Origin: Lingula anatina
Lineage: Eukaryota; Animalia; Brachiopoda
Direction: 5' to 3'
Assembly (NCBI GenBank): GCA_051362555.1
Contig: CM120646.1
Coordinates: 8,370,001 to 8,434,000, forward strand
Length of the DNA stretch: 64,000 nt
The translations under genes and the position numbers were made by a program. Numbering within the stretch: the first letter of the stretch is position 1; each line of letters begins with the position of its first letter. This document shows positions 1 through 64,000 of this stretch, piece by piece. Under the pieces are notes generated by a model, which was not told the origin of the DNA, did not search any database, and worked only from the letters and a program-made list of their open reading frames with translations.

Positions 1-668
1 CAACTTTTCAGTATTTCGCCCTTTAAAAAGTTTTACATATACTCGATCTTTCAATTGTTCCAAGAATCCCAAATATTTTGCTGGCATTTTGATAATTTTC
101 TTTCTGTGTCCCCCCCCCCCCAAAAAAACCCATACACAAAAATCGATAATCGTATGGGATCTTTATACAGGCAATTGACCTACTTTGGGGCAGCGCAGTT
201 ATCGGCGCTTTTTAACAATTTTATGACTTGGGCGTGGAAACGTACGTGATTCACGTTTGTGATAAATAAGTTATTTATATTGATTTGATTAATAAACAGC
301 GCATGTCTATCAAATCTTTCAAAGTCTTTTAGCGTAAAGGAAATTGCAATTTATGGATAATGGAAAATGTGCACACAACTCAAAACCCAGAAAAAACTGC
401 ATTTTTCTCTTATATGCAAATTAGATTGCCTTGAGTTATAAACTGGCCGGAAGTGATGTTCTTCTCTGTAACGAGGCCGGTGCAAGCACAATCTAAATGA
501 CGCTGCAAACGAAGTTGTCAGCGGAAGAACTATCACTCATATCAGACATAAGTATTTTGGAAGACTTCAAAGAAATACAAAAAACTTTCAAAAATAAATG
601 GAAACATAAAAAAAGTTATCATAGGTGGTTTATATGTTTAAAAGATAAACCTTTTCTCCTTTAGATTT

Positions 669-799
669 AATAGCACAGAATTGAAGATGGAGAAAATGTC
701 TGATTTAAGTTACTGCGTTTTACACATGTCAGAAAAAAACAATAATATAGGCCTAATAGCACAAAATTGAAGATGGAGAAAATGTCTGATTTAAGTTAT
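669..799. repeat. Short direct repeat (two ~45-bp copies)
   Basis: aatagcaca(g/a)aattgaagatggagaaaatgtctgatttaagtta occurs at ~669 and ~755. Confidence 0.7.
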
Positions 800-1728
800 T
801 GCCCTTTGTACATTCACAAACGCAGACAAATGGAATCCGGTGAAAAATGCATGTGTCTGCATTGGCCGATACCCCACCCAACTGACGTCCAATTTCAAGT
901 ACCTCATTTTTGGCATAATTCTCCCCCAATACAAAGTCTCCCAAGTCAGGAATATTATTTCAATTGAGAAAGACATTGTATAAAATCATACACTTCATTA
1001 TATTTGAGAAATACTGCTTACGAACTAAGAAAGTGTGCATTGCTATTTCGAAAAATATCTAGGCTTATTCTTTGAAATTCTACCCTCCCCCGCCACATCC
1101 CCCTTTCTGCTGCTACGATTCAAACAAACCGCTTTCAACACTCAGCGTGTAGTGTGTCAAAAGTGTTAACTATGTATACGCAAATATACATAAATAACAT
1201 AGTGTATACAACATATTTTTAAAATCTGGGGGAACAAACATAATACAGATACTGAAGAGCATTCTACATCTGAACCACCGATGCGCGCATAGTGTAAAGA
1301 AATAAGGCCACCCGTCGGACCAGGGAATTATATCGGACCTTCCCCATCCCTTTCAAACAACGGTGTTGTCAAGCTCGAAGCCTGGGTTCGGTTGGGCAAC
1401 ACAACAAACACATCACAATATTTTTAAAACCCAGTAACCAGTATGCCCTTTTCTTTAAAATACCAATTTACATCTTTATTTCTGTGGGAGGCAGCAATTT
1501 ACATAATCACAGGTACAAATGTTTATAGGTCTAGCTCTACCGGTCACAGATGAGCGTGCTTAATGCAGTAACAGTTAAGCCCCCTTTACACACTGGACGG
1601 GGCGAATCCAGAGATATTTTCTGACAGTATTCCAAATTATCTTTGTTGGCTTATCCTCCACTGCCCCATCTCCACCCCCGCACGCGCTCACACACACACA
1701 CACACACACACACACAGCAAGAAGAGCA

Positions 1729-3971
1729 TCAACGAAATCTTGAAAAATCTTGACCGTCTTCCGGAAGACCCAGAAGATGGCCTCCATCCACGTGCACCCC
1801 TGTAACTTCTGATACAGGTGTTACCGTGGAACTCGTGGATTCTGGTAGCGACGCATCTGTGCTTTTCTTTGAAATTTGTCCCTCAGATGGTTTTGATGCC
1901 GTCAAGTCTAACGGGAACTTTTCTGATATTTTGGACCCCACTACTTGGTCGCAGTCTTCTTTTTTAATGCAGGAGCCGTTGTTCCATATGGGGGCTGTTC
2001 TGGGGCATTCACACCCGCGTCTACATAGGGCTATACAGCCCATGTCTTTGGGTGTGTGGCAGGTGAGGGTACAGGGGGAGCCGCACACCTTCCAAACACG
2101 GCCACCTGTGCATTCTTCACGCACTGGATGCAAAGAAAAAACAGTTTCTATACTATAAAAACAGTGATAACAACAGTTTGTGGCAAAATCTCTCTCTCTC
2201 TCTATCACTCTCTCTTTCTCTCTCTCTCTCACACACACACACACACTTACACACACTTACACACACACACACATATCACCATCATCATCATCATCATCAA
2301 TGACCAATAAAGATCATTGTATATACATGCACGCACGCGCCCACACGCATTACATTTATGGAATCTTGACATAGAGTTTAAGAGGGAAAAGACTCTGACA
2401 CAGGTTGAACATGCATTCCAAAACATGCTGAGTAAATGTGCACGGCTAGATGCCTTTAGGATTCAATATTCTTCCTACCTGGCTCGCATACCGTCTTGTT
2501 CTCCTTATTACACGGCAGGTCCACACATGTTGAGACACATTTGAACCCGGGAGGGCAGCTATCACTCTGCAAGACACATCCATAGACAACACACTTTAAT
2601 TGTTTTATTTTTTTTAGAAAGAATCTTTCGTTAAATTGTGCACGTGGCATTTATAATTTAAATGCAAAATTTTTAATGAGTGTCATTGAATTACGCTTTT
2701 TATCGCAATGTTCTTTATTTGCGCCAAGGGTTTTTTCAAAGTACATACGTGCAACTTTTGCATCACCTTGGCAATTTATTTTTCTTCAAAAATTCCATAA
2801 ATTCATTTATTTTTTTAATGGCGTAACTAATGGTGAAACAGTACAGACAAAATATTTTCACGGCATACTTACCGTACATCTGAAGAAGCGAGATATTACG
2901 GAGGCAGTCTAAAATGAAATACAGTTCACTGTATTATGTAAACTTCATCGTCAAACCTTCATATGTGGACGACTTTTACACCCTGACAGTCAGCTTGTAT
3001 GATTTAAGTATGATTTAAGTTAACAGCGCCAAGCACAAACGCTTATTTGGTGCTGTTAACTTAGTAGTTAATACACCGGGATAACGTATGTAATTGGCGG
3101 GGTGAGCTTCGATCAAACCCTCCTAAAGGTACTTGTGAAACTTAAGAAATGACAGACGTAAGCTCTGAAACTAAACTGTTTGTCATATAATACCACAGAC
3201 AACACTTTTCAAAATAAGTAATGGATAGTGAAAAGGCAAAAAGTAGGTACGCATGGTAAAAAATGTATTTGGTGTCCAAATATTGAGAAAATGGTCATCA
3301 TACTTTGACTTAGATTTTTATGTTCATAGCACTTTGATAGAATAACTGACTGGGAATTTTCGAAACGTTGGATCAAGCATAGTTGATTTAATGCCCAGAG
3401 GTAAAAATAAATTTTTAGGGTGTAGCGAGTTTGCGCTCTCGATTATCTCCGAAAAAAAAGATGACGGAGCTTGCTGTGTCCTCAGCAAGTATTATTACAA
3501 TTGGACCACGAAATTGCGGTAATTCGGTGATCACTATCACGATTCACAAACGGTAGTTTCATGTATACAAAAATTTTATTTTAGTCAAATTATTTTATCA
3601 TTATAAAATATTACTGTGAGTTGTCATATATAGTGACAGTTAAAATATAAATGATATAATTATGAATGAAGAGCAAATAGTTATTATTATAGACGTAGTA
3701 TCTCACACTTTAGCTATTCCCTTTCCATATTTAACACATAATCATTATTAATGGCAAAATATGATTGCACACTACTAAACCAAGTTGAAAGAGCCCTCCT
3801 GTTCCAACAAGTACACATATACTGCTACAGAAATAAACCGTAATGATGAACACACGCTGTATTAGTGTTCTGTATACAGTAGTCTGAACATTTGAAAAAA
3901 TATTTTTTTAAATGGTGGTTAATATAAAAAATCTTTCGTCCAGAAAACCCAATATAATAATAATAATAATA

Positions 3972-4027
<56 letters not shown>

Positions 4028-4164
4028 TTTATTTATTGAGAGGATGTTTTATTTTGCAGGTTTCCTATACAACAGTTGAATGAAACACATGAAAGTTGTT
4101 GACTCACCTGCGATAGTTCTATCACATAAACCACCAATACGACCATCCATACAACAGCATTCAT
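1729..4164 (-). CDS. Secreted TIL (trypsin inhibitor-like Cys-rich) domain protein, 3 exons, 179 aa
   Basis: Exons 4164-4108 (MNAVVWMVVLVVYVIELSQ, signal peptide, donor gtgagt), 2566-2479 (SDSCPPGFKCVSTCVDLPCNKENKTVCEP) and 2123-1729. Total 540 nt, phases consistent, GT-AG throughout. The last exon has the 10-Cys TIL pattern CTGGRVWKVCGSPCTLTC...CIALCRRGCECPRTAPIWNNGSCIKKEDC followed by an S/T-rich tail. Confidence 0.88.
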
Positions 4165-6699
4165 TTTTACTGATGTGTGTTTTTGGTCTATTCCCCATTT
4201 ATGTCTGATTATTTCGATGGCCTTTGCCCAATGGGGATTTGGGCAATCTTCATGACGGCCATAATGTGAAATTGAATTTGGTTATCGCGTGTGATGAAGG
4301 GACCTTTTCTGGTTTAAATTAAACAATTGCCTTGTAATTTAGACTTAATTTCCGGTTCTGGGTATATGACAAGGAAGGGCATTTAGAAAAAGTGAATGGG
4401 AAATGTGGAACGTTATTTTACTATAAAAATATTATTTTGAAAGGCGGCATGACTCGTCATTTGTATTTGATCCCTGAAATTTTTACGGAAGGGACTATAT
4501 CTCCTTATTCATAATAATAGCTGTTAAATGTTCATACTAAAGTCGACCCTTTCCATAAAAAGACTTATTATGTATTCACCAGAGAGCTGAACTAATTTTG
4601 GGAAATCACCGTGTAGTGTACACACTATGATGTAAAAGAGGCTAATAGAATACATATCTATAGACAGACAGACAAACCCAGCATCTCCATCTTTTAAGAA
4701 AGGGAGAAAAACATACCGTGACACACGAAGAGCCATGTTTTGTAAACTTCAGGTATTGTTTTGGGGTTGGGCCAAAAAACTGAAAGATTAACTTCAATAG
4801 CCCCCACCCCCCTTTCTCTAGGTCCTGGATTCCCCAGGGACTGACTTATGAGATACGTCCCCTCCAGTGGGAACTCCCAGAATTACGCACATTAGCGTTA
4901 TTTCTGTTGAATTCCCTTGATATAGATTATTGAACGTATTTTCCCCTCACATTTCCTTAATTAGACTGCCAAGCCCAAACATGATTTACTGAGCCATCGG
5001 CTATTTACTAAAATTAGCCTTCCGAACTTGCAAATAGCTGGTTGCATGTCGGAGTGTAGGCCCTACGTTAAAAAAGTACAAACTTGGTCAGATAATCGAA
5101 AAAAGACATGTCTGTACTTTCTTATTAACGAAATGACAGGGAGTTAACATGAGCGTATCGGATGCCACATTCTCATGACGTTTTTGTGACAATAAATAGA
5201 CAGACAAGTAGTAGGCCAACATGTAATACAACCAGTGCATGTTGTCATGAAGATTGAAGTTTGTTAAAGAAGACTTATGTTGTTACCCCCGCCCCCCCCC
5301 CCCCAAAAAAAAATAAAAATATAAATAAATGCATACGTCTGTGTTATACATGTATATATGTTTGTAGTGATTAGGAGGGCACGGTGCACTTCCAATTTTT
5401 TAGCCCCCCCCCCCCCCCCCCCAAAAAAAAAAATACGATTGTTATTATATATAGCAAACAGAGAAGGCTTTAACTTTTGCAAGCATGCAGAAAACTAAAA
5501 TGGGGGTGGGGTTGGTCTGAACCACTAAACACACAAAATGATAAAAAGCGGGAAAAGAGGTGCAGTTTACCCTTAATTACATTTGAGCTAACATATCAAA
5601 CCCCCTGAAACTCTCCCTGCTCCCTATGCTTATTTGACCGACGTTGTGCGTTACTCCTTGCGCATCGGTCTCTCGTAAGTCAGCCAATCAAAACCTCCTT
5701 AATCCTCCAAAGATTTTTGCCAGAATTTGTTCAATAACCATAAAAGAGCGTTGAACCTTTCAAGATCCTTCCAAAATTTGACGAATAACAAGCGTGGTTA
5801 ATGGGTGACCATGAGAGTGGTGACGAAGGCGTCAGAGGTGGTGGGATTATTCCTCCATTCAATTTTTTTTTTTTTTTTTGGCTCGAGATAAGGAGCTAAG
5901 TGGATTATTGTGAGCATTGATCGATGTAAGTGAGTAAGCGTGATATGGTACTTGCAATTCGTCAAGATCAATATTGTGGAAACGTGATGAATGTTTAGTA
6001 AGTGATTTAGTTGATATCTCGAATCTTAAAACTACAGACCACAGAAAACAACTTTAAAATACCACACTTGCCTACTATAATAATTATAATAAAATAAATA
6101 AATAAAATTTAAAAAAAAAAAATGAAAAATGGCAAATCTCCCAATCCACGCACAGTTCTTTCCCATGTTCTTCCGATCCGTTGATCATCATGATTTTTGT
6201 AGACCTAGATTGCTACAACAATCCGGTCATCAGGGGATTGTTGTTATTGTTGCAGGGACATCTCCAGTAGCTAACTTCTGATATTATAAGTAGAAAGGCA
6301 TACAGGGTTACTACTTTTAAAAATGGAATATTATTTTTGGCGAGTAAATTTTCTACAAAATATTTATTTTCTCTTTAACTATTTTAAATTCAAAACTGGG
6401 GTGTCACTCTATTCACATTATCATAGTTCACTCATGTTTTAGTCCTCTTTATAGCTCTCAACCCTTGATTTGCACATAAAATTTCATTTGTAATGTTTTC
6501 AACATCTATAAGATCATGCTTTCACACAGAGTGTTCCCAATACTAAATCTCAAGAATGACAATAATGAAACATATCTGGTTAACAATCAGCTAACATTTG
6601 CCGTTGTGGTAAAAAATCTTATTATTTGGGTGGAAAAAAATAATACATGAGCCCAGTTCGATAAAAAAAATGTTGCTTTTGAAAGTTAAGAGATCTGAC

Positions 6700-8138
6700 C
6701 TCTCCCACTCCATGATAAATGGTGCACCCTGAAATGTATTTGGCTAGAATAAGGTTGATATTGCAGTGACGAATAAGTAAAGAAACAAAGAAATAAAGGG
6801 GTACATAAAAAAAATCTGAGTGAAAATTATTAAAATAAAGAAACAAATGAGTGATTGAGTGAATGTGTGGTTTACAGGGTGGGTGACTGGATAGATGAGT
6901 GAATGAATTTATGGAAAAACATGAATTAAGCTACATCACATCTTACAACTTCAACTATTTGAGGTAGAGACTGTTAACGCGAGTAACACATCACCATTCA
7001 CGTCACCAAGTCTAGATGATGGCTTGAAATGTAGCTTATGATTCTCATCATCAATAACTTAAAGATGGTCTACAAAAACGTTCTGTTAAGCTCTTGTTAT
7101 TAATGTGATGGTATATAGAAACGTAGTGTATGGCTTTCATTTTCAATAAAAAAGTGAACAGAAACAGCAGATGGGCTTCTGTATTAATATTGTATATATT
7201 GATGTCAAGAAAAACTGCGTTTTACAAACTCCTTACCGGGCCCATAAACAGTGCTTTTCATTTCCCTTTCCTTCCACTGCACATACTGTCCAGTTATCAA
7301 TGTATCCAAGATATTGGCCCAGTACCTGCCTGTATAAATAAGGGACATATAGTATTTAAACAGGTGGCTACAAGATTAAATTTGTAATAATTGGGAGGAA
7401 AACTACAAAATCAGAATGCAAATAGATATTCTTCTTTAGAATAAGACTGCTGCATATTTCTGCTGGGAATACTTGCACAATCAGAAATATTGAGTTGTGT
7501 AATGGTATCTTTGACAACCCATCAATTTCCCCGGCACCCTTACTCTCCACTCTTAAGAATGCCACAAATGAAACAATTTTTAATAAAAACAAACAAACAA
7601 ACAAACAAATAACTTACTGTGTATACCAGACTCTGAAAGTGACAAATCTTTTAATTGTTGTTCAACAACCAATGAGGTAGAACATTGGTATAGAGAAAAA
7701 AAAATGATACGGATTCTGAGAAGTTGTTTTTATGAGGTTTCTATGTAGAGTAAGGCTCGAGGCAGGGGTATGTAGAAGATAGGACGTAAAAAATTGACTC
7801 CACATTATGTATACACTCAAGGTACAGAGTTTATGGAAACTCACCACACACGACTAAAGGATTTATCACTTTAATAAAGAATAGAGTCACAGTCACCCCC
7901 ATGATATTCAATGTTAAAAACTTCAAGTCTGCGATACCTGAGTTCCCTGCTGTATCGATGGCTGTACCAAAGAAGAGCACATACTCTGTGAGGGAGGCAT
8001 GAACCACCATCATACTCCCCATCCAGCCTCCTGCATTGACAAAGATCCATTGATGATCTCTACTAGGAAGTATGTGCCCTGGGTACAGATCCTCTAGTTC
8101 TTTGAAGATACCTCTGAATGCTGCCTCAGCCTCATAGA
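6700..8138 (-). CDS. SIGMAR1: Sigma-1 receptor (ERG2/SIGMAR1 family), internal exons only; first and last exons not located
   Basis: Exon 8138-7938 (201 nt): [67 protein letters not shown]. Exon 7329-7237 (93 nt): [30 protein letters not shown]. Exon 6728-6700 (29 nt): [10 protein letters not shown]. These match the recalled SIGMAR1 signature [28 protein letters not shown]...SGRYWAEISDT, with phases consistent. Confidence 0.88.
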
Positions 8139-9339
8139 CTGAAAAATTTAGTGTGTTAGGTGAGATGGTGAGCTGTTTGTGATTGTGCTTACTGCGAAAG
8201 TGAGCTGATGTCCGGAACCGCGCAAATTGGAAAACAGTAACTGCCCCGGAAATATGGCACTTGTCACTGAGATGTATGGGATAAATTTCAGATTTAAATT
8301 TGATCTATTTATTTATTAATTTATTTATTATCTTTTTTTTTCTGAAAGAGAAAGGGTTTTTTATACCACAGGAAAATATAGCAAGAGACAAAACACTCAG
8401 GTTTTTTCATAAAACCTCCAGAAACAAAATAATATTATGAATTGGTGATTTAATGTTGATATTTTTCATGGGTTTATGATGAATAAATTATATATGCAGC
8501 ACTAATTACATGCAAGTTATATATTATTTATAAATATATTAATATGGGAATGGATTATTCTCTTTTTTTCACAATACTTATAAACATGCTTGCATGATGG
8601 CAGATTTGTTATGTTGTTATTATGATATTTATCATCATTTATCAATGACGAGACAATGACAAAGAACAACATGATGGTGAGCATCATGGATACACATTGT
8701 CAAATCAAAAATTAAAAGAGATATTTATCATAATAAGAACTGATTAAATTTTTTATACCGTTGTTTTGAAATTAAAATTTTTCGGGTTGAAAACATAGTG
8801 AGGCTGATCATCACATGCACAATGTGCGTGTTGTCATTTTTAATCAAAACTCTGTTCAGCAAAGAAGTACTTCAGTAACACAGACGGCTCATGGTATCGC
8901 CATCATTTGGGTTTTTCGAAACTTCAATAAGCCTTGTTTTGCGTAGGCAACTATCAACTTCAGTAACATAGACAACACATGGCATCGCTATCATTGGTGT
9001 TTTTCGAAACTTTCAGAACCCTTGTTTTGTGTAGGCAACTATCAAGACCCTGCAGGAACTGGTAAACACGAGCTGAAAGCTTTCAATACTGCGTCATTTC
9101 CCTCTCAAACTTGTCGCCCGTGGGGAGGATGCACAATTTTCCCATCAATATGTCACCTCTTGACAGACAGATAACAAGCTGACAGTGTGTCGAGGGTCAA
9201 TTAGCTGTGATGTCTTTGGTTCTGACCAGCTGATCCTAATCATATCCAGCAAGATTAAATGACTTCGATTGCTACTTGAACAACCATTTGGAAGACTTTA
9301 ATTGTCTCTGTGGAAATGTCACCTATGCCACTCAGATTG

Positions 9340-9720
9340 TTGGTGAAACTCTTTCATGACATGTTCCTCCAATCCACATAATTTTTTTTGCAGTTAGATT
9401 TAAGACTACTCCAATCTTGTACGTCATCAAACAAGTTTCTTTGGTGCATTCTTGTTTATCTTGTGTAAGGGTCTTTGTAATCTTATCTTTTCTGATGTGG
9501 TGCCCAAAAGCCTTTAGTTTCATTCTTGAGATGGTTTTTAAGATATTCTCAGACTCAATTTGTATAGTTTTTTTAAACTTACACCATAAAATGTTCCAAA
9601 AATGTTTAGTAGATTTCCTACTGATTTAATTCCGACACTGTGAGCTTCTTTTGTATTTTCTTGGATGGTGTCCAAGAAAATGGACATGGGTGATGAATTT
9701 CACCATGTTTTGTCTTGACA
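9340..9720 (-). mobile_element. Decayed RTE-clade LINE 3' fragment (copy 1)
   Basis: Translation KLKAFGHHIRKDKITKTLTQ resembles the RTE C-terminal KLxYFGHIxR motif. Confidence 0.55.
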
Positions 9721-10749
9721 TTTATTTATTTTCAAATAAGGATCAAAGGAACTATTTCGTGTAACAGAATTATATGGCAAAAGATCAAACACTTAACTAA
9801 TTTTCTAAAATTCTCCACACACTTAATAATCTCTGAAAATAAGGTTATTCTTATTCTTATTTTTTAAAAAGGGTTTTAATTTTTATTTATGGGTTTATCA
9901 ATTATGAATTAATTTTATATGTAACAGTAATCAACATCGTGCTTTATAATAAGGAACAAGAATTATAAAAGGACACTACTGTAGGGTCTGTGAGAATTGG
10001 GTTGTCTGTGAGAACAGATGATTGATTTTTTAAAAATGATTTTATGTTTAGAATGGATTAATCAATACTTAAAAAAAGGAAATGCATGAAGGCAGATTAC
10101 ACATATATGTTGTTATTATGCTTTTCATCATGAGTAATCAATACCCAGACCAAGATAAAGCTAGCCAAGAGGATGTGCATGAAAGTGACAACCTAACATG
10201 ACTGAAAGTTGTCAAATCAAAAAAGAAAAAGAGATCTTTACCACAAGAAGATACTGCAAAGTGTATTAGAAACAGATTTTGCAGATATTGAGTAGAATAC
10301 ATTCTAAGGCAGGTAGACTGATTTCTCTTTGCGTGCACGTTACTTATCAAAACTCCATTCAGTATAGAGGTACTTCAGTAACATAGACAACACATGGCAT
10401 CGCTATCATTGGCGTTTTTCGAAACTTTCAGAACCCTTGTTTTGTGTAGGCAACTATCAAGACCCTGCAGGAACTGGTAAACACGAGCTGAAAGCTTTCA
10501 ATACTGCGTCATTTCCCTCTCAAACTTGTCGCCCGTGGGGAGGATGCACAATTTTCCCATCAATATGTCACCTCTTGACAGACAGATAACAAGCTGACAG
10601 TGTGTCGAGGGTCAATTAGCTGTGATGTCTTTGGTTCTGACCAGCTGATCCTAATCATATCCAGCAAGATTAAATGACTTCGATTGCTACTTGAACAACC
10701 ATTTGGAAGACTTTAATTGTCTCTGTAGAAATGTCACCTATGCCACTCA

Positions 10750-11110
10750 GATTGTTGGTGAAACTGTTTTTTGAAATGTCCGTCAATCCACATAAATGAA
10801 TAATTTTTTTGCAGTTAGATTTAAGACTACCCCAATCTTGCACATCATCAAATAAGTTTCTTTGGTGCATTCTTGTTCATTTGTGTAAGGGTATTTGTAA
10901 TCTTATCTTTTCTGATGTGGTGCCCAAAAACCTAGATGGTTTGTAAGATATTCTCAGACTTAATTTGAATACTTGTAGTTTCTTTCAGCTTACACCATAC
11001 ATATTCATTTCAAATTGTCTTGTCCTCTTTCCAGAAATGTTTAGCAGCTTCCTTACTGAATCAGATTTAAATTCAGACAATGTGAGCTTATTTTCCGTTT
11101 TCTTGTATGC
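10750..11110 (-). mobile_element. Decayed RTE-clade LINE 3' fragment (copy 2)
   Basis: FLGHHIRKDK...RNLFDDVQDWG resembles the RTE RxRWxDDIxDWxG motif; it is the duplicate of the 9.3-9.7 kb fragment. Confidence 0.55.
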
Positions 11111-12510
11111 GTAGTGTCTCTTTTATAAAATGAATAATTATCACATGGAATATTCTTACACCGAGTTGATGGGTACGTAATGCTTGTACAAATAACGCGG
11201 TCACCTTAATATACCTAAATACATTGATGGTGTGATTGATTACCTGTCTAGCTGGTTATACGACTGACTGATTACTCGATTACTCGATTAATTGATTGGC
11301 TGGTTGGTTATTACTGAACACCCCCTCTCTCTCCTTCTTTCATTCAGCATACAGCAAGGAGCAGACAAACTTATTTCATACCAATATTGCTCCTACCTTC
11401 AATCATGTAGACAAAAATGCATTTTTAAAGGCTAACAGTCATGTGCTTTGATTTACTGATTTCCATCGTTTCTATTCAAACAAACAAACATCTCAAAAAG
11501 AAACTAACAAACAAAAAAGAAACAGACTGTGCAAGTTCGAGTTTTTCCATGCAATAAAATGTATTGTGGAGATACACATAAAATATCACCTTTTTTTGTT
11601 TCAATGAAATTTTAAAAAAACACGTTTGGAATTGCAAACAGGATTTTTACGACTCCCGCATTATGCATCTGAAAGATTTTTCACTGAAAGATGAAAATCT
11701 TACAATCAAAGTTCAAATTACAGAAATTTGTTTTGAATACTTTTGGCGCACAGCTTTGCAGGATTTAAAAAAGGAGGAGATCCTTGGGGTTATTTGGATT
11801 CTAATTAGTAAAGATATATGACATCAACTTATTACGAACGTGAAGGGTGCGTTTTACTGTAATTTAGACTATGCTGACGTCACTGGTATCGTTATAACGA
11901 GGATCATCCAAGGAATCAGCACCGTGAGACAACTTTCCGTTTTTAATTATAAATTGTTCAGATAACGCACCTGATACAAATAAAGATATAAATTGCAAGC
12001 TCTGAAGTCCCTTCTCCTGCTCAAGCATAAAGGATAGGCATTTCATGAGCATAACTAGCGTCGTATTTCGATACCCCAGGTGAGCCAAAGGGTGAATATT
12101 ATAGGCAGAACCTTTGCGCAAGGAAGACTCAATTTACCTGTCGGTTCCTCGGAGTAATTATCGAGAAAGCCATGCCTGTCTTACTTAGACAGAAAAGGCG
12201 TTACTTAAACAGAAAAGGCGTGACTGAATACTTTCTGTCAGGCGTCAGTCATTTGCATGTAGTGCTGAGACACACCACGCAGCTGAATTATGGACCAATG
12301 AGTGACCAATGGCTGCAGACTCCAATTGCAATACATTCAGCTTCTCGCTGATGCTTCGCGCACCTCTTCTATGAGTGAAATAGGCTATTGTGATCAGTCT
12401 TAAACGGTAATAACTCTTAGTATGAGATCCATACTTCACAATAAATACATTGTAAACAGCTTATACAAACATAACGAATCCTATTTTACTACAAAAACGG
12501 CAGTTATCGC

Positions 12511-12590
12511 AGAGTAGCTATCTAGACCTATAGAGATCAATAGTCCTTGCTATTGGACCATTGATCTCTATAGACGAAGATGGCTACTCT
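12511..12590. repeat. ~80-nt fold-back palindrome
   Basis: agagtagctatct..ctatagagatcaatagtcc [loop] ggaccattgatctctatag..agatggctactct. Confidence 0.7.
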
Positions 12591-14758
12591 CTCTCTAATA
12601 ATCTACTAAGAGATGGATTATTACAAGAAACGCAAAATTTTTAGGGAAAAACATTGACTAACTTCGAATGTCGGAACTAACCCATTATCATGGAAAAGTA
12701 TATGTATGGAAAAAGGATTCTCTTTTTATCGTCATCGGTAAAAAAAAAACCTGTTCCCGTATTGAAATCGTGCTTTCGGCCGTCAGACTAGACCGACGTT
12801 TTAAAACTAATGTTTTAACTTAAAATATTCACAGATGTATCTAGAAGGCACAAAAAGCCATAACATGAATAAGGTATTAGAATAGTACACCGTGAATGCG
12901 ATCACAGCTGCCCGGGAAGACTATCAAACACTGGGCTTAGATTTATTCATTTATATTTTATTATTTTATAGTTATATATATTTTCTCCTACACTCTCACA
13001 CACTCCCATTCACGCACCCTCTTCTACACATAAATATATACTGATATATACTCTTTCACTTACATTATTATTATTTTTTTTAATTTTTTATTTATTTATT
13101 TATTTATTTTTTTTTTTTTTTTTTTTTTTTTTGTATATGTATCGCGCAATATGTTTATTTTATTTATTTATATATCTATTTATTTTACTGCATCGCAAAA
13201 TTTAACTTTCTGTGGTGTCATTTAATAAACTGACCAATATCGACGGGGAATGGTTCCCATGAGGACGTATTGACATTTTCTCATTGCTGAGAAGGTATGG
13301 CAACTGCTATCACATTCTCCAATTCCATGAGTCATGTAAGAAGGCGGAGACAAACATCCATGCCGTAAAGGTATAAAATCTCAAAATCACGAAACCTGCC
13401 CAGCATTGCCGGGTAGTCCGTGGAAGGCTTACTATGAAATAGCCAGAGATTCATAATCAGTGGCACGATGTTCAATGCTAAGTCCACTCTCAGCGGCGTG
13501 TTTCTGTTTCTAGTTCTCACAACGGTCACTGGACAAGGAAATGGCATTCACATGCTAGATGCTACAAATTACTGGAGCACCACGCCAACTTTTCAAAACA
13601 CAACGGTTTTGAATTCAACTTTCACCCAAGACAGCACGTCCACTCAAATTAAAACCAGAAATGACGAAAACGCAAATAAAATGTCTACAATTCCTTGGAC
13701 CCCGTCGGACTCTAGTCTTTACCAACCAGAAACAAAAACAGCGATTACCGCGGGATTCAGTCGTCCAGAGGCGTCCACTGGCAAAGCCTCCCACCCTTGG
13801 CTCGGGTTCACAGTTGCATTGTCCTTTCAAAATAGTACCGGACAACACAGCGAGGAACCCGCCCCTATCACTACTACAGTAGCTGGATTCAGTTCGGAAT
13901 CAAATTCAGGGGATGCAGGACTGATTTTTAACCGTACTTTTCCGCCACAGTTCTGCCCAAAAAACCCAGACGAAAGTGTTTTGCTACTGCGATGAATTCT
14001 GCGACGTGTTCAATGATTGCTGTCCGCCGCTTCACACCTGTCCGGAGAGTTCACAAGCCGAAGAGGATCACGGGAAATGGAGGGCGCGAGGGGGACTCGG
14101 ACGAAATAACATTGCTTGTAAGTCACAGTCCACAATACGTTTAAGAGGAGTTGTAAGTCATAACTTTTGGATGATATCAGCGTGTCCAGATGAATGGGGT
14201 AACGACAGCGTTCGTGATAAATGTGAAAATTCAACCAACAGAAATGCCTTCTCCCTGTGTCGGATCCCATCACAAAATTGGCATTTCAAAATCAATACTG
14301 CGCGGAGTGCCACTTTTCTACCAACCCAATCAAGTGGACGTCATATGTCACGTGTTTTTGGCCGGGTACAGTTGAGGGTCTTTCTATTACAAGCGTGACC
14401 GATGTCATGGATCTTTTGAAATCAAGACCGTCGTGTGGGCTACGCTTTGAACCGCCAGCAGATTTACCCGGACGCCCATGTGCACCCAATGGAAACCCAC
14501 CAGCCAGTTTTGTGGCGTGGCAAACCGGGCGACATTGCGGACCGAATGCAGACCCGCGACTTAAAGAGCTGTGTTCCACCGGACCAATGTTAATTACACG
14601 CGTCCAACCGGAATGGCGTCCGGCCTCCTACTTGAGAAACATCTTTTGTTGGCTTTGTGATAAAGACAGCATGATACCGGCGGATATGGATTGTCCAGAA
14701 GAGAGTAAGTTGTAACCGAAATCATATCATATATAAGTATTAACTATCGGGTTATTTA

Positions 14759-17490
14759 GACTCGCAAGCAATGAAAACGCACCACCCATAAAAAGTAAGC
14801 TAATCTATTTGTCTGAAAGGGGTTTTGAAATCTCATTATAACAGGACAATGATAAGGCTTTTTAGCACACATTGGCACAGCGGTACTAAATTTTCATCTT
14901 AAGCCCTGCAAGGTAACGCCTTAAACAAAGCTGGTAGAAATCCAAAAATCACAAACCTCAGTATCTGGTATGCCCACCCATTCGGCTGTTTCACAATCAT
15001 ATTGTTGACCAGTTATTTTTGCCAAAATTAAAAAAAAATCAAACTAAAGATAAAACAGCAGTACTTTAGCCAAAAGGATACAAGTACATGTATTAATCAA
15101 AGATTTTTTTAGAGAAACACAATAGCACGTTTTTTCAGTGGATGCTGGAGCTTGGTTGTGTGTCATTCAGTTTGACTTTCATTCAGACTTTAATTTTAAC
15201 TTTTCTTTCTGTTGCTTGACCTTTTTTATTTATTCATTTTTTTGTTTCAGTCTTGATTCCTGTTTTTGGAGTCTTTTCTTCTTTTTCATCTCTCGTTAAT
15301 TTGCACCTCTTGTTCTACTGTTTTCAGGATTGTTGGGTTTCTGCTTCTCCTTTAACTCTCTGTCAGTATGCCCTAATTTCTTCTCTTTACTTTAGTCTTT
15401 CTTGCTGGGCCAGCCTAGGATGATTCTTCATTTTTTGCTTCTCTTCTATGTTACGTGCATTCAACGTGTAAGGTATTCCGTACGTGCTTCAGCAAGATTA
15501 TCTTTACGGATATTAGCTTTTTGACGTCTTTTTTTCAAATTATTTTTGCTGAAAGTAAAATTTGCAGGATCCCTTTTTCTTTTCCTATTTGGCTTTTTGT
15601 TTATTGTCATCCATATTTGATACTTCATTCACTGAGAGTATAATAAATGTACTGTTAATTATGCATGTATTGAAGTGTTCGTACCGCCTCAAAATATATC
15701 ATATACATTAATCCATAGAATATTAATCCATATTCAGTTTATTATTTTGCAATTAGCTATATTTGGCAATATATTCAAACCAATATTGTTCATTTTGAAT
15801 GCAAAGAGTAGCATCTTTACTGATATTATTTCTTTGCAAAATATCTTGCCTGACTCTAATTAATCAGTGTAACATTATCGAATATATATTTATATACAAT
15901 GTTTTTTCTAAACATCACAAGACATGAATGCATTTTATATAGTCTAAAACAATATTTTGTACCATATTTTGATGTTTTATCATCATTGATAAGTAGCCAG
16001 TTATCCAATGGTTAATGTATAACTTGGGGGTACGGACACTACATTTGGCACCAAATTTTTGCATATCTTTTCATAATAAGGGGTTATGTGCTATTTTCTT
16101 CCTGCAAAATGAATGTCAGTGTAGACATTATAGAATAATAAAATCAGACAGAATATGCTGTGATTCCTAAATAAAACAGATAGGGGGTACGGACACTACA
16201 AAAAGTAGGAGACACCAAGGGGCTCATGATTATAAATACCATAGCATTAATAATAATGGTTACATATGCACAACTCCTTTATTATGTTTAAGTCATAACA
16301 TGGTAAATTCATCTTATTATCACGTAGGTGATTTCAAAGTAATATTTGGCCTTATCAAATATGTTTTTCATTGCATTAACAAAAATAAGTGAAATGTGTA
16401 TCAAAGCCCCTCTCTGCAAAATGGTTAAAATATTTTTTTTCTTAGAACATATCTTTGGATGAATCTGCTAGAAGAGAAGACAGATGTTGTGGGAATTATA
16501 TACCAATATCATATTTACCATAAATCATTGACATAAAGAGCTAGTGCATCATCTTTATGACTTTTTAAAATTAAAATTGCAAATGACCCACCGTAACAGC
16601 TAAAAATAGGTACTTTTTGAACACATAATTGGCTATATTTTTGTAAATTGTGATCCGATTATTATAATTCTTTTTTTATTTTGCTCCTATGAACAGTGTC
16701 TTTGATATTAGTCTATCAGCAATCTCCAACCATATTTTTTTTAATTTATCAGACACTTGTAACATTAACCACATTTAATTGTTCACCCTGATTGTGAAAC
16801 AGCCGATTGCATCGATCACAGCCTGACAACGGCGGCGCATAATGCGGATCAATTGCTGTATTCGATATTGTGGAAAAGCATTCCACTCATCCTCAAGTGC
16901 GTCAAACAGATCCTGACGGCTGTGAATTTGCCGAGCGCCGTTGTACACACAACGTCCAAGCTGGTCCCAAAGGTGCTCAAATGGGTTCAGATCAGGCGAA
17001 AACGCTGGCCATTGAAGCACATTGACGTTGTTATTTGCTAGAAACGCTGTCCTTTAAGCCTGTGGTGAAACCGTTCCTCCAACGTCACCAGGACGTCGCG
17101 ATTTTTCAGCAAGATAACGCAAGGCCGCTTTCAGCTAGAGTGACTACAATCCACAGCCGTCAGGATCTGATTGACGCACTGGTGGATGAGTGGAATGCTA
17201 TTCCACAATATCGAATACAGCGACTGATCCGCAATATGCGCCGCCATGACTGTGATCGATGCAATGGGTGGGCATACCAGATACTGAGGTTTGTGATTTT
17301 TGGATTTCTACCAGCTTTGTTTAAGGCGTTATTTTGCAGAGCTTACGATGAAAATTGTAAGTACGGCGGTGTCAATGTGTGCTTAAATGCCTTATCATTG
17401 TCCTGTTATAATGAGATTTCAAAACCCTTTTCAGATAAATAAATTAGCTTACTTTTTTTATGAGTGGTGCGTTTTCATGGCGTGCGACTA
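14759..17490. mobile_element. Fold-back Tc1-like derivative made of two inverted transposase 3' halves
   Basis: 14759-14982 is the reverse complement of ~17263-17490. The minus arm encodes WPAFSPDLNPFEHLW...MRRRCQAVIDA(MGGHTRY); the plus arm encodes FQQDNARP...EWNAIPQYRIQRLIRNMRR. TA is present at both outer ends. Confidence 0.85.
14983..16805. mobile_element. Non-autonomous TIR DNA transposon nested in the Tc1 arm
   Basis: Perfect 17-bp TIRs cggctgtttcacaatca / tgattgtgaaacagccg. TSD ATT at 14980-14982 and 16806-16808. The empty site cccacccattgcatcgatc is readable in the opposite arm. Confidence 0.88.
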
Positions 17491-18070
17491 TATATGTCAC
17501 TGTTTGTAAATCTGCTACCAAAACATTGCATTATTGAGGTCAAATCCACCACATGATAAAACTTAAGTTGTAACTACCGAATAAATGCCATTTTATTTGT
17601 GTCTAGGCCATTGCATAATAGCTCTCTAAATACATTGCACATGTTCTGTATGTTACATGTTGTTAAATTCGACCGAAGAAAAAACGTAAGATCCCATTAA
17701 TTTGTTGATGATGCCTGATATAATGATGATTAAATAATTTAATAAATTGATGTTGGACATTTGGGATAAAGTGTCTATTAAGTAATTCAAAATATTCTCT
17801 TTGAACTGAATTTGGTATACTTTTGTTCAATATTCAAAGGCTGAAACATAAAGAATTCCTTTGTGCCTCCCAAACCCATGGTATTGATTTTATTTTCAGT
17901 CCCAAGTGGTGGCCGTGGCTTCAGTCCCATAGGCCTTACAATGCTGCTTGATCCCTCAGCCGAACATTCTAAAGCCTGTAAAGAAGTGCGAAAGGTGAGT
18001 TTGTTGTACATCACCATAAGAGAAATTTCAGTTGAAGATGGAAGAAAAACAGGATAGGAAAAATATATTG

Positions 18071-18121
<51 letters not shown>

Positions 18122-18502
18122 ACTTAGAAAACAAATTCAAGATTATCTGGTTGTCCTTGAATCTCCTGCAGTCTTTATCCAAATTATGTTGCTTTAGAGG
18201 ATGGTATTTTTGTACAAAAAACGCCTAGCACTCCATTAAAAAATTAAAAACGAGGTTTCTGAAGGTTCAATTAGTCTATAAACCACGTCTTCGAAGCCAA
18301 TATATCGTGTATGTCGTGTGTGTGCATATCAATCTCTTGGTCTTTTCATTCTACGTATATTCAAGCGCGAAACGGTCTTCAAATATTTTTGAAATAACCA
18401 TTGGATTGCAGTTTGAAACATCTGTGTGGCTTTTTGTAGATTTTTTGTGCTTGGATGTGTTACGGTTTAATTCTGAATTTTAAATTACAAGCAATTTTTG
18501 GG

Positions 18503-18535
<33 letters not shown>

Positions 18536-19036
18536 ATCTGTGTCTTGAACAGAATTTTCAAATGTACATAAATCAGTCAAAGGTAACATTTTTTTAAAAA
18601 TGAAAAGAGACAGCCTCAGGGGTTAGAATTACATTTATTTTATTTTTATTATTTGTTTTTATTTATTTTTCATTGTATTTAATTAAACTGTATTTTTGAA
18701 TTAATAATTTTACAGAGCGTTAAACTTAAAATGTGAACATGTGCATTACGGGCGGAATTTTAAAATATTAATAAACTACTTCATTAACAAAAAAATATTT
18801 TCCTTCTGCCTTTATTTATGTTTTAAGAACTACATAATAATAATATAATAATATATTTATTTCATGTCTAAAATCCATAAAATGTTCAATAGACTGTACA
18901 ACATAAAATACAAAGAAGTTTATAGATAAAAATGGTTAAGATATATATTTTATAAATAAGAGCTAGACTAAATTGTAATAAACTGTCATTAAAAGTAAAA
19001 AATCCAAGGTTTCTTTAAAATTGTAAAATTTAAAAT

Positions 19037-20790
19037 TCATGAATAAAATGTCTTAAAAATATGAGTTTTCGATTCCTTTTTAAAAGATTGTTGGGGTTCT
19101 ATTTGTCTAATAAAAATTGGCAACTTATTCCACTCTACTGGTGCAGCTACACAAAATGATATGTCACCATATGATTTTAACCTTAATTTTGGAACTTTCA
19201 GTAAAAGTTTGTCACCAGACCTCAGGGATCTTTGAGGGCTATAATGTTTGACTAGATCAGTTATATATGGTGGAGCTAGATTATAAAAAGCAGCATGTGT
19301 AAAAACTAAAACCTTAAATAAAATTCTGGCCCTATCTGGTAACCAGTGCAGCTGCTTTAAAATTTGAGTGATATGGCAATCCCTAGGCTGTAGCATTAAA
19401 AGCCGTGCTGAGATATTCTGGATGCGTTGTAATCTTTTGATCTTATCATCTGGACATCCATATAATACAGAATTGCAATAGTCCAGCCTGGAAGTTACCA
19501 ATGAGTGTATAACAGTAGCAGCAGATGATTGATTCAGATATTTCCTTATGGTGCCAATATTCCGAATGTTGATTAAACAAGACCTTGTGATGTTGGAGAT
19601 CTGTTTGTCCATTGAAAGTGTAGAATCTCCTAAATTTTTTACATGGGGGAGGAAAATGCCATACTAGCTCCAATTTTAAGTTGCAAGTTGTGAGCAAGGC
19701 CCTTGTTGTGGGGTTGAGTAATGACTAAAAATTCTGTTTTTCCATCATTTATCTTCAATTTGTTTGAAATGAGCCAACCTCTGAGATCTGATATGCAATC
19801 AACAATGGTATTCGCAGACAATGCTGGATCATGGATGTTACAAGATGTGTACAACTGAGTATCATCTGCATAAAAGTGGTAACCTATCTTATGATAACGC
19901 AGAATTGCTCCAAGGGGTAACGTGTATACACAAAACTTTAGAGGGCCAAGAACGCTTCCCTGAGGAACACCAAATAAAAGCTGAGAGTTCAGAAAGCATT
20001 TATATTAACTTGATTCATTCTCCCAACAAGATAGGATCGTAAAAGATCTAAGGCCTTATCTCTAACTCCTACACTCTGTTCTAGAAATGTCAATAAAATA
20101 TTATGGTCTACCGTATCAAAGGCAGCAGACAACTCTAACAGTACCAAAAACATAGCAGAATGTTTGTCAACGCCACTTAACAAATCATTTTTAATTCTCA
20201 AAAGTGCAGATTCTGTGCTATGATTAAATTTGTAGGCTGACTGCATTTCTTCATGCATTGCTTCTAAATGCTTAAATAGTCTAACTGCTATAACCCTCTC
20301 TACTACCTTAGATAAAAATGACAAATTAAAAACCGGACGATAGTTTACCAGAAGATCTGTGTCAAGGTTGTCCTTTTTGAGTAGTGGGCGAATTATTGCA
20401 GATTTAAACTTTTTTGGAAAAACACCCACAGTGAAACATTTGTTGATAATTTCCACAATCAAATTTATTACAGCCGGAAGAATCTGAACTAATAATGATG
20501 ATGGGATCGGGTCTAACATGCATGATGTCTTTCTGGAACTGTTTATTATCTTTGTTACTTCACAAGTGGTTGTTGGTTCAAACATAGTGATGAGTGACTG
20601 CGGTTCTTGTAAAAGTTCTGACAAAGGTGGATGCGATGACATAGTCACAGTCTTTTCTAATTCAGAAAGTTCAGCGTTGATATTACTGACTTTAGACACA
20701 AAAAAAGCCACTCATGTTATTTGCAAGATCTTTCAGTGAATCTGTTTTGGGGTACTTAGAGCAATTGGTTTTTCCCAGAAAAGTGTTGAC
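19037..20790 (-). mobile_element. 5'-truncated, frameshifted CR1/L2-group LINE reverse transcriptase
   Basis: ORF pieces contain LDPIPS, NYRPVFNLSFLSKVVERV, QSAYKFNHSTESALL, LSAAFDTVDHNILL, FYADD (~19860), [19 protein letters not shown] and LHWLP. Confidence 0.92.
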
Positions 20791-22082
20791 AGTTCTAAAC
20801 ATACGCTAAAATAGTTTTCATTTATCCTCTCCTCATACTAGTCCTATAGCAACCAAATTAAATTGTTTTATGACGTATTCGATGATAAATAAAACCTTTA
20901 TTACAAATCATTATGAACGGAAAATTAGCACATATTGACGGAAATGCAACTGTCCACTGTTACCTGTGTATAACAGATATACATAGAGATTTCGTATAAT
21001 TTCTAAACCGATTCAGATATTTTAAAACTTAAAGAAGATAAAGATTAATATAAATTGAAAAAGTTTTGAAAGATAAAATATACAATTAATACATATTTTG
21101 TATCAGAAAATGCATTCTTACTTATCATTCTTACAAATCATGTTAGTGACATTGTCATCCACTGCACGTGTATAGTTATTAACACAAACCTTGTTTATGA
21201 TGCATGGTTTCTTCAAAGTACTTTCAGTTAATTTGAGTGCAATTTCAGGAAGCTTTTTCACTCCGTTTTGAGTGACGCCGAGTTTATCACCCCCTAGCCG
21301 CTCATAGAGGCGTATCATTCAGTTAATGTGATTGCATTCAGCAAAAGTCCCTGCGGAGTTGGATCGATCTACGTAGATTCATTGGGAATGCGCTTTGTCT
21401 ATATGTTTGGCACTTGGAGATATTTGCTATCCGTGATTTTCCATCCGTATTTGCACATCGTCTTTCAAACTTTCGCAACATTTTTTTAAAACTTATCTTT
21501 CAGGTTTCTTTTAATTAGAGTAGTGCATTAACCATTTCAAAGTAGTTTATCCTTTAAAGAATTCACTAACAAAGAGCAGAGTTTAGAGGTTTTGAGATAA
21601 TTTTCCGTAAATAATGGTAATCAATCACCAATATTTCTCAAGCTTTTCAATTTTTCAAAACCAAACCAAGTCAGAAGCTTAGGGTTGCATTTGTTATTAT
21701 TTGAAAAAAATTGAACAATGCATTTGCTTAGTTTTTGTAGAAAAAGGAACAATTTCAAATGGCAAAATTCCGTCCGTAATGCAAAACGAATGTCACGCTT
21801 GCATTTTAAGATTTGCTGTGGTGTTTCCAGCAAGGTTCTGTTTAAGTTAATCAATCAATTAGTCAATAAATTCTTCATCAAAAGCATACTTTTTGTAGAA
21901 CTTGCACCCCTTCTAAAACAAAATAAGTAACATTACATAGCAAATTTTGGAAGAAACATATCTCCTCTCAAAGCAACAATTATTCCAAAAAACAAAAGGA
22001 GCAGTATGACGGTCTAAACACGTTGACGTCGATTTGTTTGATAGAATATGAACGTTGGAATGGTTTTCTTCCAGGCATCTTG

Positions 22083-22118
<36 letters not shown>

Positions 22119-23034
22119 GAGCCAATGCCAGTCAGTTATTTCATCCCTGATCAACGTGGAGTTTCCTTTCCAAGTGGCTGTCGTCGCCAACGGTGCTTTG
22201 AACTTTTCGGCCTACCGTGGTGTTTGCGCAGCTGTTTATGTACATGCTGATAACTTATTTGTATCAGATCCACCTCTTAATACTTTGGCTCATACACCAT
22301 GGTATTTTAAACGTGGCCGTGGCGTTAATTGCACAGAGATGGTAGAAACACAAAATGGACAAAACACAACCCACAGCGTTGTTGCTATTTGGTCCATGGG
22401 GGTTCACTTGCAGGAAAATATCCAGCAGTACAGAGAGGGTCTCAAGAGGCTCGAATCTTTCAAAGAAGAAATTAACAGAGAGCTGCTCGCCAGAGACGAA
22501 AAGGTTACGTATCGCGGCAAGACGTATCAACTTCGTGTTTTGCTTAATGAGGCTTTGCATTGCGCAGGTGGCACAACAAGGAATGGTTCCATGATCATGA
22601 CTCCAACGGCAACCAATCCAGGAGATTTCCGACGTTCTCGAGGGGAAGTTGCTTTCGCACCACCGACACATGCATTTTTATTTGTGGCATTTTGGTTTTC
22701 AACCTTACCATGAGCATTAAGTGTGAACTAAGCTCCACAGACTGCGCCAAAGCCGTAGAGTCTTAAAACACTTCAACGTGCATTGTTTTATTTTGTCTCC
22801 GTATGATAATTGCATTATGAAGATAATCTTGATAAGAACAAACGCGTAGAACGGAGTATACAATCTGTTTATTAAAAGTTCAATCTCAAACGAATTGATT
22901 ATTTGGTCGGTCAGCTCTGTAACATAAACGTGCTAACTCTGTAAGCCGCCATGCTGGAACACACGTGTATTATTCAAGTCGCTTACAACATTGTAAAATA
23001 AGAGGTGGTCGCTTAAGACAAATAAAATGTTACA

Positions 23035-23045
23035 TCTCCCTCTTT
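23035..23045 (-). promoter_or_regulatory. Polypurine tract
   Basis: AAAGAGGGAGA on the minus strand abutting the 3' LTR. Confidence 0.85.
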
Positions 23046-23404
23046 ATAATCAACTAAGATTAATAAAGTAAATAAAAGCATGTAAATTAAAATAAATTCA
23101 GTTTTTGGTGTTCACAGTTCTTTGTGAGTGTTCACTTTAACTTAAAGTCTTTCAATGTTCAATGTGAGAAGAGCATTCAGAGTCTATGATCTTCTAGTCC
23201 TTTTGTAAATAATTTTTTTTTTTACTTTAACTTAAAATCATTTCATGCTCCACAGAGAATGTCTTTAACAGTCCATTTAAATGAAAGAAAAGAAAAGTCT
23301 TTGGCTGAGTCTTTGCATTATAACTTAAAACTGCTTTAAAGCAAGTCCACATGAAAATCCACATGTAGTATTAAATTAATACTGAATCGTTCACAAAACA
23401 CAAG

Positions 23405-26400
23405 TTATAAATTTAATCTGTCTGGTGGTTTCACCACACGACCAGATCTTGTTACAATCCTTGGGGTATTAATTGCTGGTGTTACTGTTTTTGTTGGTGT
23501 TTTACACTGATCCTTGACAATATCTCGGGTTGGTGCTACTGTCTCCTCAGGTACTATATGCTGATCCTTGATAGGTGAATGTAATGGCTCGTCACTTGGC
23601 TCCAAGTCAACAAAATTAGGATTATAGTGATGTGCTTTTTCTGTTGATGATCTTAAGTGCCGACGATTACGTCTGTATACACGGTCATTTCCTTCCACTA
23701 TGTATGATCTTGGATGTGTATGACGTTTAACAACAATGGCTGGTGCCCATGTTTTTGAACCTGGATGAGGCTGCATTCTCACATGTTCTCCAGGGCTGAA
23801 AGCTTTCAGTTCTTTAGCACCTTTTCTTTGATCATAATAATATTTCTGCTTTAGTTTCTCCTGGCTAAAATGACGTTTCACCTCTCGTTGGTTATATGCC
23901 TGTGGTTTTAACAGATTTCGAGCTGCAGGCAGTGTGTTTCTAGGTCTGCGTCCCATTAACAACTGCGAAGGGGACAAGTTTATGCCTTCCAAAGGTGTAG
24001 TTCTGTAGTTGAGTAGAGCAAGATACTTGTCATCACATTTTTTCCACATTTTCTTCACAATTTGAATAGCTCTCTCAGCTTCCCCATTTGAACCTGGGTA
24101 CTGAGGACTGGAGGTCATATGTTCAATATCATACACTTTGCAAAATTGTTTGAATTCACATGAACTAAACTGTGGTCCATTGTCTGATCTAATTTTAAGA
24201 GGTATGCCATGACAACTAAACACATATTTCATAGCATTGATTGTAGCAGTTGTAGTTGCGGCATTCAGTTCTACAACATCAATGTATTTTGAATAGTAAT
24301 CAATGAGAAGTAGGTACTTTTTTGCTCCAAAGTCAAATATGTCACAACCAACTTCAGTATAGGGTAGATCTGGAGGGACGGTCGGTTTCAACGGTTCTGC
24401 GGGTAACCTGTTTTGATACTCAGAACATTTTGTGCAGTCTCTCACCATGTTTTCAATTTCCATATTCATTCCAGGCCAAAACATGACTTCCCTTGCACGC
24501 TGTTTGCATTTCACAACTCCAAGATGTGACTCGTGTATCAAGCTAAGCATGTACTTTTGTAATGACGGTGGAATAACTATTCTGAGGCCTTTGTAGATTA
24601 CACCATCAAACACAGACAATTGGTCTCTGGAGTCCCAGAAATTTCTAATTTCATAAGGTGTCTCTCTACGCGTATCTGGCCATCCTTGGACAATTGTGTT
24701 GTATAGAGGCTGTAGCTCTCTTTGCGTTCTTATTCTAATATCAGAGTATCTCTCACTGCTCACAGAGATCATATCAATTAAACATAAATCATCTAGTCCT
24801 GTCACGTCAGAACTGTTGTCTGGTAAGTATGCTCTCGACAATGTATCTGCTACCACCATATCTTTGCCTTTCCTGTATACAACATTGAGATTGTACCACT
24901 GTAGACGTAGCAACATCTTCTGCAATCTCATTGGAGCTGACAGTAATGGCTTCTTAAAAATGCTCTCTAATGGCTTGTGGTCTGTGTACACTGTTGTTTC
25001 CTTACCGAAGATGTAGCAGTGGAATTTTATAGCTCCATGGACAATGGCGAGCATTTCCTTCTCTATTTGAGCATAACGCATTTCAACATCAGTAAGAGAA
25101 CGTGACGTGTATGCTATAGGTCGGCCATCTTGTATTAGCACTGCCCCTAGTCCACTTCTTGATGCATCACACTGAATCTCTACAGGCTTGTTCACATCAT
25201 AATAAGCTAATACAGGTGGTGTGCTACACAAGTGTTTGAGTTCCTCAAAACTTGCTTGTTGCTCATGTTCCCACTTGAATGACACATCATTCTTCAATAA
25301 TGCTCTCAGTGGGGCATCCACCTGACTCAGGTTTGGTATGAACTTGGCTAGATACTGTACAAGACCAAGTATTCTTCGTACTCCATCCTTATCTGTGGGT
25401 GGTGTCATCTCAGTTATTGCGCGCACTTTTTCTGGATCTGGGCTCAGGCCCTCTGCTGTGAGGATATGTCCCACATACTGAACTCTGGGCTGACGCACCT
25501 GACACTTATCAAAATTGAGCTTTAGGTTGTATTCAGTAGCTCTCTGAACAACCTTCTTGAAAATCGAATCATGATGCTCACGATCTGTGCCTGCTATCAA
25601 TATGTCATCCATTATAGCTGTGGCACCTTCTATGCCTTCAAGCATTTCATCCATGATTCTCTGAAAGATTTCTGGCGCTGATTTAATACAAAAGGGTAGG
25701 CCAATTGGAGTGTTGAAAGTAGTCAAAAAGGATGACTGCTCATCAAGCTGTATCTGCAAAAATCCCTGTGTGGCGTCTAACACAGAAAACACTGTGGCTT
25801 TTGGAATACTAGCTACAACTTCTTCAATAGTTTTCAGTGGATGATGCTCCCTTTTGATTGCATTGTTCAAATCACATGGGTCTATACAGATTCTCACTTT
25901 ATCATTTCTTAATGAAACAACCATTGAACTGACCCATTCAGTTGGCTCATGGACTCGGGTAATGAAGCCATCTGATTCCATTTCCTGTAATTTCTCTACG
26001 ATGCGTGGCTTCAGTGATGCTGGCTGTCGTCTGGCTGGATGTATAACTCCCTTTGCTGTTGGGTCTATCTTTATGGTATGCTTACCTGGTAGCGTACCTG
26101 TGTTCTTGGCAAGTTCAGTGAAATCATCTACACTGTTTACCTTGTTTACTCTGACTCTATGGAGGAGCCCAAGTTTCTCTGAAACTTCACCGTTAATGAC
26201 ATTTTCCTGGTCTATGTCTACTACTTCAAAGTCAACTGGCAACTGAGTAGTATTGTATGCCACTGAAAGCTGTGCTTTTCCGATTGGGCGGATCTTGTGA
26301 TTAGAGTAGGAGCGAAGAACTTTAGTTGTTTGGTTCAAGTTCTTGTGAAGACTAAGTTTTTCATAATCAGCTTTCACTAGAATGTTACATTTTGCTCCAG

Positions 26401-27406
26401 TATCTATACGAAATTTAAGTGGCTTGTCTTGGACATCTAGTGTCACTATCCATTTATCTTCAGCTGCACTGACAGAGTCAACATTTTCATCATCAACTTC
26501 AGTTGTATGAATGTACAGTGGATCATTGTTGCTATCTTCACTCACTGAATCATCACAGTAAAAATCATTATCACTTTCCTGTAAAGTGTGTACTGCCTTG
26601 GCTTTTCGTTTTCTGCATACTGAATACCAATGGTCTAGTCTTTTACAATATCTGCATTTGGTTCCTTTTGCTGGGCAAGTATTGTTTCTATGGGCTGTTG
26701 CAATATCTAAACCACACTGACCACATTTCTTGTTCTTTTGCTTCCAAGGTACGTGTTCCTGTCTCTTAGAGGCTTGTGAGGGATTTCTACTAGCATGGCT
26801 TTCCTTACTCTTATGTGACTTGTGATTAATGGCGGAAACTTCAACTTCTGGTCTTAAAATCTTCATTTGTTGCTGGGATGACTCATACTGTCTGCCTATT
26901 TCTAATGCTTGAGCTAGAGTAAGTCTTTCCCCTTTTTCTAACAGTTTCTCTTGAACTCGAGGATAATACACCCCACGTATTATACAGTCAATTAAAATGT
27001 CTTCAGCGTCTTGGTACTCACAATCCATAAGAATCAATCTGATGTCTTTTACAAAATTGTCAAATGTCTCACCTTCCTCCTGCTTCCTTTTCTGGAGGTT
27101 AAATCTTTGTGCACGTTTGTTTTTTCTGGGTCTTACATAATTTTCAAGCTTGCCGAATATTGCTTCTGGTTTATCCTCTTCATCTTCTTCCCAAGTGAAT
27201 GTTTTGTAAATTCCTCTCCCTTGTTTTCCAATCCACATGCCTAACCATCCTGCCCTTATCTTATCATCTGTTTGTGATAGTGGACCCTTGAAAACGAGCT
27301 CAGCATGCTGTCGGAATCGAGTAAATTCCAAGTACAAATTTTTAGACTCCCAATCGAAACTGGGTTGCTCGAATGCATACGCCATTTTAATTAGTGTCTC
27401 GCACAA
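23405..27406 (-). CDS. Gag-Pol polyprotein (CCHC knuckles, protease, RT, RNase H, integrase)
   Basis: 1333-aa ORF with CRYCKRLDHWYSVC, protease IDTGA, RT LDATQGFLQI...IMDD, RNase H CDASRSGLGAVL...TDHKPL, and integrase HESHLG...CTKC, SDNGPQF, SNGEAER. The first ATG (MAYAF) is slightly downstream of the ORF start. Confidence 0.95.
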   Translation of the reverse strand: MCETLIKMAYAFEQPSFDWESKNLYLEFTRFRQHAELVFKGPLSQTDDKIRAGWLGMWIGKQGRGIYKTFTWEEDEEDKPEAIFGKLENYVRPRKNKRAQRFNLQKRKQEEGETFDNFVKDIRLILMDCEYQDAEDILIDCIIRGVYYPRVQEKLLEKGERLTLAQALEIGRQYESSQQQMKILRPEVEVSAINHKSHKSKESHASRNPSQASKRQEHVPWKQKNKKCGQCGLDIATAHRNNTCPAKGTKCRYCKRLDHWYSVCRKRKAKAVHTLQESDNDFYCDDSVSEDSNNDPLYIHTTEVDDENVDSVSAAEDKWIVTLDVQDKPLKFRIDTGAKCNILVKADYEKLSLHKNLNQTTKVLRSYSNHKIRPIGKAQLSVAYNTTQLPVDFEVVDIDQENVINGEVSEKLGLLHRVRVNKVNSVDDFTELAKNTGTLPGKHTIKIDPTAKGVIHPARRQPASLKPRIVEKLQEMESDGFITRVHEPTEWVSSMVVSLRNDKVRICIDPCDLNNAIKREHHPLKTIEEVVASIPKATVFSVLDATQGFLQIQLDEQSSFLTTFNTPIGLPFCIKSAPEIFQRIMDEMLEGIEGATAIMDDILIAGTDREHHDSIFKKVVQRATEYNLKLNFDKCQVRQPRVQYVGHILTAEGLSPDPEKVRAITEMTPPTDKDGVRRILGLVQYLAKFIPNLSQVDAPLRALLKNDVSFKWEHEQQASFEELKHLCSTPPVLAYYDVNKPVEIQCDASRSGLGAVLIQDGRPIAYTSRSLTDVEMRYAQIEKEMLAIVHGAIKFHCYIFGKETTVYTDHKPLESIFKKPLLSAPMRLQKMLLRLQWYNLNVVYRKGKDMVVADTLSRAYLPDNSSDVTGLDDLCLIDMISVSSERYSDIRIRTQRELQPLYNTIVQGWPDTRRETPYEIRNFWDSRDQLSVFDGVIYKGLRIVIPPSLQKYMLSLIHESHLGVVKCKQRAREVMFWPGMNMEIENMVRDCTKCSEYQNRLPAEPLKPTVPPDLPYTEVGCDIFDFGAKKYLLLIDYYSKYIDVVELNAATTTATINAMKYVFSCHGIPLKIRSDNGPQFSSCEFKQFCKVYDIEHMTSSPQYPGSNGEAERAIQIVKKMWKKCDDKYLALLNYRTTPLEGINLSPSQLLMGRRPRNTLPAARNLLKPQAYNQREVKRHFSQEKLKQKYYYDQRKGAKELKAFSPGEHVRMQPHPGSKTWAPAIVVKRHTHPRSYIVEGNDRVYRRNRRHLRSSTEKAHHYNPNFVDLEPSDEPLHSPIKDQHIVPEETVAPTRDIVKDQCKTPTKTVTPAINTPRIVTRSGRVVKPPDRLNL

Positions 27407-27459
27407 TTAAAAATGTTATGTGGCATGTGTAAGGACTCACTAATAGCTTGAAAAGTTTA

Positions 27460-27472
27460 ACTTCTGACACCA
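27460..27472 (-). promoter_or_regulatory. Primer-binding site (tRNA-Leu type)
   Basis: TGGTGTCAGAAGT immediately after the 5' LTR. Confidence 0.85.
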
Positions 27473-28102
27473 TGTAACATAAACGTGCTAACTCTGTAAG
27501 CCGCCATGCTGGAACACACGTGTATTATTCAAGTCGCTTACAACATTGTAAAATAAGAGGTGGTCGCTTAAGACAAATAAAATGTTACAAGCTCTAAAAT
27601 GCGATTGTAGATTCTTGTTAAGGGGTATCGGGACGTTATAAATTTGGTAAAATGGCTTTTTTGTTTCTTATATGTAAAATAATTACCTTAATATTACTGC
27701 AATAGAAACACGTTAAGATTACTGTTAGAACGATTTTATTTATGCAGTTTACCTATCTATACGTTCTGTAGTATTTTTACCTTTAATGTTATGGTTTAGA
27801 GCTAGCACCGCACCATCTCCAAGCATCCCAAAGATAAACGTTATGTAAGAAAGTAAATAATAAGAAAACCTTCCCTAGAACTTGATACACTGCAGTGTGA
27901 AGTATCAAACTATGTCATATTCTTTATTAGTTACTGTGAAAGCTATATCAATATGTCGATATTAGTGTAAGCTTCTCGTAGGTGACTTTTAAGAAAATCT
28001 ATCTGAATCAACACCACGTGACCTGTGGGTATATTAAGTCCACACCCACCATTTAGCAGTAATAGGAGTAACATCAGTAGAGATAAATCCCATTTCTCAG
28101 AA

Positions 28103-28320
28103 CTATTCAAGCACAGAAGAAAGGCTAAATCAGAGAAAAACACAATTTTGCGTTATCACCGTGTTCTCACATCTATTCAAGAAGTACAGAAGAAAGGCTA
28201 AATCAGAGAAAAACACAATTTTGCGTTATCACCGTGTTCTCACATCTATTCAAGAAGTACAGAAGAAAGGCTAAATCAGAGAAAAACAGTTTTGCCTTAT
28301 CACCGTGTTCTAGATTATTC
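28103..28320. repeat. Tandem repeat, ~73-bp unit x3
   Basis: ctattcaag...aaggctaaatcagagaaaaacacaattttgcgttatcaccgtgttctcacat units start at 28103, 28173 and 28246. Confidence 0.85.
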
Positions 28321-28866
28321 CAGAGTATATGTGTAAAGAAATCATTTAAAGGAAAGAATAAAGCACCATATTTAACCGGACTCTGGACTCGTGTTGATCA
28401 ATTACGTTATATCCTTGTGAACAACAACAAAATTGTGGTAATAGTACGAAGTCTCTTTTTGTTGCATTATTCATCACTTAACTCGCTTTATGGGGTTCGA
28501 TTGGGTGCCCAACCGTTAATTTTCCATTTCGCTGCTTTGTAAATTGGCGTGAGGTAGCAATCGCTTTTCGACGAAACTCCATAACTCGGCAATATATTCT
28601 CATGCAAACTGGCATGGTTGACGACCAGGGTGGCAGCATTCTTAGAATAAAATAGGACAAAAAACTTTGACAGTGCGAATAGAAATTTACAATCTTATCT
28701 TGATATTACCCACGATACCAAAAAGGCTTAATAGAGGAAATAATACCAATCTAATTCACCCGGAGAGTGTAAAAACTGACATAATTAAAAGTACCAAGAC
28801 AAATTGACGATGTATATTCAAACAAGAGGAAAGGGGCTTTAATTCAGATGTTTCTCAAGACAAATA

Positions 28867-30525
28867 CAGACTTGACATTTAATATGGAATATTTCAGTTT
28901 CAAAGGTATGCCTAGGTAAAAATACGTTCTTTTTTCAATAAACTCCGATCTCATTTAAGATTTGTGAATGGAGAAGTGTGTAGTCAGGTGTGTCGCTACC
29001 AATTAACTGACTTTCATGTCTGTTGCGCTGCTACATTACGTAATATGCAGTGATTTAATTGGGTAGTGTTCCTTTGGGCTGGTCAAAGCTTGGCTTAGGC
29101 AAAGCTTGGTTCTGTCAAAAAAGGATCCATATGTCGGCAACTACTGCATAGAAGAATTTGAAATTTTGCATGCAAGCGGTCAGTTTTGCAGTGCGTAAGA
29201 TGAGTTAAGTAGTGCATTACAAATTTGTTAATCTATGGCAGAATGGCGCGAAAAAGACAGACATTACCAGACAGATCATAGCGCCAAACGGAACGGTCCC
29301 CACAGTTTTATAGAGTATTGCCCAGACTGATGTAGCTACACAGAGGTCATCCCTAATGTATCAAAATCTTACCTACAGGGTACAGGACCCACTGTCTTTC
29401 GGGATACGCTGCTGCAACTAAACAAAAAACACTTAGTCCGTTCAAAACGAGGGGTAAATTGCCACCAAAATGCGATTTTTAAAGCCCCTAGCGAACATCA
29501 AACTGGTTTTATCAGGTAAGAATACAAAACGACCTCCGAGGCACCCACTGTAAAAAGCAAAACATCGTCGTCTGTTTCTCTAATGAATTGGGGGTCATGA
29601 CCGTTTCTGGGTAGAACACTGAAACTGCGTGGCTTTCTTTATTGAGGTCAGATTTCACCTGTACCACCCAATTAGTCAAAACAGAGTTTACAGATATCCA
29701 GAAGAGGCCTACGACGAAGCATATGCCGGGTCTAAAGTGACAAGGGTGATTGACAGCGTCAGTATTTGGAGTGGATACCACATTGGTGCCAAAACATCAA
29801 TGGTAGTCATCAACGAAAACCTGAACCAGATCAAATTAAGGAATAATCTCGGAACCACTTGACTATCATTTGATAGGGGCCACCTTAGGAACAATTTGAG
29901 GTTGCACGGTGAGGTTGCCGGTTCACACAGAGCACTTTTAATAGCAGATAACTTACAGAACCAAGGGAATGAGCAGCTACCTTGGTGATAAAAATCGCCA
30001 TATTTGAACCACATAGACAATATTTCGGTAGGCCATTGCTCGCCGAATCAACTGCCTATATGTCCTACAACAAAACTGGACCAAATTGGACAATTTTAGA
30101 CCGATGCCTGGAATATTATTCCAGATTGAACTCTAAAAACCTACCCCAAGGAATGCCTTGCCGCTTGAGAGAGCTGGCAACAGCCAGAGGAGGCCAGGCG
30201 TAACAGCGAACATTACTGTGACTAGCAACTGACATGAGGGTCTTTTGTGGAGCGTATAAATCTTTTACAGATGATAATTTGGAAAACATGGAGATCAAAA
30301 ATATCTCTTTTAATGGAAGTCGTATGACATAGAATAGGCAATGTGTTTTTGTTTGTATCTCTGGCGAATTCCATTAATGAATTGATGTCACAATGACATC
30401 AGAGAGATAATTTAAAGTTATTAAAACACGATTTTAATCCTTATTTTCATTTATCAGTCAGTAAAATAGGAAAAACTGATAAAAAATTACTTGGAAAAAA
30501 TATTCCATATTAAATGTCAAGTCTG
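28867..30525 (+). mobile_element. Tc1-like transposon with decayed transposase
   Basis: Perfect 28-bp TIRs cagacttgacatttaatatggaatattt flanked by TA. Internal remnants VAFFIEVRFHL...RVYRYPEEAY...SVSIWSG...KTSMVVINENLN...LPW**KSPYLNHIDN...MPCRLRELATARGG align to a Tc1 DDE transposase but lack the acidic catalytic residues. Confidence 0.85.
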
Positions 30526-32063
30526 TAGTATGGTTAAGCGCCGTCAATTTCGCTTCCGCTTTTTTTTTTCTTTCTTCAACGCAGTTATTTGAATTTCCGA
30601 AGCAAGGCACTGGGCGATAAACACCACATTTTACGTATACAATACGAAGGCGATTTCAGTTAAGTGGAAAATAATAAATAAGATTCCTAAATAACAGAGA
30701 AAAATATTTTCCATCCCAAAGATTGTGAACCAACACTGCAGCAAAAAACCTTTCAAGACCAGTGAGGTTTTTATTATCCATTTTATTTCTGTCTTTCTTA
30801 AGAACTGAACCTATTAATAAATAGCCACTAGGAAAAAATTACAACTCTAATACATAAACATGATTGTAGAATACTGAAAGCTGTCCCTGAGGGTTACTGA
30901 GTCTCAAGGATTGAAAGAGCAAGAAAGTTTGCGTCCCACCCCTTACTTTCTACCACTAGGTAGTGCTGGCGTCCACACACAGTCCCCGTATGGACTGCTA
31001 AACGTTACACAAGCATGTCATATCTACCCAGAACATGACCATTTGTCTACTATGCAACAATTAATAGGAACCAGTTTATCCCGGATAATGTTAAATTTAT
31101 CACAAGAGCTCTGTAAAGCTACAGAAACCTTCATTAAGACAAAATAGCCACGCTTACTGATAAATTTCAGCATATAAAAGCACTTCCTTTCTCTAGAAAT
31201 TGAGAAAACTTGATTCTTATTTATAGTAATTAACGATACTTAAAATGGCAATACAAAAACAAGCAAATTTTCGTTCAGTGCAACAAACAACACAAAGCCA
31301 AAAAGTTCGAAAGGTGAAGAAAAGCTCAACTACAAATGGAGTTTAAAACGTGAAAAAAATCCACCTTGCAAAATCTTTCTTCTTAGCTTTATTGTAGCTG
31401 GAATGTTACAACTGTGTCTACGTGTCGTCTCCTCCAAGACAGTCGCCTTTCGAGCAATTGTGTCAGATGTGAAAGAGCGCAATCATGGCCTAGACGACCC
31501 TTTGTTTGATCAGTCACTGATGGAGAAGAAATATTTTGACTAATGATCATTTGCAAAAGGTGTAACTTTCATGTGCTTTGAGAATAGGGCAGCATGAACC
31601 TCTGATGTTTGCGTTTTATACAAATATATACTCTCTTTAATAAAACAAAATGTACACAGTGCTACCTGTAGAAACAATTTTGTAATGTCAGTAGTGAATC
31701 ACTCGATTGTACATGGAGCCTATCCATTCCAGCATAGAGGAAGAGCACTTTTTTCATTAACACTCATGGTTTTTAAAAACTAAGAAGCTACCACGACCTG
31801 TAACCAAGAGTCTTGCATGTAACATGTTTGAAACTTAATTCTGCTTTAACATTCAACCCATTTTGGGGAAATGAGCTTGCTTTGAGAACATTTCAGAAAC
31901 ACGGAACGCTTTCTCTATTAAAAAACTCTCTACCCCCCATATAACGAAACTACTGACATTATAACCACGAGAGAGAGAGAGAGAGCAAGAATGTGAGCAA
32001 GAGCAATGAAATTCACAAACACTGTACAAGATAAAGAAGTTTCCTCCTCTCAACTTTAACCTT

Positions 32064-32298
32064 TCACATTGGTAGTAAGTGATAGTCTATATCCTGTTCG
32101 TCGTCCCCTAGCTGGTCATCACCGACCCCTTTGTACGCCCTTGAACTAAATCTCTGGCCTGAACGGCAGACGAGGTCACAGCCATCCTAGAACAGAGGGT
32201 ACAACTAGCCTAAGGTCTGGATCTAATAGAGCCTCTGATTAATATTGCTCATTTGCAAAACATTAGAAAATTAAATCTAAGACACGCAGACTGCTAAG

Positions 32299-32351
<53 letters not shown>

Positions 32352-32539
32352 TACAGCAGAATAAGAGGTTTCCTATTTGTAGATATAACACTGAGGCATC
32401 CGCAATGGTTTTTCTTTTTTTTTCTTCTCCATATCACAATAAGTTGAGAATTGATACCAGTACTTACTCTTACGGCAATGTATTTAGTATTTACACTCTT
32501 TCACGTTTAATTCCAAAATAACTTTGCATATACAGTATG

Positions 32540-32574
<35 letters not shown>

Positions 32575-33171
32575 GAAGGGGTTGGAGAATGTATGACTGA
32601 ATGCATTTGTACTTGCTCACTGGCTTGCACATGTGCAAGTGTGTGAGCGTCCCAAAGCAGGTGCACACTTACTGCTTGTAAATTGCCAAAATCTTGCCAG
32701 AATGCATAGTTTGGAATCTGCTCCATGCCTTTAGCACCCCGCACAAACCTCTGGTATGATAAGCCCACTATGCAGTACAAGGCCTTAAGAGAAATAAATC
32801 TAAAATTAAATCAAGTCAGTTATTGATCTTGGTTAATATTTGTGTCCACTGAAAGTCCATCTATAGGTTTTACTAAACATAAAATGTCCTTGTGTTCACC
32901 AAAGTGGCAAAAAAGCAGTTTAGTAACCATAAATTCATGTCTTGTGGGTTCAATAATAACCCCCTCCCCCCACTTCTTGATATCTTTATGCCAGTGCCAA
33001 GCCTTAAATTTATCATAAGTACTAACATGAATATGATGACAGATCCAGCACTTAGCCCCTGCAGTAGCTGGAACGACGGAACTTCTGTGCACACAGCGCT
33101 GTGGTAGTATTCGAACAGGTAATACACTCATCTGTCTTCTGGTTATTTTCTTCTACAACTTTACCATGACC
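32064..33171 (-). pseudogene. M6PR: Cation-dependent mannose-6-phosphate receptor, last three exons, with a 1-nt frameshift; upstream exons not found
   Basis: Exons 33171-33027 (GHGKVVEENNQKTDEC/YYLFEYYHSAVC...LSAGSVIIF; 145 nt where the phases need 146), 32799-32673 ([28 protein letters not shown]) and 32186-32064 (DGCDLVCRS...[23 protein letters not shown]). The last matches the recalled M6PR tail DGCDFVCRS...[23 protein letters not shown]. Confidence 0.88.
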
Positions 33172-34423
33172 CTGAAAAGGAAAAGACTAGAGGTCATATT
33201 TAACATTCATCTTCTTTAGATTAACTAATATAGAATACAACTGGATTTGGCATTAGTGAGTTGAAGAGGGCATTTCTGCCTAGTCTACACTTGTGTTTAC
33301 ATACATGTTTGTGCATATGTGTGCACAAATGCATATGTGTGCATGTTGAGTCATTGACACTAGAATTTTACATGACAAACAGGTGTACGCACAGCCTTCA
33401 AATAATTATGACAATAAACAACAGATTGACTTGTCAATTATGCGCCTCAGACACATTGCCTTTTGGTCAGCTGTGTGAAATATCAACATTGGACGATGCA
33501 CATTTACCCCCCCCCCCCCAAATCCACCCCATGCCCCCTTTTTGCAGGGAAATTGAAGATGTTGATAGAACATGTTTGCATGGAAACAACTCAAAAGAAT
33601 ACATGTATATCAATCATTCAATAAAAGAACCACCTCACTATCATTAGGATCGCAGACAATCATGATGATAGCTTTTTTGTTCTTATGTGTACAGTGGCAA
33701 CTGTAGTTTTCTCCCCCTACCCGCGATATTCTAGAGATATCCAGTCAGCTAGCAATGAAAGAAAACCAGATTATACAATATATTTTTTAAATCAATATTG
33801 CTTCAGGTATTCTATTTTTATTGAAAAAAATCATTTGGTACTTCATATATACATATTCCAATCATCACTGTTATCTAAAAAAAAAAGGCAGAAAATAAAA
33901 AGATAAAATCCTAAATTTCTTATTAAAACTTATTAAAACTAGATCCATGACTAAATGAAAAATACACTTATGCCAAAGGAAGTTAATGTATAATGAAAAA
34001 AATTCTCACTGGAAATGTTTTCAAACCTTTAAAAGAGAACAAGGCAGCAAAGCTGTCAAATGTACAGACAAAAAGCAGAAAATAAAAATGCAGAAAATAG
34101 GATACTGTCAATTCTGTAGCAGTAATGTATTATACTTAACTGCATAGCCAACATCAAATTTTAATTCTGCGCAACAGTTGATTAGGAGGAAAGTAAAATG
34201 TGTAACAAGCAATAGACTGAGTTCCCATACCTAGATCAATCTAACAGGATCAATCCAACTCCAAGGGATTTCTCACTAAATTGCTTTCAGCTTATGTGAC
34301 TTAGGATTCTGGCATGCCAGTTTTAGTAGGCATGACAGACAGCTAAGCCACTTACATTGACTGCAATTTAGCGAGAATCCCCTCGCTGTGAAATTGAAAA
34401 CTTCACAAAAAATTGCTTAAACT

Positions 34424-34426
<3 letters not shown>

Positions 34427-34518
<92 letters not shown>
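34427..34518. repeat. (TA)n microsatellite
   Basis: Uninterrupted TA run of ~90 bp. Confidence 0.95.
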
Positions 34519-34522
<4 letters not shown>

Positions 34523-35734
34523 CGACAGAGCTGTTTTTCTAATTTGGGCTGTATGTCAATCCTAAGAATCATTCTTGTAAGTTAAAAAAAATACAGAAAA
34601 TGTTACAGAGTAACAGTACAGGGCTCCTGGTGGAGGGGAGTGAACAGTCACATCTTGAAAATGCCAGTTTGAAAAATGAAAAATTAAAAAAAAGGAAAAA
34701 TTACAAAAATATTCCACTAAAGCTGCCATTCAGTCTAGCTGTTTTACCATGATTGAGTTTGGAGATAATTAAAAAAGGGAAATCTCAACAAGTGTGTTTT
34801 ATGAAAGCTCATTTAATGGCCAGTTCAGACCTTATTAGACAAGATGATTACCCAAGGGAATATTACACCAATCTTATCCATATGCCACAAACTATGTGCT
34901 AGAATGATAAACATGAAACTTTCACAAACATTCAAGAAAAAAGCGGAAAATAATAATGCACAAAATGGATACTGTCAATGCTGATGCAACAATACATTAT
35001 GCTTAAAGGATATATGGTTTACTCCAGGATAATTCATTTTTGGCCAAAAAGAACAGTAATTATTTAACTGCAAAGTCAAGTTGCAAATATTCCACAACAG
35101 GTAGTATCAATAAAAGTGAACTGTTACAAATATAAGGCTGGCTTCAGACCCATGAGAGTTCAAGCCCACACTTTGAAAATGCCAGGATGATAAAACCTCA
35201 CAAAAATTATAAATTGGATTTTAAAAAAATGATAGTCCAATAGAGCTGGTTTTCTAATTTGAGCTTTATGTTAATCCTAAGACCGCATTCTCAACGAATT
35301 GAGTCAGGCTTTACAAATCCTGAGAACTAAAAATGGCGGACGTACATGAAAGAAAAACCGCCTAATCTTTTAATAGTCTCTCCGCCTCTCACACACCTCC
35401 CCACACGTCGTCCCTGCGGGGTACAGTAATTAAATCTCGGCTCCAAATATCAATAGAAGAATTTTAAATGTCCAATTTTCTTCATTCTGAGATTCTGAAC
35501 ATAGTGAATGATTGAATCTGACAAACTTCAATGATATAACCTTATTTTCATTTTTGACACTTTATTACACAATACGCAATAACAGGTTTACCATAATTTT
35601 TATGTAATCAACTAACAATATTGTTAAGATTCAGAAAATGTCAAAATAATACTATTAGGTATCTTATTAGTTCAATAATGAGAGTGTTAATATGCCTAAG
35701 AATTAAATTTGAAGAAAAACCATTTATATACAAA

Positions 35735-36060
35735 AAAGGCTAATAACTTCAGCAAAACTCAACTGATCAAGCTTAATTTCAAACTTGATCTGTATACTAG
35801 TCAGACTGATCACTCCTGTGAGTTGTAAGACAAAAGGCTGATTGGTTTTCCTTAAACTGTGTTATCAATGTTGCATATATGCTGAAAAGAGTGAAAAATC
35901 AGCATAACTTTTATAAAAATTGCCCGATAATGCTGATTTTCAAACTTGACCTACCTATAATAAATATTCAACAGTTATATATGTAAGTTTCAAGCCAAAA
36001 GGTAAAAAGGTTTTTCACTTATCGCGTTATCGGTGTTGCACATATGCTGAAAAAAAGCGA
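35735..36060. repeat. Two diverged ~175-bp tandem units
   Basis: Recurring ataactt...tttcaaacttga(t/c)ct...gttatc..tgttgca.atatgctgaaaa blocks. Confidence 0.55.
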
Positions 36061-36699
36061 AAAAACAACACATCTGTGTCTGTACATAAAAAGCGAGTTT
36101 ATCCTCTAAAAGTGTTTTATGCACTTTTGGTACTTTTGTTGTTCTAAATGAACTTAACTATTTTTAAAACACCACTATGATCTGAAAATCTTATAAAAGT
36201 TTTACATTTATTTGAATACAATGATAAAATATGCCGATTCACATTTCCCGAAACGAAGCACTGAGGTGACATTTCAAGTACTACTCAACTGTCGCAATCG
36301 GGTGAAAACACCTCTCGAAATGAGGATACGTAATGGTATAGCTCATTGTCCAGCAAGATAAGTACTGAATCGGTGATGTTTCATGGAGCGTAGTTGATGT
36401 GAATATAACATTTTTCGGAAACTGTCAACAGTAAGCAGCGAAGCTGCCAGGTGGATAAAGATATATTAAAACTCCAAAATACGTTACATTTTAATGGCCT
36501 GAACGCTTCCCTTTCAAATCAGAGAAGAATTTCATCAGCTGTGTCATGTTTTAAGAATGAAGTAATTTTTCTTCGGTCAGCAGCTAATATTGAGATAGTT
36601 TTTATCTCCAATATTTCGATGTCTGACAGAACATCTTCATCAGGGAATGAGGCTATCCAGGTGAATAGCCTCTATTCAGGAGATATACTTGCCCTCCCC

Positions 36700-36950
36700 C
36701 TATAGCTACCTATTGTCTTAGTAAAAGGGAGGTAGAGGTCAGGGAGGATGGTACCCTCATTTCTGTTGAGACTGGCACCTGTCTTCTTGATGTGGATGGC
36801 TTCTAGGACTTTCCTGTAATTTTCAGGTTCACTGTCAATCACCTTGATTTTATCGATTATTGGACCATGAGATACTTTGTGTCTGGATTGTTTTTCATGC
36901 TGGCATAATACCGCCTTGCTGTCTCTATTATCGACCTTTATTCCTGTCAA
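36700..36950 (-). mobile_element. Penelope-like element, GIY-YIG endonuclease C-terminal fragment
   Basis: AVLCQHEKQSRHKV...KVIDSEPENYRKVLEAIHIKKTGASLNRNEGTILPDLY matches the PLE motif H...H...RKxxEAIxI...LNRxxG. Confidence 0.75.
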
Positions 36951-37086
36951 AGAAAAAAAACACCCATACAGATAAATTGTTCCCCGTCCTATTTATTTAC
37001 TTATTTAATTTTGCGTATGATGGAAAAGTCTCAACGGACTTAACAGGGTATAATGCGCGTGATCTATTTGTCATACTCGTCATCAA

Positions 37087-37400
37087 CAGGCCTACACAAC
37101 TACCAGACTCGGCACCTGAATTCACCGGTAGATCGGACCACACTACCCGTTTGCAAGGTGTGTATCAGTACGCGCTTCGAAGCATCAGACGAGACACTGC
37201 TCTTGCCTAGTAGTCTACATGATGTAATAGTGATGATTCTCAGCAGGATTGGAAAGTAGTGCATCTCATCTCAAAACTTGTTCGGGGACATGATACTGTG
37301 AAATGCGTCTTTACGCACACCTTGAAAACGGGTAGTATGGTCCGATCTACCGGTGAATGCGGGATCATTAGGTGCCGAGTATGGTAGTTGGGTAGGCCTG
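37087..37400. mobile_element. MITE with long imperfect TIRs and apparent 5-bp TSD
   Basis: caggccta.caactacca.actcggcacct...attcaccggtagatcggacca.actacccgttt.caaggtgtg is mirrored at the right end. ATCAA lies on both flanks. Confidence 0.8.
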
Positions 37401-37911
37401 ATCAAGCAAGACAGTCAATTGTCGCGGCGCTCTAGGGGAGGCAGAAAAAGGCAGACACCATAAGTGTTCATTATGTTCTGATGACTGTTGGTAAAATGTC
37501 AGGTTCCTTTGGGTAGTAACATAAAGAGATAATTCTTTCACTTTTTTATTTTTTGTGTTGTACGGGGTGAAAGCAGAAGCGATGTTTTGTTATTAAATCC
37601 TACAAACCCTACACCCTCTTTTCTGTCAGGATATCTCTTCCAGCAGTAAGTTTAAATTCACTGGGGCCCTGAAGTACGCATTGAAATTAACTGAAAGAGA
37701 GAGCTACAATACTGCTGCACGGGTCACAGTTTATATGCACGTTGAAGGGTGGAAAACCTAGAGATTGATGGGCGAATGAAGGCTTTTCAAGGACACCGAT
37801 GCGGAACGCCACAAAACAGTGACTACTATATATTATTGTGACTTTATGCTGGGAGGGGTGTACGTGTAAGTCTCAGTTTTCAAAAATCAGAAAGGCGGAA
37901 CAGTTAACAAT

Positions 37912-40900
37912 ATGGAGACTAGAGCGAAGTTGTGTCTGGGGACTCTCCCCGTCCTTCTGGCCCTGATTTTGGGGTACTTCAGGCCCGATCTGACTCATGT
38001 TCTCCCTGGTATCCACAGCATCTGGAGCGATGTGACCCAGGCGCCACCGGACGCCGGAGATGTGAGCCAGGCGCCACCGAAGGGTCACATGCAGAAGTTT
38101 GGACTTCACGTGGACAAGGAAAAGGAGCTGATCGTGATGGACCATTTCCCGAGTCCAGAAGATTTTTACAGAGACCACATGCGGCAGTCAGTCCCTCTCG
38201 TGGTCCGAGGGTCGCTGAAACACTGGCCGGCCGTGGAGAAATGGAACAATGAAGATTATTTACGAGAGAAATTTGGTAACAGAGAGTTCACAGTGATGTT
38301 CAAAAAATCAAACGATCACAGGCACAAGTCACATATGACAATGAGCATGACAGATTTTCTAGAGTAAGTCTTTTTGGGTGTATTTTTTTTTTTTTTTTGG
38401 GGGGGGGGAGGGGTTATATATGCGCATAGTGATTTTATAAATTGTTTCCTGCACGTTTCATTGGTTTGTTAACAGAGCATTATAACAACAACAGTTACGC
38501 TTACATCTCCGAATTACTTAACCGTGATTCGGTATGCTGAATAATATGTCACGATGAGATACTTATTTAACTTGGTCATCTGATGACGTCATTGAGTCTA
38601 TCTCGATTCACAGCTTGTTTGTTTGTGCGTCCACATATATTGTATGTAACCGTTTAGTGGCCTACTGTCGCCTTAAGATGTTATTATTTCTAAAGAAATA
38701 TGTATGGTGACGAAGTGTGTGGGGGGGGAGGATAAGAAAAGAGACACTAGAATTTTTGTTGTAGGCACTGATTGGATGCTATGCATTTAACAGTTTGTTG
38801 GGTGAGAGTGAGAGAGTAATTGATCATTCCATCATGATGTACATTTAACCACCAAGGAAATTTAAACAGACGGCCATTGTCAATTAAAAAACGGCAGTGT
38901 CGAATGTAACTTTAATGGTTATGGGTATTCTATGTGCAGTTTTATACATTTCCTTGTATGGATTTCAAGAGGGTTTGGTCTTTAAAAAATCTCTCTCTCT
39001 CTCTTATTCTTTGAGTTTGTGTATGTGTGTGTTCAGAGGTAAATAGAAGAACTTTAAATTAAGCACACACACTCACACGTACACGCACACACACATACAC
39101 ATTGTTATTTATACCCATCAGCATATAATTCTCTCTTCATCTCCAAAAAGAATGCTTTCAGTAATTGACACCGAATAAACACTTAACATTGGGTATAGGA
39201 CTTAATCACCCAAAAAAGACTTTGGATGAATATATAATGCTATTCAGTTTTTCTTTTTGCAATTCAGTCGGTACCGCGATGAACATATCTATATGGACGC
39301 CACACTTTCCCCAGAGATGACGGAAGATCTGACTATCCCAAGATTCCTTGGTTGCGACGCCATCATGAAAATGGTATCGTCTGCTGTGTATTATTTCTTT
39401 TTTTAAATAAAAATTAGGTTAATATACTCGTTTTGTCTTACGAACCTTATCATTAGCATATTGATTAGATCGACATATATGCGGTACAGAACGATACGCC
39501 CGACTATTTTTTCAATTGTGGCCATCCTTCATACAGCTTATTAATTTATTATTATTATTAGTTTTTTTCAAGACCACTGGATCTGTGTACAATAGTTGCT
39601 CACAATTTGCAAAAGACGTCATATTAATTATAATAATTAATCATATTTTAAAAATTCCTTAGCTTAAACGAGATGTCTCACTATAGGCCTATAAATAACA
39701 AAGCACCTTGAGAAAATATGTTTATCCTTCTTTAGTAGCTTCATGTCACAGGGCGTTGTTTTGAAAATAATATCCCGCAATCAGCGGTGCGTAAATAACA
39801 TAAGAAATGATAGCGGTCCAGAGAAATACGGGTTTCCATAGAAAGTGACGGCTGCAAATGCCAGAAGTGATACTTAAGAAAAAAAGAAATGAAAACCACT
39901 TTCAATCTTTTGCTTCCTTTATGAGTTGTAAAACATTAACTGCTACGGTTCAAGTGCAATTTTTTGCAAAGTGTTAGCATTTACCATGTTCAATTGACAC
40001 CAATGTGATTCAAAACATTATTTGAACGAATGATATTAAACATGCTTGCAAATCTTTGAGCAACAACTTTGTGTTTGTGTGTGTGTTTTTTTTTTTTTTT
40101 TTTTTTTAGCAAACTTGAGATTTTTGAAATCACTATTCAGTTTATATTTAAGATCTTTTAACATTAAAATCTAAAACCCTCTTAGATTGATCTATTTTAT
40201 TTCATGCTTAGATGAAGCAGTTTGCACTATTCTTCAACGCCGGATGGTCCAGTACCTACATCCACGTGGACGCCACAGAGACGCTGTTTGCGCAAATTAC
40301 GGGTCAACGACAATGGATTCTGATACCGCCGGCCCATGGGAAATACCTATACGTGGACGATTTTAACTATCACAGAGGTAATATTTGAGAAAATGTCCTT
40401 TTATCTGGGATGGATCACCCATTGACACAGTGATACATATTGTAAAGTCTTTTCTCTTCTGGCTTACCGATATATACATGCATGGTCTCATGACGGACAC
40501 GTACCGCCTGATTCCTAACACACAGAATCATTACCACGGTACAAAATCAAACAGAAGCCTTGTTTAAAAAATACATCATAGAATAAAATTTATGTTAATT
40601 TTTTTCAATAATTAAGTAAAATTATTTAAATGAAATATCAAAATTTGTTCAATTCGTTTTAACATGTTTTTCATCCCGTAAAATATATATGGTTTTATGC
40701 CCTAATATTTAGAATGATTAATAATTGAAGTGGTCGAATAGCGGAAATAATCTTGAATTAAAGCCCCTCTTTAGGTGTTTTTCTCTAATTTAAAAATGTT
40801 TGGGAATTGCCTGTTTCCATTTTTTTTCTAAAATTTGACACTAGGTAGTATAGCCTTGCCCTTTATATTTATTTATTTACATGTTTGTTTGTGAATTCAT

Positions 40901-42940
40901 TTTTTGTGCATTTATTTATTAATATGCACCGTGTCGATCAACTTAGACACCATTTCATATTCCAGGGATCTCTCCAGTCGAACCGGAAGCCGTCGACCTC
41001 ATCAAATTCCCGAATATTTCTAAAGTCGACATCTACAATATCACACTGTATGAGGGGGATATTATCTACGTGCCCGAGGGGTGGTACCACCAAGTTCGCA
41101 CCATGGGCGGTCCACCTAACATGGCAATGGCTATTTTTATCAATTATCTACTTTGTTCGGAGGGAGGGCATCCACCAAATAGAACCGACGAAATGGTCAT
41201 GGAGCGATGCATCGCACGGAGGGAGGCCACGCCCAAAGGTGGGAAGTAAAAAGTATAGATAAATAGATTAATTCATTAATAGACACGTGAAAAATGAGAT
41301 GAATAAGAAAAATAAGATGAAAATGAATAAGTTTCACATTTTAACTCTGTTTCAGAAATTAACTGTAAGGAACGAATGGAAGATATGCCAATGCACGAAT
41401 TTATCGCCCAGTACAGTTATATCAACCCAGAAGCGATTGATGTGGCGTTAGAATTCGAATCACCAATGGCGCAGTTGAGGTCACATATAAGCACACTGAG
41501 CAGCGGGTTTGACAGTGAGTTCAATAAACATTTCAAAGATAACCTTATATTACTTTTAAGCACGTGCCTAGACTCTGCACCCTCGCAACACTGCAAAACA
41601 CACTCACACACGCACTATTAAATTATGGCCTCTCTCCCTCTCTCTATCTCTCTCACTCAGCACATAAATAAATAAATGCAAATAAATAGATTTTTGTGTT
41701 TGTTTGGCCTTGGGTGCAGTGTTTGTCTCATGTGGGTCTTCTTATAACCCAGTTGTGAAATTCCGCCTATCTGCAAGCCTAGATATGCAGGAATCAAATC
41801 ATACCGACCCAAATATGAACCACTACGTTAAAACCCAACACTTGAACCCGCGCAAACTCCGCCTGATTTCACGATTTTCTTTTGATTATATGTGAAAGTT
41901 AACATCTACTTAACATATATACTATTTTTTATCAGTGCCTAGCTTAGGATTTGGAGTGAGCGGCCAACCCACCGAGAAGGCGAAAATCTCTACTGCACAT
42001 GCGCTGCGACTGCGCTACAGGTGAATTAAATGGGAGAAAATTTAATATTTATTTTAATGCGCCTTTTTATCATTTCTTATATTGACAAAATGATTATCAC
42101 TGATTACTTGGAAGTGTATATGATGATTACCAGAGCTTCTTAAGCCTAATTAAGACATTTAGGTGTATCAAAGTTTTATTAGAATTGAATTTTTATTTCA
42201 GTCTCTTCGACACGGACCCAGATGATGAATCCGAGGAGATTCTAGGGACTATTTTAGCTTCCACTCCAGATGTCAAGCGAGAGGATGTTTTTATCGTCGT
42301 GAAGGTCCATCCTAGAAATTTAGGAAGGGAAAAAACTATCGCTTCTGTTCAAAGATCTATAGCTAGATTAAAAACTGACTACATTGATTTGGTACTTATT
42401 AAAGCCCCCTCTTGTAATGGTATGAAATTCAAGTGCGAAGCAGACGATAACCGTGGCACTTGGAAAGAATCTTGGGAAGCCTTAGAGGAACTGAACGAAG
42501 ATGGTAAAATTAGGTCCCTAGGCGTGAGCAACTTTAAGATGTCTCAGCTTCGAAAACTGATTGATTTTGCTAAATATCCCCTGTCCGTTGTACAAAGTAA
42601 TTTCAACTTGTACAACAGGAAAACTAAACTGCGTCAGTTCTGCAAAGACAACGGCATCGCGTTTATGGCGCATGGATTGATGGGATTTTGGGAGACTGAG
42701 AACGGCACACGCGAAAGCCCTCTCCTGTCCCACCCTAAGGTGGACCTTGCAGCCAAGAAATACCGCACAACCCCTGGAACAATACTGATACGATGGGCCT
42801 TAGAACAAGATGTTATAGTTGCGCCACCGTCGACTAATGTGGATCACATTGCATTTAACAGACACGCGTTTATGTTAGATATAGCAGATTCGCCCTGGGC
42901 TATTGATATGCTTACTGAATACTTTCCTCACGTAGATTAA
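37912..42940 (+). CDS. Signal/anchor + JmjC (cupin-8) dioxygenase + aldo-keto reductase-fold fusion protein, copy 1 (659 aa)
   Basis: Exons 37912-38363, 39268-39373, 40212-40377, 40966-41238, 41356-41514, 41936-42020, 42202-42940 total 1980 nt, all GT-AG and in frame. JmjC: PLVVRG...WPAVEKW...YLREKFG, TYIHVD, YEGDIIYVPEGWYHQVRT. AKR: TLSSGFDMPSLGFG, REDVFIVVKV, LKTDYIDLVLI, GKIRSLGVSNF. Confidence 0.92.
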
Positions 42941-43870
42941 GTAGTCATTGTTACATATGTGTATGGAGATGACATTTCTGGGTGTCAAGTATATGAGAAA
43001 AAAAGGAACGATGTAGTAATTTTGAAAAAAAATGAGTGAAGTTTATGAAGCCCTTTTCTGTAGTACATTCATATGAACTCTCTCTCTCTCTCACACTCTC
43101 TCTCTCTCTCTCTCTCTCTCACAGGACTGTGCATAGAGGAAACACGCGGTATATTTTTCACAAGGACGCAATATTGCGTCCTAGTTTACTGTGTTCTTGG
43201 TGAATAATGCTAATCAATATCAGTAAAAATGCCACTTGCTTTGAATAAAGAAACCGATTATTTTTTATTTTTTATTTTGTTTAGCACTTGTTTTTGCATT
43301 GTAACGATGGACTGAATTGGATAAAAAATATTTAAAGAATTTTAAAAAACAAATCCATAGTTTTCTACACGATGGAAGTATGAATATTTTTATTGCGCAT
43401 GTATGTTGACCTTTAAAGCTGGCTAGGATGCGCGGATAATTTCCAATCTTCAGTTAACGCCATTTAAACCGCACGGTGCTTAGTGTGCAGCACAGATTAC
43501 CATGGCAAGTGCTCAGTCTTACCTTGATTACAAAAAGTGATGAAAGTAGTACAAAATCTAAGCACAAGTTTGGGTTAAGCAGTTTTGTCGGAATAATATG
43601 GAAGTGCGGATAAAATACGGTGGAAGAATTTCAGTGGTGTATTTTGCACAGTAAGTCGGCTCCAGTACCTTTTTTACCCTTTAGTCCGAGAACAACAGCA
43701 ATACACACTCAGGTGTATTTGCTACATACAGTCATCACCCGTGAAATTAGATTGGCAGGTTTTCTTTTCAGAAACAGCGGTGTGGAACGTCTATTCAAGT
43801 GTCACTCAAGGAATATCAAGCATAAGGTGGGCGGGTGTGTTCTCATTCCTCGATGATGTTTACATGCAGT

Positions 43871-46800
43871 ATGGAGACTAGGACGAAGTTGTACGCGGGG
43901 ACCCTCCCCGTCCTTCTGGCCCTGGTTTTGGGGTACTTCAGGCCCGATCTGACTCAGGTTCTCCCTGGCATCCACAGTATCTGGAGCGATGGAGACGCCG
44001 GAGATGCGACCCAGACGCCACCGAAGGGTCACATGCAGAAGTTTGGACTTCACGTGGACAAGGAAAAGGAGCTGATCGTGATGGACCATTTCCCGAGTCC
44101 AGAGGATTTTTACAGAGACCACATGCGGCAGTCAGTCCCCCTCGTGGTCCGAGGGTCGCTGAAACACTGGCCGGCCTTGGAGAAATGGAAGAATGAAGAT
44201 TATTTACGAGAGAAATTTGGTAACAGAGAGTTCACAGTGATGTTCAAAAAATCAAACGATCACAGGCACAAGTCACATATGACAATGAGCATGACAGATT
44301 TTTTGAAGTAAGTCCTTTTTGTATTCACAAGTGAAGCATATACTCAGTGCATAATCACCTGCCCAATCACCAGACGCAAACCCCATTGAAAACCTGTTAA
44401 ATGAAATTGAAAATCAATTGGCAAAGGATGGTCCCTTTGCCAGTAATGCTCTGATCCAAAGTACCTTTAGAGCCTGGGCCAACATAACCCCCAGAATATA
44501 ACTGAACCTTTAACAATCTATGCCGGGAAGGGTGGTGGCCATATTAGCTATCTTATAAAAAGTTAATACTAACATAATAACATGCGTTTTGTTGGAAAAA
44601 TTAAAGCACTGTTCTGTAAATCTGTACTTATGATACTAACTTGGCATAACCACTTTTCAATAAAATACCAATTGAAAAACCTGACAAATCCAGCTGTTGT
44701 TCACCTTTAAGCAAAATTTTTCAATACTATTGTCACCCCACTCTACTCTCACAAGTCTAGTTTAATTTTTAAAGACATACTTCCTTAACAACGACCTAAA
44801 TTAGGCAGCAGTTGTTCAATGGCGGATCAACGGAGTACACCGCGGATCAACGGAGTACACCCCTTCCCCCTGCTCTAACTCTTCCCAAAATAGCATTACG
44901 AACAAAAGGCAATGACAAATATTAGCCCTTTTTCTATTTCTGTGCTACACATCATGGCAAAACTACCCCCCCCCCCCCTCCCCCAACAGAAAAATAAAAA
45001 TTCTGTAGCCGCCAGTGCCAATGGCCAAGTTTCTTTACGTAAAGCGTTGCACTGTAGGCGGGTTCAAGACACGACCCGGAAATAGACCCAGTGATGTCAT
45101 CAGACGATCAGATTACGAAACAAGGGATCACAACATTGTATAATAATTAGCCTAGTCGTCCTCTGGTGTTATTAGGCTCTTTTCGGGTCTTAGTTTGTTC
45201 GGCTTTGAAGATGTTTGAGATTTCCTTATTTTGATTAATAAACGACATATGACTTATACGCGTCGTGTAAGTGTAAATAACATTCCTTATCGACTATTTT
45301 GGCGCGAGAAGCAATTTTAATACGGTCCTGTTGTATGTTCGGATTACAAAGAACAGTAATTTTCCGTAACAAAACATTATGTCTGATGAAGGGATAGACA
45401 TTGTGATGTAGAAAACAGCTTAGTAAATAATTTTGTAGGTGAGCGTAAGGCGCAGGTGATGATAATATTTATTTGAATGACATTGTGTAAATGTAATTGC
45501 ACTCTTATTCTAGAATTCACGCTCTATTCTTATACAAAGACTATATGTGTGCTCATTGCGTAAGCACGTGAGCGTGTAAGTCTCTCTATATATATTTACA
45601 AAAAGAAAGAATGCTTTCAGTAAATGGCATCGAATAACATTGGGCGTAGGACAAAAGAAGACTTTGGATGAATATATAATGCTATTTAGTTTTTCTTTTT
45701 GCAATTCAGTCGGTACCGCGATGAACATATCTATATGGACGCCACACTTTCCCCAGAGATGACGGAAGATCTGACTATCCCAAGATTCCTTGGTTGCGAC
45801 GCCATCATGAAAATGGTATCGTCTGCTGTGCATAATTTCTTTTTTTTTTATGAAAGCTGGGTTAAGTTTGTAACTTTGGTATTTTTATGAATTTTTTATC
45901 TTTTTGTTAGGATCGTCCGCAATACTGGGGATAGACATTATATGATGATATCAAAACATGTCAGATCTAGAAGTAATTGCTCAATTTTTTCCAGTTCCGA
46001 CTAAATGAACAACTTGAATAAAAAAAGCGAACCCCAAGGGAATTTTTTAGAAGAATAATGTTACAACCTGGGTGAATGGAACGTTTTATTAGTGGAAGGT
46101 TCATATCAATTCACCTTCGGGGATTATCGAAAATGGCCTAGAGGCCGAAACCTTGGATTATATATGACATCTGTAAAGTAGATCTTCAGAAATGCATCAG
46201 TAATAATACTTATTAGTTGAAGGTTAGAACGAGTTGTGTTAAAATAAATGCATTAAGGATGCGGAGAGAGGGTGTGGCATGAACGTGGCTATCTTCTTTA
46301 CAGACCAAGATATACCTACATTGGGACATCTTTCTTAATTATAGACACATATCAAGAATTTGAGACATTCTTGTTGATGCTCAAGGGGGCTATCAGAACA
46401 TGTTGTCTGCACATGTGCATTTGTAGTGGAGTTTTAGTTTTTAAGGTATAAAGAGCAGGCTTAGAAATCCCACGAAACGCTATATCTCCTTACATAACTA
46501 CTACGTAATAAGGTGACTATATGGAATGAGAAGCTGTTGAAATAGGCGTTTTATTGATATGCAACATGTCTGTATTTCTTGGTCGTTTAAGAAGAAAACC
46601 ACAACCCCCTCTCTGCATCCTTAATAGAGGAAACAACACAGTCGCAGTCAGCAGAGAGAGGATAATATATAATCAGGAAATTTTTGTGGTGAACAGCTAA
46701 ATGAGTGGTTTTCTATCGAAAACTGACAGCCCCAGGAAAATGCAGACAGAACTTCATTTTCCCTTTTGTTGCCTTTGCTATTTAAAAAATGAAAGAAAAA

Positions 46801-48517
46801 AATTGTATTTGTTATCATTCGTCACAAGTAACTGAAAGATAGGCAAACATACCTCAGGCGATATTCTGCAAACTTAAACAAAGCGATTAAAAATATTATG
46901 ACAATAACTAAGCATGCTTTTTGTAAGTATTTTTATTAAAGTTTCTAATTACTAAAAGGGGTCTAAGATTAAGCCTCATTATCTATCTTTTATTTCACTC
47001 TTAGATGAAGCAGTTTGCACTTTTCTTCAACGCCGGATGGTCCAGTACCTACATCCACGTGGACGCCACAGAGACGCTGTTTGCGCAAATCACGGGACAA
47101 CGACAATGGATTCTGATTCCGCCAACCCACGGGAAATACCTGCATACGGACGATTTTAACTATCACGCAGGTAATACTCTGGACATTAAAATGCAGAATC
47201 TTCCTTATGTTCTTTCACAAATTTTCAGAAACTACGTTTAAAATATGACACATTTATATGTCCTTGAATTGCAGAAAATTTGTCAGTTTAGAATTGAAAT
47301 AGATGGGAAAACTCTCTCATTCGAATGCATGAAAACCTCCATTTTCTAAAAAAGAATAGAATTATATTTGCAAGGGTTCCCCTCTAAAATCTGGCTTTGA
47401 ATAACCCTACATGTACTTTTCTTTGTCTATTTATTTATTTTTCTGTCTGTGTCTAATTGCCTGACTGTCGATCTGATTGTGAATTCATTCATTCATTAAT
47501 ATGCAGGTCAATTTTGTTTACTCAATTTTAGCACATACTGACAAGAATATCACCCCCATAATTATTATACACCATTTGATATTCCAGGGATCTCTCCAGT
47601 CGAACCGGACGCCGTCGACCTCATCAAATTCCCAAATATTTCTAAAGTCGACATCTACAATATCACGCTGTATGAGGGGGATATTATCTACGTTCCTGAG
47701 GGGTGGTACCACCAAGTTCGCACCATGGGCGGTCCACCTAACATGGCGATGGCTATTTTTGTCAATTATCTACTTTGTTCGGAGGGAGGAGACACGTCAG
47801 ATGTAGCAGAGGCGGCGACAACGGCGTGCATCGCACGGAGGGAGGCTACGCCCAAAGGTGGGTTGAAGGTTGGATAAAGATGTCATTAAACATACCCATC
47901 TACATGTCAACTAACAGTCATATAGGGATGGGAATGTTTGATCACTTTAGTGTTTGGCGCGAAATCTTCATTATGTGATCAGGGTCCTTAGATAATGGAC
48001 TAAAACTGCTTTCAAACGTACAAGTAGTGTATGATTTCCGTAATTTAGTCTCTAGAGAAGCTCGGTTTAACATCCTTACTAGAGGCCTTGAAAACCTTAC
48101 TTGGTATATCAACTAGATGTAGTAATCATCCTATTGGCAGTCTTGTTAAACCCAGGACACTGGTGTATACAATACTACAATAGTGGTGAAAAACGTGAAG
48201 TAGTTTTTCCCATAACTACCAGAGTTTAGACTTGTTTTTTATGTACATGTATAGTGTGACTGCATTGAAAAAAAAAGCATCAATCTAATGAGGAAAGTTT
48301 GTTTAAATTTGGTAGAACCCTAGTTGCACATCCTTGTACTTTATTTCAGAAATCACTTGTAAGGAACGCATGGAAGATATGCCAATGCACGAATTTATCG
48401 CCCAGTACAGTTATATCAACCCAGACGCGATTGATGTGGCGTTAGAATTCGAATCCCCAGACGGAAAATTGAGGACGTACAACAGCACACTCAAGAGCGG
48501 ATTTGAAAGTGAGTACA

Positions 48518-48563
<46 letters not shown>

Positions 48564-49892
48564 AATACTGCGTCAAAGACAAAATGTTTGCCTCAGATCA
48601 TATGGACAATGTGACTTGCGTCAGCCGGGATCCATTTGGTGATCCACACTGACCCGATGGCTCCAGTTCGCCGTAAGGGTAGGGCTACTTGGTTTCAAAT
48701 TCCAATGGGAAATTGCATTTGTATTTTCAGTGCCTTTGTTGGGGTTTGGCGTGAGGGGTCAACCGACTGAAAAGGCGAAAATATCCACCGCGCATGCGTT
48801 GCGACTGCAATACAGGTGAATGAAATCTTTTGATTAATTTTGTTATGATAGATTTTTGTCATTGAGAATATAATGTATAATATTTATCACTTAGGATATT
48901 TAGGGTTAGATTTGCACAAGTATGCACATTTTTATGGCAGTGGTAGGTCTAACGTATCTCTGTTATTGGATTTATAGCTGTTTTAAATTGTAAAAAATGT
49001 TAATTTACAATTTTAGTATTAAATCAACAAAACAGATTTAAGAGCTTGGCGTGCAAACGTATGCACTTTATTTCCAACATTAAAAATTAACGTACATTGG
49101 ACTTAAAATGTTTTCGGGGAATCACAAACTTCAAAATCGATTTCTTATTTCAGTCTCTTCGACACGGACCCAGATGATGAATCCGAGGAGATTCTAGGGA
49201 CTATTTTAGCTTCCACTCCAGATGTCAAGCGAGAGGATGTTTTTATCGTCGTGAAGGTCCATCCTAGAAATTTAGGAAGGGAAAAAACTATTGTTTCTGT
49301 TAAAAGATCTCTAACAAGACTGAAAACTGACTACATTGATTTGGTACTGATTAAAGCGCCCTCTTGTGATGGTATGAAATTCAAGTGCGAAGCAGACGAT
49401 AACCGTGGCACTTGGAAAGAATCTTGGGAAGCTTTGGAGGAACTGAACGAAGGCGGTAAAATTCGGTCCCTAGGCGTGAGCAACTTTAAGATGTCTCAGC
49501 TTCGAAAACTGATTGGTTTTGCTAAATTCCCCCTGTCCGTTGTACAAAGTAACTTCAACTTGTACAACAGGAAAACTAAACTGCGTCAGTTCTGCAAAGA
49601 CAACGGCATCGCGTTTATGGCGCATGGATTGATGGGAGTTTTGGAGACTGAGAACGGCACACGCGAAAGCCCTCTACTGTCCCACCCTAAGGTGGACCTT
49701 GCAGCTAGAAAATACCGCACAACCCCTGGAACAATGCTGATACGATGGGCCTTAAGCCAGAATGTGACGGTCACTCCACCGTCGACCAATCTGGATCACA
49801 TTGCATTTAACAGACACGCAATAGTCTTAGATATAGCAGATTCGCCCTGGGCTATTGATATGCTTACTAAAAACTTCCCTCATGTTGATTAA
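43871..49892 (+). CDS. JmjC-AKR fusion protein, copy 2 (653 aa)
   Basis: Exons 43871-44307, 45710-45815, 47005-47170, 47588-47857, 48350-48508, 48731-48815, 49154-49892 total 1962 nt, in frame, same phases as copy 1. Confidence 0.92.
44817..45017. mobile_element. hAT-like MITE remnant
   Basis: caatggcggatc... / ...tagccgccagtg imperfect termini with internal poly-C. Confidence 0.4.
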
Positions 49893-51054
49893 GCAGAGGT
49901 GGTTGCGTCATTGCACAGAGATGAGCTTATGGCACAGGTCATTTGGCGGTCCCGGATAACCATATTTCTGTGGTATTTATTCTCATTCTAGAGGGACGTG
50001 CTCAATACGCCATCGCACAAACGTATATTTGCAGCTACTTTTCAAATTATAGAGCTTTCGGCATTCATAATTTTAATATATAATTTGGACTTGATAAAAA
50101 AAAGTCGAACTTTAAGCATACTTTTCAGATGAGATTGATAAGAGCTTCCTTGCAAAATGGAACATGTTCCAACTGCCCTTAAAGTTAACGAAAGAAAAAA
50201 ACGGTTCGTACGAAAAATAAACACGCTATTCAGACATAATGCATATAAAAAGAAACATTAGCAACTTAGCTTGAAAAGTTTTTATTGTTTCATTCGCGTT
50301 GCACATACACGCATTTTTAAATTTTGCTTTAAAAGGGTTCTTTGCTGGATTTTTTAAATGCCGTAATCTGAAAGGTCATTAATCGGAAATTTCCTTAATC
50401 TGTGGTCCAAATGATTAACGCATTTCATTCATGTATTTCTATTTTCAATAAACAGATAAGATTGAAAAGCTATCCTTGCTATTCACATCGCTTACTTTCT
50501 GTTGTGTTTTCTATAAAAGTGCAAAATTGGTAAAAAGTACGGAGTTTGAAAGCGTTAAGAATACTTTTTTCTTCATGACTTGTATCAACTTCAGTCTTTT
50601 CATACACTAACAACAAAGTATCATGATATATTTCATACTTTAATGGCTGAAATAAATTCGTTTCTTAGGTCTTTTTAACATCGAAAGATATGGGCCCCCT
50701 ACTGCAGCGATACAGCCTGTACCGGCACATTTTACTAATCTTTTTCTGTTGTGAGCCTCTCTATTGGATCCTGATTTTTGTGGTCAATATCTTAAGCCAG
50801 TCTCGAGAATTAAATATTCTAAGCATTAAATTGCTGAACAGTTGATACGTAATACTATAAGCACTCACCGATTGCTAAGGTATTGGGCCTTAAAAACGAA
50901 ATTGCCTTTTCGAGCCGCGGATATTTGATTAACAACGCCTAATTTACGTCTTAACCTGAGATTTCATTGTGCTCATATAAAAACGGTACAAAGTAACACT
51001 GACAGCAGATTTGGACGAATACTGAGTTTCCAGCGGTGGTGTTTAAGGGACCAT

Positions 51055-51266
51055 TCCCGTAACCCTATTGTACTAGCAGAATCGATTATCTCCGATGGGA
51101 TTCTCGCTAAACTGCATTCAGTTTAATCGTGGACGAAAGTTAATAACCCACCTAGCAGCTTCAGTGGGCGTGACAGAAATTTAAGTCGCTTAAACTAAAT
51201 GCAATTTAGCGAGGATCCCCTCGGAGTTAGATCGATCCTGCTAGTAGTACAATAGGTTTATGGTAA
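51055..51266. mobile_element. Palindromic MITE; related copies near 34225-34390 and 21300-21390
   Basis: cctattgtactagcagaatcgat...gggattctcgctaaa.tgcatt mirrored by aatgcaatttagcgaggatccc...atcgatcctgctagtagtacaatagg. The motifs tgcaatttagcgagaatcccctcg and ggagttggatcgatc recur at the other sites. Confidence 0.7.
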
Positions 51267-52017
51267 CCTTGTCTAATCCAATGCCCATTCGGGCCTCATC
51301 CGAATCTCTCATTCCAAAAAGGCTCCAGCTATGGAAGTTCTTTTGGAACTCAAGTGCGACGAGGGGGTTCTTGACAACTGAGGCCTTTAAGAGACTCAGA
51401 AGAGTGTGCATTCAAGGAGGGGTTTCTGCTCTCTTTTCGGAATCGAGAAAAGACTGTTGAAAGCCTCAAATAGTATGTTTACATTCATAACATTAAATCG
51501 CAGATTTAGAGGTTATTTTGGCGTTCGAATCATAAACTCAAGACTCGAAATCGCAAACGGAATTTATCGTTTACAAGGCCTGGTAGGCCTATATATCAAT
51601 CACAAAACAATTGAAACCGATGTATTGGCGGTAATTTTTGGATAATTTTTTTTAGATTCAAAATGGATTAAACAGTGAATAAAATAGGGAAGTATAGAAA
51701 GCGCGATCAGCATATTTTTCAATGATATATAGTTTATATTGATTAGTCAGAAGACAACAACAATATATGTACACGCTTACTGTTCGGTGTATTTGCAGTA
51801 CAAAATGCTTCCGTGGAGTTATGTTGGCAGTCTGTGAATGGGAATTAAATTTCATTTTGAATTTATAAATCAATAACACCATCTCTTTTTTTAAAACTAA
51901 AACATTGTGTTCAGGCACTATAAAAACACAGAACAGAACATGTTTATGGTATCAAAGTGATTGTTTTGATTTATCCAGTTATATTGTAGTAAGATCATGA
52001 GAAAAAAATGAAATTAG

Positions 52018-52204
52018 ATACTGGATCTTACGTTGAAACGGAGATCACGACGTTCCAACCTTATCAAAAGACCTTCAGTTGAGCTGATTTGGCGTTGCCA
52101 TCGGTGTCACGTGGTGACAGTCTCAGTTCAGCCGAAGAAGGCTCAGTCTATGCTATAGTGCGGTCGAAACGTCGTGATCTCCATTCCAACGTAAGATCCA
52201 GTAT
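52018..52204. repeat. Inverted repeat (43-bp arms) resembling Penelope terminal repeats
   Basis: 52018-52060 versus 52162-52204 with 4 mismatches; contains gaaga...cgaaacgtcg. Confidence 0.65.
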
Positions 52205-52282
52205 TAGTTTAATTTTGTCATTATCTATGTATATAATTGTGCGTTAAAACGATCAAATTGGAAATTTTATTACTAACGCAAT

Positions 52283-52828
52283 GCCGGTGTCACGTGTACG
52301 GTCCGTTCTGCGTGAACCATCCGTCCTGACCGATTGTACACGCAGCAGACGCGTGTATGAGCCGTTCCGTGAATGATCCGTTGTTATTCACCAGTACTGT
52401 TACATCGGCTAGTTCATTTCCTACCACATTATACATTTACTATGATAGGGATAAAATTCACGTGTTAATTGATAATTTTGATAGAGAATCAGCGTCAAAT
52501 TACAGTTCGACGCATGGATGAACCTACCGTGGACGGGCCGTCGTTATTCAGCTGCTACCTACTATATTAGTATTGATTTTACTAGGCTAGTGTGTTGATA
52601 TGACCACCTGAGGGAAACCGCAGTAGAGGTGAACATCTATAAGATATGAATACTTCTAAAGATTACGTTTGAATTTGCAGTATGTTTGTTTATTAAAGGT
52701 TAAGAATGTTTTGATGACTCTATATAGAGACGGACTGTACACGCCGGAAGTATCTCAGAGTTGCCTGCGCTTTGTGTGCATGAGCAGAACGGATGCTTCA
52801 CGCTCCGAGCGGTACACGCCACACCGGC
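52283..52828. mobile_element. MITE-like element with imperfect TIRs upstream of copy 3
   Basis: gccggtgtcacgtgtacggtc...gcgtgaaccatccgtcctg versus the reverse complement of cagaacggatgcttcacgc...ggtacacgccacaccggc. Confidence 0.6.
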
Positions 52829-53074
52829 ACGACCACATTTACCCGCAGAACGCACCGAGTGTCTTTGAAAAGGAAATAAGATGCACTATTTCACACTTCG
52901 GCAATCCTGTCTTTTGATGAATAAATGGGCACAGTCCTTCACTCAAAGTCCTTTTCAGAAACAGCGGTGTGGAACGTCATATAAACTTGTACTTTCCAGA
53001 ATAAGTACATGTAACTAGAGCATGCTTGCTATACTCTTAGTCCTTCATGCAGCTAAGGCGGAACAGTTAACACT

Positions 53075-54303
53075 ATGGGCACTAGAAAGACGTTCTACGT
53101 GGGGACTCTCCCCATCCTTCTGGCCCTGGTTTTGGGGTACTTCAGGTCCGATCTGACTCAGGTTCTCTCGGGCATACACAGCATCTGGAGCGATGGAGAC
53201 GCCGGAGATGCGACCCAGACGCCACCGAAGGGTCACATGCAGAAGTTTGGACTTCACGTGGACAAGGAAAAGGAGCTGATCGTGATGGACCATTTCCCGA
53301 GTCCAGAAGATTTTTACAGAGACCACATGCGACAGTCAGTCCCCCTCGTGGTTCGAGGATCACTGAAACACTGGCCGGCCGTGGAGAAATGGAAGAATGA
53401 AGATTATTTACGAGAGAAATTTGGTCACGAAGATTTTGTTGTTATGTGGAATAATATCACTGACCACAGACACAAGTCGGCCATGATGATGAGTATGAAT
53501 GAATTTTTGGAGTGAGTGGCAAGTATTTCTGTGTAAAGAGCATTTTATCTGTTTGGGGTAATTTTTCTATGAATATAGGACTTCAATCCCGGACATAAGC
53601 ATTCCTTTCTGGCTTGATATAGCGTGCATTTAATATGTTAATCCAACCTCATCTATTCATAATAGTGGTTAATTAGAGCCCATATCGACAAGCTTACACC
53701 TGTTCCTTTATGGAATTTTGATTGTTTTGGTTGTTTTGTTAATCAACGCATGGTTTATAGTAATTTCACAGTCCATCTCCCGATCTATTTGAACAGAAAC
53801 TTCCCAGCTCACGACACGAGTTCGTAATGAGTAACTCACAATACCATTTAAGAGGCTGATGCGCTCCTTCATTCAAACATGAATAAAAATCCGTTGAATG
53901 ATGTTATATAAGAGAACCTCAGCCCACTAAAAGCGTTTATGCATTATGCTGCTTACAGGGCGAGGATTTTTTTTTTTCTTTCTTTTTTTTTTTTTTGTCA
54001 GTTCATGCCATACAGTCGGTGTCTCGTGAAAAGTCATAATATCATTGTTGAGTTTTGACTTCAGCCACACTTGACGCACTAAGCTGTTGTCTCTCTCCTA
54101 TCGATAATGTCGCGTGCATTAGTGTGAATTTTTGCGTGATACACATTTATTTATCCGCACGTGCGTGTTATGCACGCGAATACACGCTTTAATAGAAACA
54201 CAAAGGAAGAACTCTAATACACACCTTTATAAATAGGCAGCCTTGCGTGTACACGGTCACGTATGTGCGTGTGTGTACATGTATGTTGTATGTGGGTGAC
54301 TAT

Positions 54304-54340
<37 letters not shown>

Positions 54341-57300
54341 TTCTCCTTCAATACTTTGGCTTGAGTATTTTGCTCGAAAAGGGATTGAGACTGCAGATGG
54401 AGACTTTCACAAAATGTGACTGATTGATTGCTTCAGATATCTTTTCGTATATGGGTCTGGTTGTGATCGAGGAAGGGGAGAGAGGTACTGCATTTTATTA
54501 AAATTCCATCATGAGGAAAGCACTGTCCTTCATTCAAAGATAAGTACTTCAAGATAAGTGACTAGATTTTTGACGGTGAAAAATTCAAGTAAACACACAG
54601 ATTGTAAATTGGATGTCTTGTCGATGAAAAAATTAATATTTATTTATTATTTTCAAACCTTCATTTTAGCCAGTACCGCGATAAGCATATATACCTGGAT
54701 GGCTTCGTGTCTCCGGCAATGTCCAAAGATCTGACTATCCCAAAATTCCTTGGTTGCGACGCCATAATTAAAAGGGTATCGTTTGATAAATGTTATTTTT
54801 GGTGTATTGTTGAAAATTTGATTGGCGTAGTAATTTTCCTTGTTTAATGAATAAAACTTGTCTTGTTGGAATCTTGGAATCAACATTAGTTTTCAATATC
54901 TGTTCAGTTTAATTTCTTTGTCTTATTTTAAGTGCCCTTACACGTTATTTACATTCGTATTTGGTAATTTCTAGAGGGTAAACCATCTACGCAAGCCCGT
55001 AGCCAGGGGGGTTCGGAGGATTCGAAAGAACCACCCTTTTTGCTTGGTTTTATTTAGGATTTTATGGTAAAAGGTCCACTTTTTCAGAAAACGAACCCCC
55101 CTTCTGAAATTGCTGGCTACGGTATATCAGCGCATTATATTTTTCTATTATAAATTTTATCAATAACAGAAACGTCCAAATTTATTTCAATGTGGTGTTA
55201 TGATTCAACAATTTTGTACAGAATAAATCGGTACACTGAACAATACTGACCAAAACCAATGCATTTCAATTTTCCCCAGGCGACACAGTTTTCGCTGTTA
55301 TTCAACGCTGCCTGGTCTAGCACATTCGTCCACGTAGACGGAACAGAAAACATGTTTACTCAAATCACGGGACAACGGCAGTGGATCCTGATACCGCCGA
55401 CCCACGGGAAATACCTGCACGTGGACGATTTTAACTATCACAGAGGTAATGTTAACTTGAGGAAGTGGGAGCCGAGACACAGGAAAGTGGGATCTCTGTT
55501 GATATTATATAAACATATATAACAGGGCCACAGCCAGGGATTTGATGGATCAGTATGAAAAATTAAAATAATGGAAGGATCTTTGGGGCTTGTTTCTGGA
55601 GTTTAGAGTTTGAATACATTTGATATTTGCCCAGGCTTGTTATAGATAAATTTCAAAGTTAAGTTATTTTGAATTGAAAATAGCACAAATGCGTTTTCTT
55701 TCTATCTAGGAAAGCGGTTCTTTAGACACCAGAGAACCAGTCACCAGGTTATAAGACGATAAACTAATCAGATTTTACGATCAATTTTTCTTTTTTTGTA
55801 AATTAAGTAATACGTGCTATTAATACTTCATTTGATTTTGGGCCAGGCAGACAGCGTGGATGACTTCTGAATATATAGAGATACGCCTACACCGGTAACT
55901 TTATCATTGCCTTGAAGCATCATCAATTATCTGGGAAAACAGTATATACTGCATTCATCAGTTAGTGTAATTCTGACGGATTTTTTTGTCCTCCATGATA
56001 GCGGTGTTATTTTTCGCATCCATGTATTCATACACGTATGTATTCCTCGCTGTTTCTTTTAAAGTCGTCTCTCATTCCATGCAATATTCCAGGGATCTCT
56101 CCAGTTGAACCGGAAGCCGTGGACCTCATCAAATTCCCCAATGTTTCCAAAGTCGACATCTACAATATCACGCTGTATGAGGGGGATATTATCTACGTGC
56201 CCGAGGGGTGGTACCACCAAGTTCGCACCATGGGCGGTCCACCTAACATAGCTGTGACGATCTTTATGGACTTCATCAGTTGTATGGAGAAAGGATACCC
56301 CGTCGATAAAACACAGGAAATGTTAACAGAGATGTGCATTGCAATGAGAGAGGCCACACCAAAAGGTAAGTGATACAATGTAGATAAATAAATAAACATA
56401 CAAGCATCGGTATAATCATAATCATAACTATAGAAAAGCACTCCGAGAGCGCAGACCTCCGCCAAGGCAACAAAGTCTCCACCCAATGCCGTTTCACACC
56501 TAAATTTTCATTCTATAATGATGTAGTTTTTTATTTTTGATTATTGATTATTTATTGATTATTGATAGGTTATTGATCCGGATCACCACTAAAAACTAAT
56601 CATCTGTTCCAATAGTTCCTGAAAATGTCATCAAAATCGGTCCATAACTTTTTGAGTTATGTTGCTGACAGATAGACAGACAGACAGAAAGACAGACAGA
56701 CAGACAGACAAACAAACAAACATGGTTGAAAACATAACCTCCTTGGCGGAGGTAATAATAATAATAATAATAATAACGCCTACATCTGATTCGGCCTTAT
56801 TAACTTATAGGTTCTTACAACTTCTGTCATCTTTATACACATAAACAGCCATGTTTTCCCTCAGAAATTACCTGCCAAGAACGCATGGAAGATATGCCAA
56901 TGCAAGAGTTCATCGAAAAATATGGTCATCTTAATCCAAAAGTCTTGACTTTGGTGCACGACTTCGAGACAGCAGACAGGCTTTATAACTTCTTTTCGAC
57001 CACACTCAAAAGTGGCTTTGCCAGTGAGTATTAGTCCTGGGTTAAGTCTACGTAACAAATGACATACCTAATGACTGTTATGTGTCTTTAATAATCAGGT
57101 GACGAAACTCAATATAAAAAGAGTGTAAATCGTTATGAAAAGCTTTTTGGCAGGAATACCGGTGACGCTTCAATTACAATCAAATGGACACACTAATTAG
57201 ATAAAAGTTGGATGTACAATTTGACTTTAATCTCTCTCTCTCTCTCTCTCTCTCGTCCAAAAGCTGTCAATTAAACATTTACAATATACAGTAAGGTAGA

Positions 57301-58584
57301 CACATTTTTATTAATATTCTAGTGCCGTCACTTGGATTTGGATTGAGCGGCCAACCGGTCGATAAGGCTAAACCAGCTGCTTCACACGCTATGCGAATGG
57401 GCTACAGGTAAAAGGGGGGTACAGGTAAAAGGTGGGGGGTTTTAGCTTTTTTTAAAATCCATTTAAATCCATTTGACAACCAGTGAATATCAAAGAAATC
57501 ACATATACCGTAGGTAATCTATGCGTTAGAGCACCCTAATGGAACCATTCAGTAGGAAATGAATGGTGCCTTGTGTTACTGGCCTCTTTTTAATGCCGAG
57601 ACGATATTGCGAAGTCTTGTGTAGTGAACCATAAATAGATTGAAAGATAATTTCTGACATGATGGCATAGTTTAAATCCTATTTAAGTGGTCCAAATTCC
57701 ATACAGTTACTCGAATATTCTGACAAAATGCTTAAAAAAATCATCCCTTATTATATTTAATATGAAAGATGAACTCTTTGTTATTGCTCGGTATTATTGA
57801 TTTATATGTATTTTTTACCACTGCAAAACTAAAATTATTTTACAGACTCTTTGACACGGACCCAGATGATGAATCCGAGGAGATTCTAGGGACTATTTTA
57901 GCTTCCGCTCCAGATGTCAAGCGAGAGGATGTTTTTATCGTCGTGAAGGTCCATCCTAGAAATTTAGGAAGGGAAAAAACTATCGCTTCTGTTCAAAGAT
58001 CTCTAACTAGACTGAAAACCGACTACATTGATTTGGTACTGATTAAAGCGCCCTCTTGTGATGGTATGAAATTCAAGTGCGAAGCAAACGATAACCGTGG
58101 CACTTGGAAGGTATCATGGGAAGCTTTGGAGGAACTGAACGAAGGTGGTAAAATTCGGTCTCTAGGCGTGAGCAACTTTAAGATGTCTCAGCTTCGAAGA
58201 TTGATTGGTTTTGCTAAAGTTCCTCTCTCCGTTGTGCAAAATAATTTCAACTTGTACAACAGGAAAACTAAGCTGCGTCAGTTCTGCAAAGACAACGGCA
58301 TCACGTTCATGGCGCATGGGTTGATGGGGGTTTTGGAAACTGAGAATGGTACACGAGAAAGCCCTCTATTAAGCCACAAAATGTTGGACCTTGCAGCCAA
58401 AAAATACCGCACAACCCCTGGAACAATAATGATACGATGGGCTTTAAACCAGAATGTGACGGTCACTCCAACGTCGACCAATCTTAACCATATCGCATTT
58501 AACAAGTATGCGCCACAATTGGATGTTGGAGAATCTCCATGGGCCATGAAAATGCTGACTGATTTCTTTCCCCATGTCAACTAA
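53075..58584 (+). CDS. JmjC-AKR fusion protein, copy 3 (654 aa, most divergent)
   Basis: Exons 53075-53511, 54670-54775, 55280-55445, 56093-56365, 56865-57023, 57323-57407, 57846-58584 total 1965 nt, in frame. Motifs TFVHVDGTEN, WYHQVRT and TLKSGFAMPSLGFG...MGYRLFDTD. Confidence 0.92.
54992..55126. mobile_element. hAT-like MITE
   Basis: ccgtagccag...ggggggttcg mirrored by cgaacccccc...ctggctacgg. Confidence 0.55.
56428..56756. mobile_element. Non-autonomous Helentron-like (HINE/DINE-type) element
   Basis: Subterminal acctccgccaagg (56455-56467) and its inverse ccttggcggaggt (56741-56753) within a terminal hairpin; internal (GACA)n; followed by (TAA)n. Confidence 0.6.
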
Positions 58585-61500
58585 GAAGAGATTGTGATGA
58601 TTATCTATGCATTTCTAAAAAGCATAAGGCCAAATTATCACTCCATAGGAAAGATTCCGTTTTAGTTCTTTCCCTAATTGGCCAATAATTGCTAAAATGT
58701 ATGTACTATATTCGAGTGGAATAAGAATACTTATTTCTAAAGTCAGCCCCATCTATGGTTATTATTGCCATCTAGGCATATTATCATATTTTGATCTATA
58801 TATATTCGATATATATCATATATCCTTTCTAGCTTATTTGATCTTTGGACACACACACACACACACACACACACACTTTCGTAAGTAATAAAATAGTTCT
58901 GGGGTTAAAACGCAATTTATCAAAATTAATCTTTGTGACCTTCTGGTAATACAGGCGATATTGCTTTTGATGATTGTATCATACCGAGTTTACTAGTGAA
59001 GTACAGGTAAAGCCAAATTGACGTAGTGTCAGCAGCTAAGGCTTTCAAAAATATTTTTTCACGAACATACGTGCAAAGACAATCTGGACAGCTGGGATGA
59101 GCACGCACTGACGGTGGGACCGGTTTCTTTACTTTGAATACTGTGACAGTATGATGGGGGGAATTATAAATAAAATAATGTTTGAAAACAATGTGAATGT
59201 AAAACTGACTAAATCTGATGAAAACGAATATATAAATATAGATATATTTACTGCTTCCATTTCTACCTGTTCTGCTTCACCGGTTGTCTCTATTGTCCCT
59301 GTCCCGCTCCCGTTCTTTTTCAAAAGTGTGGCCTTACTTGAAGAAATTCCGGAATGAATGCATAGTGGAACTTCTTTAATTAAAAAAAAAAGATTTTCGA
59401 AAAAGAGAAAGAAGTATTATATTACCTAAGGGGAAATGCTTTCAAATAACAGGAACAAACTAGACCGTTACAGATGTATTCTTGAAAGAGTCTCTTGTGA
59501 CAGGAAAAAGAATAAAGTCATGTAGATGAATGTAATAAAGAAAAATTTTCAATAATTAATTTTAACAGTACTTACTAAGTTTGAAAAGTTTTAAAACTTT
59601 ATAAATTATGTTTTATTTACTGTCATTCCTTATATATGCCGATAATTGGAATGTACGCACCAGTGATAAGACTGAAAAAAACTAGGCAACTTTGTAGGAG
59701 AGAAATTACTGAACGATCGAGCGATGTGAGGTACGCACGCAACTTCCCACGCACGGCAAACAACACGGTACGGAAAAAAATAACAAATAAGATAAAATAA
59801 CCTGTCAATCAAACTGTTATTACTTGACGGGATCTGTCAAAACTGAATGATTTGATTGGCACGTTGTCAATCAAATGGTGAAGGAAGCTGGAACATTGCA
59901 TGTTCGACAACTGCAGTTATCAACTGCGTAATGATTGTGATTGACGTTTATTTATAAAACTGTCTTTTTACTCTCCGTTATTCGTGAAAGAAAGCCGTTA
60001 TACCCGATGATTCGTGATTCGTGATCTTTGACGCGCATTTTAAGTGAAATATAAATAAAGTTTTATTTACTGTGATTTTTGAATTGATGATTTTATTTCC
60101 CGTGAATTGTGATCACCCCCCCCCCCCCCCCAATGGTACCCTATTATACGGCAGCTGGGCTGTATCCTCCCGAGGGAGGTGAGAACATTTACAACTAGTC
60201 TGAGTCAGTATTAGTTTCTTATGTACTTTATTAAACACATCTGTTAAGTCAATCCTAGCTGTGACAGCTCCAGTTAAATAAGCTGTACTCACGCTGAACG
60301 CTGCCACTTATTTTAACGTTTAACATACAAATCGGGTAAACAAAAAACGCATCTTGTCTTCTCTAACACAACCGGTACAGGTGATTTTTTTTTTTTTGGG
60401 GGGGGGGGGGAGGTGAAACATAGCCAAATAATTTGATATCAAACCTAATGGTTGATAAGATGTTATTATTTTTATCCTTATGATGGTAGAAAGCCTATAT
60501 AACCATCCCGGACTAGGACCCATTGTGCTATATCAAATTACAAAAACAAGTTTAAATCGAAACTTGCGTACGAAAAGCGGGTGCCCTTGTACATTATTAT
60601 GTAATACAGGTGAGCATTTCGGTGAGAGGTGTTCAAGTAGGACCAAGGTCAGTAGAAGATGGAGAAGACAGAGGTTCATGGTACGTTGCTGCAATTTCCA
60701 CATGTAGGCCAAAAATTTAGCACAGAAAATGACAGGAAGATGCCGTAGTATTGTATAGGTGATATAAGATAACGTTGTGTATTTTGTGTAGACGACGTTT
60801 GCCCAAATGATGCGTTTCGCACTGGGGCATTTTAGTCCTTATGACTGTGGGAACATTGCACTTATGTCCAATACATACTCCATTAAAATTTCAAAATCAG
60901 TTCAAAGTTTTAAGGCTTTGTTTTTCTGTAATTTCAGAGAAGGAACGCACTTGCCAATCAGGAAGTGAGGGGCTTATTGCAGCTGTCCAAAGGTCTGAAC
61001 AAGTCCTCAACAAGTAAGACCACTGGGCAGGTATCTACTTTCTCCTAATTGTTTTATTGGCGAGGTCACTGGCCAGTTTTCAAAGTATCCAAAATATCTT
61101 GTTTATGAAAGTAAACTTTAAACAAACAAATGCACATTCATTAATAAGATGTTGAACTATTGTGTCACTGTATTCCTGGAGACGACGGGACCAGGTTGGG
61201 GAGTTGAGGCGTGGGTGGGGAGGTGGACTGGGCTACAGTGTCCCTCCCTTAGTTTAAGAGGTATTCCTTCTCCATAACAAATAAACAAATCAAAACAGTA
61301 ACAAGAACATATCAAAAGCGCAAAAAAAAAAAAAAAAAAAATTGTACATGGCACGAAACTAGACGAAATACAGCTAATGTATCCTAGTTCACTCGCCCCC
61401 TCCCACTGAAAACCCTGGCTTGGTAAGTGAAAACGTGCCTAGATGAGTTTTTTTTAGATCCTGTCAATTTTATACAAATTGGGCCCATATGCCAAATGTT

Positions 61501-64000
61501 TTCATTCACTGGCTTTCATTGAATAATTTCCGTAATCCGGGCACCTGGTCCTTTCATATCGCATCTTACATATGAATGCAAAGAAGTATGTTGTCACTAA
61601 ACAGTGTGCACAGGGTAGAAAAGAACAGGAATGGCACAATAGTGTTTTGTTAACATAATCGCATTTATTCCAAAATAGCATGCTGTAAAAATATGCAAAT
61701 ACTGCTTCATCAAACCGTGTCGTGAATGTTATTTTCTTTGTTTATTTCAGTGGCTCCGAACTGCTGTTTACGGGGTAATTGGATGCATCGCCGATCAAAG
61801 ACATCAGATTCATGTTGGACATCGCTCGCGCCCGGATTGTCTCGCTTGTTGAAGTTTGTCTTGCAGGGTTGACATTTGATATGTAATCTTTCAAATTTGA
61901 AATGTAATCTTTGCCTTGAATAATAATATTTTGCATAAAACGTGTATAGAATTAATTGTTGCAGAATTTAATTGTTAATCAGAGAAAAAGAAAGAAATGG
62001 TTGGCGTCGACCCTGCATATTGCTGGTTATATATTATAAATTTTTCTAAATCGTAGTACTGTACTCTATCCGCTCATTTTCCGCGGTATTTTATTTATTG
62101 TATATATTTATTATTGTGTCAGGAGGAGGAACCCATCAGTTCTCAAACAAAAATACGCCACTTTTTGAGGTTCACTCGTAACAAACTAATTTTAATGCAA
62201 AAAGTATTTTGCTGAAGAGATGGATGAAAACAAAAATGATAGTTATCAATTATTATAATTATAAGGCGATTTTTAGGTAGAGTACTGTGCCAGCACTATT
62301 GATTTTCTAGTTGTAGGTAATTTTTTCTGTGGGCAAATCTTCAGTTAGCCACTTAGCTGCGCATTTGAAGATATTTTAAATATTTGTTTTGAATTGAATT
62401 GAATTCTGAGAAATTCCGAGAAGAAAAATATCTCAACTTTATTACATGAAACTTTTGAGAGACTAACGGTTACATATATTGACCGTTAAGTTTGAAAAAA
62501 GAACAAGTTGTTAATTTAAAATAACTTACAAACTGTTCTTCAAGTTATAATGCTTTGGAAATCACAGCGTTAAGAAAATGATAAAATTTGTCCACGTGAT
62601 TGCAGAATTGCCCATGTATAAGAAACGATCCTTTTTTAAAGTGTGGATATAGGTTTGTGACGCATGTTAAGAATGAACTTACTTTGGTTTTGGTGTTTTG
62701 ATATTGTGTCTGGTCAGTGACAGATACACATTTACTGTGCTGGGAGGGTTTAAAACAATGTTAAGAAAATGAAACCAGGAGAGGAATAGATTTTCACGAA
62801 ATTACTGCGCATTCGTTATTGCAGTAGGGGAATATATGTTACCCACGTGATACAAATTGTCCCTTCTTAGGGCCACCAAAATTTATCAGTGTTTTATTAA
62901 TCAATATTTCTTTGGTTGTGATGAAGGGGTCATTGAGAGGAAAAGGTCTGATAAGATGCCAGTCCAGCACGTCCTGTTGGGGTATTTTTTGCTAAGTGTT
63001 TCTTGATCACTGAGCACCGGAGACCAGAGTAAGGGTATTAGCATTTACGAATTAATGAATCTTAAGTCACCGTTTTTTCGTAATCTTTTCAGTTTTGTTT
63101 GTATATTTTTCTTAAATTGTTATGACCAGAATAAGCTTGTAAATTAACCATGTTTTTTTATGCCGTTCCTGATTCGCATGTGTGCAAATTTTAGTTTTCG
63201 CTCAAAGTCGTGTCACAAATCTACCAATATTAGGATAAAATGAAATGAAAACAAAATGATGTAAAACACTCGATTCTTAAAAATGACTATTTTTGTCTAC
63301 CTTTTTCTGTGCGAGAATCAGCACGACGGCATAGAACAAGGTGTGCGTGAGTGCGAGTGCACGTGAGGGGACGACGCCCATGTGAGATTACATTCGTTTT
63401 GGAATTTTGATTTCGTTCACAACACTGAAATTGGACACTGCTCCTCGATGGAATTAGTAATCAACTATTAAAGTCAACTTCGAACAAAAGTTGATAAGTA
63501 TGATATGGTTGTACTTTCAATTTATCTACCAGTTTTGGTCAATTTTTTTAATGAATTTTGTTTTGGTAAGCATTATGTCGAAATTCTCTCTTATATAAAT
63601 AAAAGAATTCGTTGTTTCAGCAGCAATTTCCAAAGTGCATAAAATACTTTTTATGTATGTAGTAGACTTCTTGTATTTTTTTTGTTAAAGCATAATTTAT
63701 AGATTTTTTTTTAGAAATTTGACGCTTTTATAAAGATTGCTATCAATGTAGAAAAATGTAATTTCATGTATTCTGTTTTGTATGAAACTATGTTGAAATT
63801 ACTTGGACTTTGTTGAAACAATAAATAATGAAAATAATTTACAGAAACTTGTATGTTGAATTCCATTTCATTATTCACCTGTTCCCTTTAGCTCGATTTG
63901 AACTACTACATGTAACTCCACTAGCTTCTTGTGAAATGTGGGATCCTCTTATATTGGTAGTTTACCTTGCTTATTTGAATTTTTTGCAAAAGGTAATTTG

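Follow-up and report, generated by a model that had tools for sequence, protein, structure and literature searches.

The Cupin_8 enzymes JMJD5, JMJD7, TYW5 and FIH are stand-alone proteins of the cytosol or nucleus. Their fold and iron triad are the same as those of the JmjC half described here, to which Lingula adds a hydrophobic N-terminus, Cys pairs, a fused aldo-keto reductase (AKR) and an Arg in place of the Lys that binds 2-oxoglutarate (2OG). The JmjC protein JMJD8 carries a signal peptide and is located in the ER lumen (available part of PMC5684140); it has no AKR, and is likened to the Lingula fusion by description, not by sequence. The AKRs of PF00248, such as prostaglandin F synthase, YvgN and xylose reductase, share the TIM barrel with the Lingula AKR, which differs from them in its position behind a JmjC domain, in an insert with two Cys residues that follows the His position and in a tetrad consisting of Asp, no Tyr, Lys and Lys.

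An oxygenase-type domain is joined to an AKR in REPI of Papaver, a cytochrome P450-AKR fusion with an altered tetrad that carries out sequential oxidation and reduction, and Papaver DRR with the non-canonical tetrads DYMP, DYML or DYNP, in which Tyr is kept, can stay active (both from the available part of PMC11522673). As described there, REPI offers an analogy for ancestral two-active-site members of the family studied here, but its oxygenase is a P450 and not a 2OG oxygenase, it belongs to a plant alkaloid pathway, it keeps the Tyr and its origin is unrelated. Closest to the Lingula proteins are uncharacterised sponge, cnidarian, hemichordate and amphioxus models with the order JmjC-AKR, in some cases followed by ShK and a PQQ-like propeller. 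Domain order, invariant Cys residues, AKR clade and probably introns are shared with these models, most of which keep both active sites, whereas Lingula has no propeller and, judged by its residues, no AKR chemistry. Targeted literature searches returned no published description of a JmjC-AKR fusion, as an earlier note on this DNA had supposed for animals.

Three tandem genes encode a JmjC-AKR fusion

The window, a 64,000-nucleotide stretch of the Lingula anatina genome (contig CM120646.1), contains three tandem genes on the plus strand, c1, c2 and c3, each encoding a JmjC (Cupin_8) domain followed by an AKR. Models rebuilt from the window coordinates confirmed the three copies with seven phase-consistent exons and a single ORF that had been proposed: every one of the 18 introns has GT..AG ends, the reading frames contain no internal stop and the intron phases (2,0,1,1,1,2) are identical in c1, c2 and c3.

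The c1 gene (37912..42940, 659 aa) encodes a hydrophobic N-terminal segment, JmjC, a linker and a putative AKR pseudoenzyme. The signal peptide- or anchor-like segment and the start of Cupin_8 lie on exon 1 (37912..38363), which is followed by exon 2 (39268..39373). Exon 3 (40212..40377) carries the Fe ligands His204 and Asp206 and has Arg219 at the position of the 2OG-binding Lys; exon 4 (40966..41238) carries the distal Fe ligand His283 and the end of JmjC. The linker, the invariant Cys336 and the first AKR strand are encoded by exon 5 (41356..41514), which stops within a Met codon, and the AKR glycine loop and first helix by exon 6 (41936..42020). Exon 7 (42202..42940) contains the AKR barrel, in which Asp417 and Lys448 are kept, the catalytic Tyr is absent, Lys481 occupies the His position and Cys485 and Cys492 form the insert.

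The c2 gene (43871..49892, 653 aa) comprises exons 43871-44307, 45710-45815, 47005-47170, 47588-47857, 48350-48508, 48731-48815 and 49154-49892. Its intron 4 (47858..48349) is the splice that unites the JmjC part with the linker and AKR part. The c3 gene (53075..58584, 654 aa) comprises exons 53075-53511, 54670-54775, 55280-55445, 56093-56365, 56865-57023, 57323-57407 and 57846-58584, with the fusion splice at 56366..56864.

The three proteins are 77-90% identical to each other and match uncharacterised RefSeq models of Lingula anatina at about 98% identity (98.5% for c1 with XP_013421570.1, 98.0% for c3 with the LOC106181661 protein). Pfam matches above the cut-off were obtained to Cupin_8 for c1 exons 1, 3 and 4, and exon 7 of each copy matched Aldo_ket_red at E about 1e-36.

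RNA reads across the fusion splice

Raw-read RNA runs, comprising X1, X4, X7 and X9 and four other runs, settled whether the two parts belong to one spliced transcript or the AKR is a separate gene. In X1, X4, X7 and X9, the exon 4-5 junction of c2 (47855>48348, GT..AG) was spanned by 5, 0, 89 and 47 reads, respectively, in total 141, and its exon 6-7 junction by 1, 0, 44 and 27. Five of the six c2 junctions were among those listed; exon 5-6 appeared as loose ends at 48731. Depth was undiminished from exon 4 to exon 5 (108 versus 127 in X7, 47 versus 82 in X9, 17 versus 14 in X1) and no pile-up of starts or ends could be observed there in the four runs. For c2, the spanning reads thus confirm the fusion junction and argue against a separate AKR transcript start, the outcome that the earlier note had named as contrary to its claim.

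Support for c3 is weak: its exon 4-5 junction was covered by 5 reads with 2 different starts in one of the four other runs, and coverage was otherwise mostly by reads whose continuation differs from c3, with exons 5-6 barely covered. In c1, the exon 2-3 junction was present and exon 5-6 was spanned by 2, 0, 22 and 24 reads in X1, X4, X7 and X9; exon 4-5 was absent among the RNA junctions listed, and we only infer the fusion junction of this copy. Reads of c1 and c2 cross-map. Read joints between copies or going back were discarded as paralog mis-placement, because c1 and c2 do not differ at all in exon 2 (100% identity).

The JmjC half retains the iron triad

The Cupin_8 profile reached 116.6 bits against a cut-off of 27.4 (P0003). 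The predicted structure matched JMJD5, JMJD7, TYW5 and FIH at Z 20-23, and JMJD5 was the best match both by fold (Z 22.8, rmsd 2.8, 225 aligned) and by sequence (E 2e-18). When aligned to the ligands of JMJD5, with roles taken from the available part of PMC9712658, the HxD..H iron triad was intact in 11/11 Lingula paralogs. A hydroxyl residue three positions before the first His is also kept in all 11, as is the Thr/Ser of the site for the 2OG C5-carboxylate. The Lys of this site is replaced by Arg in 11/11 Lingula proteins and retained in 25/25 intact relatives, and an Asn near 2OG is changed to Thr or Ile in 10/11. Because of these two replacements, the Lingula oxygenase may be altered or weak.

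The AKR half has lost catalytic residues and is under purifying selection

The AKR half combines the Aldo_ket_red profile with a predicted (beta/alpha)8 barrel that matched known AKRs at Z 33.7 (rmsd 2.0, 261 aligned) and about 30% identity. Mapped onto solved AKRs, the DYKH tetrad is incomplete: the Tyr is absent in 11/11 Lingula proteins, none of which has a Tyr within D+2..D+9 of the Asp position, and the His is replaced by Lys, Arg or Gln in 11/11, while the Lys is kept in 11/11 and the Asp in 10/11. At the putative NAD(P)H site, Ser-Asn, Gln and the terminal Asn are kept in the triplet and in most Lingula rows, and the stacking Tyr, the phosphate Lys/Arg and the adenine Glu are changed. 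The latter two are also changed in intact relatives. The nicotinamide-stacking Tyr is His or Arg in Lingula and the phosphate-binding Lys is Pro or Thr in the triplet.

With dN/dS between the copies at 0.31-0.33 in the JmjC part and 0.22-0.25 in the AKR part, both halves are under purifying selection, which is stronger on the AKR. The replaced AKR motifs recur in 8/11 paralogs that are about 45-53% identical to c3. Together with the low dN/dS of this half, this suggests that the replaced motifs serve a new role that is maintained. AlphaFold predicted two separately well-folded domains (pLDDT 83) with a pTM of only 0.56, at which their relative placement is not fixed by the model; a complex prediction of the two halves, run without alignments, scored 0.09, a value that counts neither for nor against an interface.

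Predicted secretory-pathway signals

Hydropathy analysis of the three copies gave an N-terminal hydrophobic window of 2.0-2.4 and no second hydrophobic stretch. The sequences contain 4-5 sequons, and Cys180, 336, 485 and 492 are invariant in 43/43 non-gap rows. Most members of the fusion family have an N-terminal hydrophobic segment, and 11/44 rows, none of them from Lingula, end in a KDEL-like C-terminus. The hydrophobic N-terminus, sequons, Cys pairs and the KDEL-like ends of relatives suggest a luminal (ER/Golgi) location. Neither these signals nor the reciprocal domain loss described below had been pointed out in the earlier note.

The fusion occurs in five animal phyla

The JmjC-AKR fusion was also found in sponges, anthozoans (corals), medusozoans, hemichordates (acorn worms) and amphioxus, and occurs, across five animal phyla, in gene models and in contigs of transcript length. 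We define the family by a JmjC domain ahead of an AKR that belongs to the clade with the two-Cys insert, and the triplet fits this definition. Contrary to the earlier note, the fusion is therefore not lineage-specific; no paper was found that characterises it. What is specific to Lingula is the expansion, to at least 11 genes as counted from RefSeq proteins. The 11 paralogs form one clade in both domain trees, with long stems (1.04 and 1.07).

In the AKR tree, 28 fused AKRs lie on one side of a starred branch (98/84). Their clade is sister to 6 unfused AKRs of microbial-eukaryote type that are signal-anchored or ShK-bearing, and 14 bacterial-type and nematode AKRs stand apart from it (100/99). 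In the sponge Corticium, JmjC, linker and first AKR strand lie within a single uninterrupted ORF, and ORF fragments break at the positions of Lingula introns 5 and 6; in Oscarella one intron position, read from ORF fragments, matches Lingula. Two intron positions thus appear to be common to Lingula and sponge.

In the medusozoan clade (jellyfish, hydroids), whose branches are very long, 7/7 proteins keep the AKR catalytic residues and have lost the JmjC HxD, and 23/25 of the remaining two-domain proteins keep both catalytic sets. Judged by these residues, catalytic loss is reciprocal, affecting the AKR half in Lingula and the JmjC half in the medusozoan clade. Long forms with a beta-propeller make up 21/33 non-Lingula rows; Lingula has no propeller.

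No members from molluscs, annelids, echinoderms, arthropods or vertebrates were found in word-seeded protein searches, one of them limited to 589-1875 aa, which is weak evidence of absence. At least 80 prokaryote loci among the matches listed in an AKR-seeded scan aligned in the AKR region only, at 28-35% identity. For two of the four AKR and propeller ORFs P0080, P0081, P0084 and P0085, a bacterial origin was rejected, because their clusters include full-length Corticium and Oscarella genes. One AKR and propeller cluster in the ESM Atlas (65 members, score 0.77) is a lead only.

Discussion

We favour, at a probability of roughly 0.6, a reading in which the Lingula JmjC-AKR proteins are secretory Fe(II)/2OG hydroxylases whose AKR barrel is a non-catalytic binding or scaffold module and which derive from a bifunctional ancestor. 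The predicted oxygenase activity would be directed at a protein or glycoconjugate substrate. In the early-animal ancestor, the carbonyl produced when JmjC oxidised a substrate would have been reduced by the AKR. The Lingula lineage would then have lost the C-terminal beta-propeller and expanded while retaining the oxygenase chemistry, with loss of Tyr and His turning the barrel into a likely binding or scaffold module, and the medusozoan clade would have retained the reductase chemistry. Of the two roles suggested earlier for the barrel, coupling of a second step is unlikely here with Tyr and His missing in 11/11 proteins, and presenting or binding a substrate is favoured insofar as residue loss points to a non-catalytic barrel.

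It is less probable that the Lingula AKR still reduces. A non-canonical site of Asp, two Lys and an acidic loop might transfer hydride to an activated imine or carbonyl that JmjC produces, by analogy with oxidase-AKR epimerases. The mostly retained Asp, Lys, Ser-Asn, Gln and terminal cofactor-site Asn, the stronger purifying selection on this half and the activity of Papaver DRR and REPI despite a changed tetrad would suit this, but every active variant in the available part of PMC11522673 retains the general-acid Tyr missing from all 11 Lingula proteins, and the changes at the stacking and phosphate positions also speak against it, so that we consider it rather unlikely. Loss of catalysis in both halves, giving luminal or secreted binding, chaperone or matrix proteins, is unlikely as well. 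The model here would be ER-luminal JMJD8, for which a role in complex assembly and folding is proposed (available part of PMC5684140), and the changed 2OG pocket, with Lys to Arg and Asn to Thr in nearly all paralogs, and the long Lingula stems are consistent with it. However, the iron triad and the preceding hydroxyl residue persist throughout Lingula, whereas the truly decayed medusozoan JmjC has lost HxD.

That the genes mainly give JmjC-only products ending at a stop in intron 4, while the AKR exons belong to a minor or separate transcript, is very improbable. In each of the three copies, read-through into intron 4 meets a stop within 2-6 codons, AATAAA follows shortly after it at 56387 in c3 and ATTAAA occurs at 47885 in c2, and exon 5 contains in-frame ATGs. 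Because of this stop and these upstream ATGs, the Met codon split A|TG by intron 5, present as the earlier note described, is on its own a weak argument for fusion. The absence of the c1 exon 4-5 junction from those listed and the thin coverage of c3 exons 5-6 also fit JmjC-only products, but the c2 reads and depth, the recurrence of the fusion in five phyla and the uninterrupted sponge ORF contradict them.

Beyond the favoured hydroxylase reading, a more tentative extension is possible: early animals may have had an ER-luminal enzyme with two active sites, a 2OG oxygenase and an NAD(P)H reductase, for redox-coupled modification, of which opposite halves were later inactivated. Such an ancestor, often with ShK and beta-propeller, would have modified secreted proteins or glycans, for example by oxidation and then stereo-inverting reduction, and in Lingula the dead barrel would be reused as an anion-binding module while the oxygenase acts on secreted matrix. 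A role in the shell is unsupported, because cupin, JmjC and aldo-keto terms occur neither in the available main text and one supplement of the Lingula genome paper (PMC4595640) nor in the available main text of the 2026 shell-proteome paper (PMC13425148).

The automatic labels 'D-xylose reductase-like' and 'prostaglandin F synthase' are corrected by these results, since the Lingula models lack AKR catalytic residues. The proteins belong to an apparently undescribed enzyme family, probably ancestral to all animals, that joins a JmjC oxygenase to an AKR and is predicted to act in the secretory pathway, an unusual place for either. Its both-active, oxygenase-only and reductase-only members form a natural comparison set for finding the substrate and for the origins of pseudoenzymes.

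Gene structure and selection

JmjC (Cupin_8 oxygenase) and aldo-keto reductase (AKR) domains are each well known. Comparison of the window with itself revealed seven homologous blocks at 37.9-58.6 kb, each present three times, and no fourth copy of the JmjC-AKR gene within the 64 kb. Spliced by coordinates, the blocks gave stop-free open reading frames of 659, 653 and 654 aa for the forward-strand genes c1 (37912-42940), c2 (43871-49892) and c3 (53075-58584), respectively. GT-AG introns were found throughout, with phases 2,0,1,1,1,2 in each copy, and Pfam placed Cupin_8 on exons 1, 3 and 4 and Aldo_ket_red on exon 7. The coordinates, phases and Pfam matches thus bear out the tandem triplet of phase-consistent seven-exon frames described in the earlier note. 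Three Lingula anatina RefSeq proteins, uncharacterised or automatically named, match the models at 98.0-98.6% identity; fused models are already present in RefSeq under automatic names. For the three copy pairs, dN/dS (Nei-Gojobori) was 0.31-0.33 in the JmjC half and 0.22-0.25 in the AKR half, and both halves alike are under purifying selection. Targeted full-text searches of the non-subscription literature found no description of the architecture, and term searches of the Lingula genome paper with one supplement, and of the body of a 2026 shell-proteome paper, likewise yielded none. It is concluded that the triplet is real.

Over 39212-39404 in c1 and 45654-45846 in c2, the two copies agree at 100% in exon 2 and at 98% in the intron sequence beside it, against 79-95% for the other exons, and most intron sequence is unalignable; this tract probably reflects recent gene conversion.

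Elsewhere in the window, mannose-6-phosphate receptor exon(s) lie on the opposite strand ∼4.8 kb upstream of the triplet (32487-33152). Also on the reverse strand are a TIL (trypsin-inhibitor-like) domain exon (1732-2256), broken LINE-type reverse transcriptase fragments (19642-20711) and an ERG2/sigma-1 receptor exon (7834-8304), near which an exact 300-nt direct repeat was found (8957-9256 and 10372-10671). Forward-strand Cys-rich Somatomedin-B-like ORF pieces with a weak Pfam match (13438-16400), which we take to resemble an adhesion-type GPCR, overlap an element (14790-17457) that contains inverted repeats of ∼190 nt and remnants of Tc1 type. An open frame of 222 aa at 22045-22710 (forward) had no Pfam match.

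Transcription across the fusion

The split Met codon had been taken as proof of a single gene. This argument is insufficient, because ATG codons lie in frame within exon 5 and the frame continued into intron 4 runs into a stop, but the fusion itself is upheld by RNA reads. Four runs (X1, X4, X7, X9) were mapped to c1 and c2, and four others to c3. In the former, in that order, 5, 0, 89 and 47 reads spanned the c2 exon 4-5 junction, 2, 0, 22 and 24 the c1 exon 5-6 junction, and 1, 0, 44 and 27 the c2 exon 6-7 junction; the c1 exon 4-5 junction was not among the junctions listed. Depth was level over c2 exons 4-5 (X7, 108 to 127; X9, 47 to 82; X1, 17 to 14), and the stranded run X1 indicated the forward strand. 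These junction reads settle the single-transcript question for c2. Cross-copy joints were set aside as paralog misplacement.

For c3, the exon 4-5 junction was covered by 5 reads with 2 starts in one run only, and the remaining coverage came mostly from reads continuing unlike c3, which indicates that c3 is weakly expressed in the sampled runs. Intron 4 of c3 holds a read-through stop and, at 56387, an AATAAA (56366-56400), and a JmjC-only isoform ending there is possible; local reads are confounded by a repeat.

Active-site residues

Residues were surveyed in 44 aligned proteins, with AKR positions assigned via solved AKRs and JmjC positions via JMJD5, using ligand roles from an excerpt of PMC9712658 and the DYKH tetrad as defined in an excerpt of PMC11522673. 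All 11 Lingula proteins have the HxD..H iron triad, and all have Arg at the 2OG Lys position. Their AKR retains Asp (10/11) and Lys (11/11), Tyr and His are each found in 0/11, and the His position is occupied by Lys (8), Gln (2) or Arg (1). In the medusozoan clade (three proteins with and four without a species name) HxD is found in 0/7, and the AKR has Tyr, Lys and His in 7/7, with Asp in 6/7 and Glu in 1/7; its JmjC domains form very long branches in the JmjC tree. Of the remaining 26 proteins, one lacks JmjC; the iron triad and 2OG Lys are present in 25/25 and both active sites are complete in 23/25, the exceptions being a gap at His in one model and His at the Tyr position in another. Judged by these residues, Lingula and the medusozoans lost opposite halves. 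The Lingula AKR is more strongly conserved than its JmjC and the replacement motifs recur, which argues for an AKR kept for a non-catalytic role.

Location, structure and proposed function

Each of c1-c3 begins with a basic N-terminus followed by a 15-residue hydrophobic window (2.0-2.4), with no second hydrophobic stretch downstream, and contains 4-5 N-glycosylation sequons. KDEL or K-x-E-L C-termini occur in 11 of the 44 proteins, none from Lingula. AlphaFold models of the RefSeq counterpart of c3 reached pLDDT 83 and pTM 0.56 with 38 sequences, and 73 and 0.50 with 12; two confident domains are joined by a low-confidence linker (357-369) and their relative docking is not fixed. In fold searches the AKR domain matched AKRs at Z 33.7 and the JmjC domain matched JMJD5 at Z 22.8, with no chain spanning both domains among the best 50 listed matches. 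JMJD8 provides a precedent for a luminal JmjC protein (excerpt of PMC5684140).

With a probability of about 0.6, the Lingula proteins are predicted to be luminal Fe/2OG hydroxylases in which the JmjC half would be the enzyme and the AKR barrel, devoid of catalysis, would bind substrate, ligand or partner. Two lysines now sit in the AKR pocket along with an acidic loop; that its ligand is anionic would be a guess. Proteins that are still bifunctional through a non-canonical AKR are considered unlikely: Asp and Lys persist, but the Tyr does not. Loss of catalysis in both halves likewise seems unlikely, the Arg at the 2OG Lys position standing beside an invariant iron triad. That transcripts are mainly JmjC-only, as the intron 4 stop could allow, is very unlikely given the c2 exon 4-5 junction reads. 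For the ancestor of these putative hydroxylases, REPI, a P450-AKR fusion, serves as a model, by analogy with which the ancestral JmjC-AKR protein would have coupled oxidation to reduction.

Distribution and origin of the fusion

Searches and cluster look-ups were combined into a species list. Exon 7, searched against longer proteins, gave 16 matches, 14 with both Pfam domains (9 from Lingula, 5 others); two further Lingula models came from an alignment search, and the JmjC-AKR region of a coral protein gave 39 matches. Members were found in sponges (Sycon, Oscarella x2, Corticium), Anthozoa (Pocillopora, Stylophora, Acropora, Montipora, Oculina, Actinia, Paramuricea, Dendronephthya), Medusozoa (Sanderia, Hydra, Hydractinia), Hemichordata (Saccoglossus, Ptychodera, Glandiceps), Branchiostoma and Lingula. 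The fusion is therefore wider than first thought and not lineage-specific. In many members a PQQ-like beta-propeller follows at the C-terminus; some carry an ShK domain, and a second AKR is present in amphioxus proteins. None of these additions occurs in Lingula. Branchiostoma P0059-P0063 read JmjC-AKR-AKR-propeller-KDEL, the AKR being duplicated in tandem.

An AKR tree of 48 sequences was midpoint-rooted with limited outgroups; it comprised 28 fused sequences picked to represent the aligned set of 44, 6 unfused AKRs of eukaryote type and 14 that are either nematode or of bacterial type. Fused AKRs fell on one side of a branch supported at 98/84; their sisters are unfused AKRs of metagenome loci, which also carry the two-Cys insert and mostly a signal anchor, ShK domain or membrane segments, and both together split from the remaining sequences at 100/99. 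Four cysteines are conserved in 43/43 non-gap sequences. The 11 Lingula genes (3 in the window, 8 other RefSeq models) form one clade at 100/100 in both domain trees; of the proposed lineage-specific expanded system, the expansion is thus specific to the lineage and the fusion is not.

Among the metagenome loci, L002:5368-6846, L003:234-1706, L004:5407-6864 and L008:611-1723 encode unfused AKRs of microbial-eukaryote appearance that have a signal anchor at the N-terminus, an intact tetrad and the two-Cys insert, and in some cases ShK. They apparently make up a secretory family that is so far undescribed and forms the sister group of the fused AKRs. L006:860-3751 is a 964-aa ORF in which a multi-pass membrane region without Pfam match precedes the same AKR type; it ends in HDEL-like HGEL.

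ORF fragments of a Corticium contig, read as proteins, end exactly at the Lingula intron 5 and 6 positions, and their read-through residues agree; a single Corticium ORF of 473 aa runs unbroken from the anchor over JmjC and linker to the first AKR strand. From these comparisons we infer that the fusion is as old as animals or older. P0082 and P0087-P0092 are a divergent Gly/Ser-rich JmjC-AKR fusion, and P0082/P0087 branch outside all animal members in the AKR tree. This fusion may be non-animal; if so, the JmjC-AKR fusion would predate animals.
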